Translations under genes and position numbers: made by a program
Shown here: one piece after another, positions 1 through 32,000 of the stretch
Layout: the number at the start of each line of letters is the position of its first letter
Position numbering within the stretch: the stretch's first letter is position 1
Notes under the pieces: generated by a model
What the model saw: the letters and a program-made list of their open reading frames with translations, nothing else
The model's database searches: none
Told to the model about the DNA's origin: nothing
From: Formosa sp. Hel1_33_131
GTDB lineage: Bacteria > Bacteroidota > Bacteroidia > Flavobacteriales > Flavobacteriaceae
Direction: 5' to 3'
Length of the DNA stretch: 32,000 nucleotides
NCBI RefSeq assembly: GCF_001735745.1
Contig: NZ_CP017260.1
Location: 540,001-572,000, forward strand

Positions 1-3000
1 AGGTATTGATCGACACTACCTTGTATTTTATTTTTAGTATATGAATAAAAAGTTTCCTGAATTACTCCTTGATTGTTTTCATTAAAATCTCTATAAACAT
101 TATTTGTCTTAGATAATAATTGGTTAGAAGTATTATAATTAGACACGCTTAATAATCTCCCGATGGCTGATTTATTATCCTTAACGACATATTTTGTAGA
201 AGAAATTTTAGCATTATTGCCATTAACTGAATATGTACCAGAACTTTCGGTAGGAGTTTTATTTATATATAAAAGACCTAAAGAGTATGAACTATTATCC
301 GTTTTGACTATAGGTTTAAATGTTTCAAAATTATAAACCGTTTTAGAGCTGACTGTATTGTCTGATCCAATTTTTTCTGTTGTAACATACCCATAAGTCA
401 CACCAGGAGGGGGCATTTCGGTGACATATTCAATCTCCTTATCAAATTTAGAAGGCGCATAAGATGTTATTCCTGAAGATCTATAACTAGAACTATTTGG
501 ATCACTACTGTAATTTAAATCATTATAGTAATAATTAGTTTTATAAGATATTGTTCCATCTGTAATAGCAATATCCTTCACCCTAAGCCCACCTCCTTTT
601 CTGTTTTTTTTAGAATCTTTAGCAAATATTTTAAACAAAAATGTTACGGCTGTATCATCCCTACAAGTATCTGGCAAATCTGGAAATTGACCCCTTAATA
701 AATTTTGCATTGTATGATCGGAAAAACCAAGCCCCATAGGCCCTGAACTATATAACCAGTTTAGCCCATCATTATAATTATGAGTATGGCTTAATGAAGT
801 TTCAAAAGTCACCTTAGTATCCGAAACATAGACTACATTAACAAATTCATTCTGTATATCTATACTGCCAGACCTATCTTCACAAAAAGGGTCACGATAC
901 TCATGTAATAACGCAGCCCATATATCAACTTTAACGGGTGCACCTACTTGAAAATAATCGTTGAAATAATTTAAATCTTTACTATCCGTTTTATTTTCTA
1001 TATCAAATCTTAGTTTCCCTTCATGATTATAAAAATTAAATTGAATTCCATCATTATATGTTCTGAAATTCGTTGCAGCTTCTTGATAAAAATCATCAGG
1101 CTCATATGTAATTTCAAATTTTGAACCTAATGGAGTTGAAATATATTTTAAACTTGAGCTTTCAGGGTAATCAGCCGTGAACCCCCAAGAATCTTCATTA
1201 TCACTATTGTATATTGAAACATCATTTAAGTAACTGAACTCATAAGGTGGAATTAAACTTTCTTGTCCCCTTCCTAAAAAGTTTACATTACTTAAAGTAA
1301 GCTTCCCTTTTTGAGCTAACAATGAATTTGGAGAATTTCGCATCGATGGATAGGTTTCGTCATAATGCATTTCAATGTGATTAATTTTAAAATCATTTAT
1401 ATTGGAAAAATTATTAGCAATATCATTAGAGTTTAATACATTATTATAAAACTCGCCTTTCCACTCCTTTAAGCTTCCATTATTTAATAACGGATAATTT
1501 GCATGATATACTTCTCTATAAGCAGTATCATAAACTCTTATCTCTTCTTCAAAATACATTTCACCAATTTCTTTTCCGTTACTTTCTGATGTATAGGTTT
1601 TAATATTAGAAGGTACATCTTCATTTTTAAGAACAAAAATTTCTTTTAGCCTCAATGATTTATGTTTATTGATATTAACATATTCTTTATGCCAAATATT
1701 AGAAAAATAGACCCCAGTAGAAATATTCATAGCATGATTATCATATATGCCTTTAACAAAATATGTTGAACCACTATGCCCTAATACTTGTTTGTCTCCA
1801 TAATTATAAACTCGTGGAGAAGTTAAACTCGCTCCAATGTTAATTTCTACTCCATAATTATCATTTCTATCTTCTTTTACAAATAATGCGGTATGTGTTC
1901 TAGTTTTAATCATATCCAAATAATAAATCTCTTTCACCCCCCATCCATAAGATTTTGATTGATCATTCTTGTGATAAGTTAAATCCTTAGTTGGAGTTCT
2001 CCATGCATATCCATCACTCCATTTTCCATAGTCAAAACGAACCCAATACCCATAATCTCCTTGATTTGGGGAAATATTATCATTACTCATTTTAATATAA
2101 TCGGGACCTGTAATTGCAGTGAGTAGCCAGTGGGTCGCATAAGGAGTAAACTGTTGTTCTTCATAAAACTTATTGTCAATATTATCTTCAAGTTCTGTAG
2201 ATCTAGAAAACATTTCTTTTTGATATACTGGTAAAGAATAATGATAAACAAGACCATCTTTATTAGTCACCCTATAAGCTCCAATACCTTCTAAAGGCTT
2301 ATTAGAACGATTCACTTCATTAGCTTCTATAATTATATTTTGATTATTAATAATTTCACCATTAGTGAATACTTCAATAAAAGGACCATTATTAATTCTT
2401 TGGTTTGCAGAATTATAATTACTGTGAGCGGTACCGTTTATAGAGGTAGTATGATTAGTCTGCTCATTGTCGACATCTATATCCGTTATTAAATTTACAG
2501 ATGAAAAAGTAGGCCAAGAGCCAGAACTTAAGCTCATATATGAAGCATTTATGTTTTCAAAATAAAAATTTATATCATTATTTGGATCATCAACCTGTTT
2601 AGAAAAACTGTTATCATAATAACTAAAAGTAGATTGAGTAGCATAGCTAGTATTATTATGAGCACTAGAGCTTACACGATTATATCTATTTTTAAAAGTC
2701 CCATGCTCAAACAAGTACGGAGTAATAGAGCCACTAAGCCCCTGAGAACTCAAAGTGTAGCTGTCATAAGAAGGTCCTGTAAAATTATTCTCTAATAATT
2801 GTTGATTATCCGCAGTTTTATAAATGGACTGATAAGCATCAACTGACGCATTCGTCGGATTCAAAGAATTTAATATCATTTCATCTGTTTGACCTATATA
2901 CAAAATCCCTAGACAATCATAACTAGCTCTATCATACCACGAATATCTTTGTTTTCTTCTAGAATAGCCGAAATTAAATAATTCAATATTAACGTCAACG

Positions 3001-3770
3001 TAAATTACTGTTCCAATGGTTCTTGTGTGAAGATTGGGAGAAAGACTCCCAGATCCAGATATCTGTAAAGACCCTCCAGCAACTTTCAAATAATGATTTC
3101 CGTTAGAGTTTAGAGTAATGCCCGTACCATCCACTTCCAGTTTAAAACTAAAATCATTCCTTTTATCATAATTAATAGACGCATAAGTATTCTTATAAAT
3201 CGTATATGTATATCCAATACCGCCTTCATTATTGGCTCTTATGCTATGTCGACCAATTGAAAGAGTAGCTCCGTAACTAGTGTCATAAGAAGTTTCTCCT
3301 CCAAATGCTTTATTCACTCTATAAGAAGCAAATAATCCAACAGAAAAATTACTGTTTTTCCAACCAATAGATGCACTTATGTCATGTGTAGTGACTGTGC
3401 CACCAGCATCATATAAAATTGTTGTTTTTTTTCTATTATTCCAGTCATCAGGGTACCCATTCACACTTCTATTGATGGCTCCTGGGTTCAAGCTCCACCC
3501 CAAGCCCACCCAAGAGGCTTCTTGATCCATGGCAATCCCTGCGTGGTAGGACAATGATAAAGGATAGCCCACTTCTGGACCTGGCACATTTAATAAGGGC
3601 AATACATAACTTAAATCGCCTGTTGCTAAGTTCACCATATCCGTGGCATCTACGGGTTCAAAACTGGCGGCTTCAGGAGCATTGGGCCCTTGCGCAGTGC
3701 TCATTTGTATAGTCAATACAAGGAGAACAAAACGGAGGCTGAAGGTTTTTATTTGAGGGTGAATTTTCAT
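1..3770 (-). CDS. Large secreted SpvB/TcdB-N-like protein (Rhs/Tc-toxin-family-like), 5' part only, at least 1256 codons, continues past the left edge
   Basis: Absent from the ORF track. I scanned the minus-strand frame by hand (codons on plus positions 3k..3k+2). No in-frame tta/cta/tca triplet occurs between 3 and 3770. The ATG is at 3770-3768, 4 nt after the upstream gene's stop. Translation begins MKIHPQIKTFSLRFVLLVLTIQMSTAQGPNAPEAASFEPVDATDMVNLATGDLSYVLPLLNVPGPEVGYPLSLSYHAGIAMDQEASWVGLGWSLNPGAINRSVNGYPDDW, i.e. a signal peptide plus an SpvB-like motif. Later motifs are YATHWLLTAITGPDY, GKLTLSNVNFLGRGQESLIPPYEFSY, KGGGLRVKDIAITDG and SSGITSYAPS. The family call rests on remembered motif patterns, not a search. 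Confidence 0.8.
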   Translation of the reverse strand, partial: MKIHPQIKTFSLRFVLLVLTIQMSTAQGPNAPEAASFEPVDATDMVNLATGDLSYVLPLLNVPGPEVGYPLSLSYHAGIAMDQEASWVGLGWSLNPGAINRSVNGYPDDWNNRKKTTILYDAGGTVTTHDISASIGWKNSNFSVGLFASYRVNKAFGGETSYDTSYGATLSIGRHSIRANNEGGIGYTYTIYKNTYASINYDKRNDFSFKLEVDGTGITLNSNGNHYLKVAGGSLQISGSGSLSPNLHTRTIGTVIYVDVNIELFNFGYSRRKQRYSWYDRASYDCLGILYIGQTDEMILNSLNPTNASVDAYQSIYKTADNQQLLENNFTGPSYDSYTLSSQGLSGSITPYLFEHGTFKNRYNRVSSSAHNNTSYATQSTFSYYDNSFSKQVDDPNNDINFYFENINASYMSLSSGSWPTFSSVNLITDIDVDNEQTNHTTSINGTAHSNYNSANQRINNGPFIEVFTNGEIINNQNIIIEANEVNRSNKPLEGIGAYRVTNKDGLVYHYSLPVYQKEMFSRSTELEDNIDNKFYEEQQFTPYATHWLLTAITGPDYIKMSNDNISPNQGDYGYWVRFDYGKWSDGYAWRTPTKDLTYHKNDQSKSYGWGVKEIYYLDMIKTRTHTALFVKEDRNDNYGVEINIGASLTSPRVYNYGDKQVLGHSGSTYFVKGIYDNHAMNISTGVYFSNIWHKEYVNINKHKSLRLKEIFVLKNEDVPSNIKTYTSESNGKEIGEMYFEEEIRVYDTAYREVYHANYPLLNNGSLKEWKGEFYNNVLNSNDIANNFSNINDFKINHIEMHYDETYPSMRNSPNSLLAQKGKLTLSNVNFLGRGQESLIPPYEFSYLNDVSIYNSDNEDSWGFTADYPESSSLKYISTPLGSKFEITYEPDDFYQEAATNFRTYNDGIQFNFYNHEGKLRFDIENKTDSKDLNYFNDYFQVGAPVKVDIWAALLHEYRDPFCEDRSGSIDIQNEFVNVVYVSDTKVTFETSLSHTHNYNDGLNWLYSSGPMGLGFSDHTMQNLLRGQFPDLPDTCRDDTAVTFLFKIFAKDSKKNRKGGGLRVKDIAITDGTISYKTNYYYNDLNYSSDPNSSSYRSSGITSYAPSKFDKEIEYVTEMPPPGVTYGYVTTEKIGSDNTVSSKTVYNFETFKPIVKTDNSSYSLGLLYINKTPTESSGTYSVNGNNAKISSTKYVVKDNKSAIGRLLSVSNYNTSNQLLSKTNNVYRDFNENNQGVIQETFYSYTKNKIQGSVDQY

Positions 3771-3774
3771 AACG

Positions 3775-4434
3775 TTATTCTTTTTGGGTGCATTTGTTGT
3801 TGTAATAGGATACTATTTTTTCGAGGTCCCTTTTTTTAAAGGTTCGGGATTGTATTTTTTTTACCAAACTGGGGCAGTCTTTAAAATAGGCAGAAGCCGC
3901 CTTTTTAAAGTTTTTGCTAAACAATTGGTTTGACCCCAAATGGGTGGCTTCTTTTTGGCCTTCTTTACGGACGTAAAAATTATTGATATTATAGCTGTGC
4001 CCAAATGTAAAACCAACAGACGCCCCACCGCCACCAAAGCCGCCTGCGCCACCTCCAAAATTGTGAGGGCTATGATAGGTTCTACTCAATTCATACAGAC
4101 TTAAATACCCGGTAAGTTTAACTTCCAACACACGTGGTTTCTTTTTGTTTTGTACGCGGATATAGGCATAGGTATGAAATTCGTCGTATTCCTTAATTTT
4201 CACATGTTTTAGGGTTTTAAAAGGGTACTTTTTAGCTTTGGATTTCTTGTTTTTTCTAAACTTCACTCGGTCCTGAGAAATCAATTTCCCAAAGCCTTTT
4301 TTAACCGTTCCATCCTTAAAGGTTAAAATGGCTTCTGAGCGTTGCGCATTCAGGGTTGCAGTGCAAATAAGCAGTGCAACTCCCATTAGGAGGCTTCTTA
4401 AGATTTGGATGTTTGGTTTTATATTCATTTGCAA
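3775..4434 (-). CDS. Hypothetical secreted protein with a Gly-rich segment (FGGGAGGFGGGGAS)
   Basis: 219-aa ORF. N-terminal signal peptide (LLMGVALLICTATLNAQ). 5-nt gap to the upstream gene and 4 nt to the giant ORF. Confidence 0.7.
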   Translation of the reverse strand: MQMNIKPNIQILRSLLMGVALLICTATLNAQRSEAILTFKDGTVKKGFGKLISQDRVKFRKNKKSKAKKYPFKTLKHVKIKEYDEFHTYAYIRVQNKKKPRVLEVKLTGYLSLYELSRTYHSPHNFGGGAGGFGGGGASVGFTFGHSYNINNFYVRKEGQKEATHLGSNQLFSKNFKKAASAYFKDCPSLVKKIQSRTFKKRDLEKIVSYYNNKCTQKE

Positions 4435-4439
4435 TGCCC

Positions 4440-5066
4440 TTACAATTTTAAGGTCGGTTCATTTTTTAATGTTTGAGTCGCTATTTTAAACTTCACTTCG
4501 CCTGTGTATAAGCCCAAATCCTCAATGGTGAAGTTGAGGTAGTCCTGGTTTAGTTTGTCGGCCTCTCTTGGATAGACAAACATCATGGTGGTGGCACGGC
4601 TCATTCCATACATCCGTGGATAGATGTAATCCGCCAGCTCAATGGTGTCTTTCTGTGCTGTAAACAGGTGTACCTTGTCTTGCATTCCAAACGCCAATTG
4701 GTTGACCATGGCTCCAAATTCATTTTGGTTTTTGGGCGCAACACTCAACAATTCCTGGTTGTTTTTGCTCATGCTTAAATTGAAATAGAGGTACTTATGG
4801 TATTTTTCTCTGGATGTTTGCACTTGAGTTTCTGTTGCCGACGCATCGCCTAATTCTTGTTTGACCAACAAATCGGTAGGACGGTACAAGAGGGTGTATT
4901 CGACGCCATTGATCGTTTTGTGGTGTGTGTAACCGTTTTGTTCGTCTTGTATGTACATGAGTAAATCGTCTTCGTTCTCAAACGTTTTATGACCTTGACA
5001 CCCGATGAGGAGCACTCCTAAAAAACTTAGGGTAAGCATTTTTTGAAAGAGGTGTTTTTTAGCCAT
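4440..5066 (-). CDS. Hypothetical lipoprotein
   Basis: 208-aa ORF. Lipobox LLIGC after a hydrophobic leader (MLTLSFLGVLLIGCQG). Tightly packed in the operon. Confidence 0.7.
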   Translation of the reverse strand: MAKKHLFQKMLTLSFLGVLLIGCQGHKTFENEDDLLMYIQDEQNGYTHHKTINGVEYTLLYRPTDLLVKQELGDASATETQVQTSREKYHKYLYFNLSMSKNNQELLSVAPKNQNEFGAMVNQLAFGMQDKVHLFTAQKDTIELADYIYPRMYGMSRATTMMFVYPREADKLNQDYLNFTIEDLGLYTGEVKFKIATQTLKNEPTLKL

Positions 5067-5078
5067 CCGTTTGATTCC

Positions 5079-5741
5079 TTATTGTTTTGGTTCTATCTCC
5101 TCTTCTTCCATTAGCTCAGCTCCCTGTTCTTCCATCAGTTGTTCAAACACAGTGTCCAGTTCTTTTTTCCCGAACAATGCCAGTAATATGTTCTGATCCG
5201 CGATGATAAAGGGATCTTTACGCAACAAGGATTTTAAATCGTCTAAAGTTGCGATTTTTGGCAGCGGAATTTTTTCCACTTTTGGGGCGACTTCTTCTGC
5301 AATGGTCTCAGCATTCGGCTCCATGAGTTCGTCCTCTTTATCGTTGAAAATTGGTGTTTCGAGGTCTTCAATAGTGATGCCTTGTTGTTCCATCTCCCAC
5401 TTATAAGCCACGGTTGAAACCTCGCTATGGAGTTGGGCTTGTTTCTGTAGGAGTTTTGTTCCCAGTGGGCTGCTGTAAAAAGCATACAAGCCTTTCAACT
5501 CCTTTGGGGTGAATTGTTTTTGATAGACGGCTTCAATACCTGTGTAAAGCGACTTTGCTAAAGCGGTGCTGTCTTTCATTTTTTCAGAAGGCGCTACGGA
5601 TTGGAATTGTTGTAAGAACTCCAACCTAGAGTCCATATCGGTTTGATGTAGGAGCTTCACCAGTTGAGAGGCATCGGTTTCCTGTGCCTGCCCCTGAACT
5701 GTGAGGCATAGAATCATTAAAACAAAAAGTGATTTTATCAT
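5079..5741 (-). CDS. DUF2059-like secreted protein with an acidic C-terminal tail
   Basis: 220-aa ORF. Signal peptide MIKSLFVLMILCLTVQGQAQ. The segment YQKQFTPKELKGLYAFYSSPLGTKLL matches the DUF2059 pattern as I remember it. The C-terminus is E-rich (ELMEEEEIEPKQ). Confidence 0.65.
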   Translation of the reverse strand: MIKSLFVLMILCLTVQGQAQETDASQLVKLLHQTDMDSRLEFLQQFQSVAPSEKMKDSTALAKSLYTGIEAVYQKQFTPKELKGLYAFYSSPLGTKLLQKQAQLHSEVSTVAYKWEMEQQGITIEDLETPIFNDKEDELMEPNAETIAEEVAPKVEKIPLPKIATLDDLKSLLRKDPFIIADQNILLALFGKKELDTVFEQLMEEQGAELMEEEEIEPKQ

Positions 5742-5747
5742 AATTAT

Positions 5748-7136
5748 TTAATTTTTTAGATGGACTTCCAAAGCTTCCAATCGCGCTTCTAAGCTTTTGT
5801 TTTTTTGGTGTTGGGCTTCTAACTCTTTTTGTTGCTGGATAGTGTAAAGCGTGAGTTCTTCAATTTTTTGGAGGAGTTTGATGTTCATTTCTGCAAGATG
5901 AATCCCGTTTTCTTCCATTTCTTTAGCCGATGCTATTTCTGGAAGGTGTTTGTTTTTTGTAATAAACTGCTCGACTGTTTTTAATGTTGGTAACTTATAC
6001 GTGTCTTCAAAAACAAAATCTGCACCACCTGCTGTAGCAGTGACTCTCACTTCTCTTGTAGATATATTGCCCTTGACGGTTAATTTATAGCCAGAATCGG
6101 GGGTGTTAGTGCCAATTCCAATATTGCCAGTAGAAATATGAGCAAATAAATATGCTTTCTCTAAAAACTCATTATTTGTATATTCTAGCTGAGGACCACT
6201 ACTATCACGAATAAAGTAAGTGCCCTCATCTTGAAAAACCACCCCTCCCATATCATTATAAGTTCCTCCTGGGCGTACCCATTTTGCGGTAGCTTGATTC
6301 CATTTTGGAGGCCCATAACTACCGGTTAACCAATCGTCTCGTATCCAACTATTTTCAGAAGAAGCACTCGTTGCACCAATAGAGGTTTTTCTTAACTGTA
6401 CTCCGCTATTTACATGTAACTTGTATTGTGGATTTGTTGTTCCAATTCCGACATTGCCAGTTATAATAACTTTATTTCCTATATCGGTAATGATTTTAGC
6501 CCAAGTTCCAGCTCCAAGCCTATTGGTACTTCTAAAATACATTGTAGGAGATGAACTTGAATTTTTAATTGCGATTTGTCCATTATATTTATACGTAGAA
6601 CTATTTGAAACGTGGTTCATGTTTAAGCCCCAAAACCATCCACCTGATTCTGGACCATTTGTAGCATTATAACTTTCATAAAAACCACTTTGCCATATTG
6701 TATTCCAATCTATTGTTCTGTTAGGATCGTTTAACATTAATTTATTACTCAATATATTTCCATTGACGTGGAGTTTCTCGCTTGGAGTTGTTGTTCCAAT
6801 TCCGACATTTCCGGTTGCTCCTACATGAAATAAAGTTGATCCATTTTGGACTGTAGAATTATATCCCTTTTTCCTAACTTGAAAAGCATTTCTGTTTGTA
6901 TTTCCATACATCCAAACTATTGGAGATATTTGATGAGAACCAGAAAGAATACCAAAACCTCCTTGTGATTGGTTTGTAGTATCTGTACCACGTTGATCAC
7001 CAGCAAACTGATATAGTGTTCCAGTACCATCACCAAAAATCATAGCGCCGTTATTTGTAGAGGATGTGTCGTCTAATTGAGCAAATAGTAAAGAAATATT
7101 AAAAATTAAAAGAAGTGTAAGATTTGTTTTTTTCAT
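5748..7136 (-). CDS. Tail-fibre-like repeat protein with a C-terminal coiled coil
   Basis: 462-aa ORF. Signal peptide MKKTNLTLLLIFNISLLFAQ. Three copies of a G-N-[VI]-G-I-G-T-x-x-P...KL-x-V motif (GNVGIGTTTPSEKLHVNGN, GNVGIGTTNPQYKLHVNSG, GNIGIGTNTPDSGYKLTVKGN). The C-terminus reads ADFVFEDTYKLPTLKTVEQFITKNKHLPEI followed by heptad-like LLQKIEELTLYTIQQQKELEAQ. Confidence 0.75.
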   Translation of the reverse strand: MKKTNLTLLLIFNISLLFAQLDDTSSTNNGAMIFGDGTGTLYQFAGDQRGTDTTNQSQGGFGILSGSHQISPIVWMYGNTNRNAFQVRKKGYNSTVQNGSTLFHVGATGNVGIGTTTPSEKLHVNGNILSNKLMLNDPNRTIDWNTIWQSGFYESYNATNGPESGGWFWGLNMNHVSNSSTYKYNGQIAIKNSSSSPTMYFRSTNRLGAGTWAKIITDIGNKVIITGNVGIGTTNPQYKLHVNSGVQLRKTSIGATSASSENSWIRDDWLTGSYGPPKWNQATAKWVRPGGTYNDMGGVVFQDEGTYFIRDSSGPQLEYTNNEFLEKAYLFAHISTGNIGIGTNTPDSGYKLTVKGNISTREVRVTATAGGADFVFEDTYKLPTLKTVEQFITKNKHLPEIASAKEMEENGIHLAEMNIKLLQKIEELTLYTIQQQKELEAQHQKNKSLEARLEALEVHLKN

Positions 7137-7169
7137 AATAAATGGTTTTTAGTTCTGTTTTATTTAAGT

Positions 7170-7610
7170 TTATTGCCCCTCAAATTCCGCATTTAAACCG
7201 TCTAAAACGGTTTGGGTTAAATCGGAGGCCTCGTTGGCATACATGATATTTCCACTGCCGCTGGCTCCAAAAATAATTTGATGCCCTTGCTGTTTACCAT
7301 AGTCCTTCACATAGTCATTAATATCATTGATGACGGTTTGCGTGGCTTTCTTGTCTTCTTCCTGGATTTGTTTTTGAACGGCTTGTTGGTAGTTATTGAT
7401 CTGTTGTTGTTTATTGCCCAACAATTCCTGCTTGAGTTCCAATTCTTTTTTACTCATTTTGGAACGTTCTTTTTCGTAGATTTTCAATTCATTTTGCCAG
7501 TCCACGAGCAGACTGTCCACATTGGCATTGAGAGTTTTGGCTTTTTCTTCAAATTGCGCACGCACTATTTTGGTGCGTTTGTATCCATCCAATAATTTAT
7601 TGACATCCAC
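7170..7610 (-). CDS. skp: OmpH/Skp-family periplasmic chaperone body (GTG-start ORF lacking its signal peptide, possible pseudogene)
   Basis: 146-aa ORF. VDVNKLLDGYKRTKIVRAQFEEKAKTL plus a K/E/Q-rich coiled coil is typical of OmpH. The first codon is GTG, directly preceded by an in-frame TAA (7613-7611). Confidence 0.65.
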   Translation of the reverse strand: MDVNKLLDGYKRTKIVRAQFEEKAKTLNANVDSLLVDWQNELKIYEKERSKMSKKELELKQELLGNKQQQINNYQQAVQKQIQEEDKKATQTVINDINDYVKDYGKQQGHQIIFGASGSGNIMYANEASDLTQTVLDGLNAEFEGQ

Positions 7611-7613
7611 TTA

Positions 7614-7703
7614 CACTTGGTTGGAAGACGATTGTAAATAAAAAAAGGATCCAATGCTGATTAAAAGTGCAGCAATGGCTACAGGGAAGACGAGTTTATT
7701 CAT
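7614..7703 (-). other. Orphan 30-codon signal-peptide ORF in frame with skp, cut off by TAA
   Basis: The reverse complement reads ATG AAT AAA CTC GTC TTC CCT GTA GCC ATT GCT GCA CTT TTA ATC AGC ATT GGA TCC TTT TTT TAT TTA CAA TCG TCT TCC AAC CAA GTG TAA. This translates as MNKLVFPVAIAALLISIGSFFYLQSSSNQV*. It is in the same frame as 7170-7610. Confidence 0.6.
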
Positions 7704-7897
7704 AATTTTTAATAGATTTATTAGGTAGCATAAAACTATTAAAATACTGTTAAATAAAAAAATGGTTGTCTTGTTTTTTAACGTTTAACTAACATTTTAA
7801 CTCATTCTTATCTGATATAAAAAAACGGACATAGTTCCGACTCGTGTTAAAATTTTATATATATTTATCCCATTGTTTCTCATTAATCCCCAAAAAG

Positions 7898-8293
7898 ATG
7901 AAAAAACTGCCTGCTTATAATCTACAAGAAATCCTCATTGTGCTGGTCATTATTGGGATTTTACTGCTGTTGGCATTGCCCAACTTGATGCCCCTCATTA
8001 GCAAAGCCAAAAGTGTGGAAGCGCAACTCCAATTAAGTCACCTCTTCAATTCACAAACCACCTACCGTTATATGAATTCGAAATATTCAATGGACTTAGA
8101 AACCATTGATTTTGAAGCCCCAAAAACCGTAAAAGAAGAGGGGACTTCCAATTACCGCTATGAAATTATAAGTGCCACCAACCACCAATTCAAAGCCCGT
8201 GCGACTGCCATTACTGATTTTGATGGCGATGGAGTGTTTAATGTGTGGGAAATTGACGAAGATGGCAAACCAAAACAAACCGTAAAAGATTAA
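7898..8293 (+). CDS. Type IV pilin / pseudopilin with a class III signal peptide
   Basis: MKKLPA|YNLQEILIVLVIIGILLLLALPNL aligns with the Bacteroidetes prepilin pattern K-A-F-T-L-I-E-L-L-V-V-I-A-I-I-G-I-L, with Glu at +5. I prefer the ATG at 7898 to the GTG at 7844 used in the ORF track. Confidence 0.8.
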   Translation: MKKLPAYNLQEILIVLVIIGILLLLALPNLMPLISKAKSVEAQLQLSHLFNSQTTYRYMNSKYSMDLETIDFEAPKTVKEEGTSNYRYEIISATNHQFKARATAITDFDGDGVFNVWEIDEDGKPKQTVKD

Positions 8294-8294
8294 A

Positions 8295-8771
8295 ATGGGG
8301 ATCCTAAAACTGATCTTATTGAGTGCCTTTGCGAGCGTCGCCTATCAGGATTTGAAGGACCGCTCTGTGTATTGGTTTTTGTTTCCAGCCATTGGCATTT
8401 GCGTCGGAATTCTCTTTTTTCAGGAAACCTCAGCGGCCTTGTTTTTGGAAGCCATCCTACTCAATTTGGTATTTATTGGTCTGTTGTTGGGCGTGATCTT
8501 TTTGTATGCGACCTATAAACTAAAAATGAAATTATCGGACACAATTGGTTTGGGTGATGGACTGTTGTTTGTCGCGCTGGCATTTGGTTTTGCCCAATTG
8601 ACTTTTATGATTGTCTTTGTGTTTGGATTGGTAGGTTCGTTGCTTTTACATCTAGTTCTAAAAAAATCTAAATCAGAATCCGTGCCCTTAGCGGGCTATA
8701 TGAGTGTGTTTTTTGCATTCGTTTATGCTGCCCATTGGATGGGTTTTTTAACCCCTGCTTATACCTTATAA
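8295..8771 (+). CDS. Short A24-family prepilin peptidase (no methyltransferase domain)
   Basis: 158-aa polytopic membrane protein. Both catalytic Asp contexts are present (AYQDLKDRSVY and GLGDGLLF). It starts 2 nt after the pilin stop. Confidence 0.75.
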   Translation: MGILKLILLSAFASVAYQDLKDRSVYWFLFPAIGICVGILFFQETSAALFLEAILLNLVFIGLLLGVIFLYATYKLKMKLSDTIGLGDGLLFVALAFGFAQLTFMIVFVFGLVGSLLLHLVLKKSKSESVPLAGYMSVFFAFVYAAHWMGFLTPAYTL

Positions 8772-8772
8772 T

Positions 8773-10179
8773 TTGAACGAAGATTTTCACATAGCAACCC
8801 ATTTATCGCAACTTATTTCGAGTGCGCAAGCCTACCATTACCGGATCATTCCTGTGGAGGCGCACAATGGCAGCTTGACGTTTAAATCCGATCAAGTGTC
8901 TGATCATTTGACACAGGAATTACAAATCATCTTAAATAAAGAGATTGAACTCCTTGAAGACTCCACCGAAAACATACAACAGTATTTGAGTGTGAATTTT
9001 AGACCACAGTCTAAAAACCCCCAAGAAGACTTGCGTTACAGCACGGATTTTTTAGAAAAACTACTCTTGACCGCTAAAGATATTGGGAGTAGTGACATTC
9101 ATTTTGAGCCTTATGAATTTAGGTGTCGCGTGCGCTACCGATTGGATGGGAAATTGAAAGAACAGTTTTTTATTTCTTTGGAAGAATACCCAGTGATTAT
9201 TAACAAACTCAAGATAAAAGCAAATTTAGACATCTCCGAAAAACGCCTCCCACAAGATGGGCGGATCACGGTCAAAGCCAATGGCGATGAATTTGACATT
9301 CGGGTGTCCACCCTCCCCACGCTGCATGGCGAAAAAATTGTGCTTCGTATTTTAAGTAAAGATGCCACCCTTGTTAATTTAAGTGAATTGGGATTTACAG
9401 CCTCGGAACTCAAGCTCTATACGGAAACGCTGAAAAAACCCAACGGAATTATTTTAATTTCTGGCCCCACAGGCTCTGGAAAAACGACAACGCTCTATGC
9501 CACCCTGAAGCTTCTGAACGACGAAACAACTAATATTCTTACCATTGAAGATCCGATAGAATATACGCTAGAAGGCATCAACCAAGTGCAGCTTAAAGAA
9601 AGTATTGGATTGGATTTTTCGAGTACTTTAAGAACCTTTTTACGACAGGATCCTGATGTGATTATGGTGGGAGAAATTCGGGATGTAAAAACTGCTAACA
9701 TGGCCATTCGCGCCGCGTTGACAGGGCATTTGGTATTGTCCACCATCCATACCAATTCGGCTTGGGCAACGATTTCGAGATTAATTGACATGGGCATCCC
9801 TTCCTTTTTAATCGCCAGCACCTTAAACGTCAGTGTTGCGCAGCGTTTGGTTCGGAAACTATGTCCCGTTTGCAAAAAAGAAGCTCCCATCTCAAAAGGG
9901 TTATTCCCTGCTGATTTTAAAATACCCAACAACTTAAAAACGCATTTCAAAGCGGAAGGCTGTAACGATTGTTACCACACAGGCTATCAAGGACGACGGG
10001 CGATTTATGAGATTTTGCCGATCCAAAAAGCCTTAACCGAACACATCAAACAAAACACCTTAGAAATTGAAGATTATAGTATAAAAAATAATATTAAAAC
10101 CCTTAAAGACAATGCATTAGATCTAGTAATCAACGGTGTCACTTCTATAGATGAAGTATATACCCTGCTTTCTAGTTAA
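8773..10179 (+). CDS. pilB: PilB/GspE-family type IV filament assembly ATPase
   Basis: Walker A GPTGSGKTTT, Walker B/Asp box DPDVIMVGEIRD, His box GHLVLSTIHTN, and the tetracysteine motif CPVCKK...CNDCYHTGYQGR. Apparent TTG start 2 nt after the peptidase stop. Confidence 0.9.
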   Translation: MNEDFHIATHLSQLISSAQAYHYRIIPVEAHNGSLTFKSDQVSDHLTQELQIILNKEIELLEDSTENIQQYLSVNFRPQSKNPQEDLRYSTDFLEKLLLTAKDIGSSDIHFEPYEFRCRVRYRLDGKLKEQFFISLEEYPVIINKLKIKANLDISEKRLPQDGRITVKANGDEFDIRVSTLPTLHGEKIVLRILSKDATLVNLSELGFTASELKLYTETLKKPNGIILISGPTGSGKTTTLYATLKLLNDETTNILTIEDPIEYTLEGINQVQLKESIGLDFSSTLRTFLRQDPDVIMVGEIRDVKTANMAIRAALTGHLVLSTIHTNSAWATISRLIDMGIPSFLIASTLNVSVAQRLVRKLCPVCKKEAPISKGLFPADFKIPNNLKTHFKAEGCNDCYHTGYQGRRAIYEILPIQKALTEHIKQNTLEIEDYSIKNNIKTLKDNALDLVINGVTSIDEVYTLLSS

Positions 10180-10219
10180 AATATAGCTGCTGTCATTACC
10201 CTAGTTTTATCTCTAAAAA

Positions 10220-12439
10220 ATGAAAAAAATAATCCCCATAGTTGCCTTATTAATTTGCAGTTTCACTCATGCGCAAAATCCGGATCAACGTATTTTGAAC
10301 ATCAAAAATCAGTTGGAATTGTTATCAACGGAAGTGAATGGATTGACCGAAAATGTCAAGACTGAAATTAACGTTGACAACATCACCCTCTCCAATTTTT
10401 TGTTAGCGGTTTCGGATGTTCATAAAGTAAATATTAATGTGTCGCCAGAACTGAATCAAATTAGTATCGCAAATAATTTTACGGACGTATCCGTCGCAGA
10501 TTTACTGGTATTTTTATGTAAAGAATACAACTTGACCATTGATTTTACAGGAAACATCCTTTCAATTAAACAGTATTTTGAAACCCCCGAAACCCCCGAA
10601 AAACGGGTCATTCCCATCACCTACGACCCAAATAATCAGACCATTTCTATCGATGCGAAAGGAGATTCGCTTTACGACGTATTCAAACGCATTATGGATG
10701 AAACTGGGAAAAACTTAGTGTTTTCCCCAGGTCTTGAAGCTAAATTGTTGACGGCCTATATTCAACAAACGCCTTTTGATACTGCGATGGACAATATGGC
10801 TTTTGCAAATAATTTATATGTAGAACAATCAAAAGATGGGTTTTATCTCTTTGAAGATAATTCGCCTAGCGGAACAACTTCTAATTCAAATACTTCCAAT
10901 TCTGGAAATCAACGCCCTGCAAGATCCCGGAATTCTAACTTCTTTTTTAATGTGCTCAACTTAGAAAATCAATTGTTAGAAGTTGATTTTGTCAATACAT
11001 CCATTGCTGATATTATCAATGATATTGGCAATGCCCTCAACATTGATGTGTTTACTGCAACACCTTTAGACCAAGCAGGTATGGCGACCTTTAAAGCCAA
11101 GTCTATTTCTTTTGATGCTCTATTAACCAAGATTTTTGAAGGACAAACGACTCAAACTTCCGAAACTTCAAATCCTAACAATCCTAACAATTCAAATTTT
11201 AATAACCCGAACCAACGGTCATTATCAAATGTAAAAAGTTCCAAAGGCTCCAAGCATTTTACCTACAAAAAAGAAGGCACCATTTATTTCTTTGGAACCG
11301 AAAATCAGTTGAGTGTTCGTGAAGTTGCGATCATTCATTTACAACACCGTTCTGTAGAATTGCTATCAGACCCAAGCGGAGGCGGCAGTCGCAGCAGCAG
11401 TCGAAACGCTAGAAGTCAAGTGCAAAATACCAATACAAACTCAAGAAATAACACGAATTCTAATTCGAATCAAATTGATAATTACAGCAATCGTAACCGA
11501 GAACAACTGAATACCAATTCAAATCAATCCTTTAGTAATTACAGTAGCAAAGCGGAGGCATTGGTGAATATTCTTCCAGATGAAATTAAAAAAGATTTGG
11601 ACATTAAAGTGGATTATGAACTCAACAGTTTTTACGTCAATGGCCCGAGCAGTAACATTGGACGGTTCAAGGATTTTATATCTAAAATTGACAAACCTGT
11701 CCCCGTTATTTTAATTGAAGTTATGATGATTGAGGTTAACACCAACGCTATTGTAGAAACAGGAGTCAGTTGGGGCATTGGAAAAGAGCCAACAACCACT
11801 AGCGGTGGAATCTATCCAGAAACAGACCTTAGCTTAGGCGCACACACTATTAATAAGGTTATTGGTGGCTTTGACGGCTTTGGGTCTTTTAACTTAGGGA
11901 AAGTGATTCCTAATTTTTTCGCAACAATTAAAGCCATGGAATCCAATGGAAATTTAAAGGTGCGCTCCACTCCCAAACTCTCAACGCTAAATGGACACCG
12001 TGCGCGATTTTCAAATGGACAAACCTCCTATTACGCCGTTACCCAACGTAATATTTATGGTAATGACAATCCACAAACGTCTGAAATTACAAACTACCAG
12101 CCTATAGAAGCAGAATTGGGGCTCACCATCAAACCCATTGTTTCGGGAGATGGACAAGTCACCTTGGATATTTTTGTAATTCAGTCCAGTTTTAGAGGTC
12201 GAATTTCAAAAGATGCACCGCCAGATATTAGCTCTCGAGAATTCAGTTCCATTATTCGCGTGAGAGATCAAGACATTGTCGTTTTAGGAGGTCTGGAGGA
12301 GCGACGAACAAATAACTCAGGGTCGGGAGTTCCCTTTTTATCAAGAATCCCCATTATAAAATGGCTGTTTAGCAAACGGGTACGAGAAGGTCGTAAATCT
12401 AAATTAACTGTGTTAATCAAACCCACCATTATTTACTAA
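10220..12439 (+). CDS. Secretin (GspD/PilQ family) with Asn/Ser-rich low-complexity inserts
   Basis: Signal peptide MKKIIPIVALLICSFTHAQ. C-terminal secretin motifs STPKLSTLNGHRARF, VVLGGL and VPFLSRIPIIKWLF. Confidence 0.9.
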   Translation: MKKIIPIVALLICSFTHAQNPDQRILNIKNQLELLSTEVNGLTENVKTEINVDNITLSNFLLAVSDVHKVNINVSPELNQISIANNFTDVSVADLLVFLCKEYNLTIDFTGNILSIKQYFETPETPEKRVIPITYDPNNQTISIDAKGDSLYDVFKRIMDETGKNLVFSPGLEAKLLTAYIQQTPFDTAMDNMAFANNLYVEQSKDGFYLFEDNSPSGTTSNSNTSNSGNQRPARSRNSNFFFNVLNLENQLLEVDFVNTSIADIINDIGNALNIDVFTATPLDQAGMATFKAKSISFDALLTKIFEGQTTQTSETSNPNNPNNSNFNNPNQRSLSNVKSSKGSKHFTYKKEGTIYFFGTENQLSVREVAIIHLQHRSVELLSDPSGGGSRSSSRNARSQVQNTNTNSRNNTNSNSNQIDNYSNRNREQLNTNSNQSFSNYSSKAEALVNILPDEIKKDLDIKVDYELNSFYVNGPSSNIGRFKDFISKIDKPVPVILIEVMMIEVNTNAIVETGVSWGIGKEPTTTSGGIYPETDLSLGAHTINKVIGGFDGFGSFNLGKVIPNFFATIKAMESNGNLKVRSTPKLSTLNGHRARFSNGQTSYYAVTQRNIYGNDNPQTSEITNYQPIEAELGLTIKPIVSGDGQVTLDIFVIQSSFRGRISKDAPPDISSREFSSIIRVRDQDIVVLGGLEERRTNNSGSGVPFLSRIPIIKWLFSKRVREGRKSKLTVLIKPTIIY

Positions 12440-13641
12440 TGCTAAATACCATTTGGACATATCTACAGTATGGAAAGCACTTTTGTGGGGTTGAACTCAG
12501 CACCCATAATCAGACTGAAATTCTAAATGCAACGGTACTGCTTCAATCTAAAAAAGAGCTCAACATCAGTGCTTCTTTTAAAGATAATACCATTGAAAAT
12601 CTATCGAAACATCTACCGAAACACCAACATATTGTTTTGATCGTTAATAATGACAAAGTACTTTCTAAAACAATTGAAAATAAACAAACGGATGCTTTAA
12701 AATTAGTTTATAGCGCATTCCCAAACATCAATCTTGAAGATTTCTATTTTGAAGTCCTCTCTCAAAAGAACTCGCATTTTATAAATATCTGTCGGAAAGA
12801 TTATATAAATACACTTGTAGAAACCTATGCGAAACATCAACTTTTAATACTCAATATATCTTTAGGAAATCATTCTCTGAGCAACCTCATGGAGTTTATC
12901 CAAGAGGAAACGATTTACAGTTCTAATGCTAAAATCACTCTGGAAAACGATGACATCTTACAGATTGAAAAGGGAGCTGTTGTTTCAGAAAATTATGATA
13001 TAAATGGCAGTAGTGTGACCAATCATCAGTTGCTCTCTTTTTCGGGAGCCCTCCAACCTATTTTAAAAAACAGCAACACAGAAACCAACTTTTCAACAGA
13101 AAAAAAACACTTAGAAGACAGTTACAAACAAACGCGGTTTTATAATCTATTTATAAAATTTGGAGGTCTCTTTATTTTAGGGTTATTATTAATTAACTTT
13201 TTCTTTTTTAATCATCATTTCGATAGCGTAAATGAATTGGAGCAAGTCTCAGAAATAAATCAAGTTACCAAAAAACAAATCATTATACTTAATGAAACCG
13301 TCTCCAAAAAACAGAAAATGGTAGATGATTTACTAAAAAGCAATGGATCTAAAAGCTCGTTTTACAGTCATACTATTATCGAAAGCTTACCGGAAACCAT
13401 TCTGCTCTCAGACTACCATTACCAGCCTTTGTTAAGGCGCATTAAAGAAGATGCTCCTATTCAATTAAGTGAAGATCACATTCTCGTTTCAGGCAGCTGT
13501 ATTAAGAGCTCTGATTTTTCAGAATGGATTAATCATTTAGAAAAAATGGGGTGGATTGCTAAAGTTGCTATTGTAGAGTATCGCAATACGAGTTCCAAAA
13601 AATCAGAATTTAAAGTTTCTATCCTTATAAGAAATGACTAA
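12439..13641 (+). CDS. PilM-like cytoplasmic domain fused to a PilN-like bitopic domain (assembly/alignment protein)
   Basis: 400 aa with a single TM (FIKFGGLFILGLLLINFFFF), then a coiled coil and a periplasmic domain. The start overlaps the secretin stop (TAATG). Assignment rests on architecture and position only. Confidence 0.55.
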   Translation: MLNTIWTYLQYGKHFCGVELSTHNQTEILNATVLLQSKKELNISASFKDNTIENLSKHLPKHQHIVLIVNNDKVLSKTIENKQTDALKLVYSAFPNINLEDFYFEVLSQKNSHFINICRKDYINTLVETYAKHQLLILNISLGNHSLSNLMEFIQEETIYSSNAKITLENDDILQIEKGAVVSENYDINGSSVTNHQLLSFSGALQPILKNSNTETNFSTEKKHLEDSYKQTRFYNLFIKFGGLFILGLLLINFFFFNHHFDSVNELEQVSEINQVTKKQIIILNETVSKKQKMVDDLLKSNGSKSSFYSHTIIESLPETILLSDYHYQPLLRRIKEDAPIQLSEDHILVSGSCIKSSDFSEWINHLEKMGWIAKVAIVEYRNTSSKKSEFKVSILIRND

Positions 13642-14146
13642 ACAGCAAAAAAATATAGCCCTCACAGTATCTTTTATTTTGGCATTGATCCTTTGTTACC
13701 AACTCGCCATCAAAAACACCCTTCAACTAAAAGAACAACATACCCATTTAGCAAATGAGGCTGTATCTCTCAAAAGTGCACCCCAGCAATTAGCCTTGTT
13801 AAAACAAAAAAATGTTTATTATGATTCGCTCTTAACAAGGTTCCAATTGGGTGGGTCTTCGATTCAAAACAATCTTCTTAAAGTCATCAATACCTACGCC
13901 AGTAATAACGCATTAAAGGTGGTTGATTTTCTAGAACCCCACGTCTCTACAAATGATAACTTAGTGATCAAAACCTATGATTTCACGCTTGAAGGCACTT
14001 ATAACAACATCAATCAACTTGTCTATTTATTAGAACAAAAAACTAAATTTGGGGAGGTCATCAGTCTTCATTTTGAAAAAAAGAAAAACTATAGAACGGG
14101 ACGGTTTTATTTGCAAGCAAGGATTTTGTTAAAGAGTTTTGGCTGA
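13634..14146 (+). CDS. PilO-like bitopic assembly protein
   Basis: 170 aa with an N-terminal TM (IALTVSFILALILCYQLAI) followed by a coiled coil. 8-nt overlap with the upstream gene (ATGACTAA). Assignment rests on architecture and position only. Confidence 0.5.
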   Translation: MTKQQKNIALTVSFILALILCYQLAIKNTLQLKEQHTHLANEAVSLKSAPQQLALLKQKNVYYDSLLTRFQLGGSSIQNNLLKVINTYASNNALKVVDFLEPHVSTNDNLVIKTYDFTLEGTYNNINQLVYLLEQKTKFGEVISLHFEKKKNYRTGRFYLQARILLKSFG

Positions 14147-14201
14147 TTTTTAATCACAATCTAAAACTGAGACACAAACTCTCAACTTTAACATTCATAA
14201 T

Positions 14202-14286
14202 GCGCACGTGGCGGAATTGGTAGACGCGCTAGCTTGAGGGGCTAGTGGGAATTATTCCCGTGGAAGTTCGAGTCTTCTCGTGCGCA
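14202..14286 (+). tRNA. tRNA-Leu (anticodon GAG), class II with a long variable arm
   Basis: Folded by hand. Acceptor stem GCGCACG/CGTGCGC. Anticodon stem CTAGC/GCTAG with loop TTGAGGG (anticodon GAG). Long variable arm TGGGAATTATTCCCGTG. T arm GGAAG-TTCGAGT-CTTCT. Discriminator A. No encoded CCA. Confidence 0.9.
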
Positions 14287-14364
14287 CTTTTGTATTATTT
14301 AAGTTCAACATTTTGTTTTTAATGTTTTTTTGATTAGTTTAGTTGACCCAAATCTTATTAAAAC

Positions 14365-15264
14365 ATGAACACAATTAAAACCTCCTTTAGCATAAAGGAC
14401 TTAGAAAATCTTTCTGGAATTAAAGCCCATACCATTCGTATATGGGAGAAACGCTACAATCTTCTCGTGCCAGAACGCACAGACACCAACATTAGGACTT
14501 ACAATTTAAGAAGCTTACAAAAGCTGATGAACATTAGTTTCTTAAACAGTAATGGCTATAAAGTCTCTAGAATTGCAGTACTTGATGAGTTTCAAATTGC
14601 AGCAAAAGTAAAAGAGGTTTCGTATTTAGGAAATACGGAACCACATGCCTTTAATGCCTTTAAACTGGCGATGCTAAATTTTGACCAAGCACTTTTTTAC
14701 AACACCTATAACCGTTTGTTAGAGGAAAAAAGCTTTCGTGAAATTTTTTACGAACTCTTCATTCCCATCATACAAGACATCGGTTTTTTATGGCAAACAC
14801 TCACTATCAAGCCTTCCCATGAGCATTTTTTATCTGTTCATATTCGACAAAAAGTGTTGATTCATATTGAGCGCATACAAAGTTCAAACCCGAAACCTGA
14901 TACAAAAACGTTTGTGTTGTTTTTACCACTCAATGAAATTCATGATATTGGACTTTTGTTTATAAACTACGAACTTTTGAGTCGTGGATACCACACAATT
15001 TATCTTGGTGAAAGTGTCCCTATTGAGGACCTTACCCTTCTTAACGCTCTTTATGAAGACATTACATACGTCTCTTATTTCACCATCAAACCAAACCCTG
15101 AAGAGGTTGAAGGTTATTTGAAAAAACTCTATACGGAAGTAATTAAAAACACTACTAATTCGGTGCGGTTACTTGGAACACGTTTTATAGATTCTAAACC
15201 CAAAAAACTTCCAAAACAGATGAAACTCTATAAATCTATCAAGAATTTAGTTAAAGATTTGTAA
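14365..15264 (+). CDS. carH: CarH/LitR-type MerR-family transcriptional regulator with a B12-binding photoreceptor domain
   Basis: N-terminal MerR HTH (FSIKDLENLSGIKAHTIRIWEKRYNLLVPERTDTNIRTY). Wx9EH motif (WQTLTIKPSHEH). ExHxxG cobalamin-ligand motif (EIHDIG). Directly upstream of crtI-crtB-crtZ-cyclase. Confidence 0.8.
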   Translation: MNTIKTSFSIKDLENLSGIKAHTIRIWEKRYNLLVPERTDTNIRTYNLRSLQKLMNISFLNSNGYKVSRIAVLDEFQIAAKVKEVSYLGNTEPHAFNAFKLAMLNFDQALFYNTYNRLLEEKSFREIFYELFIPIIQDIGFLWQTLTIKPSHEHFLSVHIRQKVLIHIERIQSSNPKPDTKTFVLFLPLNEIHDIGLLFINYELLSRGYHTIYLGESVPIEDLTLLNALYEDITYVSYFTIKPNPEEVEGYLKKLYTEVIKNTTNSVRLLGTRFIDSKPKKLPKQMKLYKSIKNLVKDL

Positions 15265-15319
15265 AAAATCGTTAGACACATACTAACTGTATTGGCTTTT
15301 GCTTATTTTTATACGCTAA

Positions 15320-16789
15320 ATGAAAAAAACAATACAAATTATTGGTTCTGGGTTTTCATCCTTGTCTGCAGCCTGCTATTTAGCACAAGCGGGACATACG
15401 GTCTCCGTCTATGAAAAAAACAGTACTGTGGGCGGTCGTGCACGCCAACTAAAAAAAGATGGATTCACTTTTGATATCGGTCCTTCCTGGTATTGGATGC
15501 CGGATGTATTTGATCGCTTTTTTGGCGATTTTGGTAAAAAAACGTCTGACTACTACCACATTGACAAACTAGACCCCGCTTATAAAATATTTTTCGACGA
15601 TGAGATTATCACCATCGGAGATTCTATGGATAAAATTTGTGCAGAATTTGAACGCATCGAAAAAGGAAGTGGCCTCAAGCTTAAAAAATTCATAGACAAA
15701 GCACAAAGCAATTACGGAATTGCTGTCAATAAAATCTTGTACAATGCGCCAGGAGTCTCTCCTTTAGAATTAGTTACAAAAGATACTGTGAAGCGCTTAG
15801 ATCAGTTTTTCAAAACCATCAGTCACGAAGTTCGAAAAAACTTTAGCAATCCAAAGTTAATTTCAACACTTGAATTTCCCTCCCTATTTTTAGGAGCCAA
15901 ACCGACTAAAACCCCTTCGTTTTTTAGTTTTATGAATTATGCCGATTTTGGTTTAGGGACTTGGCATCCAAGAGGTGGCATGTATGAAATCATCAAGGCA
16001 ATGGAAGCCTTAGCTGTAGAGTTGGGAGTGCAAATTCACACCAACCACCCTGTAGATAAAATTGTGGTGGACAAGACTACTGTGAGCGGAATTGTGACCA
16101 AAGATGTGTTTATAGAATCTGACATTGTACTCAGTGGTGCAGACTATCACCATTCCGAAACTTTGCTAGACGCAGCATACCGACAACATTCTGAAACGTA
16201 TTGGGACAAAAAAGTATTTGCGCCTTCCTCCTTGCTATTTTATATTGGATTGGATAAAAAACTTAAAAACGCAGAACATCACAATTTGTTTTTTGATGCT
16301 GATTTTGAGAAGCATGCCGAAGAAATATACGACGATCCAAAATGGCCTAGCCATCCGTTGTTCTATGCCAATGTTCCATCAAAAACAGATCCTTCAATGG
16401 CACCAAAAGGTTGTGAAGCCTTGTTTATTTTGATGCCAATCGCTCCAAATATTGAGGACACTCCTGAGCTCAGAAGCCACTATCTTGAAAAGATAATTGA
16501 AAGATTTGAAGAAAAAACAAAGCAATCGATTCAAAATAATATTATATTTAGAGAATCCTTTTGTGTTGACGACTTTAAATCTGAATACAATTCATACAAA
16601 GGAAACGCCTACGGAATGGCAATGACACTATTACAAACGGCCTTTTTAAGACCGAAATTAAAAAGTAACAAAGTCAAGAATTTATATTTTACAGGACAAT
16701 TGACCGTCCCTGGACCAGGAGTGCCCCCTTCTCTAATCTCCGGAAAACTGACCTCAGAACTTATACAAAAGATGCTAGACAAATGTTAA
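15320..16789 (+). CDS. crtI: Phytoene desaturase
   Basis: 489 aa. N-terminal FAD fold IQIIGSGFSSLSAACYLAQAGHTVSVYEKNSTVGGRA. Typical CrtI C-terminus (LYFTGQLTVPGPGVPPSLISG). Carotenoid cluster context. Confidence 0.9.
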   Translation: MKKTIQIIGSGFSSLSAACYLAQAGHTVSVYEKNSTVGGRARQLKKDGFTFDIGPSWYWMPDVFDRFFGDFGKKTSDYYHIDKLDPAYKIFFDDEIITIGDSMDKICAEFERIEKGSGLKLKKFIDKAQSNYGIAVNKILYNAPGVSPLELVTKDTVKRLDQFFKTISHEVRKNFSNPKLISTLEFPSLFLGAKPTKTPSFFSFMNYADFGLGTWHPRGGMYEIIKAMEALAVELGVQIHTNHPVDKIVVDKTTVSGIVTKDVFIESDIVLSGADYHHSETLLDAAYRQHSETYWDKKVFAPSSLLFYIGLDKKLKNAEHHNLFFDADFEKHAEEIYDDPKWPSHPLFYANVPSKTDPSMAPKGCEALFILMPIAPNIEDTPELRSHYLEKIIERFEEKTKQSIQNNIIFRESFCVDDFKSEYNSYKGNAYGMAMTLLQTAFLRPKLKSNKVKNLYFTGQLTVPGPGVPPSLISGKLTSELIQKMLDKC

Positions 16790-16822
16790 GCAGCTTAGTT
16801 AAAAAATTTAAAATTTAAGTTT

Positions 16823-17662
16823 ATGAAGTCCATATTTGATGCTGTATCACAAGACTGTAGTCGGATTATTACTCAGACCTATAGCACCTCGTTTTCGATG
16901 GCCACAAAAATGCTGTCGAACTCGATTCGTCAGGATATTTATAATATCTACGGCTTTGTACGCTTGGCGGATGAAATTGTAGATTCATTTCACGACTATG
17001 ACAAACAAGCGTTATTCATTCAATTTGAAGCAGATTTAGAAGCGGCACTTATTAATAAAATCAGCCTCAACCCTATTTTGAATTCCTTTCAACACACCTA
17101 TCATACCTACGCTATTGATAAAGACATGGTAGATGCTTTTATGAATTCAATGCGTCAGGATTTGCATAAGACGGTCTATCACACGGATGAAGAATATAAA
17201 AATTACATTTATGGCTCTGCCGATGTGGTTGGTCTGATGTGTTTAAAAGTCTTTGTAAAAGGGGATGATAAACGCTATGAGTCGCTCAAGAAAACAGCTA
17301 TGGCGTTGGGCTCTGCATTTCAAAAAGTAAATTTCTTGAGAGATTTAAAAGCAGATCACGATGAATTGAATCGAACATACTTTCCTAACACGGATTTAAA
17401 TAATTTAGATGAAATCTCTAAAAAGGCAATTATTGACGATATTGAAAATGATTTCGCTGAAGGATTGAAAGGGATTAAACAACTGCCTTTAGAAGCTAAG
17501 TTTGGTGTTTTTATGGCGTACCGTTATTACAATCAACTGCTTAAAAAACTAAAAACAACCCCTGCACTCGAAATCAAAAGTACCCGAATTCGAGTCCCTG
17601 ATTATAAAAAAGTAGAACTGCTCACCCGTAGTTATGTCAAATATCAACTCAATCTATTATAG
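16823..17662 (+). CDS. crtB: Phytoene synthase
   Basis: 279 aa. Squalene/phytoene synthase motifs (YGFVRLADEIVD, YIYGSADVVGLM, AFQKVNFLRDLKAD). Confidence 0.9.
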   Translation: MKSIFDAVSQDCSRIITQTYSTSFSMATKMLSNSIRQDIYNIYGFVRLADEIVDSFHDYDKQALFIQFEADLEAALINKISLNPILNSFQHTYHTYAIDKDMVDAFMNSMRQDLHKTVYHTDEEYKNYIYGSADVVGLMCLKVFVKGDDKRYESLKKTAMALGSAFQKVNFLRDLKADHDELNRTYFPNTDLNNLDEISKKAIIDDIENDFAEGLKGIKQLPLEAKFGVFMAYRYYNQLLKKLKTTPALEIKSTRIRVPDYKKVELLTRSYVKYQLNLL

Positions 17663-17670
17663 CCTTTATT

Positions 17671-18120
17671 ATGAATACATTCTTATGGATACTCGTTTTT
17701 TTGGGAACCTTTTCGGCCATGGAGTTTATGGCGTGGTTTACACATAAATACATCATGCATGGTTTTTTGTGGAAGCTTCACAAAGACCACCATCACAAAG
17801 ATCACAAAAGTTGGTTTGAGCGTAATGATGCCTTTTTTATCTTCTATGCAGTCGTTAGTATGACCTGTTTTTATTTCTGGAGTTACGAAGGCTTTTGGGC
17901 AGGACTTCCGATCGGTTTGGGAATTATGGCGTATGGCGCTACTTATTTTATAGTGCATGATATTTTTATTCATCAACGTTTCAAGTTTTTTAGAAACGCC
18001 AATAATTGGTACGCAAAAGGGCTGAGACGTGCACACAAAATACATCACAAACACCTCGGAAAAGGCGATGGCGAATGTTTTGGAATGTTGTTTGTACCCT
18101 TCAAATATTTTAAACGCTAA
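17671..18120 (+). CDS. crtZ: Beta-carotene hydroxylase
   Basis: 149 aa. His-box motifs HKDHHHKDH, HDIFIHQRF and HKIHHKH in a membrane protein. Confidence 0.9.
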   Translation: MNTFLWILVFLGTFSAMEFMAWFTHKYIMHGFLWKLHKDHHHKDHKSWFERNDAFFIFYAVVSMTCFYFWSYEGFWAGLPIGLGIMAYGATYFIVHDIFIHQRFKFFRNANNWYAKGLRRAHKIHHKHLGKGDGECFGMLFVPFKYFKR

Positions 18121-18123
18121 CGG

Positions 18124-18825
18124 ATGAACACACTCTATCTTTTATTAAACTTAGGGTCGGTTTCAGTGCCATTTTTGTATAGTTTTCATCCGAGGCTACA
18201 ACTCCACAAACGGTTTTTATGGATCTTCGTTTCGATCCTCCTAACAATGGGGATTTTTATCCCTTGGGATGTGATTTTCACAATGAATGGAATTTGGGGG
18301 TTTAACGACACTTACTTTTTAGGCATCAAACTTTTTAGTCTCCCTATTGAAGAATGGTTGTTTTTCATTTGTATTCCTTTTGCTTGTGTGTTTACACACT
18401 ATGCACTCCTCCTCTATTTTCCGAATTTAAAAGTCAATGCGGTAGCCACAAAAAGGGTCAGTATACTTCTTATACTTCTGTTGTTCATCCTTGCTGTTGT
18501 CAATTATGACAAATGGTACACAGTGATTAATTTTGGCTTGGCGATTCCGTTAACGGTTCTTGTTTATAAATACAATCTTAAATTGCTACAACATTTTTTC
18601 TTGACTTTTTTGGTGATGTTGATTCCGTTTTTTATTGTGAATGGTATCTTAACCGGCAGCTTTATTGACAATCAAGTAGTCTGGTACAACAATGCCGAAA
18701 ACTTAGGCATTCGAATGGGAACTATCCCTGTAGAAGATAGTATTTATGCCTATACCATGATTCTATGTAATTTGTTTTTGACGGAGTTTTTTGTGAAGAA
18801 ATTTCGTAAAAACGAGTCTGTCTAA
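18124..18825 (+). CDS. crtY: Lycopene cyclase domain protein (fused CrtYc/Yd type)
   Basis: 233-aa polytopic membrane protein. The PIEEWLFF and PVEDSIYAY motifs are typical of heterodimeric-type lycopene cyclase domains. It is the last gene of the crt cluster. Confidence 0.8.
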   Translation: MNTLYLLLNLGSVSVPFLYSFHPRLQLHKRFLWIFVSILLTMGIFIPWDVIFTMNGIWGFNDTYFLGIKLFSLPIEEWLFFICIPFACVFTHYALLLYFPNLKVNAVATKRVSILLILLLFILAVVNYDKWYTVINFGLAIPLTVLVYKYNLKLLQHFFLTFLVMLIPFFIVNGILTGSFIDNQVVWYNNAENLGIRMGTIPVEDSIYAYTMILCNLFLTEFFVKKFRKNESV

Positions 18826-18923
18826 AAAGTAGAAAATCTGTCATTCTGAACCTGCCTGACGGTAGGCAGGTTTGTTTCAGAATCTCAATGAACTGAAATA
18901 TAATTTGTTTCAGAATCTGAAAC
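18818..18923. repeat. Palindromic intergenic repeat element, full copy (nested hairpins)
   Basis: ctgtctaaaaagtagaaaatctgtcattctgaacctgcctgacggtaggcaggttt (18818-18873) recurs at 30972-31029. Inner stem cctgcct/aggcagg (18851-18870). Outer stem attctgaa/ttcagaat (18843-18850 with 18876-18883). tttgtttcagaatct repeats at 18871-18885 and 18904-18918. Palindrome gtttcagaatctgaaac at 18907-18923. Confidence 0.8.
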
Positions 18924-19143
18924 AAGCATACCTTCGTTAGAAAAGCTTGTCTGCCGACAGGCAGGACTTCCTACCTTCGGCAAGTAAACTCAATGTAATC
19001 ACACAACCACCAGTACATATAAAATCAAGGGACTTAAGTCCCTTGTGACCAGATGCTGAGGGTTCTTAGGTTTTGTTTTAATTCTTAATACTTTGTCTGA
19101 TACATTTTTTGTAAAACAAAAAACACTCGAACTGACAAATGCA

Positions 19144-19185
19144 CAAAAAAATCGAGACCTTTCTTATATTTAAAAGGGTCTCGAT
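19144..19185 (-). terminator. Rho-independent terminator downstream of aconitase (possibly bidirectional)
   Basis: The minus strand reads ATCGAGACC-cttttaaatataagaaa-GGTCTCGAT followed by TTTTTTT. 9-bp perfect stem, 60 nt downstream of the acn stop. On the plus strand a T-rich tract (ttaattttt) also follows the hairpin. Confidence 0.75.
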
Positions 19186-19245
19186 TTAATTTTTATCGAA
19201 AGTCACAACTAACTTTCGGAATACTAAGGTGAGTTAATTCACTTC

Positions 19246-21513
19246 TTAGGCATTTTGTTTTTTTATCAAGTTCAATGCAGAACCTTCATTGTACCATTCT
19301 ATTTGAGAATCGTTATACGTATGGTTTGCAATAATAACATCCTTAGAACCATCCGCATGAATCGCTTCAATGGTTAAGGGTTTACCAGGTGCAAATGCAT
19401 TTAAGTCCACAAAATTAAAAGTATCGTCTTCTTGAATTAAATCGTAATCCGATTCTGTTGCAAAAGTCAAACCTAACATTCCTTGTTTTTTAAGGTTGGT
19501 TTCGTGAATACGTGCAAATGATTTTACAATCACTGCAGCGACTCCAAGGTGACGTGGCTCCATCGCCGCGTGTTCTCTTGATGATCCTTCACCATAATTA
19601 TGATCCCCAACAACAATTGTTTTTATATTGGCTGCTTTATAGGCTCTTGCCGTTAAAGGCACTGCGTCGTACTCCCCACCTGATTGATTTTTTACAAAAT
19701 TAGTTTTCATATTGAATGCATTTACAGCACCAATCAAACAGTTGTTAGAAATATTGTCTAAATGCCCTCTATAACGCAACCATGGTCCCGCCATTGAGAT
19801 ATGATCGGTCGTACATTTTCCGTGCGCTTTGATTAACAATTTTGCTCCGTCAATTGTATTCCCAATCGGCTCAAAAGGCGCTAATAATTGTAATCTTTCA
19901 GATTCTGGATTCACATTGATCACGACTCCACTTCCATCTTCTTCGGGAGCAAGATATCCATCGTCTTTTACTTCAAAACCTTTTGGAGGTAATTCCCATC
20001 CTGTTGGCTCGTCTAACATCACCTTTTCACCATCTTTATTGATTAGAGCATCTGTCATAGGATTAAAATCTAAACGACCTGCAATGGTAATTGCAGCCAC
20101 CATTTCTGGTGAAGCAACAAAGGCATGTGTGTTTGGATTTCCATCTGCACGTTTTGCAAAGTTTCTATTGAAAGAATGAATGATTGAGTTTTTTGGTGCA
20201 TTTTTAGGGTCTTCGTAGCGTGCCCATTGCCCAATACAAGGGCCACAAGCATTGGTGAAAATTTTTGCATCCAATTGTTCAAAAACACTTAAGATTCCGT
20301 CTCTGTCTGCTGTATAACGTACTTTTTCAGAACCTGGATTGATTCCAAATTCAGCTTTGATCCCTAAACCTTTGTCTAAGGCTTGTTGAGCTATAGAAGC
20401 AGCTCTTGATAAATCTTCATAAGAAGAATTCGTACAAGATCCAATCAATCCCCATTCAACTTTTAAAGGCCATTCGTTTTTAGTTGCAATGGTCTTCATG
20501 TCTGAACCTACTTTTGTAGATAAATCTGGTGTAAAAGGACCGTTTAATAAAGGACTTAAATCTGATAAATTGATTTCAATGACTTGATCAAAATAGTGTT
20601 CTGGATTTGCATATACTTCAGCATCTCCAGTTAAATGTTCTTTTACTGTATTTGCAGCATCTGCAACATCTGATCTATCGGTCGCACGTAAATAACGCTC
20701 CATTGATTCGTCATACCCAAAAGTAGAAGTGGTTGCTCCTATTTCTGCTCCCATATTACAAATGGTTCCTTTTCCTGTGCAAGACATTCCGATAGCACCT
20801 TCGCCAAAATATTCTACAACAGCTCCAGTTCCTCCTTTTGCAGAAACAATGCCTGCTACTTTTAAAATGACATCTTTGGGTGCAGTCCAACCGGAAAGTT
20901 TCCCAGTTAATTTAACGCCGATTAGTTTTGGAAATTTTAATTCCCAAGCCATTCCTGCCATCACATCCACAGCATCTGCTCCACCAACACCAATGGCAAT
21001 CATTCCCAATCCACCCGCATTCACGGTATGCGAATCAGTTCCAATCATCATTCCACCAGGGAACGCATAGTTTTCTAACACCACTTGGTGAATAATCCCT
21101 GCGCCTGGTTTCCAAAATCCTAATCCGTATTTGTTTGAGACTGATTCTAAAAAGTTAAAAACTTCATTACTCGTGTTTAAAGCACTTTGTAAATCAGTTC
21201 CAGCTCCGTTTTTTGCTTGAATTAAATGATCACAGTGTGTCGTGGTAGGTACCGCTACTTTACTTTTACCTGCTTGCATAAATTGCAACAACGCCATTTG
21301 AGCCGTTGCATCTTGTAAGGCAATTCGATCCGGTGCGAAATCCACATAGTCTTTTCCGCGCTCGTATGCTTTGGTTGATTTGTCATCCCAAAGGTGACTG
21401 TAAAGAATTTTTTCTGATAACGTAAGCGGACGTCCAACAAGTTGACGTGCTTTTTCAATGCGTGCCGGCATTTGACGGTACACTTCTTTAATAATATTTA
21501 TATCGAAAGCCAT
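19246..21513 (-). CDS. acnA: Aconitate hydratase (755-aa mitochondrial-type)
   Basis: Full-length aconitase signatures including [18 protein letters not shown] and [10 protein letters not shown] (Fe-S cluster Cys ligands). Confidence 0.95.
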
Positions 21514-21701
21514 AATCTAAATAATTTTATTTCGTAATAATCGTTCGTAAAAGTACGAATTAAATAAAATTATATTCAATTAAAAAGTGAATAAGACGTG
21601 TTTACTTTTAGATTTTAATTAAACGTAAACTTCTCTTTTAAAAAATATATTATTAGTAATTTTAAAGGGGTAAATACGTCAAAAAAATGACAAAGGTGAG
21701 A

Positions 21702-22655
21702 TTAGAATAAACTTTTAATAATGGACTCTATAGAAATTCCATCGGCTTCAGCCTTGTAATTCTTGATAATTCTGTGGCGAAGAATGCTAATTGCAACAGC
21801 TTGCACGTCTTCGATGTCTGGTGAAAGTTTCCCTTTGATGACCGCATAGGTTTTGGCAGCTAAGATTAGGTTTTGAGAGGCTCTTGGCCCTGCTCCCCAA
21901 TCAACGTATTGTTTAATTACTGGAATCGCTTCCGAAGAATCTGGACGGGTTTTACCAACCATTTTAACAGCGTATTCAATCACATTATCTGCCACTGGAA
22001 TTTTTCGGATGAGTGCTTGAAATTCTAAAATTTCATTCGCAGAAAACACAACAGCAACGTCCGACTGTGCGTTAGCGGTTGTTAGTTTCACTACTTGAAC
22101 CTCTTCTTCAAAACTTGGATAGGTTAGATTGATGGAAAACATAAAACGGTCCAATTGTGCTTCGGGCAACGGATAGGTTCCTTCTTGCTCAATCGGGTTT
22201 TGAGTTGCCAATACAAAGTAAGGCGCATCTAATTTATAATGATGTCCTGCAATGGTCACCGACCGTTCTTGCATCGCTTCTAAAAGCGCTGCTTGTGTTT
22301 TTGGTGGCGTTCTATTGATTTCATCGGCCAGTATGATGTTTGAAAAAATTGGGCCTTTAATGAATTTGAATTGACGATCGTTGTCCAAAATCTCACTTCC
22401 TAAGATATCGCTAGGCATAAGGTCTGGAGTAAATTGGATGCGTTTAAAATCCAATCCAAGTGCTTTGGCAATGGTATTAACCATTAAGGTTTTTGCCAGT
22501 CCGGGAACGCCGACTAACAAGGAATGACCCCCGGAAAATATGGAGATTAGAATTTGTTCTATGACGGCATCCTGACCTACAATGACTTTAGAAATTTCTT
22601 GCTTTAAAGTCTCGTACTTCTGGAGGTGTTGTTTTAAAGACGCAACATCTGACAT
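21702..22655 (-). CDS. moxR: MoxR-family AAA+ ATPase
   Basis: 317 aa. Walker A GVPGLAKT, Walker B ILADEINR, and the typical MoxR pattern LEAMQERSVTI...FVLATQNPIEQEGTYPLPEAQLDRF. Confidence 0.9.
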   Translation of the reverse strand: MSDVASLKQHLQKYETLKQEISKVIVGQDAVIEQILISIFSGGHSLLVGVPGLAKTLMVNTIAKALGLDFKRIQFTPDLMPSDILGSEILDNDRQFKFIKGPIFSNIILADEINRTPPKTQAALLEAMQERSVTIAGHHYKLDAPYFVLATQNPIEQEGTYPLPEAQLDRFMFSINLTYPSFEEEVQVVKLTTANAQSDVAVVFSANEILEFQALIRKIPVADNVIEYAVKMVGKTRPDSSEAIPVIKQYVDWGAGPRASQNLILAAKTYAVIKGKLSPDIEDVQAVAISILRHRIIKNYKAEADGISIESIIKSLF

Positions 22656-22658
22656 CGC

Positions 22659-24116
22659 TTAGTTAATTTTAAACCAGTTACTATTAAAATCACAGCTACG
22701 TAACTCACCATTAATTTTAATATAAGTGTCCATTATTTTTTCTGCTTGCCACTTCTCAATCGCACTCAATTGTTTTTCTTGAAGTGCAAGGGCTTTAATT
22801 TTTAAGTAATCCTGTGCAAAGGTAGCTTCATGCTCATCGACACGTGCAGTAACCGTCAAAATTTTAAATTTCACAGGGTTGATGCGATCTTCATCTTTAA
22901 AGACTGGACTGACTTCGTTGTCTTTTAGATTCTGGATTTGAGCATACAACTCAGGATCCATTTTTGTGAGTTCAAAATTATAATCTTGCGTTTCTGGGTT
23001 TCGAAGTTGTCCGCCGTCAAACTTCGTTTCTTTTTCGTCACTCGCTTCTTTAGCTGCGTCTGCAAATGTAATTTCACCATCGACAATGCTTTGTCTTACT
23101 TTTTCAAGTCTTTCTTTGGCTTCTTTGATGGCTACCGAAGTCACTTTTGGAATTAATAAAATATGTCTGACATCGTATTCTTGACCTCTAATTTTTTCCA
23201 ATTGAATGATGTGATAACCAAAATCTGTTTTGAAGGGTTTGGACACTTCACCTTCTTGTAATGAAAAGGCGACTTCTCTAAATTCTTTGGCCATTACAGG
23301 ACGTTTCCTGTTAAGAGTGTATTTTCCTCCGGTTCGTTTCGACCCTGGATCTTCGGTATAAAGAACAGCTTTGGTGGTGAAACTTGCACCGTTGTCCAAG
23401 ACATCGGCTCTGAATTCATTCAAACGATTGATTACTTTATCAACTTCTACTTTGGTTGTTTCTGGAATCACTACAATTTGAGCAACTCGCATTTCAGTAC
23501 CAAACTGCGGTCGTTCATCTTCTGCGATTTTATTGAAAAACTGACGTACTTCGTCTGGAGTCACTTCAATTTCTTCCACAATAGTTTGTTGCATCATGGA
23601 TGCCATCTTGCCGTTTTTGTTCAACTCAAACATTTCATCTCTGAGTTCTTTTTCAGAAGATTTTTTGTAGTAAGCAATCAGTTTTTCCATAGAACCGATC
23701 TGCTCTGCAAAGCCTTCTAACTGTTGATCTACATAGGATTTAACCTCCGCATCATTCACTTCTAGACTGTCTTGAATGGCATGATGAATGTATAGTTTGT
23801 CTTCTAACAGTTTACCAAAAAGCTGACAACGGGTAATGTCTTCAGTAGAAATACCACCTGCTTCTAGTTGGGTGAATTGCTTGTCAATATCGGAATCTAA
23901 GATGACAAAATCACCGATCACAGCAGCAACACCGTCAAGCTTGACGCGTTTCATTGAATCCTTTACAGAATCAATGACCGTCATTTTTGGTGCTTCGACC
24001 TCAACAGACTCTTCAATAATTTCTTGTGAAAAAGAAGAAAGGGTTGTCAAAAAACAGAACCCGAGTACGTAAGACTTAATTATAAATTTCAAATTTTTTA
24101 TTTTTAATGGCATCAT
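22659..24116 (-). CDS. SurA-like peptidyl-prolyl isomerase / periplasmic chaperone
   Basis: 485 aa. Signal peptide. Parvulin-type segment (FGYHIIQLEKIRGQEYDVRHILL). SurA-N-like N-terminal domain. Confidence 0.8.
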   Translation of the reverse strand: MMPLKIKNLKFIIKSYVLGFCFLTTLSSFSQEIIEESVEVEAPKMTVIDSVKDSMKRVKLDGVAAVIGDFVILDSDIDKQFTQLEAGGISTEDITRCQLFGKLLEDKLYIHHAIQDSLEVNDAEVKSYVDQQLEGFAEQIGSMEKLIAYYKKSSEKELRDEMFELNKNGKMASMMQQTIVEEIEVTPDEVRQFFNKIAEDERPQFGTEMRVAQIVVIPETTKVEVDKVINRLNEFRADVLDNGASFTTKAVLYTEDPGSKRTGGKYTLNRKRPVMAKEFREVAFSLQEGEVSKPFKTDFGYHIIQLEKIRGQEYDVRHILLIPKVTSVAIKEAKERLEKVRQSIVDGEITFADAAKEASDEKETKFDGGQLRNPETQDYNFELTKMDPELYAQIQNLKDNEVSPVFKDEDRINPVKFKILTVTARVDEHEATFAQDYLKIKALALQEKQLSAIEKWQAEKIMDTYIKINGELRSCDFNSNWFKIN

Positions 24117-24930
24117 TAACTATATCACTTTTTAGTTGTTTGATGAGTTTTAACTTTCGGTTATTAATGACTATTTGTTTCAAGGTTGGCAATACATACT
24201 CCATAGGAGCTTGACTTCCTCGCTCTAAAACTTCATTAATCTGCATCAAATATAACCCTAAAGAATCTTTGAGCTGTATAAAATTCGGTTTTTTTAACAG
24301 TACTTTATTAAATCCTATTTGTAAGGGGTTGATTTTAGAAATTGCTTGTTCGGATTTTATCCAAATGGAGTCTTTCAAATAAAATGAATTGAACTGGATG
24401 GATATAGAGTCTAAGCGCGTTTTGTCTTCCGCATTGAACCGCTTGAATCGTTTTTTAACTTCTTCTAAATTGGATAGTTTTGAGTTCACATTCACATATC
24501 TCATTTTTAAAAGGTCTTCTTTCAAAACAAAAAGCTGTTTGTTACTAGAATACACTTCGTCTAATTCCTGATCTGTTATGGAAGTATCCAAGTTCTTATT
24601 TACCAAGGCTTCTACATAGGCAGAGGTATAAAGATCACTTTTATATTGCTGGACCAGTTGTTCAAACTCCGTTTGCGTCTCTTTTGTTAGGTTTAAATTT
24701 GCACCGTCAATGAGGAGTTGGGTGGTGGCCCAATTATTAATAATATTTTGAACATAAATAATACTGTCCGACTCAGTTTGTCCTTCTACAAAACTAAAAT
24801 CGATGTCGGTTTCAAACAAAAATGCATCGTTGACTCGCGCTAAAGGGTTCGCTTCTGTGGGAGCTGGTCGTAAATTACACGCCGCCAACATCAAAAAAGA
24901 AAGCCCTAATAGTTGATTGAGATGTTTCAA
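24076..24930 (-). CDS. Lipoprotein, SurA-N-like chaperone domain protein without an obvious PPIase domain
   Basis: 284 aa. Lipobox FLMLAAC. Sits between two PPIase genes. Overlaps the downstream ORF by 41 nt if that ORF uses its first ATG. Confidence 0.6.
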   Translation of the reverse strand: MKHLNQLLGLSFLMLAACNLRPAPTEANPLARVNDAFLFETDIDFSFVEGQTESDSIIYVQNIINNWATTQLLIDGANLNLTKETQTEFEQLVQQYKSDLYTSAYVEALVNKNLDTSITDQELDEVYSSNKQLFVLKEDLLKMRYVNVNSKLSNLEEVKKRFKRFNAEDKTRLDSISIQFNSFYLKDSIWIKSEQAISKINPLQIGFNKVLLKKPNFIQLKDSLGLYLMQINEVLERGSQAPMEYVLPTLKQIVINNRKLKLIKQLKSDIVNDAIKNKKFEIYN

Positions 24931-24932
24931 AA

Positions 24933-26897
24933 TTATTTAGAAATTAAGACGTTCACTTTTGCGAGTACGTCCTCATTGATATCGACTTTGAATTTAGTCC
25001 GTAATTCTTGAATCCACTCGGATTCTAACGCAATTTGATAGTCAGCAATCAGTTGTCCTTGAGCCTCCTCAAAAGTTTTTTGAGTGGTTGGTTTCAAAGC
25101 TGTGACATTGACAACATAAAAATTTGAATTTTCTTCAATCACTTTAGAAAGTCCTGTTTTAAATTCAAGAGTTTTAGGCAATGTCGGATGTCCTAGTTCA
25201 AATTCACCATTAGAAAATATGACGTTTTGCTGCTCTTTGTTTAGTGCTTCATCAATCATTTCATTGGACTGATTTTTTTTCCAATACTTGCGAACCTTTT
25301 TGATGTGCTTCTCATCTGATGATCGTGCTACAGACCCTTCAATTCTATCAGGCCATACATAGTTTTGTTTGTTGGCATTGTAAAATTCTTGCAAGCCTAT
25401 AGAGTCGTTTTTAGCACCTTCCCAAATTTTGTCTTGCATCAATTCAAATAACAACAAGCCTTCTCTGTATTCATCAAGAATATGTGCAAATTCTTTGTTT
25501 TCATTTTCTAAATTATCTTCTTTGTATTTGAATACAGATTGCTCTAAAAAGGAAGCATATTGCTTTTTAACAACTACCGCTTTTGACCATTCTTTTTTGA
25601 TCAATTTTTGGTTTTTGTTCAAGTAGTCTAAAAAGTTTTGATGCGTGAACGTTTGATTTTTAATGATCAAGAATGATTGGTTGTTGTCAAAATTCTTAGA
25701 AAGTTCCCAAACGTTTTGAGACGCATTAAAGAAAAGATTTGATTCGAAATTCGCGAGCTTAGAATTTGGGTTTTCAATTTGATATTCCGCCAATAATTGC
25801 TCCAACATTTTTGCTTTTACGAGTTGTGAGCGCGAATCTTTTCCAATTTTGCTATTTAACTCTAGCTGTAATTCTTCAAAAGATTGTACGGGTTTTTTAT
25901 TAATGTATTTTAGTATGTGCCATCCAAACTGCGTTTGAATTGGTTCAGATATCATATTAGAAGGACTGAGTTCAAAAGCTGTTGTTTCAAAAATCTCAGA
26001 ATTTATTTGACCTGACTTAAAAGGGCTGAGTTCCCCACCACGCATTGAACTGCTTTTATCATCTGAGAATTGTTTTGCGAGGTCTGCAAAATCATCGCCT
26101 TGTAGTACCAATCGGTGTAATTCTTGGATGCGCTCCTCTGGCACGAGTGTACTGTCTTTTTGTGTATTGGCTATCATGATATGAGCCACAGTCACCTGCC
26201 CTCTTGACTTGCGTTTTTCTAAAACTTTAACGACATGAAATCCAAATCTGGTTCGGAAGGGTTGGGAAACGCCGCCAACTTCAGTTGCATAAGCCGCCGA
26301 TTCAAAATTATAAACCATTTTAAAAGCAGAAAAATATCCTAAATCTTCCACAAAAATAGATTTACCATTGTGGAGTTCTTTTTTGAGAGACTCAAAATCT
26401 TCATTTACAAAACGCTCTCTATAGGCTTGAATTTTTGAATATGTTGCTAAGGTATCTGTTTCAACCTCATCCAATAAGATTAAGATGTGCTGCGCTTTGA
26501 CTTCATTTTCAGTTCGGTCATAAGCTTCACGAATTAAATCGTCCGTCACATTTTTGTCGGTCAAATAGGATTGAGTCAATTGGTCTTTATAGGACTTGAA
26601 TTCATTTAGATACACAGGATCTTTGTCGTATCGCAATGCTTTTGCTTCTGTTAATTTTAATTTATAATTCACAAACAACTCTAAATATGAATTGACTTCC
26701 TTTTGAGAATCATCTTGAACTAAGTTTAAATTTTTATTGTAAACTCTCACAAATTCATTTGCCGAGACAGACTCCCCCGAAATGGTCAGTAAGACATCGT
26801 CATCTGTTATTTGAGCATTTGACAAAAGAAATGAAAAGCAGGAAATGCTTAGAAATAGGAACGTTTTTTGCATGTTGAAAATTTTTATGAAAATCAA
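24933..26897 (-). CDS. PpiC/parvulin-type peptidyl-prolyl isomerase, large periplasmic chaperone
   Basis: 654-aa ORF. Two parvulin-like segments (FGFHVVKVLEKR, FGWHILKYINKK). The likelier true start is MQKTFLFLSISCFSFLLSNAQ at 26873. Confidence 0.8.
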   Translation of the reverse strand: MIFIKIFNMQKTFLFLSISCFSFLLSNAQITDDDVLLTISGESVSANEFVRVYNKNLNLVQDDSQKEVNSYLELFVNYKLKLTEAKALRYDKDPVYLNEFKSYKDQLTQSYLTDKNVTDDLIREAYDRTENEVKAQHILILLDEVETDTLATYSKIQAYRERFVNEDFESLKKELHNGKSIFVEDLGYFSAFKMVYNFESAAYATEVGGVSQPFRTRFGFHVVKVLEKRKSRGQVTVAHIMIANTQKDSTLVPEERIQELHRLVLQGDDFADLAKQFSDDKSSSMRGGELSPFKSGQINSEIFETTAFELSPSNMISEPIQTQFGWHILKYINKKPVQSFEELQLELNSKIGKDSRSQLVKAKMLEQLLAEYQIENPNSKLANFESNLFFNASQNVWELSKNFDNNQSFLIIKNQTFTHQNFLDYLNKNQKLIKKEWSKAVVVKKQYASFLEQSVFKYKEDNLENENKEFAHILDEYREGLLLFELMQDKIWEGAKNDSIGLQEFYNANKQNYVWPDRIEGSVARSSDEKHIKKVRKYWKKNQSNEMIDEALNKEQQNVIFSNGEFELGHPTLPKTLEFKTGLSKVIEENSNFYVVNVTALKPTTQKTFEEAQGQLIADYQIALESEWIQELRTKFKVDINEDVLAKVNVLISK

Positions 26898-26967
26898 AAA
26901 TACTAATTATAAGGGAGACTACAAATGTAAATTCCTTATGCCTTAAAAAAAATGAAAAGGGAGCTTA

Positions 26968-28440
26968 CTATCTAGAGTAGTTAGGTGCCTCTTTTGTAAT
27001 CATAACGTTGTGCGGATGGCTTTCACTAATTCCTGAGGAAGTAATTTTTACAAAACGACCTGTCTCTTTAAGTGTTTGAATGTCTTTAGCACCGCAATAG
27101 CCCATCCCTGCTCTGATGCCTCCAATAAATTGGTGGATACTTTCATACAGATCTCCTTTGTAAGGGACACGCCCTACAATTCCTTCGGGAACCAATTTTT
27201 TTATATCGTCCTCAACATCTTGAAAATAACGGTCTTTGCTACCTTCCTTCATAGCTTCTACAGAGCCCATTCCTCGGTACGATTTGAATTTACGACCTTC
27301 GTAGATGATGGTTTCTCCCGGCGATTCTTTGGTTCCTGCTAAGAGCGATCCTAGCATCACACAATCAGCACCGGCAGCTATTGCTTTTGGAATGTCTCCG
27401 GTATATCGAATCCCTCCATCTGCAATGACGGGCACGCCTGATCCTTTCAGTGCTGCTGCAACTTCAAGTACGGCGGAAAATTGTGGGAATCCAACACCTG
27501 CAACCACACGCGTTGTACAGATAGATCCTGGACCTATGCCGACTTTAACCGCATCGGCACCAGCTTCTACTAAATATTTAGCAGCTTCGGCTGTGGCTAT
27601 GTTTCCAACCACCACATCAAGGTCTGGGAATTTTGCTTTGATTAGTTTTAAAACACTCACAACTCCTTTGGTATGTCCATGAGCCGTATCAATAATAACG
27701 GCATCCACTCCAGATTTCACCAAGGCGGCGGTACGCTCCACGGCATCTTGTGTGACGCCAATGGCTGCGGCAACTCTGAGTCTGCCGTAGCTATCCTTGT
27801 TAGAAATTGGTTTCTGCGTAAGTTTTGTAATATCTCTAAAAGTGATAAGACCAACGAGTTTAAAGTTGGCATCCACTACAGGAAGTTTTTCAATTTTTTT
27901 CTTTTGTAAAATGACCTCTGCTTGTTGTAAGGAAGTTCCTTCAGAAGTGGTGACCAAACCTTCGGTGGTCATAATTTCAGTAATAGGACGGTTGCTTTCT
28001 TTTTCGAAACGTAAATCTCTATTGGTAACAATCCCTTTTAAGTAGCCGTCTTTATCAATGATTGGAATTCCGCCAATGCTGTGTTCTTTCATGCTCATCT
28101 GTGCATCTTTCACCGTCGCATCTAATGGCAAGGTCACTGGATCGATAATCATACCACTTTCAGCACGTTTTACTTTTCGAACCTTAATGGCCTGTTGTTC
28201 AATGGTCATGTTTTTATGCAACACACCAATACCGCCTTCACGCGCCATGGCAATGGCCATTTTACTTTCGGTAACGGTGTCCATTGCTGCCGAACTGATC
28301 GGAACATTCAACGAAATATTTCTGGTGAATTTAGATTTAATACTCACGTCACGTGGTAGTATTTCTGAATAGGCTGGTATTAAAAGGACGTCGTCGTAAG
28401 TAAGACCTTCGCCGACAATTTTGGATAGATGTGCATTCAT
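26968..28440 (-). CDS. guaB: IMP dehydrogenase
   Basis: 490 aa. CBS pair plus TIM barrel. Catalytic loop GIGPGSICTTR. Typical N-terminus LTYDDVLLIPAYSEILPRDV. Confidence 0.95.
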   Translation of the reverse strand: MNAHLSKIVGEGLTYDDVLLIPAYSEILPRDVSIKSKFTRNISLNVPISSAAMDTVTESKMAIAMAREGGIGVLHKNMTIEQQAIKVRKVKRAESGMIIDPVTLPLDATVKDAQMSMKEHSIGGIPIIDKDGYLKGIVTNRDLRFEKESNRPITEIMTTEGLVTTSEGTSLQQAEVILQKKKIEKLPVVDANFKLVGLITFRDITKLTQKPISNKDSYGRLRVAAAIGVTQDAVERTAALVKSGVDAVIIDTAHGHTKGVVSVLKLIKAKFPDLDVVVGNIATAEAAKYLVEAGADAVKVGIGPGSICTTRVVAGVGFPQFSAVLEVAAALKGSGVPVIADGGIRYTGDIPKAIAAGADCVMLGSLLAGTKESPGETIIYEGRKFKSYRGMGSVEAMKEGSKDRYFQDVEDDIKKLVPEGIVGRVPYKGDLYESIHQFIGGIRAGMGYCGAKDIQTLKETGRFVKITSSGISESHPHNVMITKEAPNYSR

Positions 28441-28463
28441 AGCAAATAGCTTATAATTGCATG

Positions 28464-28471
28464 CAAATTTA
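28464..28471 (-). promoter_or_regulatory. Candidate Bacteroidetes -7 box (TAAATTTG) for guaB
   Basis: The minus strand reads TAAATTTG, matching TAnnTTTG, 23 nt upstream of the guaB ATG. The nearest upstream TTG gives only about a 15-nt spacer, so support is partial. Confidence 0.3.
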
Positions 28472-28655
28472 AGATTTTTTTTAGTTCAATAAGGCATAAT
28501 ACTCTATTATTTAACAAAAACCATGAATTCACATATCTAATGGCATAAAACAATGCTATTAAGTTGCTATTTTTTATTGAACTAAATATTGATACCCTTT
28601 AAAATACTGAATTACAGATTTTTAATTTTTTTATCTTTATTTATTCTAAATAAGC

Positions 28656-28686
28656 TTTGTGAAACTAAAATTCATTTGTAACTTTG
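28656..28686 (+). promoter_or_regulatory. Candidate Bacteroidetes sigma-A promoter for the TonB-dependent receptor
   Basis: TTTG (28656-28659), a 19-nt spacer, then TAACTTTG (28679-28686). This matches the TTG/TAnnTTTG consensus reported for Bacteroidetes and lies 40 nt upstream of the ATG at 28727. Confidence 0.45.
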
Positions 28687-28726
28687 CGGCTGAAATTGAA
28701 CGCTATTTTTAATCAGTCTAAATAAA

Positions 28727-30943
28727 ATGAAAAACTTACTCAAACTTACCCTACTAGGAATTGGCATTTTAAACGCCCAAGAATCCACTAAAGCAACAGA
28801 TTCAATTCAAAAATTGGAACCTGTTTTCATCAATTCGCAAGTTATTTTTGGCAGTAAATATGAAGCTAAAAACAGAACAGGATCGTCTTTTTACCTCTCA
28901 CCAGAAGAATTAGAAAAATTCTCTTACTCAGATATCAATAGAGTCTTGAAATCAGTGCCTGGTGTGAATATTTACGAAGAAGATGGCTATGGATTGCGTC
29001 CAAACATCAGTCTTCGTGGAACCTCTCCAGAACGAAGTGCAAAAATATCCATCATGGAAGATGGCGTTTTGATTGCGCCAGCTCCTTACAGTGCGCCAGC
29101 CGCTTATTATTTCCCTTCGGTTGCCAGAATGCAAGCTGTTGAAATTCTAAAAGGAAGCAGTCAAATACAGTATGGTCCGTTTACAACTGGAGGTGCTATT
29201 AATTTGGTAAGTACGCAAATTCCTGATACTTTTAGAGGGAGTATAAAATCAAGTTACGGGAGCTTTAACACCAGTCAAACCCATTTAAAAATTGGAGATT
29301 CTAAAACCAATCTTGGGTATTCTCTTGAGTATCTAAATAACAATTCGGATGGTTTTAAAAACTTACCTAATGGTGACAATACTGGCTTTGACAAAAATGA
29401 TGTGGTGGCCAAGTTTCGACTTCAAAATAAACAGGATACAAAATTTAATCAATCGCTTGAATTTAAATTTCAATATTCCGATGAAACTTCCAATGAAACG
29501 TATCTTGGGTTAACCACTGAAGATTTTGAGTCCAATCCTTTCGATCGCTATGCAGGTTCCCAAAAAGATAAAATGACGAATGAGCACCTTCAATTTATGG
29601 TGACTCATAAAATAGAGGTATCTAAATTCTTAAGAGTTACGAGCAACGCTTATTATAACGATTTCTCACGGAATTGGTATAAACTAAATGACGTGGTCTT
29701 TGGCGGTGACAAAGTGAAGATTTCTAAAATACTTGAGGCACCTCAAGATTATCCTAGCTATATGGATATTGTCAATGGGACGTCTAACTCAGCTGCGGAT
29801 GCATTCGTCTTAAAAGCAAACAACCGAAGTTACCTCTCTAAAGGGGTGCAGACTAAATTGGACTTCCATTGGGACAGTGCAAATGTATTTCATGATATTG
29901 AAATTGGATTGCGTTACCATTATGATGAGGAAGACCGTTTTCAGTGGAAAGATGGTTACAGCATTACGGACGGACAGATGAATTTAACTTCCGCAGGCGC
30001 ACCAGGAAGTGATGCCAACCGCATCAGTAAAGCAACGGCTTTTGCAGGGTCTATTTTGTATAAATTAAAATATAAAAACATCACTATAACGCCTGGATTG
30101 CGTTACGAAGATATTGTATTGGGAAGAGACAATTTTGGAACTAGTGACCCTAGCAGAACTGGAGTTGACATTTCTAGTAGAGAAAATAAAGTCGCTATTT
30201 TTATTCCTGGCATCGGGTTCAATTATAAATTCAACAATTCGACTTCGGTATTTGGTGGGGTGCATAAAGGCTTTTCGCCTCCTGGAAATACAGTTGGACA
30301 AGAATCCGAAGAAAGTATCAATTACGAATTAGGGTCGCGTTTCAACTTCAAAGGATTACGCGGAGAGGTCGTTGGGTTTTACAACGATTACAGCAACTTG
30401 TTAGGGAGTGATTTAGCAGCTTCTGGCGGTACTGGGTCGTTAGAGCAATTTAACGCTGGAGAAGTGAGCGTGAAAGGAATTGAATTACTGCTAAATTATG
30501 ATCTACTCCAAAAGAATACGTCTTATGCGCTGCCTGTTACTTTCGGCTACACATTCACAGATGCGACCTTTTTAAATAGTTTTGGAAGTGATGACGGTTT
30601 GTGGGGTGAAGTTCAAAGTGGTGACGAGTTGCCTTATATCGCCAAGCATCAATTTAACACTTCTATATCTTTAGAGCATGCGAAGTTTGAGTTGAACTTG
30701 AGTGGGCGTTTGAATGGTGCTTTTAAAACCGAGGCGAGTGCAGATGCGGTCAACGCTGCTAATGGGATTACTTCTAACTTTATCATCGATTTTGTAGGGA
30801 AATACCATGTGACAAAAAGGTTTAGTTTTTCGGCTAAAATTATTAATGTTTTAGACAAAACCTATGCAGTTGCAAAAGTACCTGCTGGCTTACGCCCTGG
30901 ACATCCTTTTGGGATCTACGGAGGCCTGGACTTTAGATTCTAA
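28727..30943 (+). CDS. TonB-dependent outer-membrane receptor
   Basis: 738 aa. Signal peptide. Plug-domain motifs (ISLRGTSPERSAKISIMEDGVLIAPAPY, IEILKGSSQIQYGPFTTGGAINLV). C-terminal beta-barrel ending in the aromatic residue (GLDFRF). Confidence 0.9.
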   Translation: MKNLLKLTLLGIGILNAQESTKATDSIQKLEPVFINSQVIFGSKYEAKNRTGSSFYLSPEELEKFSYSDINRVLKSVPGVNIYEEDGYGLRPNISLRGTSPERSAKISIMEDGVLIAPAPYSAPAAYYFPSVARMQAVEILKGSSQIQYGPFTTGGAINLVSTQIPDTFRGSIKSSYGSFNTSQTHLKIGDSKTNLGYSLEYLNNNSDGFKNLPNGDNTGFDKNDVVAKFRLQNKQDTKFNQSLEFKFQYSDETSNETYLGLTTEDFESNPFDRYAGSQKDKMTNEHLQFMVTHKIEVSKFLRVTSNAYYNDFSRNWYKLNDVVFGGDKVKISKILEAPQDYPSYMDIVNGTSNSAADAFVLKANNRSYLSKGVQTKLDFHWDSANVFHDIEIGLRYHYDEEDRFQWKDGYSITDGQMNLTSAGAPGSDANRISKATAFAGSILYKLKYKNITITPGLRYEDIVLGRDNFGTSDPSRTGVDISSRENKVAIFIPGIGFNYKFNNSTSVFGGVHKGFSPPGNTVGQESEESINYELGSRFNFKGLRGEVVGFYNDYSNLLGSDLAASGGTGSLEQFNAGEVSVKGIELLLNYDLLQKNTSYALPVTFGYTFTDATFLNSFGSDDGLWGEVQSGDELPYIAKHQFNTSISLEHAKFELNLSGRLNGAFKTEASADAVNAANGITSNFIIDFVGKYHVTKRFSFSAKIINVLDKTYAVAKVPAGLRPGHPFGIYGGLDFRF

Positions 30944-30971
30944 ACTAAAAGAATTAAAAACCTCAAAAAAG

Positions 30972-31029
30972 CTGTCTAAAAAAAGTAGTAAATCTGTCAT
31001 TCTGAACCTACCTGACGGTAGTCAGGTTT
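30972..31029. repeat. Second (5'-half) copy of the palindromic intergenic repeat element
   Basis: ctgtctaaaaaaagtagtaaatctgtcattctgaacctacctgacggtagtcaggttt. It differs from 18818-18873 by 3 substitutions and a 2-nt A indel. It forms a shifted 7-bp hairpin acctgac-ggta-gtcaggt. Confidence 0.8.
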
Positions 31030-31066
31030 AGATTGACAAAGCAAACCTTTTTAGACACCTCTATTG

Positions 31067-31933
31067 TTAATGGTAAACAGAGAAAATTTTTGTGGCTTCG
31101 TTATAGGCACTTTCAAAACTAAGGGCATTCAAATTGGTTAGTGCTTTTTGAGCTGTGAAATAAGAGAGTAATTTTTCTGTTGGCATGTTACCTGTCAGAT
31201 CGTCTTTGGCCATCGGGCAGCCTCCAAACCCTTGAATCGCGCCATCAAATCGTAAACACCCAGCCTTATAAGCAGCATCTACTTTGGAATGCCAATGCAG
31301 AGGGTTCGTATGCAAGTGCGCCCCAAATTCGATATGGGGATAGGCGGGAATTAAATTTGAAAATAAATAGGAAATACTCTCAGGATTTGAACTGCCAATG
31401 GTATCACTTAAGGACAGTATTTCGACGCCCATTTTATGCAAGCGCTCCGTCCACTTAGAAACGATGTCAACATTCCAAGGATCACCATAGGGGTTTCCAA
31501 AAGCCATGGAGATGTACACCACAACGCGTTTATTGTTGGCTTGTGCAATTTCTAAAATCTCTTGGAGGGTTTCAATAGATTGCGCTATTGTTTTATGCGT
31601 GTTTCGCATTTGGAAATTTTCAGAGATTGAAAACGGATAGCCTAAAAAATCAATTTCTTTATGGGAGGCGGCAGCTAATGCGCCTCTACTGTTCGCTACA
31701 ATGGCGAGCAATTTACTTGTGGTTGTACTTAGGTCTAACTGGGACAATACCTCTGCCGTGTCAGCCATTTGAGGGATGGCTTTAGGCGATACAAAACTTC
31801 CAAAGTCAATGGTGTCAAAACCTACGCGCAACAACGATTGAAGGTACTGAACTTTTTGGGCGGTGGGTATAAACGCCTTGATGCCTTGCATGGCATCTCG
31901 TGGGCATTCAATTATTTTTAGTGGTGGTTGCAT
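31067..31933 (-). CDS. Hydroxymethylglutaryl-CoA lyase (HMGL-like family)
   Basis: 288 aa. N-terminal IIECPRDAMQG motif and HLHTNPLHW metal-site region typical of HMG-CoA lyase. Confidence 0.85.
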   Translation of the reverse strand: MQPPLKIIECPRDAMQGIKAFIPTAQKVQYLQSLLRVGFDTIDFGSFVSPKAIPQMADTAEVLSQLDLSTTTSKLLAIVANSRGALAAASHKEIDFLGYPFSISENFQMRNTHKTIAQSIETLQEILEIAQANNKRVVVYISMAFGNPYGDPWNVDIVSKWTERLHKMGVEILSLSDTIGSSNPESISYLFSNLIPAYPHIEFGAHLHTNPLHWHSKVDAAYKAGCLRFDGAIQGFGGCPMAKDDLTGNMPTEKLLSYFTAQKALTNLNALSFESAYNEATKIFSVYH

Positions 31934-32000
31934 CCAATTGATTCAGACTCTAAAATTACTATTATTTTTTGAAACGAGCACGCTAAAATTATGATCACCC

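What the first reader, a model, noticed from the sequence alone, without database searches (positions are those of the whole stretch)
1..3770. Giant toxin-like ORF missing from the ORF track: at least 1256 codons, SpvB/TcdB-like N-terminus
The supplied track shows nothing in the first 3.7 kb. Reading the minus strand by hand gives one uninterrupted frame from the ATG at 3770 to the window edge. The product has a Sec signal peptide. Next comes a motif block (TGDLSYVLPLLNVPGPEVGYPLSLSYHAGIAMDQEASWVGLGWSLNPGAINRSVNGYPDD) with the same layout as the SpvB/TcaC N-terminal domain of Tc-toxin B subunits and Rhs-family polymorphic toxins. Further blocks (WLLTAITGPDY...GDYGYWVRFDYGKW, GKLTLSNVNFLG...PPYEFSY, GGGLRVKDIAITDG, SSGITSYAPS) resemble the TcdB mid-domain pattern. 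The last residues in the window (GRLLSVSNYNTSNQLLSKTNNVY) start to look like YD/Rhs repeats. The shell and any C-terminal toxin cargo would then lie beyond the window. Such proteins in Flavobacteriia are essentially uncharacterised.
Basis: partly seen in the sequence, partly recalled or inferred. Interest (0 to 1): 0.8.

Follow-up and report, generated by a model that had tools for sequence, protein, structure and literature searches.

The report
Non-toxic partner of Rhs toxin
The open frame is a real gene, but it is not a toxin: it is the first three-quarters of a large secreted protein that always sits just before an Rhs toxin gene in a conserved, apparently undescribed gene set found across marine and soil Flavobacteriaceae.

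Summary
The minus strand is open from the ATG at 3770 to the window edge (1256 codons). It was missing from the ORF track only because ORFs that run off an end are not listed.

A near-identical contig (99.6% nt) completes the protein at 1687 aa. It has no Rhs core and no C-terminal toxin. No SpvB, TcdB-mid or β-propeller signal reaches threshold, alone or across 29 relatives. There are only sub-threshold hits to the first ~50 positions of DUF6531 and SpvB, plus one canonical YD repeat at the far C-terminus.

An AlphaFold model (pLDDT 78) is all β-hairpins. Its only significant fold match is the RhsA shell (E=7e-10).

The toxin is in the next gene. That gene overlaps the stop and carries a signal peptide, YD repeats, an Rhs core and a lysozyme tail.

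In all 74 related loci with enough downstream sequence (of 84 examined), the same pair recurs. It is usually preceded by an OmpH/Skp-like chaperone (70/84) and a lipoprotein (73/84). Fibre-like genes (43/84) and a divergent secretin/T2SS-like cluster (27/84) are also frequent.

Best reading: a non-toxic, Rhs-fold "B-like" partner of a Sec-exported Rhs toxin cassette. It is a new variant of a known kind, and its mechanism is inferred, not shown.

The parts
1..3770 (-). Gene 1, truncated by the window edge: codons 1-1256 of a 1687-aa protein. It is the non-toxic conserved partner of an Rhs toxin.
   Evidence: Open frame. Full-length P0001 on contig L001, which is 99.6% nt identical to window 1-5879. 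Family of 1650 or more homologues.
3690..3770 (-). Putative Sec signal peptide (aa 1-27, ..STAQ|G)
   Evidence: Read from the sequence. The highly conserved mature N-terminus starts at G28. No predictor was run.
3435..3689 (-). Highly conserved N-terminal block (aa 28-112), with a DUF6531/SpvB-start-like motif
   Evidence: 65-88% identical across the family, and 10,332 representative clusters match at E<=1e-3. DUF6531 scores 20.1 bits (cut-off 24.1) and SpvB 13.5 bits (cut-off 22), both aligned to the first ~50 profile positions. It is confident (pLDDT 77-88) only when modelled together with the downstream shell.
2901..3434 (-). Poorly conserved antiparallel beta-meander (aa 113-290)
   Evidence: Both models predict about 12-14 consecutive strands, with pLDDT 28-82. 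Only weak, non-significant matches to porin, OmpA and designed transmembrane barrels.
3..2288 (-). Long beta-hairpin region (aa ~495-1256) with a predicted Rhs-shell-like fold
   Evidence: AF2 pLDDT is mostly 78-94. Foldseek top hit is RhsA 7q97_A at E=6.7e-10, then YenC2 4igl_B at E=0.028. No canonical YD repeats are detectable by sequence here.
3775..4434 (-). 219-aa secreted, Gly-rich protein; an optional member of the cassette
   Evidence: Found between the lipoprotein gene and gene 1 in 12 of 84 loci. No family or structure match.
4440..5066 (-). 208-aa putative lipoprotein (LLIGC lipobox); a conserved cassette member
   Evidence: Homologue directly upstream of gene 1 in 73 of 84 loci, 34-70% identity. 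No family or structure match.
5079..5741 (-). 220-aa DUF2059 protein; not a conserved cassette member
   Evidence: Pfam DUF2059 E=1.5e-12. Present in only 2 of 84 loci.
5748..7136 (-). 462-aa secreted fibre-like protein (GNVGIGTT repeats, C-terminal coiled coil)
   Evidence: Relatives in 43 of 84 loci, 0-6 tandem copies upstream. Weak match to Bdellovibrio fibre bd2133 8ond, E=8e-4. Nucleotide identity with the near-identical strain L001 ends inside this gene.
7170..7703 (-). OmpH/Skp-like periplasmic chaperone gene, interrupted here by a TAA (7611-7613) between the signal peptide and the mature part
   Evidence: Pfam OmpH E=3e-21. Homologue in 70 of 84 loci at 57-87% identity, and each of several copies in one genome has its own. 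In-frame stop seen.
7844..14146 (+). Divergent T2SS/type-IV-pilus-like cluster (pilin-like, 158-aa membrane protein, T2SSE ATPase, secretin, 400-aa protein, PilO-like). Possible, unproven outer-membrane route.
   Evidence: Pfam T2SSE 4e-131, Secretin 2e-39; weaker, sub-threshold hits to ComP_DUS (2e-5, 25.7 bits vs 27.3) and PilO (3e-4, 21.3 bits vs 22). The same divergent adjacency occurs in 27 of 84 loci across many genera.

Best explanation
The frame encodes the first 1256 residues of a 1687-aa, Sec-exported, almost all-beta protein ('gene 1'). It is the invariant, non-toxic upstream partner of an Rhs polymorphic toxin gene. The two sit in a cassette found mainly in Flavobacteriaceae: [fibre genes] > OmpH/Skp-like chaperone > lipoprotein > gene 1 > Rhs toxin > immunity gene and spare toxin tips.

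Gene 1 starts with a short element like the beginning of DUF6531/SpvB. It continues as an Rhs-type beta-hairpin shell and ends with a carbohydrate-binding-like insert and a single canonical YD repeat. Gene 2 supplies the canonical YD repeats, the Rhs core and the variable toxin, which is a lysozyme in this strain. The usual single-chain Rhs layout therefore appears to be split over two translationally coupled genes, as in TcB/TcC.

Inferred, not shown: both proteins cross the inner membrane by Sec and meet in the periplasm, helped by the Skp-like chaperone. Gene 1 then either completes or caps the toxin container and provides export and target-binding functions for killing neighbouring bacteria.
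For: Completion and lack of toxin: P0001/L001. No Rhs core or toxin domain in gene 1.

Partner gene: it overlaps the gene 1 stop by 11 nt and carries RHS_repeat, TIGR03696 Rhs core (54 bits against a cut-off of 32.5) and Phage_lysozyme (2e-30). Its conserved ~1000 aa end exactly at DPxG, and the tails differ between loci. Its profile hits SGS1, YenC2 and RhsA.

Linkage: a gene 2 homologue lies downstream in 74 of 74 loci with enough sequence. The gap is <=110 nt in 69 of them, median ~8 nt. OmpH occurs in 70/84 and the lipoprotein in 73/84, in fixed order, including each of several copies within one genome.

Fold: AF2 pLDDT 77.9, pTM 0.76, with RhsA as the only significant match.

N-terminal motif. 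It becomes confident only together with the shell. Gene 2 shows no DUF6531 hit of its own at E<=0.1.

Terminal YD repeat: RHS_repeat in 24 of 29 members, and a YD HMM hit in 38 of 56.

Binding-type additions: weak CBM61/lectin-like insert, and CARDB, BACON or TSP3 extensions in longer members.
Confidence: 0.6

Rival explanations
1. Gene 1 is an outer-membrane-anchored exporter or display platform. Its aa 113-290 beta-meander forms a membrane barrel, as in an inverse autotransporter or a TpsB-type partner. The dedicated Skp-like chaperone delivers it to the outer membrane, and the Rhs-like part sits on the cell surface, where it holds or passes on the toxin.
For: A cassette-specific OmpH/Skp-like chaperone and a lipoprotein are conserved in 70-73 of 84 loci. 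The weak fold hits of the N-terminal region are mostly transmembrane barrels: porin-like 4ghb (prob 0.69), designed barrel 8uzl (0.60) and OmpA (0.51). TonB-receptor barrels appear among the weak hits of the larger model. Strands in this region show alternating hydrophobic residues (read). No other outer-membrane route is evident.
Against: No fold hit is significant (best E=5.7e-3, TM <=0.14). The region has the lowest pLDDT and the poorest conservation in the protein. No barrel-topology predictor was available. The conserved N-terminal block packs with the downstream shell in the model, which is awkward if a membrane barrel lies between them.
Confidence: 0.15
2. Gene 1 is an independent secreted adhesin or glycan-binding protein. 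It shares an operon with the Rhs toxin but does not bind it or help deliver it.
For: CBM-like insert (E~0.01). CARDB, BACON or TSP3 extensions in some members. One source names a homologue 'sugar-binding protein'. No sequence homology to the partner's shell.
Against: Linkage in 74 of 74 loci across many genera and in multi-copy genomes, with overlapping or near-abutting stop and start codons. This is far tighter than expected for unrelated functions. The fold match is to an Rhs shell.
Confidence: 0.1
3. Gene 1 is a true TcB/TcaC subunit of a Tc (ABC) toxin complex. It would dock through a beta-propeller onto a TcA injector.
For: B-then-C gene order with the toxin in the C gene. Weak SpvB-start motif. 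YenC2 among the weak fold hits.
Against: SpvB is below threshold and covers 55 of 287 positions. No TcdB_toxin_midN/midC hit in 29 members. No propeller or TcB chain ranks in the fold searches. No TcA-type family appears among the annotated neighbours of four loci. Both proteins have apparent Sec signal peptides. From my own knowledge, Tc subunits lack them. The cargo is a peptidoglycan hydrolase.
Confidence: 0.03
4. One reading: a self-contained giant Rhs/Tc-type toxin whose shell and toxic C-terminus lie beyond the window.
For: Large secreted protein with an Rhs-like fold and a terminal YD repeat.
Against: The complete protein ends 431 residues past the window. It has no Rhs core, no DPxG cleavage motif context and no toxin domain. 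Its C-terminus is conserved across the family, not variable.
Confidence: 0.02

Closest known systems
TcB-TcC (BC) component of Tc/ABC toxin complexes (e.g. YenB/YenC2 4igl; Zhang et al. 2012 'TcdB/TcaC' mode, PMC3482391)
   Same: Two adjacent genes: a large non-toxic first protein with a SpvB-start-like N-terminal motif and beta-hairpin shell, then a second protein with YD repeats, Rhs core and a variable toxin.
   Different: No SpvB domain, no TcdB mid domains or propeller, and no TcA gene in the flanks examined. Both proteins carry apparent Sec signal peptides. The cassette adds a Skp-like chaperone and a lipoprotein. The cargo is antibacterial (lysozyme).
Single-chain Rhs effectors of the type VI secretion system (RhsA, 7q97)
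   Same: Best structural match of the gene 1 model (E=6.7e-10). The partner gene has the same core and toxin logic, with orphan toxin tips downstream.
   Different: No PAAR, VgrG-binding or transmembrane N-terminal domain was detected. Export is Sec-dependent. The architecture is split over two genes. The body of gene 1 has no sequence-detectable YD repeats.
Sec-dependent RHS polymorphic toxins, classed as 'T2SS' trafficking by Zhang et al. 2012 (PMC3482391)
   Same: Gene 2 fits this class: signal peptide, RHS repeats, core, toxin and immunity gene.
   Different: Zhang et al. 2012 define that class only by a signal peptide. The paper does not mention OmpH, and my searches found no description of an obligatory 1700-aa partner, chaperone or lipoprotein.
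TANFOR-domain polymorphic toxins of Bacteroidetes (PMC7073777)
   Same: A phylum-restricted, Sec-dependent polymorphic toxin class with an unknown outer-membrane route.
   Different: No NCBIfam model, which would include TANFOR TIGR02542 if it is in this release, hits gene 1 or gene 2 beyond those listed. The system here is Rhs-based, not Fn3-based.
Mosquito SGS1 Rhs/YD shell (8fjp)
   Same: Strongest solved-structure sequence relative of the partner gene (E=8e-28).
   Different: The gene 1 profile does not hit it, and it is not among the top 50 fold matches.

Membership tests
TcB/TcaC (Tc toxin B subunit) | N-terminal SpvB domain (PF03534) | tested here: not met
   No hit on the full protein or on 29 relatives at E<=1. 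On the isolated N-terminal block the best is E=0.043, 13.5 bits against a cut-off of 22, covering profile positions 3-55 of 287.
TcB/TcaC (Tc toxin B subunit) | Integrin-like beta-propeller (TcdB_toxin_midN/midC) | tested here: not met
   No Pfam hit in 29 members at E<=1. No significant propeller or TcB chain in the Foldseek results for either model; DPP8/9 propellers only at E 0.2-0.4.
TcB/TcaC (Tc toxin B subunit) | Rhs-repeat half-cocoon completed by the C subunit | tested here: inconclusive
TcB/TcaC (Tc toxin B subunit) | Adjacent TcC-like gene with Rhs core and hypervariable toxin | tested here: met
   TIGR03696 above cut-off in three loci, with variable tails after DPxG. A homologue lies downstream in 74 of 74 testable loci.
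TcB/TcaC (Tc toxin B subunit) | Cognate TcA injector gene | tested here: not met
   No TcA-type family among the called genes of L001-L004 or in the window ORFs scanned. Whole genomes were not searched.
Rhs/YD-repeat polymorphic toxin | Multiple RHS/YD repeats (PF05593 / TIGR01643) | tested here: inconclusive
   A single repeat at the extreme C-terminus. P0001 scores 13.5 bits (cut-off 22) and some relatives exceed the cut-off, with 24 of 29 at E<=1. Nothing consistent within the window part.
Rhs/YD-repeat polymorphic toxin | Rhs-associated core domain (TIGR03696) with DPxG cleavage motif | tested here: not met
   Absent from gene 1 and present in gene 2.
Rhs/YD-repeat polymorphic toxin | Variable C-terminal toxin with adjacent immunity gene | tested here: not met
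   The gene 1 C-terminus is conserved family-wide and has no toxin domain. The toxin (lysozyme) and candidate immunity gene belong to gene 2.
DUF6531 (N-terminal element of Rhs proteins) | PF20148 match above the gathering score | tested here: not met
   Best 20.1 bits, E=8.2e-4, against a cut-off of 24.1, covering positions 2-49 of 74. It recurs in 4 of 7 sequences tested (6 family members plus the family consensus).
Type IX secretion cargo | C-terminal sorting domain (models such as TIGR04183 / TIGR04131, named from my own knowledge) | tested here: not met
   NCBIfam scan returned no family for P0001 and no sorting-domain model for three gene 2 proteins at E<=0.01.
Type VI secretion Rhs effector | PAAR or VgrG-associated N-terminal domain, no signal peptide | tested here: not met
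   No such Pfam or NCBIfam hit. Both proteins begin with signal-peptide-like sequences.

The most novel reading that the evidence does not exclude
The cassette (Skp-like chaperone, lipoprotein, 1700-aa Rhs-fold carrier, Rhs toxin, variable fibre proteins) is a previously undescribed, Flavobacteriaceae-wide machine for delivering Rhs toxins to neighbouring bacteria after Sec export. The carrier would either be anchored in the outer membrane through its N-terminal beta-meander or leave the cell through the adjacent secretin/T2SS-like system. The fibre proteins would choose the target. That would be a distinct route for Rhs toxins beside T6SS, Tc and T7SS.
Probability: 0.3. Interest if true: 0.8.

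Novelty: new variant of a known kind. Interest (0 to 1): 0.6.

Why it matters
How Sec-exported Rhs toxins of Gram-negative bacteria leave the producer and enter a target is largely unknown. They are usually filed under 'T2SS' only because they have a signal peptide. In Bacteroidota the only widespread two-step route described is T9SS (PMC7073777), whose sorting signal was not detected here.

The genome scan confirmed 522 stretches encoding a relative. The 84 loci examined show a fixed set of partners, which gives concrete, testable candidates for that missing machinery. These bacteria are ecologically important (marine polymer degraders, fish pathogens such as Tenacibaculum, soil Flavobacterium).

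The result also shows that an Rhs-type shell can diverge beyond sequence recognition. Current domain-based surveys of Rhs and Tc systems would therefore miss it.

Tried and rejected
1. Pfam, NCBIfam and PDB sequence searches with the window protein, the full protein and a 56-sequence profile gave no SpvB, TcdB, Rhs or teneurin relative.
2. Pfam on 29 members one by one gave only the C-terminal RHS_repeat.
3. hhalign of the gene 1 family against the partner family aligned only the terminal YD repeat.
4. Repeat HMMs found no consistent cryptic YD repeats within the window part.
5. Modelling the N-terminal 473 aa alone gave a poorer model (pLDDT 64.5) and no significant fold match, so the 'SpvB-like domain' could not be confirmed. 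The 'membrane barrel' idea stays speculative.
7. The exhaustive search with the N-terminal block found 10,332 clusters but lists only the top 150, all from the family, so the more distant architectures could not be inspected.
8. I looked for gene 1-gene 2 fusions among unusually long members. The extra length is CARDB, BACON or TSP3, not an Rhs core.
9. Six literature searches and four papers probed by term search turned up no description of this family or cassette.
10. PDB searches for the lipoprotein and the 219-aa protein found nothing.
Full report
OBSERVATION. Translating the minus strand from 3770 to 1 gives 1256 codons without a stop. The ATG at 3770 is the first possible start after an in-frame TAG 14 codons upstream, and it sits 4 nt after the stop of the preceding gene. 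The ORF list shows nothing below 3775 because that tool omits ORFs that run off an end. The 'missing ORF' is therefore an artefact of the track, not biology. They are the most conserved columns of a large family. The gene is real: 1650 homologues at E<=1e-3, typically 1650-1850 aa and mostly unnamed or 'hypothetical'.

COMPLETING THE PROTEIN. P0001 (1687 aa) differs from the window product at one residue. Its contig L001 matches window 1-5879 at 99.63% nucleotide identity, so it is a legitimate extension. Only 431 residues lie beyond the window. The full protein has no Rhs-associated core, no toxin domain and no T9SS sorting domain. Its C-terminus is conserved across the family rather than variable.

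TESTING THE SpvB/TcdB/Rhs CLAIM.
- Sequence searches on the protein. Pfam on the window product gives only DUF6531 at E=0.015, below its cut-off. NCBIfam and a PDB sequence search give nothing. A 56-sequence profile finds no solved TcB, Rhs or teneurin chain.
- Relatives one by one. Scanning 29 relatives yields RHS_repeat in 24, always at the extreme C-terminus (about aa 1640-1670, outside the window). SpvB and TcdB_toxin_mid appear in none.
- The N-terminal block alone. It gives recurrent sub-threshold hits collinear with the first ~50 positions of DUF6531 (best 20.1 bits against 24.1) and of SpvB (best 13.5 bits against 22, covering 55 of 287 positions). The motif resemblance is real, but it is a short shared element, not an SpvB domain.
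- YD repeats. A YD-repeat HMM built from the partner gene hits gene 1 at about 1650 in 38 of 56 members. hhalign between the two families aligns only that terminal repeat.

FOLD. An AlphaFold2 model of aa 28-1227, built on a 44-sequence alignment, has pLDDT 77.9 and pTM 0.76. It is almost entirely long beta-hairpins. Foldseek against the PDB gives one significant match, the T6SS effector RhsA (7q97_A, E=6.7e-10, probability 0.84). The TcC subunit YenC2 follows at E=0.028. No TcB chain or significant propeller ranks. Global superposition is poor (TM 0.06). That is expected for a partial repetitive spiral, but it leaves the fold claim resting on one local match.

Modelled alone, aa 28-500 drops to pLDDT 64.5. 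The conserved N-terminal block falls below 50, against 77-88 in the larger model. This suggests the block packs against the downstream shell rather than folding on its own. The N-terminal model has no significant structural neighbour. Its weak hits are generic beta-barrels and meanders. A C-terminal insert (aa ~1488-1628) gives borderline profile matches to CBM61 and a galactose-binding lectin (E~0.01).

WHAT SURROUNDS IT.
- The partner gene. In L001 the gene 1 stop overlaps by 11 nt the start of a 1561-aa gene. That gene has a signal peptide, RHS/YD repeats, the Rhs-associated core (TIGR03696, 54 bits against 32.5) ending in DPDGG, and a C-terminal phage-type lysozyme (E=2e-30). A small ORF follows, then an orphan core-tip with a different tail, then an RDD protein.
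- Its layout. Partner genes from three loci share about 1000 aa at ~52% identity, ending exactly at the DPxG motif. Their N- and C-terminal regions are unrelated. This is the classic polymorphic-toxin layout. The partner's profile hits SGS1, YenC2 and RhsA, so it is a sequence-level Rhs member while gene 1 is not.

HOW GENERAL IS THE LINKAGE.
- Distribution. The scan of species-representative genomes confirmed 522 stretches encoding a relative, and the 80 best were fetched. They are almost all Flavobacteriaceae, with a few other Bacteroidota metagenome-assembled genomes. Several genomes contribute more than one locus.
- The gene pair. In 84 loci examined, 74 have a partner homologue downstream on the same strand. 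The other 10 have at most 2.4 kb of downstream sequence. The gap is <=110 nt in 69 of 74, with a median of about 8 nt.
- Upstream genes. An OmpH/Skp-like chaperone gene (70/84, 57-87% identity) and a 208-aa putative lipoprotein gene (73/84) precede gene 1 in fixed order. Between 0 and 6 fibre-like genes lie further upstream (43/84), and an optional 219-aa protein occurs in 12/84. Separate copies within one genome each carry their own chaperone and lipoprotein genes, so these belong to the cassette and are not housekeeping neighbours.
- The secretin cluster. A divergent secretin/T2SSE/pilin-like cluster abuts the cassette in the window and in 27 of 84 loci from many genera. It does not abut it in, for example, Tenacibaculum L003.

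MECHANISM (inferred). The standard Rhs order is N-terminal DUF6531-type element, repeats, core, then toxin. Here it appears divided. Gene 1 carries the N-terminal element and a long, highly diverged shell ending in a YD repeat. Gene 2 carries canonical repeats, core and toxin, with no DUF6531 hit of its own at E<=0.1. With translational coupling this resembles the TcB/TcC logic, so I favour a 1:1 complex in which gene 1 completes or caps the toxin container.

Apparent Sec signals on both proteins (and a hydrophobic N-terminus on the candidate immunity protein), together with a peptidoglycan-hydrolase cargo, point to antibacterial use and assembly in the periplasm. The CBM-like insert and the CARDB, BACON or TSP3 extensions of longer relatives point to a binding role outside the cell.

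Not shown: the physical interaction, the route across the outer membrane, and entry into the target. The ~1000-aa shell of gene 2 may be self-sufficient, which weakens the split-cocoon version. For that reason I give 0.6 only to the broader statement.

RIVALS. An outer-membrane-anchored exporter or display role is suggested by the dedicated Skp-like chaperone and by weak barrel-like hits, but nothing is significant. An unrelated adhesin is hard to reconcile with 74 of 74 linkage. A true TcB fails four of five defining features. The self-contained toxin reading is refuted by the completed sequence.

NOVELTY. Six full-text searches and four papers probed by term search found no description of this family or cassette. 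Zhang et al. 2012 define the TcdB/TcaC mode by SpvB plus propeller, and a generic 'T2SS' mode by a signal peptide alone. The TANFOR class is a different Bacteroidetes system. I therefore rate this as a new variant of a known kind: an Rhs polymorphic toxin system with a distinctive, conserved set of accessory genes. The search covered only open-access papers and preprints, so a description elsewhere cannot be excluded.

Noticed in passing
window 7611-7613 (minus strand), within 7170-7703: The OmpH/Skp-like gene of the cassette has a TAA stop at codon 31, between its signal peptide (ATG at 7703) and the mature part. A GTG follows immediately. The Flavivirga orthologue is an intact 177 aa. This is a pseudogene, a sequencing error or a restart without a signal peptide.
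   Followed up: partly
window 7844-14146 (+): A compact T2SS/type-IV-pilus-like cluster (weakly ComP-like pilin, 158-aa polytopic protein, T2SSE ATPase, secretin, 400-aa protein, weakly PilO-like protein) is transcribed divergently from the toxin cassette. The same adjacency occurs in 27 of 84 related loci across many genera. No PilC/GspF-type platform protein was recognised.
   Followed up: partly
window 5748-7136 (-); L001 349-1860: The fibre-like gene differs (about 54% aa identity) between two strains that are otherwise 99.6% identical over the adjoining 5.9 kb. Other loci carry 0-6 tandem copies. It weakly matches Bdellovibrio fibre proteins (8ond, E=8e-4). This pattern is typical of a receptor-binding protein that is being swapped.
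   Followed up: partly
window 1-3000: G+C is 29-32% across gene 1, against 34-44% in the rest of the window. The cause could be composition bias of an N/S/T/Y/K-rich protein or foreign origin; this was not resolved.
   Followed up: no
L001 13598-15562: Downstream of the Rhs toxin lie a 162-aa ORF with a hydrophobic N-terminus (candidate immunity protein), then an orphan Rhs core-tip fused to an unrelated tail (TIGR03696 positions 41-75, E=2e-5), then an RDD-family membrane protein. Similar orphan tips occur in L027, L031, L045, L054, L057, L058 and L060.
   Followed up: partly
window 3366-3689 (-), aa 28-135: The N-terminal block alone matches 10,332 representative protein clusters at E<=1e-3 (3463 at <=1e-10). 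Only the top 150 could be seen, and all are family members. Whether the rest carry other architectures (SpvB or DUF6531 proteins) is unknown.
   Followed up: no
L013, L026, L051, L075 (between gene 1 and gene 2): In four loci an extra 1.7 or 2.8 kb separates gene 1 from the Rhs gene, presumably an inserted gene. L054 has a smaller 340-nt gap. The content was not examined.
   Followed up: no
window 14365-18120 (+): A carotenoid-type cluster follows the secretin cluster: a MerR/B12-binding regulator, a phytoene-desaturase-like amine oxidase, a phytoene synthase and a fatty-acid-hydroxylase-family protein.
   Followed up: no
L001 1867-2530 vs window 5079-5741: The DUF2059 gene is one 220-aa ORF in the window but two ORFs (105 and 104 aa) in the near-identical contig L001. 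This is consistent with the single gap in the nucleotide alignment.
   Followed up: no

Follow-up and report, generated by a model that had tools for sequence, protein, structure and literature searches.

The six genes at positions 1 to 7703 of the analyzed DNA (a stretch of 32,000 nucleotides from Formosa sp. Hel1_33_131, hereafter the window) are not an undescribed system standing alone, and their order, compared among related genomes, suggests that they are the helper-and-cargo half of a module conserved in Flavobacteriaceae. We consider it probable that this region holds the chaperone, the accessory proteins and the first cargo of the module, genetically coupled to a type II secretion system (T2SS)-like machine. 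The module is ordered as tail-fiber-like genes (when present), a Skp-like gene, a lipoprotein gene, the gene of a 219-aa protein (when present), the gene of a giant protein of ~1700 aa, an Rhs polymorphic toxin gene and small putative immunity genes. The reading that we favor, with fair confidence, is that Rhs toxins would be exported through Sec and the T2SS-like machine with the aid of the dedicated chaperone and lipoprotein.

Gene arrangement in the window

The first-pass annotation of this DNA described six tightly spaced consecutive genes on the minus strand, and the ORF coordinates confirmed this layout, the gaps being exactly 33, 6, 12, 5 and 4 nt. No terminator-like site was found within any gap between the six genes. 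Signal peptides of the 462-, 220- and 219-aa proteins and of the giant were judged by eye from the translations.

1..3770, minus strand: first giant, N-terminal 1256 aa, cut by the window edge
3775..4434, minus strand: 219-aa Gly-rich exported protein, signal peptide read by eye
4440..5066, minus strand: 208-aa predicted lipoprotein (LIPO), lipobox Cys23
5079..5741, minus strand: 220-aa DUF2059 protein, Pfam DUF2059 and signal peptide
5748..7136, minus strand: 462-aa tail-fiber-like protein, PHROG and PDB matches, signal peptide
7170..7610, minus strand: OmpH/Skp domain of the Skp-like chaperone, Pfam OmpH
7611..7703, minus strand: signal-anchor of the Skp-like gene (30 codons), detached from the domain by the in-frame TAA 7613-7611

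Gaps this tight are ordinary in operons, and genes are packed as tightly in the T2SS-like (type IV filament) cluster next door, which is divergent from the operon, starts 140 nt from it and extends over 7844-14146 on the plus strand. The earlier statement that the operon matches no known delivery system overlooked this cluster, which is syntenic in half of the full-length related loci.

7844..8293, plus strand: type IV pilin/pseudopilin-like protein, first gene of the cluster, weak Pfam ComP_DUS and Pilin_GH
8295..8771, plus strand: 158-aa polytopic membrane protein (family f7), DLKDR and GLGDG motifs
8773..10179, plus strand: GspE/PilB-type assembly ATPase, Pfam T2SSE E = 4e-131
10220..12439, plus strand: GspD-like secretin, 739 aa, Pfam Secretin E = 1.7e-39
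12439..14146, plus strand: two inner-membrane candidates for the assembly platform, one of 400 aa (family f9) and one of 170 aa (PilO/GspM-like), both syntenic with the secretin across loci

A secretin, a GspE ATPase, a pseudopilin and a prepilin peptidase assigned by motif are encoded together in 7844-12439. The 158-aa protein had no family match in Pfam or NCBIfam, and its two motifs suggest that it is probably a minimal prepilin peptidase. For the assembly platform, the 170-aa protein matched Pfam PilO (E = 3e-4) and the 400-aa protein had no Pfam match. GspF and minor pseudopilins are absent from the window and are present in syntenic sub-loci of related genomes (in L035, T2SSF E = 2.7e-45 and an N_methyl pilin). 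The pilin gene is syntenic in 27 of 80 loci, and family f7 of the 158-aa protein is syntenic too. As for the choice between a T2SS and a type IV pilus, the pilin matched both PilA and GspG of NCBIfam, the ATPase scored about equally for PilB and GspE, and the secretin scored higher for GspD than for PilQ, every one of these scores being below the equivalog cut-off.

Conserved and optional genes of the module

Synteny was surveyed in 80 related genome loci, 72 of which were informative, 69 were scored for a downstream Rhs gene and 50 were full-length. The conserved order was Skp-like gene, 208-aa lipoprotein gene, ~1700-aa giant gene and Rhs toxin gene. The Skp-like and lipoprotein genes lay directly upstream of the giant, with matching order and strand, in 67 of the 72 informative loci from many genera of Flavobacteriaceae, the carriers being marine and soil Flavobacteria, and many genomes had several giant/Rhs copies. 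In 25 of the 50 full-length loci, T2SS-like core genes stood no more than 10 kb from the giant, in several orientations; the other half had no T2SS genes within this distance, which counts against export by the proposed route. One array, in L035, is fully co-directional: GspD, f9, f11, peptidase, GspE, pseudopilins, GspF, Skp, LIPO, giant and Rhs. In the reverse test, metagenome T2SS-like loci fished via GspE often held relatives of the giant, Rhs or Skp genes, and this linkage persisted even at 50-57% GspE identity.

The first-pass annotation had regarded the operon as a possible accessory export module for the giant and had proposed a co-occurrence check of its genes. Because the Skp-like and lipoprotein genes precede the giant in the 67 loci, an accessory export module is a reasonable reading; this part of the proposal stood, whereas the core takes in just these two genes out of the five small ones, the DUF2059 gene being found in 1 of 80 loci, the 219-aa gene in 9 of 72, and the fiber genes in variable number. 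The same counts bear on the possibility that the small envelope genes serve housekeeping functions and stand only by chance beside a horizontally acquired toxin gene. The G+C content, which falls to 29-31% over the giant compared with 39-41% in the small genes, and the dispensability of the DUF2059 and 219-aa genes are in line with such a chance neighborhood. Nevertheless, no housekeeping annotation was found for the Skp-like protein or the lipoprotein, and both accompany the giant across many genera, also where a single genome has multiple paralogous copies. For these two genes chance is refuted by the synteny counts, and we regard the explanation as extremely improbable.

Of all the module's genes, the Skp-like gene is conserved best, its identity of 57-86% being far above the 30-60% of the giant. 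The periplasmic chaperone-like domain recognized in the earlier annotation was confirmed by Pfam (OmpH PF03938, 76.4 bits versus a cut-off of 32.4, E = 3.3e-21). Since the equivalog model of E. coli Skp scored only 18.9 bits against a cut-off of 237, the protein of the window is a distant paralog. Every complete product had also been said to carry a signal peptide or a lipobox, and this fails for the Skp-like gene, because the frame that opens with the ATG at 7703 runs into the TAA at 7613-7611, which splits the signal-anchor from the OmpH domain. In every homolog examined (about 70 genome homologs), the export signal is contiguous with the OmpH domain and the TAA position is TAT or TAC (Tyr); TAT is also the codon in the metagenome relatives nearest to the window (94-96% identity). 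The TAA is common to two contigs, L001 and L002, that are 99.9% identical to the window, and the codon that follows it is GTG. Given this interruption, the module of this strain may be impaired or may depend on re-initiation at the adjacent GTG, and the broken chaperone gene counts against the export that we propose.

The 208-aa protein is a predicted lipoprotein and a core member of the module: its lipobox Cys23, which follows a hydrophobic signal, was invariant in an alignment of 44 sequences, and the gene was present in 68 of the 72 loci at 34-67% identity, with 969 homologs in all. The predicted fold is alpha/beta (model pLDDT 81.7), and Foldseek revealed no solved relative in the PDB, the best match having E = 0.019 and TM 0.3-0.44. 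This fold offers no functional clue, which also counts against the favored reading. The 219-aa protein, whose start is placed 16 codons later by gene callers to give 203 aa, had no match in Pfam, NCBIfam or PHROG. Its gene was directly upstream of the giant in the nine loci and, where present, always between the lipoprotein and the giant, a distribution that points to an optional accessory and not a core component. The assignment of the 220-aa protein to DUF2059 was borne out by Pfam (E = 1.5e-12). The only genome locus with this gene in place was L005 of Flavivirga jejuensis, and it was also found in a close metagenome relative (L108); it is a lineage-specific insertion and no core member.

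The likeness of the 462-aa protein to tail fibers, proposed from the sequence, was supported by matches to PHROG tail fiber families (E = 1e-10 and 5e-9) and to the Bdellovibrio fiber proteins 8ond (Bd2133) and 8ol4 in the PDB. The protein carries GNVGIGT repeats, its C-terminal domain is conserved and includes a coiled coil, and it belongs to more than 7000 mosaic homologs named tail fiber, pyocin knob or PilV-like. GNVGIGT-type repeats are shared with the mosaic adhesive trimer fibers of Bdellovibrio and with phage tail fibers, although the similarity is weak, with E about 1e-3 to 1e-10, and what is conserved in the family of the 462-aa protein is the C-terminal coiled-coil domain, which has no known relative. 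Approximately half of the loci have tail-fiber-like genes, one to seven of them, which as a rule precede Skp and do so directly in 34 of 72, and their variation in number and position suggests that they are frequent satellites of the module.

The giant and its Rhs partner

In near-identical metagenome contigs (L001), the giant that is cut by the window edge has a full length of 1694 aa. It starts with a Sec signal peptide, its N-terminal motif (residues 28-110) is almost invariant and its body is beta-rich, and its family has more than 1900 homologs of ~1700 aa. YD repeats were found only near the C-terminus (Pfam RHS_repeat in 11 of 26 members), and the Pfam signals of the giant were limited to weak RHS_repeat and DUF6531. 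The giant had been called SpvB-like; this was not upheld, since neither the giant nor any of 26 relatives had an SpvB or TcdB Pfam domain at E ≤ 0.1 or 0.01, the profile of the N-terminal motif matched nothing in the PDB at E ≤ 10, and TcB was found neither in PDB profile searches nor among the Foldseek matches. These results lend no support to membership of the SpvB/TcB group. The AlphaFold model of the giant (pLDDT 78.9) had Rhs 8qjb, SGS1 8fjp and teneurin 9g41 as its top three Foldseek matches (E = 6e-7 to 1e-5, TM below 0.1), and a likeness to YD shells is weakly supported by these low-TM matches.

The giant had further been described as Rhs-like and toxin-like. Its family consensus has no Rhs core motif and no toxin domain and ends in a conserved YD-repeat C-terminus; the giant was rejected as the toxin because it lacks an Rhs core and is followed by a second giant, which is the toxin candidate. 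Encoded beyond the window edge, this protein combines a signal peptide with an Rhs core and, at its C-terminus, a polymorphic toxin. An Rhs-like gene was found downstream of the giant in all of the 69 loci scored, and small putative immunity genes follow it. All the Rhs partners begin with Sec-type signal peptides, their core matched solved Rhs structures in the PDB search and ends in NNPIxxIDPDGG, and their C-termini of 156-274 aa are polymorphic, with similarity in just 14 of 666 pairs. A comparison of the giant with the Rhs partner profile gave no significant homology (hhalign probability 5%), another result that counts against the favored export.

As in TcB-TcC, there are two giant genes in a row, the second of which combines an Rhs core with a hypervariable C-terminus; the pair could also be taken for TcB- and TcC-type subunits of an insecticidal-type Tc (ABC) toxin released by lysis, with TcA encoded elsewhere. 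Neither the window nor the DNA flanking the 80 loci showed a TcA-like gene, and the large neighbors tested were CHAT-TPR, Mfd, other DUF6443 Rhs proteins and PKD/CHU_C proteins. The absence of SpvB/TcdB mid-domain matches in the 26 family members and of a TcB chain among the Foldseek matches argues in the same direction, as do the Sec signal peptides of both proteins, since Tc subunits are cytoplasmic. We consider a Tc toxin very unlikely.

A different possibility is that the giant is displayed at the surface or anchored in the outer membrane, as in an inverse autotransporter or two-partner system. The Skp-like protein and the lipoprotein would deliver its beta-rich N-terminal region to the BAM machinery, the Rhs protein would dock on it, and the filament would be a contact pilus. 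Outer-membrane beta-barrel proteins are the classic clients of Skp family chaperones; in the giant, residues ~113-290 form long alternating Gly/Ser/aromatic-rich beta strands, and porins, ushers and a designed transmembrane barrel are among its low-ranked Foldseek matches. However, none of these barrel-like matches reaches significance (E > 0.1, probability < 0.6), the strands predicted for the giant, at 20-25 residues, are longer than a membrane barrel allows, and the top significant matches are the YD-shell proteins. As to the filament, the equal scores of the ATPase and pilin for PilB/PilA and GspE/GspG are compatible with a pilus, and contact killing by Myxococcus needs a Tad-like filament machine (PMC8460266), but no PilT-type retraction ATPase was seen in a non-systematic look at the clusters of the window and related loci. 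Taken together, surface display seems unlikely, with some points in its favor.

Proposed export route and comparison with known systems

Under the favored Sec and T2SS-like route, Sec would carry both giants, the fibers and the small proteins over the inner membrane, a crossing proposed because signal peptides could be read at their N-termini. In the periplasm, the Skp-like protein, anchored in the membrane, would act with the lipoprotein to hold and assemble these very large beta-rich chains, and the Rhs protein, as expected from Rhs biology, would enclose its variable C-terminal toxin and cleave at the NNPIxxIDPDGG core motif. The pseudopilus would drive the folded giant/Rhs particle through the secretin, or the particle would be displayed at the cell surface, and the mosaic fiber proteins may recognize the target. 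An Rhs-type shell may exceed the width of the secretin channel, judging from the dimensions of secretins and cocoons, and this counts against passage through it. The linkage suggests a barely studied export path for Rhs toxins, and we know of no T2SS with a dedicated Skp paralog or Rhs cargo.

Compared with Rhs/YD toxins (T6SS-linked 7q97 and 8qjb; Tse5 8cp6), the downstream partner shares the RHS repeats and Rhs core, a DPxG-type boundary, polymorphic C-terminal domains and the small ORFs that follow, and YD shells are what the model of the giant comes closest to, at low TM scores. In contrast to T6SS-linked Rhs, no T6SS genes, PAAR or VgrG were found in the module loci and both proteins are Sec-signaled; unlike in known Rhs systems, the genes before the toxin encode another giant that has no Rhs core, a lipoprotein and a dedicated Skp-like chaperone, and the module is linked to a secretin/pseudopilus machine. 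The BC subcomplex of Tc toxins, reportedly a TcB-TcC cocoon described by Busby et al. in 2013, resembles the module in its two giant beta-rich genes, the second with an Rhs core and a hypervariable toxin. The module differs from it in having signal peptides, in lacking TcA and SpvB and TcdB domains, and in a giant without detectable TcB homology by Pfam, PDB profile or Foldseek.

With T2SS/type IV filament killing machines such as the Myxococcus Kil Tad-like system (PMC8460266), the cluster here shares genes of a secretin, a GspE/PilB ATPase, a pilin and prepilin-peptidase-like and PilO-like proteins, with GspF and minor pseudopilins in related loci, all adjoining toxin genes. Its NCBIfam subclass scores are all below the equivalog cut-offs. 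The closest precedent is a ~35-kb cluster specific to CC-ST10 of F. psychrophilum (Duchaud et al. 2018, PMC5808330), with T2S genes (FPSM_02418-02423 and 02435-02439), OmpH/Skp (FPSM_02424), two 'ABC-toxin-like' genes (FPSM_02426 and FPSM_02429) and an adhesin (FPSM_02432), and its authors proposed a dedicated translocation role, an independent reading that agrees with the one favored here. The operon, earlier taken as a candidate for an undescribed system, is therefore not wholly new, although the published account is a single paragraph without functional work, and we found no functional study of the module in the literature. Compared by gene order and annotations, the two agree in gene content and order, with GspD/GspE/GspG divergent from OmpH/Skp, two giant BC-toxin-like proteins and a second T2S sub-locus. 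Beyond that report, the present analysis adds the occurrence in dozens of genera, the core lipoprotein, the arrays of fiber genes, the polymorphic Rhs C-termini and the nonsense allele of the window.

The six-gene operon and its chaperone gene

The first-pass annotation described six tightly spaced minus-strand open reading frames at the left end of the window, and this arrangement was reproduced, with gaps of 33, 6, 12, 5 and 4 nt.

Products of the six-gene operon
7170-7610, minus: Skp-like protein, OmpH domain of 146 aa (Pfam OmpH/Skp, E=3.3e-21)
5748-7136, minus: fibre protein, 462 aa (PHROG tail-fibre families, E=1e-10; Bdellovibrio fibre proteins 8ond/8ol4)
5079-5741, minus: DUF2059 protein, 220 aa (DUF2059, E=1.5e-12)
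4440-5066, minus: lipoprotein (LIPO), 208 aa, with a lipobox and invariant Cys23
3775-4434, minus: 219-aa product without any family match
1-3770, minus: window part of the giant protein (only sub-threshold DUF6531 and RHS_repeat signals)

Terminator-like hairpins were found in none of the gaps, promoter and terminator scans and a search for the Bacteroidetes -7 motif TAnnTTTG gave counts no higher than in shuffled sequence, and Rfam and tRNA scans detected no element within 1-7703. The exact-sequence look-up of the 219-aa protein gave no match because the gene callers place its start further downstream. G+C content is 29-31% over most of the giant gene (window 1-3000) versus 39-41% in the five upstream genes, which could reflect horizontal acquisition or an Asn/Ser/Tyr/Lys-rich composition. 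A Shufflon_N (PilV pilus-tip adhesin) domain is present in some relatives of the fibre protein (P0268, P0286, P0339), a hint that fibre modules are mountable on type IV pilins. LIPO has 969 homologues, none of them named, and the best solved relative of its structural model (pLDDT 81.7) was not significant (E=0.019, TM 0.3-0.44). Since the residues following its lipobox Cys are not acidic, comparison with the export signals of Bacteroidota lipoproteins suggests that LIPO faces the periplasm.

A signal peptide had been ascribed to every complete product of the operon, and this does not hold for the Skp-like gene. Read from the ATG at 7703, its frame runs for 30 codons up to an in-frame TAA (7613-7611, minus), and the OmpH domain starts at GTG, the codon directly after it. 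In approximately 70 genome homologues and in the closest metagenome relatives (94-96% identity), this position is TAT or TAC (Tyr). L001 and L002, two marine metagenome contigs that are 99.9% identical to the window and encode an identical 208-aa LIPO, share the TAA with the window, from which they differ by a few substitutions. Because these two contigs come from separate assemblies, the TAA is probably a genuine allele of this lineage. The OmpH domain, cut off from its signal-anchor, could be produced only from the adjacent GTG and would then be retained in the cytoplasm. The remaining genes of the operon look intact.

Conservation of the module and identity of the toxin

More than 1900 proteins of approximately 1700 aa make up the family of the giant; they are almost always annotated as 'hypothetical' or 'YD repeat-containing', and their hosts include Flavivirga, Aquimarina, Tenacibaculum, Flavobacterium and Flagellimonas. 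Relatives were scanned with one genome per species, giving 420, and the best 80 of 420 loci were analysed with 10-kb flanks.

Genes around the giant gene in related loci
Skp-like gene and LIPO directly upstream, strand and order kept: 67/72 loci with 1.3 kb or more upstream
Rhs-like gene within 6 kb downstream: 69/69 loci with 3 kb or more downstream
Tail-fibre-like gene directly upstream of Skp: 34/72 loci, with as many as seven copies in an array
219-aa gene between LIPO and the giant: 9/72 loci
DUF2059 gene at the same place: 1/80 genome loci (Flavivirga jejuensis) and one close metagenome relative

The co-occurrence of small genes with the giant is thus borne out for the Skp-like gene and LIPO and not for the 219-aa and DUF2059 genes; the operon had rightly been singled out as a real and interesting module and the right test chosen for it, with its gene membership misjudged. 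A reading of the small genes as chance neighbours of the giant gene is poorly supported. As these synteny counts put only Skp-LIPO-giant-Rhs in the core, the gene order of the window, with a fibre gene and DUF2059 between Skp and LIPO, is on that basis a lineage-specific variant. The Skp-like protein is the best-conserved protein of the module (57-86% identity among the analysed loci), and the giant reaches only 30-60%.

The full-length giant on L001 and L002 has 1694 aa. Its family has a conserved C-terminus and no Rhs core, and RHS_repeat matches were found by Pfam in only 11 of 26 members. No relative was detected in the PDB by sequence or profile. The AlphaFold model of residues 1-1200 is nearly all beta (pLDDT 78.9, pTM 0.77), and its only significant Foldseek matches were an Rhs protein (8qjb, 5.7e-7), SGS1 (8fjp, 2.9e-6) and teneurin-2 (9g41, 1e-5), all three YD shells with very low TM scores. 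A highly divergent, YD-shell-like giant is therefore weakly supported by the model. Descent of the giant as a paralogue of the Rhs partner was also considered and is unsupported (hhalign probability 5%).

An SpvB-like giant, as initially proposed, could not be upheld, as Pfam gave no SpvB/TcdB match in the window giant, its full-length form or the 26 relatives. TcB was likewise missing from the PDB sequence and profile searches and from the Foldseek list. The reading of the module as a Tc toxin is poorly supported: it lacks a TcA partner, since a TcA-like gene is absent from every flank of the 80 loci. The large neighbours tested for this role were CHAT-TPR, Mfd, DUF6443 Rhs and PKD/CHU_C proteins.

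The actual toxin, overlooked in the first-pass annotation, is the Rhs partner. On L001 and L002 its gene follows and overlaps the giant gene (by 11 nt at L001 9432-9442, past the left window edge), and the product, of at least 1419 aa with RHS repeats, matched solved Rhs proteins and the mosquito SGS1 protein with its core in a PDB search. Because the Rhs protein carries a separate signal peptide, the pair is predicted to be two separately exported products and no split gene. All Rhs partners carry a Sec-type signal peptide followed by variable N-terminal domains, with BACON- and DUF6443-type matches in part of them. Their core reads ...YRYAYQGQEKDxETG...RLWDxRIGRWLTTDP...NNPIxxIDPDGG, where DPDGG is used at the boundary instead of the canonical proteobacterial DPxGL motif, which was not found there. 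The tails past the core (156-274 aa) are unrelated, being similar in only 14 of 666 tail pairs, and small ORFs lie downstream of the genes. This combination of a canonical core and unrelated tails identifies the Rhs partners, at the sequence level, as true polymorphic Rhs toxins. In 12 loci (L022 20514-21071, L009, L017 and L047 among them), the Rhs gene is closely followed by an IS200-like Y1 transposase of the REP-associated type, which may have a part in toxin-cassette turnover.

The adjacent T2SS-like machine

The operon had been said to match no known delivery system, a statement that overlooked the secretion machine next to it.

Filament machine beside the operon
7844-14146, plus: T2SS-like type IV filament cluster, divergent, 140 nt from the Skp-like gene
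8295-8771, plus: polytopic protein of 158 aa with DLKDR and GLGDG motifs, without Pfam or NCBIfam match

The cluster encodes a pilin-like protein, the 158-aa peptidase-like protein, a GspE/PilB ATPase, a secretin, a 400-aa protein and a PilO-like protein. From its motifs, the 158-aa protein could be a minimal prepilin peptidase that lacks the methyltransferase domain. In NCBIfam, PilB scored similarly to GspE and GspD higher than PilQ, all under the equivalog cut-offs, and we use the name T2SS-like because this leaves T2SS versus type IV pilus undecided. A tRNA-Leu (GAG) gene (14202-14287, plus) separates the cluster from carotenoid genes (14365-18825, plus) for phytoene desaturase, phytoene synthase, hydroxylase, lycopene cyclase and a MerR-type regulator with a B12-binding domain of the light-sensor type. 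Further on (21702-26897, minus), a MoxR AAA+ ATPase gene precedes two large PpiC/SurA-like rotamase genes that flank an unassigned 284-aa ORF, a second periplasmic folding-factor set in the window.

The module and the T2SS-like machine co-occur. ORF clustering of the 80 loci showed six families of the cluster adjoining the module, in most cases arranged divergently as in the window, and by tblastn an ATPase, secretin or GspF was found within 10 kb of the giant in 25 of 50 full-length loci. A further sub-locus in related loci encodes GspF (T2SSF, E=2.7e-45), an N-methyl pseudopilin and more conserved exported proteins; in one locus (L035), GspD, the ORF families f9 and f11, peptidase, GspE, pseudopilins, GspF, Skp, LIPO, giant and Rhs follow each other in this order, all co-directional. 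In the reverse test, metagenome contigs were retrieved with a GspE alignment, and relatives of the giant, Rhs or Skp lay beside many of these machines, distant ones (50-57% GspE identity) included, with a count of approximately 22 among the 36 loci that were 15 kb or longer. Several loci, among them L022 (5806-6501), L005, L026, L041 and L083, encode a response-regulator receiver protein of approximately 225 aa that is flanked by the pilin gene and the fibre/Skp genes and may regulate the divergent promoters.

Proposed export route and comparison with known systems

In the mechanism that we infer as the most economical, both giants would leave the cytoplasm by Sec, and the anchored Skp paralogue and LIPO would hold and assemble them. 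The Rhs toxin would be encapsulated and cleaved, the T2SS-like machine would expel the resulting particle or present it at the surface, and the fibre proteins would provide targeting. This would be a dedicated new route, widespread in Flavobacteriaceae and other Bacteroidota, in which a T2SS-like filament machine, a module-specific, membrane-anchored Skp paralogue and a new-fold LIPO export or present a two-giant YD/Rhs particle with polymorphic toxins and with mosaic fibre proteins for targeting, and the first pathway of T2SS type to serve Rhs toxins; we regard it as quite possible, if somewhat short of probable. The main rival keeps the module and takes the giant for a surface-anchored platform and the filament machine for a contact pilus.

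The novelty of an 'undescribed system' had been overstated, given the approximately 35-kb cluster specific to F. psychrophilum CC-ST10 for which Duchaud et al. (2018) suggested a dedicated translocation role (PMC5808330). Our literature search found no functional study of the module beyond that report. The window holds a further example, here with its chaperone gene damaged, of a variant of Rhs toxin systems that is widespread and has hardly been characterised. Since its carriers include fish pathogens (F. psychrophilum, Tenacibaculum) and abundant marine genera, the module may matter in virulence and in competition on surfaces, and it is open to direct test in genetically tractable Flavobacterium strains.

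Rhs toxins are among the most widespread bacterial toxin families and are known to be delivered by the T6SS, by the T7SS or Sec in Gram-positive bacteria, and by Tc complexes. If the proposed route is true, Sec plus a T2SS-like machine with its own Skp chaperone would be an added mode of Rhs delivery, which would account for the retention of a T2SS-like machine by many Flavobacteriaceae that rely on the T9SS and would give a function to more than 1900 giant proteins now named 'hypothetical'. The filament machine of the module has an analogue in the Tad-like Kil apparatus of Myxococcus, a type IV filament machine used for contact-dependent killing (PMC8460266).

Follow-up and report, generated by a model that had tools for sequence, protein, structure and literature searches.

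Six genes on the same strand, all confirmed as open reading frames, lie in tandem within the 32-kb window of Formosa sp. Hel1_33_131 DNA that we analyzed (Table 1). GenBank proteins AOR27544.1-AOR27549.1 of this strain match the six products exactly, and profile, homologue and structure matches show that the gene-by-gene identities proposed in an earlier note on this DNA were essentially right. The note had also described tight coupling with gaps of 1-2 nt. Read from the sequence, the pilin/peptidase and peptidase/ATPase junctions are indeed 1-nt gaps, secretin and GspL-like genes overlap by TAATG (12437-12441), and GspL-like and PilO-like genes overlap by ATGACTAA (13634-13641), but ATPase and secretin are separated by a 40-nt spacer (10180-10219). 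Of 84 sources, 77 preserve the six-gene order. Compared with a close relative, the individual genes show dN/dS values of 0.06-0.19, which indicates on sequence grounds that all six are under purifying selection. Such conservation of order together with these ratios argues that the cluster is not a chance arrangement. A scan for sigma-70 promoters and terminators did not beat shuffled sequence, and a record look-up with a 219-aa ORF with a TTG start returned no match.

Table 1. Features of the window, with positions counted from its first nucleotide
Feature	Position	Strand	Remarks
Giant Sec-signal protein	1-3770	-	N-terminal 1256 of 1694 aa; signal peptide predicted
OmpH/Skp-like periplasmic chaperone gene	7170-7703	-	Pfam OmpH E 3.3e-21; divergent from pilin gene
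Major (pseudo)pilin, G	7898-8293	+	131 aa; AOR27544.1, annotated GspG in GenBank
A24-like GxGD prepilin peptidase, O	8295-8771	+	158 aa
PilB/GspE-family assembly ATPase, E	8773-10179	+	468 aa; TTG start
Outer-membrane secretin, D	10220-12439	+	739 aa
GspL-like protein (fused PilM-PilN architecture), L	12439-13641	+	400 aa
PilO/GspM-like bitopic assembly protein, M	13634-14146	+	170 aa

The pilin carries a clear class III signal (MKKLPA/YNLQE, with Ala at -1 and Glu at +5), and this N-terminal motif is kept in 73 of 78 family members, the -1 residue being mostly Ala. Its Pfam and NCBIfam matches to GspG, PilA and ComP models are all weak: the NCBIfam GspG score is 35.8 against a cut-off of 88.85, the best NCBIfam match is a PilA model, ComP_DUS reaches a sub-threshold 26.1 bits (cut-off 27.3), and ComGC is also matched weakly. 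The 158-aa peptidase itself has no Pfam match; 19 of its 34 homologues match Peptidase_A24 (best E 3.7e-07), and D19, G85-x-G87-D88 and P131 are invariant in an alignment of 34 sequences. Its AF2 model is all-helical (pLDDT 91.2), the top Foldseek TM-score of 0.52 was to FlaK (3s0x) at a non-significant E of 4.2, and a profile search of PDB sequences with the family gave nothing meaningful. We predict that this protein is a short, A24-like GxGD aspartyl peptidase, with its catalytic Asp pair in a polytopic membrane protein. It has no methyltransferase domain, and N-methylation of the pilin is therefore not expected.

The ATPase matches Pfam T2SSE with an E of 4.3e-131 and scores 497.6 bits against NCBIfam PilB and 483.6 bits against NCBIfam GspE, under the equivalog cut-off in both cases (630.25 for GspE). 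The secretin, which carries a signal peptide and Asn/Ser-rich linkers, matches Pfam Secretin (E 1.7e-39) and falls below the NCBIfam cut-offs for both GspD (151.7 bits; cut-off 351.35) and PilQ (134.1 bits); a Pfam search for an AMIN domain on it found no match. A second T2SSE-family or PilT-like ATPase was absent from all 83 loci examined, in agreement with the earlier statement that PilT is missing.

For the 400-aa protein, the AF2 model (pLDDT 81.7) comprises a cytoplasmic actin-like domain, a single TM/coiled-coil helix and a periplasmic ferredoxin-like domain. Foldseek placed the cytoplasmic domain of GspL/EpsL first (4pht, the GspE-GspL complex, E 1.1e-08), followed by EpsL 1yf5 and then PilM 5eoy, and the C-terminal domain resembles the periplasmic domains of XcpY and PulL (TMt 0.70-0.74). 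Based on the model, the protein is GspL-like, a fusion of PilM and PilN as the note had supposed, and not a polytopic platform; fold and topology likewise rule out a divergent platform concealed in the 158-aa protein. At 50% identity, the GspL-like family comprises 2,437 representatives, and it reaches as far as L078 (a Flavobacterium sp.) and L079 (an Arcicella MAG), where identity is 29-30%. The 170-aa protein reaches 21.3 bits with Pfam PilO, just short of the model's cut-off (22 bits), and the model recognizes 10 of its 25 homologues (best E 4.8e-06). Profile searches of PDB sequences with the 400-aa and 170-aa families yielded nothing meaningful.

No T2SSF (PilC/GspF) gene occurs in the cluster or anywhere in the 32-kb window, just as the earlier note had observed, and none was found in the flanks of 66 of 83 related loci. 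The note had taken this to suggest a minimal machine devoid of platform, PilP and minor pilins. Such a genuinely reduced machine is hardly credible, because the Formosa genome (2,735,158 bp) encodes an orthologous GspF, AOR27523.1, whose accession precedes that of the pilin (AOR27544.1) by 21; the note's fallback, a platform encoded elsewhere, was the correct one. AOR27523.1 scores 229 bits against NCBIfam GspF (cut-off 424) and 229 against HofC. Its counterparts belong to a second operon of five genes: one for a small one-TM protein, three for pilin-like proteins and one for the T2SSF/GspF protein (Pfam T2SSF, E 4.9e-44). Among 83 related loci from Flavobacteriaceae, 17 have this operon within 10 kb of the cluster; in Thalassobellus citreus (L011) all 11 genes are collinear in a single locus. 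Relatives with no adjacent T2SSF have the same GspF family elsewhere on the contig or genome in every case checked (P0420, P0371, P0332). GspF distances also correlate with distances among the GspL-like, ATPase and secretin proteins (r = 0.86-0.90, Mantel p <= 0.0005). A platform and minor pilins thus exist elsewhere and co-vary with the cluster, an arrangement the earlier note itself had set against its proposal.

Metagenome contigs with an identical GspF, including L090, carry the whole second operon intact ahead of it. From accession order and these contigs we infer that in Formosa the second operon lies beyond the window, upstream of the pilin gene by about 21 genes; accession order, taken with contigs L084 and L093, gives an estimated distance of some 25-30 kb. 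The intervening 20 or so genes include housekeeping and core genes. All three additional pilin-like families (f15, f17 and f14) carry class III signals; f15 matches Pfam N_methyl, and f17 and the 425-aa f14 are pilin-like by motif alone. Family f16, the one-TM protein, had no Pfam, NCBIfam or PDB-profile match, and a profile search of PDB sequences with f14 gave nothing meaningful, so the labels GspC/PilP-like and GspK-like are guesses. With platform and minor pilins in a second operon of the same genome, the cluster is not a stripped-down new variant, and the view of the PilC/GspF platform as a universal core component is unchallenged by it.

The cluster matches an already published kind of system, the so-called T2SS of Bacteroidetes. 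In Cytophaga hutchinsonii (chu_3191-3202) and Flavobacterium johnsoniae (Fjoh_0611-0622) the genes run F-G-O-E-D-(L/M) with minor pilins upstream (Wang et al. 2017, PMC5553014). Going by the published description, component set and local order are alike: the Formosa order G-O-E-D-L-M is that reported for chu_3198-3191 and Fjoh_0615-0622, and both types have a short A24-like O as well as L/M-like proteins and minor pilins without Pfam matches. The single-locus layout of T. citreus is exactly that of Cytophaga and F. johnsoniae, whereas in Formosa about 20 genes set the F and minor-pilin half apart from the G-O-E-D-L-M half. A two-locus arrangement has been described in F. psychrophilum CC-ST10, where Duchaud et al. 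(2018) reported T2S loci of six and five genes (FPSM_02418-02423 and FPSM_02435-02439) (PMC5808330). The F. psychrophilum loci are about 11 genes apart on a strain-specific island of about 35 kb, whereas the Formosa interval also has core genes.

Together our results indicate that the cluster makes up one half (G-O-E-D-L-M) of a type IV filament machine with 11 genes, of the Bacteroidetes T2SS type, and that the second operon is its other half. This system is common in marine Flavobacteriaceae, the GspL-like family alone having approximately 2,400 representatives at 50% identity, and it is usually split over two operons, so locus-based scans label it incomplete or "generic". Relative to the proteobacterial T2SS (Gsp/Eps/Xcp/Pul), it shares E, F, D, G and O, a GspL of the type that tethers the ATPase (4pht), a GspM/PilO-like partner, pilin-like minor subunits and a locus free of a retraction ATPase. 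It differs in that GspD, E, F and G scores all fall under NCBIfam equivalog cut-offs, the peptidase lacks a methyltransferase domain and cleavage falls mostly after Ala, three minor pilin-like genes were found instead of four, no GspC HR or PDZ domain is recognizable, and published phylogeny places the lineage with T4aP. Likeness to the T4aP machine (PilABCDMNOPQ, PilT) lies in the PilB-like ATPase, the PilC-like platform, the secretin, the PilO-like and PilM/PilN-like folds and the reported phylogenetic affinity. Unlike T4aP, it has PilM and PilN fused, a small pilin, a secretin in which no AMIN was detected, and no PilT/PilU at any locus examined.

We consider secretion by a periplasmic endopilus the most likely mode of action, and we give this reading of the 11-gene machine a probability of roughly two in three. 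The following steps lean on established knowledge of T2SS and T4P. The GxGD peptidase would trim the short leader of the pilin and minor pilins, mostly after Ala, and the cytoplasmic domain of the GspL-like protein would tether a hexameric ATPase at the membrane. Powered by the ATPase, the GspF platform would assemble 131-aa pilin subunits into a short filament in the periplasm, with the minor pilins as primer. The periplasmic domains of the GspL-like and GspM-like proteins, probably joined by the one-TM protein, would bridge the inner-membrane platform and the secretin, and the growing filament would drive folded, Sec-exported cargo through the secretin or to the cell surface; what the one-TM protein does and which cargo is carried are both our inference. 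Counting against secretion, the literature identifies no secreted substrate for Bacteroidetes T2SS-like systems, and C. hutchinsonii mutants have a barely altered extracellular protein profile (PMC5553014).

The complete 11-gene machine could instead assemble a type IVa-like pilus outside the cell that serves in adhesion or in colonizing surfaces, which we regard as possible but distinctly less probable than secretion. The Bacteroidetes system groups with T4aP in every marker, apart from true T2SS (Denise et al. 2019, PMC6668835), the ATPase scores slightly better against PilB than against GspE, and PilA provides the pilin's best NCBIfam match. However, the PilM-PilN fusion is structurally closest to GspL, PilT-like ATPases are absent from the vicinity of all 83 loci, the pilin is small, and the secretin shows no Pfam AMIN domain. 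Phenotypes from C. hutchinsonii bear on both sides: mutants in D, F and G are deprived of outer-membrane proteins that bind cellulose, and their adhesion to cellulose is reduced, the latter in favor of a pilus, but their motility is normal (PMC5553014).

That the machine might be a DNA-uptake pseudopilus, an option raised in the earlier note, appears unlikely. The pilin's ComP_DUS and ComGC matches are weak, and a secretin paired with a PilB-type ATPase and no PilT recalls some competence systems, but the ComEC, DprA, ComF and ComEA families are absent from the recurrent neighbors of the 83 loci. In Riemerella anatipestifer, a flavobacterium with natural competence, a transposon screen recovered ComEC, DprA, ComF and RecA, along with a predicted outer-membrane protein with a carboxypeptidase-regulatory domain and its downstream partner, and no pilin, ATPase or secretin gene (PMC8459023); by analogy, this would argue against a competence role here.

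The genes flanking the cluster point to a candidate cargo. The giant gene, cut by the edge of the window, is seen at full length in contig L093, where an RHS/YD-repeat (RHS-core) protein is encoded downstream of it, beyond the window. Of 77 related loci, 46 have a giant of family f8, f22 or f25 in the flanking sequence retrieved; the giant genes are usually divergent from the pilin gene, and this layout reaches the Flavobacterium sp. and the Arcicella MAG. In the parts seen, giants have Sec signals and no T9SS C-terminal domains. The OmpH/Skp-like gene is likewise a conserved neighbor of the filament system, and in F. psychrophilum an OmpH gene also adjoins the T2S genes (PMC5808330). The window follows the F. 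psychrophilum order, with a giant protein, small proteins, OmpH and then G-O-E-D-L-M; both have an OmpH/Skp gene beside the pilin gene, and in F. psychrophilum large exported ABC-toxin-like proteins lie between the two loci. ORF 1-3770 matched nothing in Pfam, NCBIfam or PDB sequences, so the label "TcB-like" rests only on the gene's place before the RHS-core protein and on a remark in PMC5808330. Conserved linkage makes the giant protein a putative cargo of the machine.

Taken further, this linkage would fit a secretion system of T4aP origin that arose independently of the proteobacterial T2SS and has the giant and the RHS/YD-repeat toxin, a Tc-toxin BC-like pair, as dedicated cargo handled by OmpH/Skp in the periplasm; we put this forward as a tentative proposal, with the odds against it. 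The recurrent linkage with RHS-type giants and an OmpH chaperone provides a concrete, testable candidate cargo for the Bacteroidetes T2SS-like system.

Two features of the Formosa locus could indicate that the system is decaying and non-functional in a streamlined 2.7-Mb genome. The OmpH/Skp-like gene has a lineage-specific in-frame TAA at codon 31 (7611-7613), which is Tyr in relatives, including L004 (88-97% identical); the stop sets Formosa apart from F. psychrophilum, and two independent metagenome contigs carry the identical codon. In addition, Formosa lacks the gene for a LuxR-type response regulator that 45 relatives have directly upstream of the pilin gene. Decay is nonetheless very improbable, as the six genes are intact with the low dN/dS given above, and GspF and its entire operon are intact in contigs with an identical GspF.

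The six plus-strand ORFs lie where the earlier note placed them, and their products match AOR27544.1-AOR27549.1 exactly in GenBank (Formosa sp. Hel1_33_131, 2,735,158-bp chromosome), where they are named, in order, GspG, hypothetical, GspE, GspD, hypothetical and hypothetical. Reading the sequence bore out the TAATG overlap at the secretin/400-aa junction and the ATGACTAA overlap at the 400-aa/170-aa junction. The coupling by 1-2-nt gaps that had also been described holds for the pilin/peptidase and peptidase/ATPase junctions (1 nt each) and fails between ATPase and secretin, where a 40-nt spacer intervenes. The gene order is identical in 77 of 84 sources and every gene has a dN/dS of 0.06-0.19 against L004, a close relative, so the cluster is more than a random series of ORFs. 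Decay of the system in this small genome is unlikely, since the genes are intact and under purifying selection.

The ATPase (Pfam T2SSE, E 4.3e-131) and the secretin (Pfam Secretin, E 1.7e-39) are unambiguous. Both score nearly equally against the two candidate models, PilB and GspE for the ATPase and GspD and PilQ for the secretin, always under the NCBIfam equivalog cut-offs. Long Asn/Ser/Thr-rich low-complexity linkers in the secretin (approximately residues 215-235, 310-340 and 385-440) separate its N-terminal domains from the secretin core. The pilin has only weak model matches, yet carries a clear class III signal, MKKLPA|YNLQE, and the -1 residue is mostly Ala across the family. The 158-aa protein is identified as a prepilin peptidase of the short type, lacking a methyltransferase domain: the protein itself has no Pfam match, 19 of its 34 homologues match Peptidase_A24, and D19, G85-x-G87-D88 and P131-L-A-G-Y are invariant in the family. 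Its confident structural model is all-helical, with the GxGD protease FlaK as top match by TM-score (0.52, at a non-significant E-value). Surveying the window pilin (signal at 7898-7930), a related contig (L090, 3528-5600) and three minor pilin-like families (f14, f15 and f17) in 17 loci, we found mostly Ala and sometimes Gly or Ser at -1; these pilins and pilin-like proteins go with a peptidase lacking the methyltransferase domain.

The 400-aa model (pLDDT 81.7) consists of an alpha/beta domain, a single long transmembrane/coiled-coil helix and a ferredoxin-like domain. Its best structural matches are the GspL/EpsL cytoplasmic domain, including the GspE-GspL complex 4pht, followed by PilM and FtsA, and its C-terminal domain resembles the periplasmic portions of XcpY and PulL. 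The predicted fold thus identifies it as a PilM-PilN fusion of the GspL type, and rules out a polytopic platform protein. The 170-aa protein is PilO/GspM-like.

As the earlier note had observed for the cluster, no T2SSF gene is present, here within the whole 32-kb window. We gathered 80 related loci from species-representative genomes through the GspL-like family (2,437 representatives at 50% identity), added three from look-ups of two homologues, and clustered the ORFs flanking the cluster in all loci. Five families co-occur within 10 kb of the cluster in 17 loci in constant order, forming a second operon that ends in a platform gene (see table). Relative to the six genes this operon is divergent, convergent or, in Thalassobellus citreus (L011), directly collinear, giving an 11-gene string whose last part reads F-G-O-E-D-L-M. 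In three relatives without T2SSF near the cluster (Olleya sp. Bg11-27, Algibacter marinivivus and Winogradskyella luteola), a query with the nearest adjacent-operon GspF located the family at another site of the same contig or genome.

Formosa has its own copy: a cluster look-up returned P0479 (AOR27523.1/WP_069675907.1, 377 aa) from the same 2,735,158-bp genome. Contigs carrying an identical protein have the entire second operon upstream, with genes for a lipoprotein and an Ig-like lipoprotein ahead of it, and shikimate kinase downstream of GspF. AOR27523 precedes the pilin AOR27544 by 21 accessions, and two contigs (L084 and L093) suggest that the interval holds, besides about 10 housekeeping genes, the giant gene that starts in the window and a gene for an RHS protein; from gene counts and sizes we estimate the distance of GspF upstream of the pilin gene very roughly at 25-30 kb. 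Between GspF distances and those for the L, E and D proteins the correlation is r 0.86-0.90 (Mantel p <= 0.0005), comparable to the values among L, E and D themselves (r 0.81-0.92); vertical inheritance alone could explain it. Even so, with GspF and pilin-like genes encoded elsewhere and GspF co-varying with the cluster, the proposed absence of platform and minor pilins falls by the earlier note's own standard, and a machine operating without a platform is effectively excluded.

Such systems have been described. In C. hutchinsonii (chu_3191-3202) and F. johnsoniae (Fjoh_0611-0622), Wang et al. (2017) reported a putative T2SS in which divergent L/M/C-like proteins accompany minor pilins, F, G, a short A24 O, E and D; D, F and G mutants lost cellulose-bound outer-membrane proteins and adhesion and kept motility (PMC5553014). 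In F. psychrophilum the T2S genes are split into loci of six and five genes, separated by an OmpH gene and genes for exported ABC-toxin-like proteins (Duchaud et al. 2018, PMC5808330), an arrangement that the window shares. Denise et al. (2019) found that the "so-called T2SS of Bacteroidetes" always groups with T4aP and suggested that it may be an independently arisen secretion system (PMC6668835). By comparison with these three studies, the Formosa locus is a further member of this described Bacteroidetes T2SS-like kind.

We favour an endopilus secretion system because of the GspL-type tether, the small pilin, the absence of a PilT-like ATPase in 83 loci, and the Cytophaga phenotypes. The T4aP affinity makes a surface adhesive pilus possible. 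DNA uptake is unlikely, as competence families do not recur beside the cluster in the 83 loci and a Riemerella screen yielded no filament genes (PMC8459023).

Pairs of a giant Sec-signal protein and a DUF6443/RHS protein lie in the flanks of 46 of 77 related loci, and on this repeated linkage the giant and RHS proteins are plausible candidate cargo. The Formosa giant gene continues in L093 (4358-13688), where it precedes the gene of an RHS/YD protein bearing an Rhs_assc_core domain. The OmpH/Skp gene is a conserved neighbour of the cluster; its codon 31, TAA in Formosa, is Tyr in relatives, and the stop separates signal peptide from chaperone domain. This stop is lineage-specific; two independent metagenome contigs (L093 and L094) share it and L004 lacks it. 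In 45 related loci the gene immediately before the pilin gene (median gap 51 bp) encodes a response regulator with a receiver domain and, assumed from its size, a LuxR-type output domain; this gene is missing from the Formosa window and L004.

Features of the window and of related loci
Feature	Position	Strand	Remarks
Giant protein, N-terminal part	1-3770	-	start of 1694-aa signal-peptide (Sec) protein, no detectable family
Three small conserved proteins	within 3775-5741		219 aa, 208 aa and a DUF2059 protein, between giant and 462-aa genes
462-aa protein	5748-7136	-	repeated NVGIGTT motifs, no family match
OmpH/Skp-like chaperone gene	7170-7703	-	beside pilin gene; in-frame stop at codon 31 (7611-7613)
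Secretin	10220-12439	+	
tRNA-Leu(GAG) gene	14202-14287	+	directly downstream of the cluster's last gene
Carotenoid (zeaxanthin-type) gene cluster	14365-18825	+	
Response regulator, related loci	L001 4762-5427; L003 4719-5393		43 further loci
Second operon, gene 1			~155-aa one-TM protein
Second operon, gene 2			~422-aa protein, pilin-like N-terminus without Glu5
Second operon, gene 3			~110-aa pilin-like protein
Second operon, gene 4			~154-aa pilin-like protein, Pfam N_methyl match
Second operon, gene 5			377-aa protein, T2SSF E 4.9e-44, both repeats

The 462-aa protein looked tail-fibre-like, and its family adjoins the cluster in up to four tandem copies in relatives (e.g. contig L070). The tRNA gene downstream of the cluster, an integrase gene about 300 bp downstream of it in five related loci and RteC and RadC families that recur nearby suggest an insertion point for mobile elements. 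The carotenoid genes encode a MerR/B12-binding (CarH-like) regulator, phytoene desaturase, phytoene synthase, a CrtZ-like protein (a small fatty-acid-hydroxylase-family member) and lycopene cyclase; carotenoid genes follow the six-gene cluster in L004 too.
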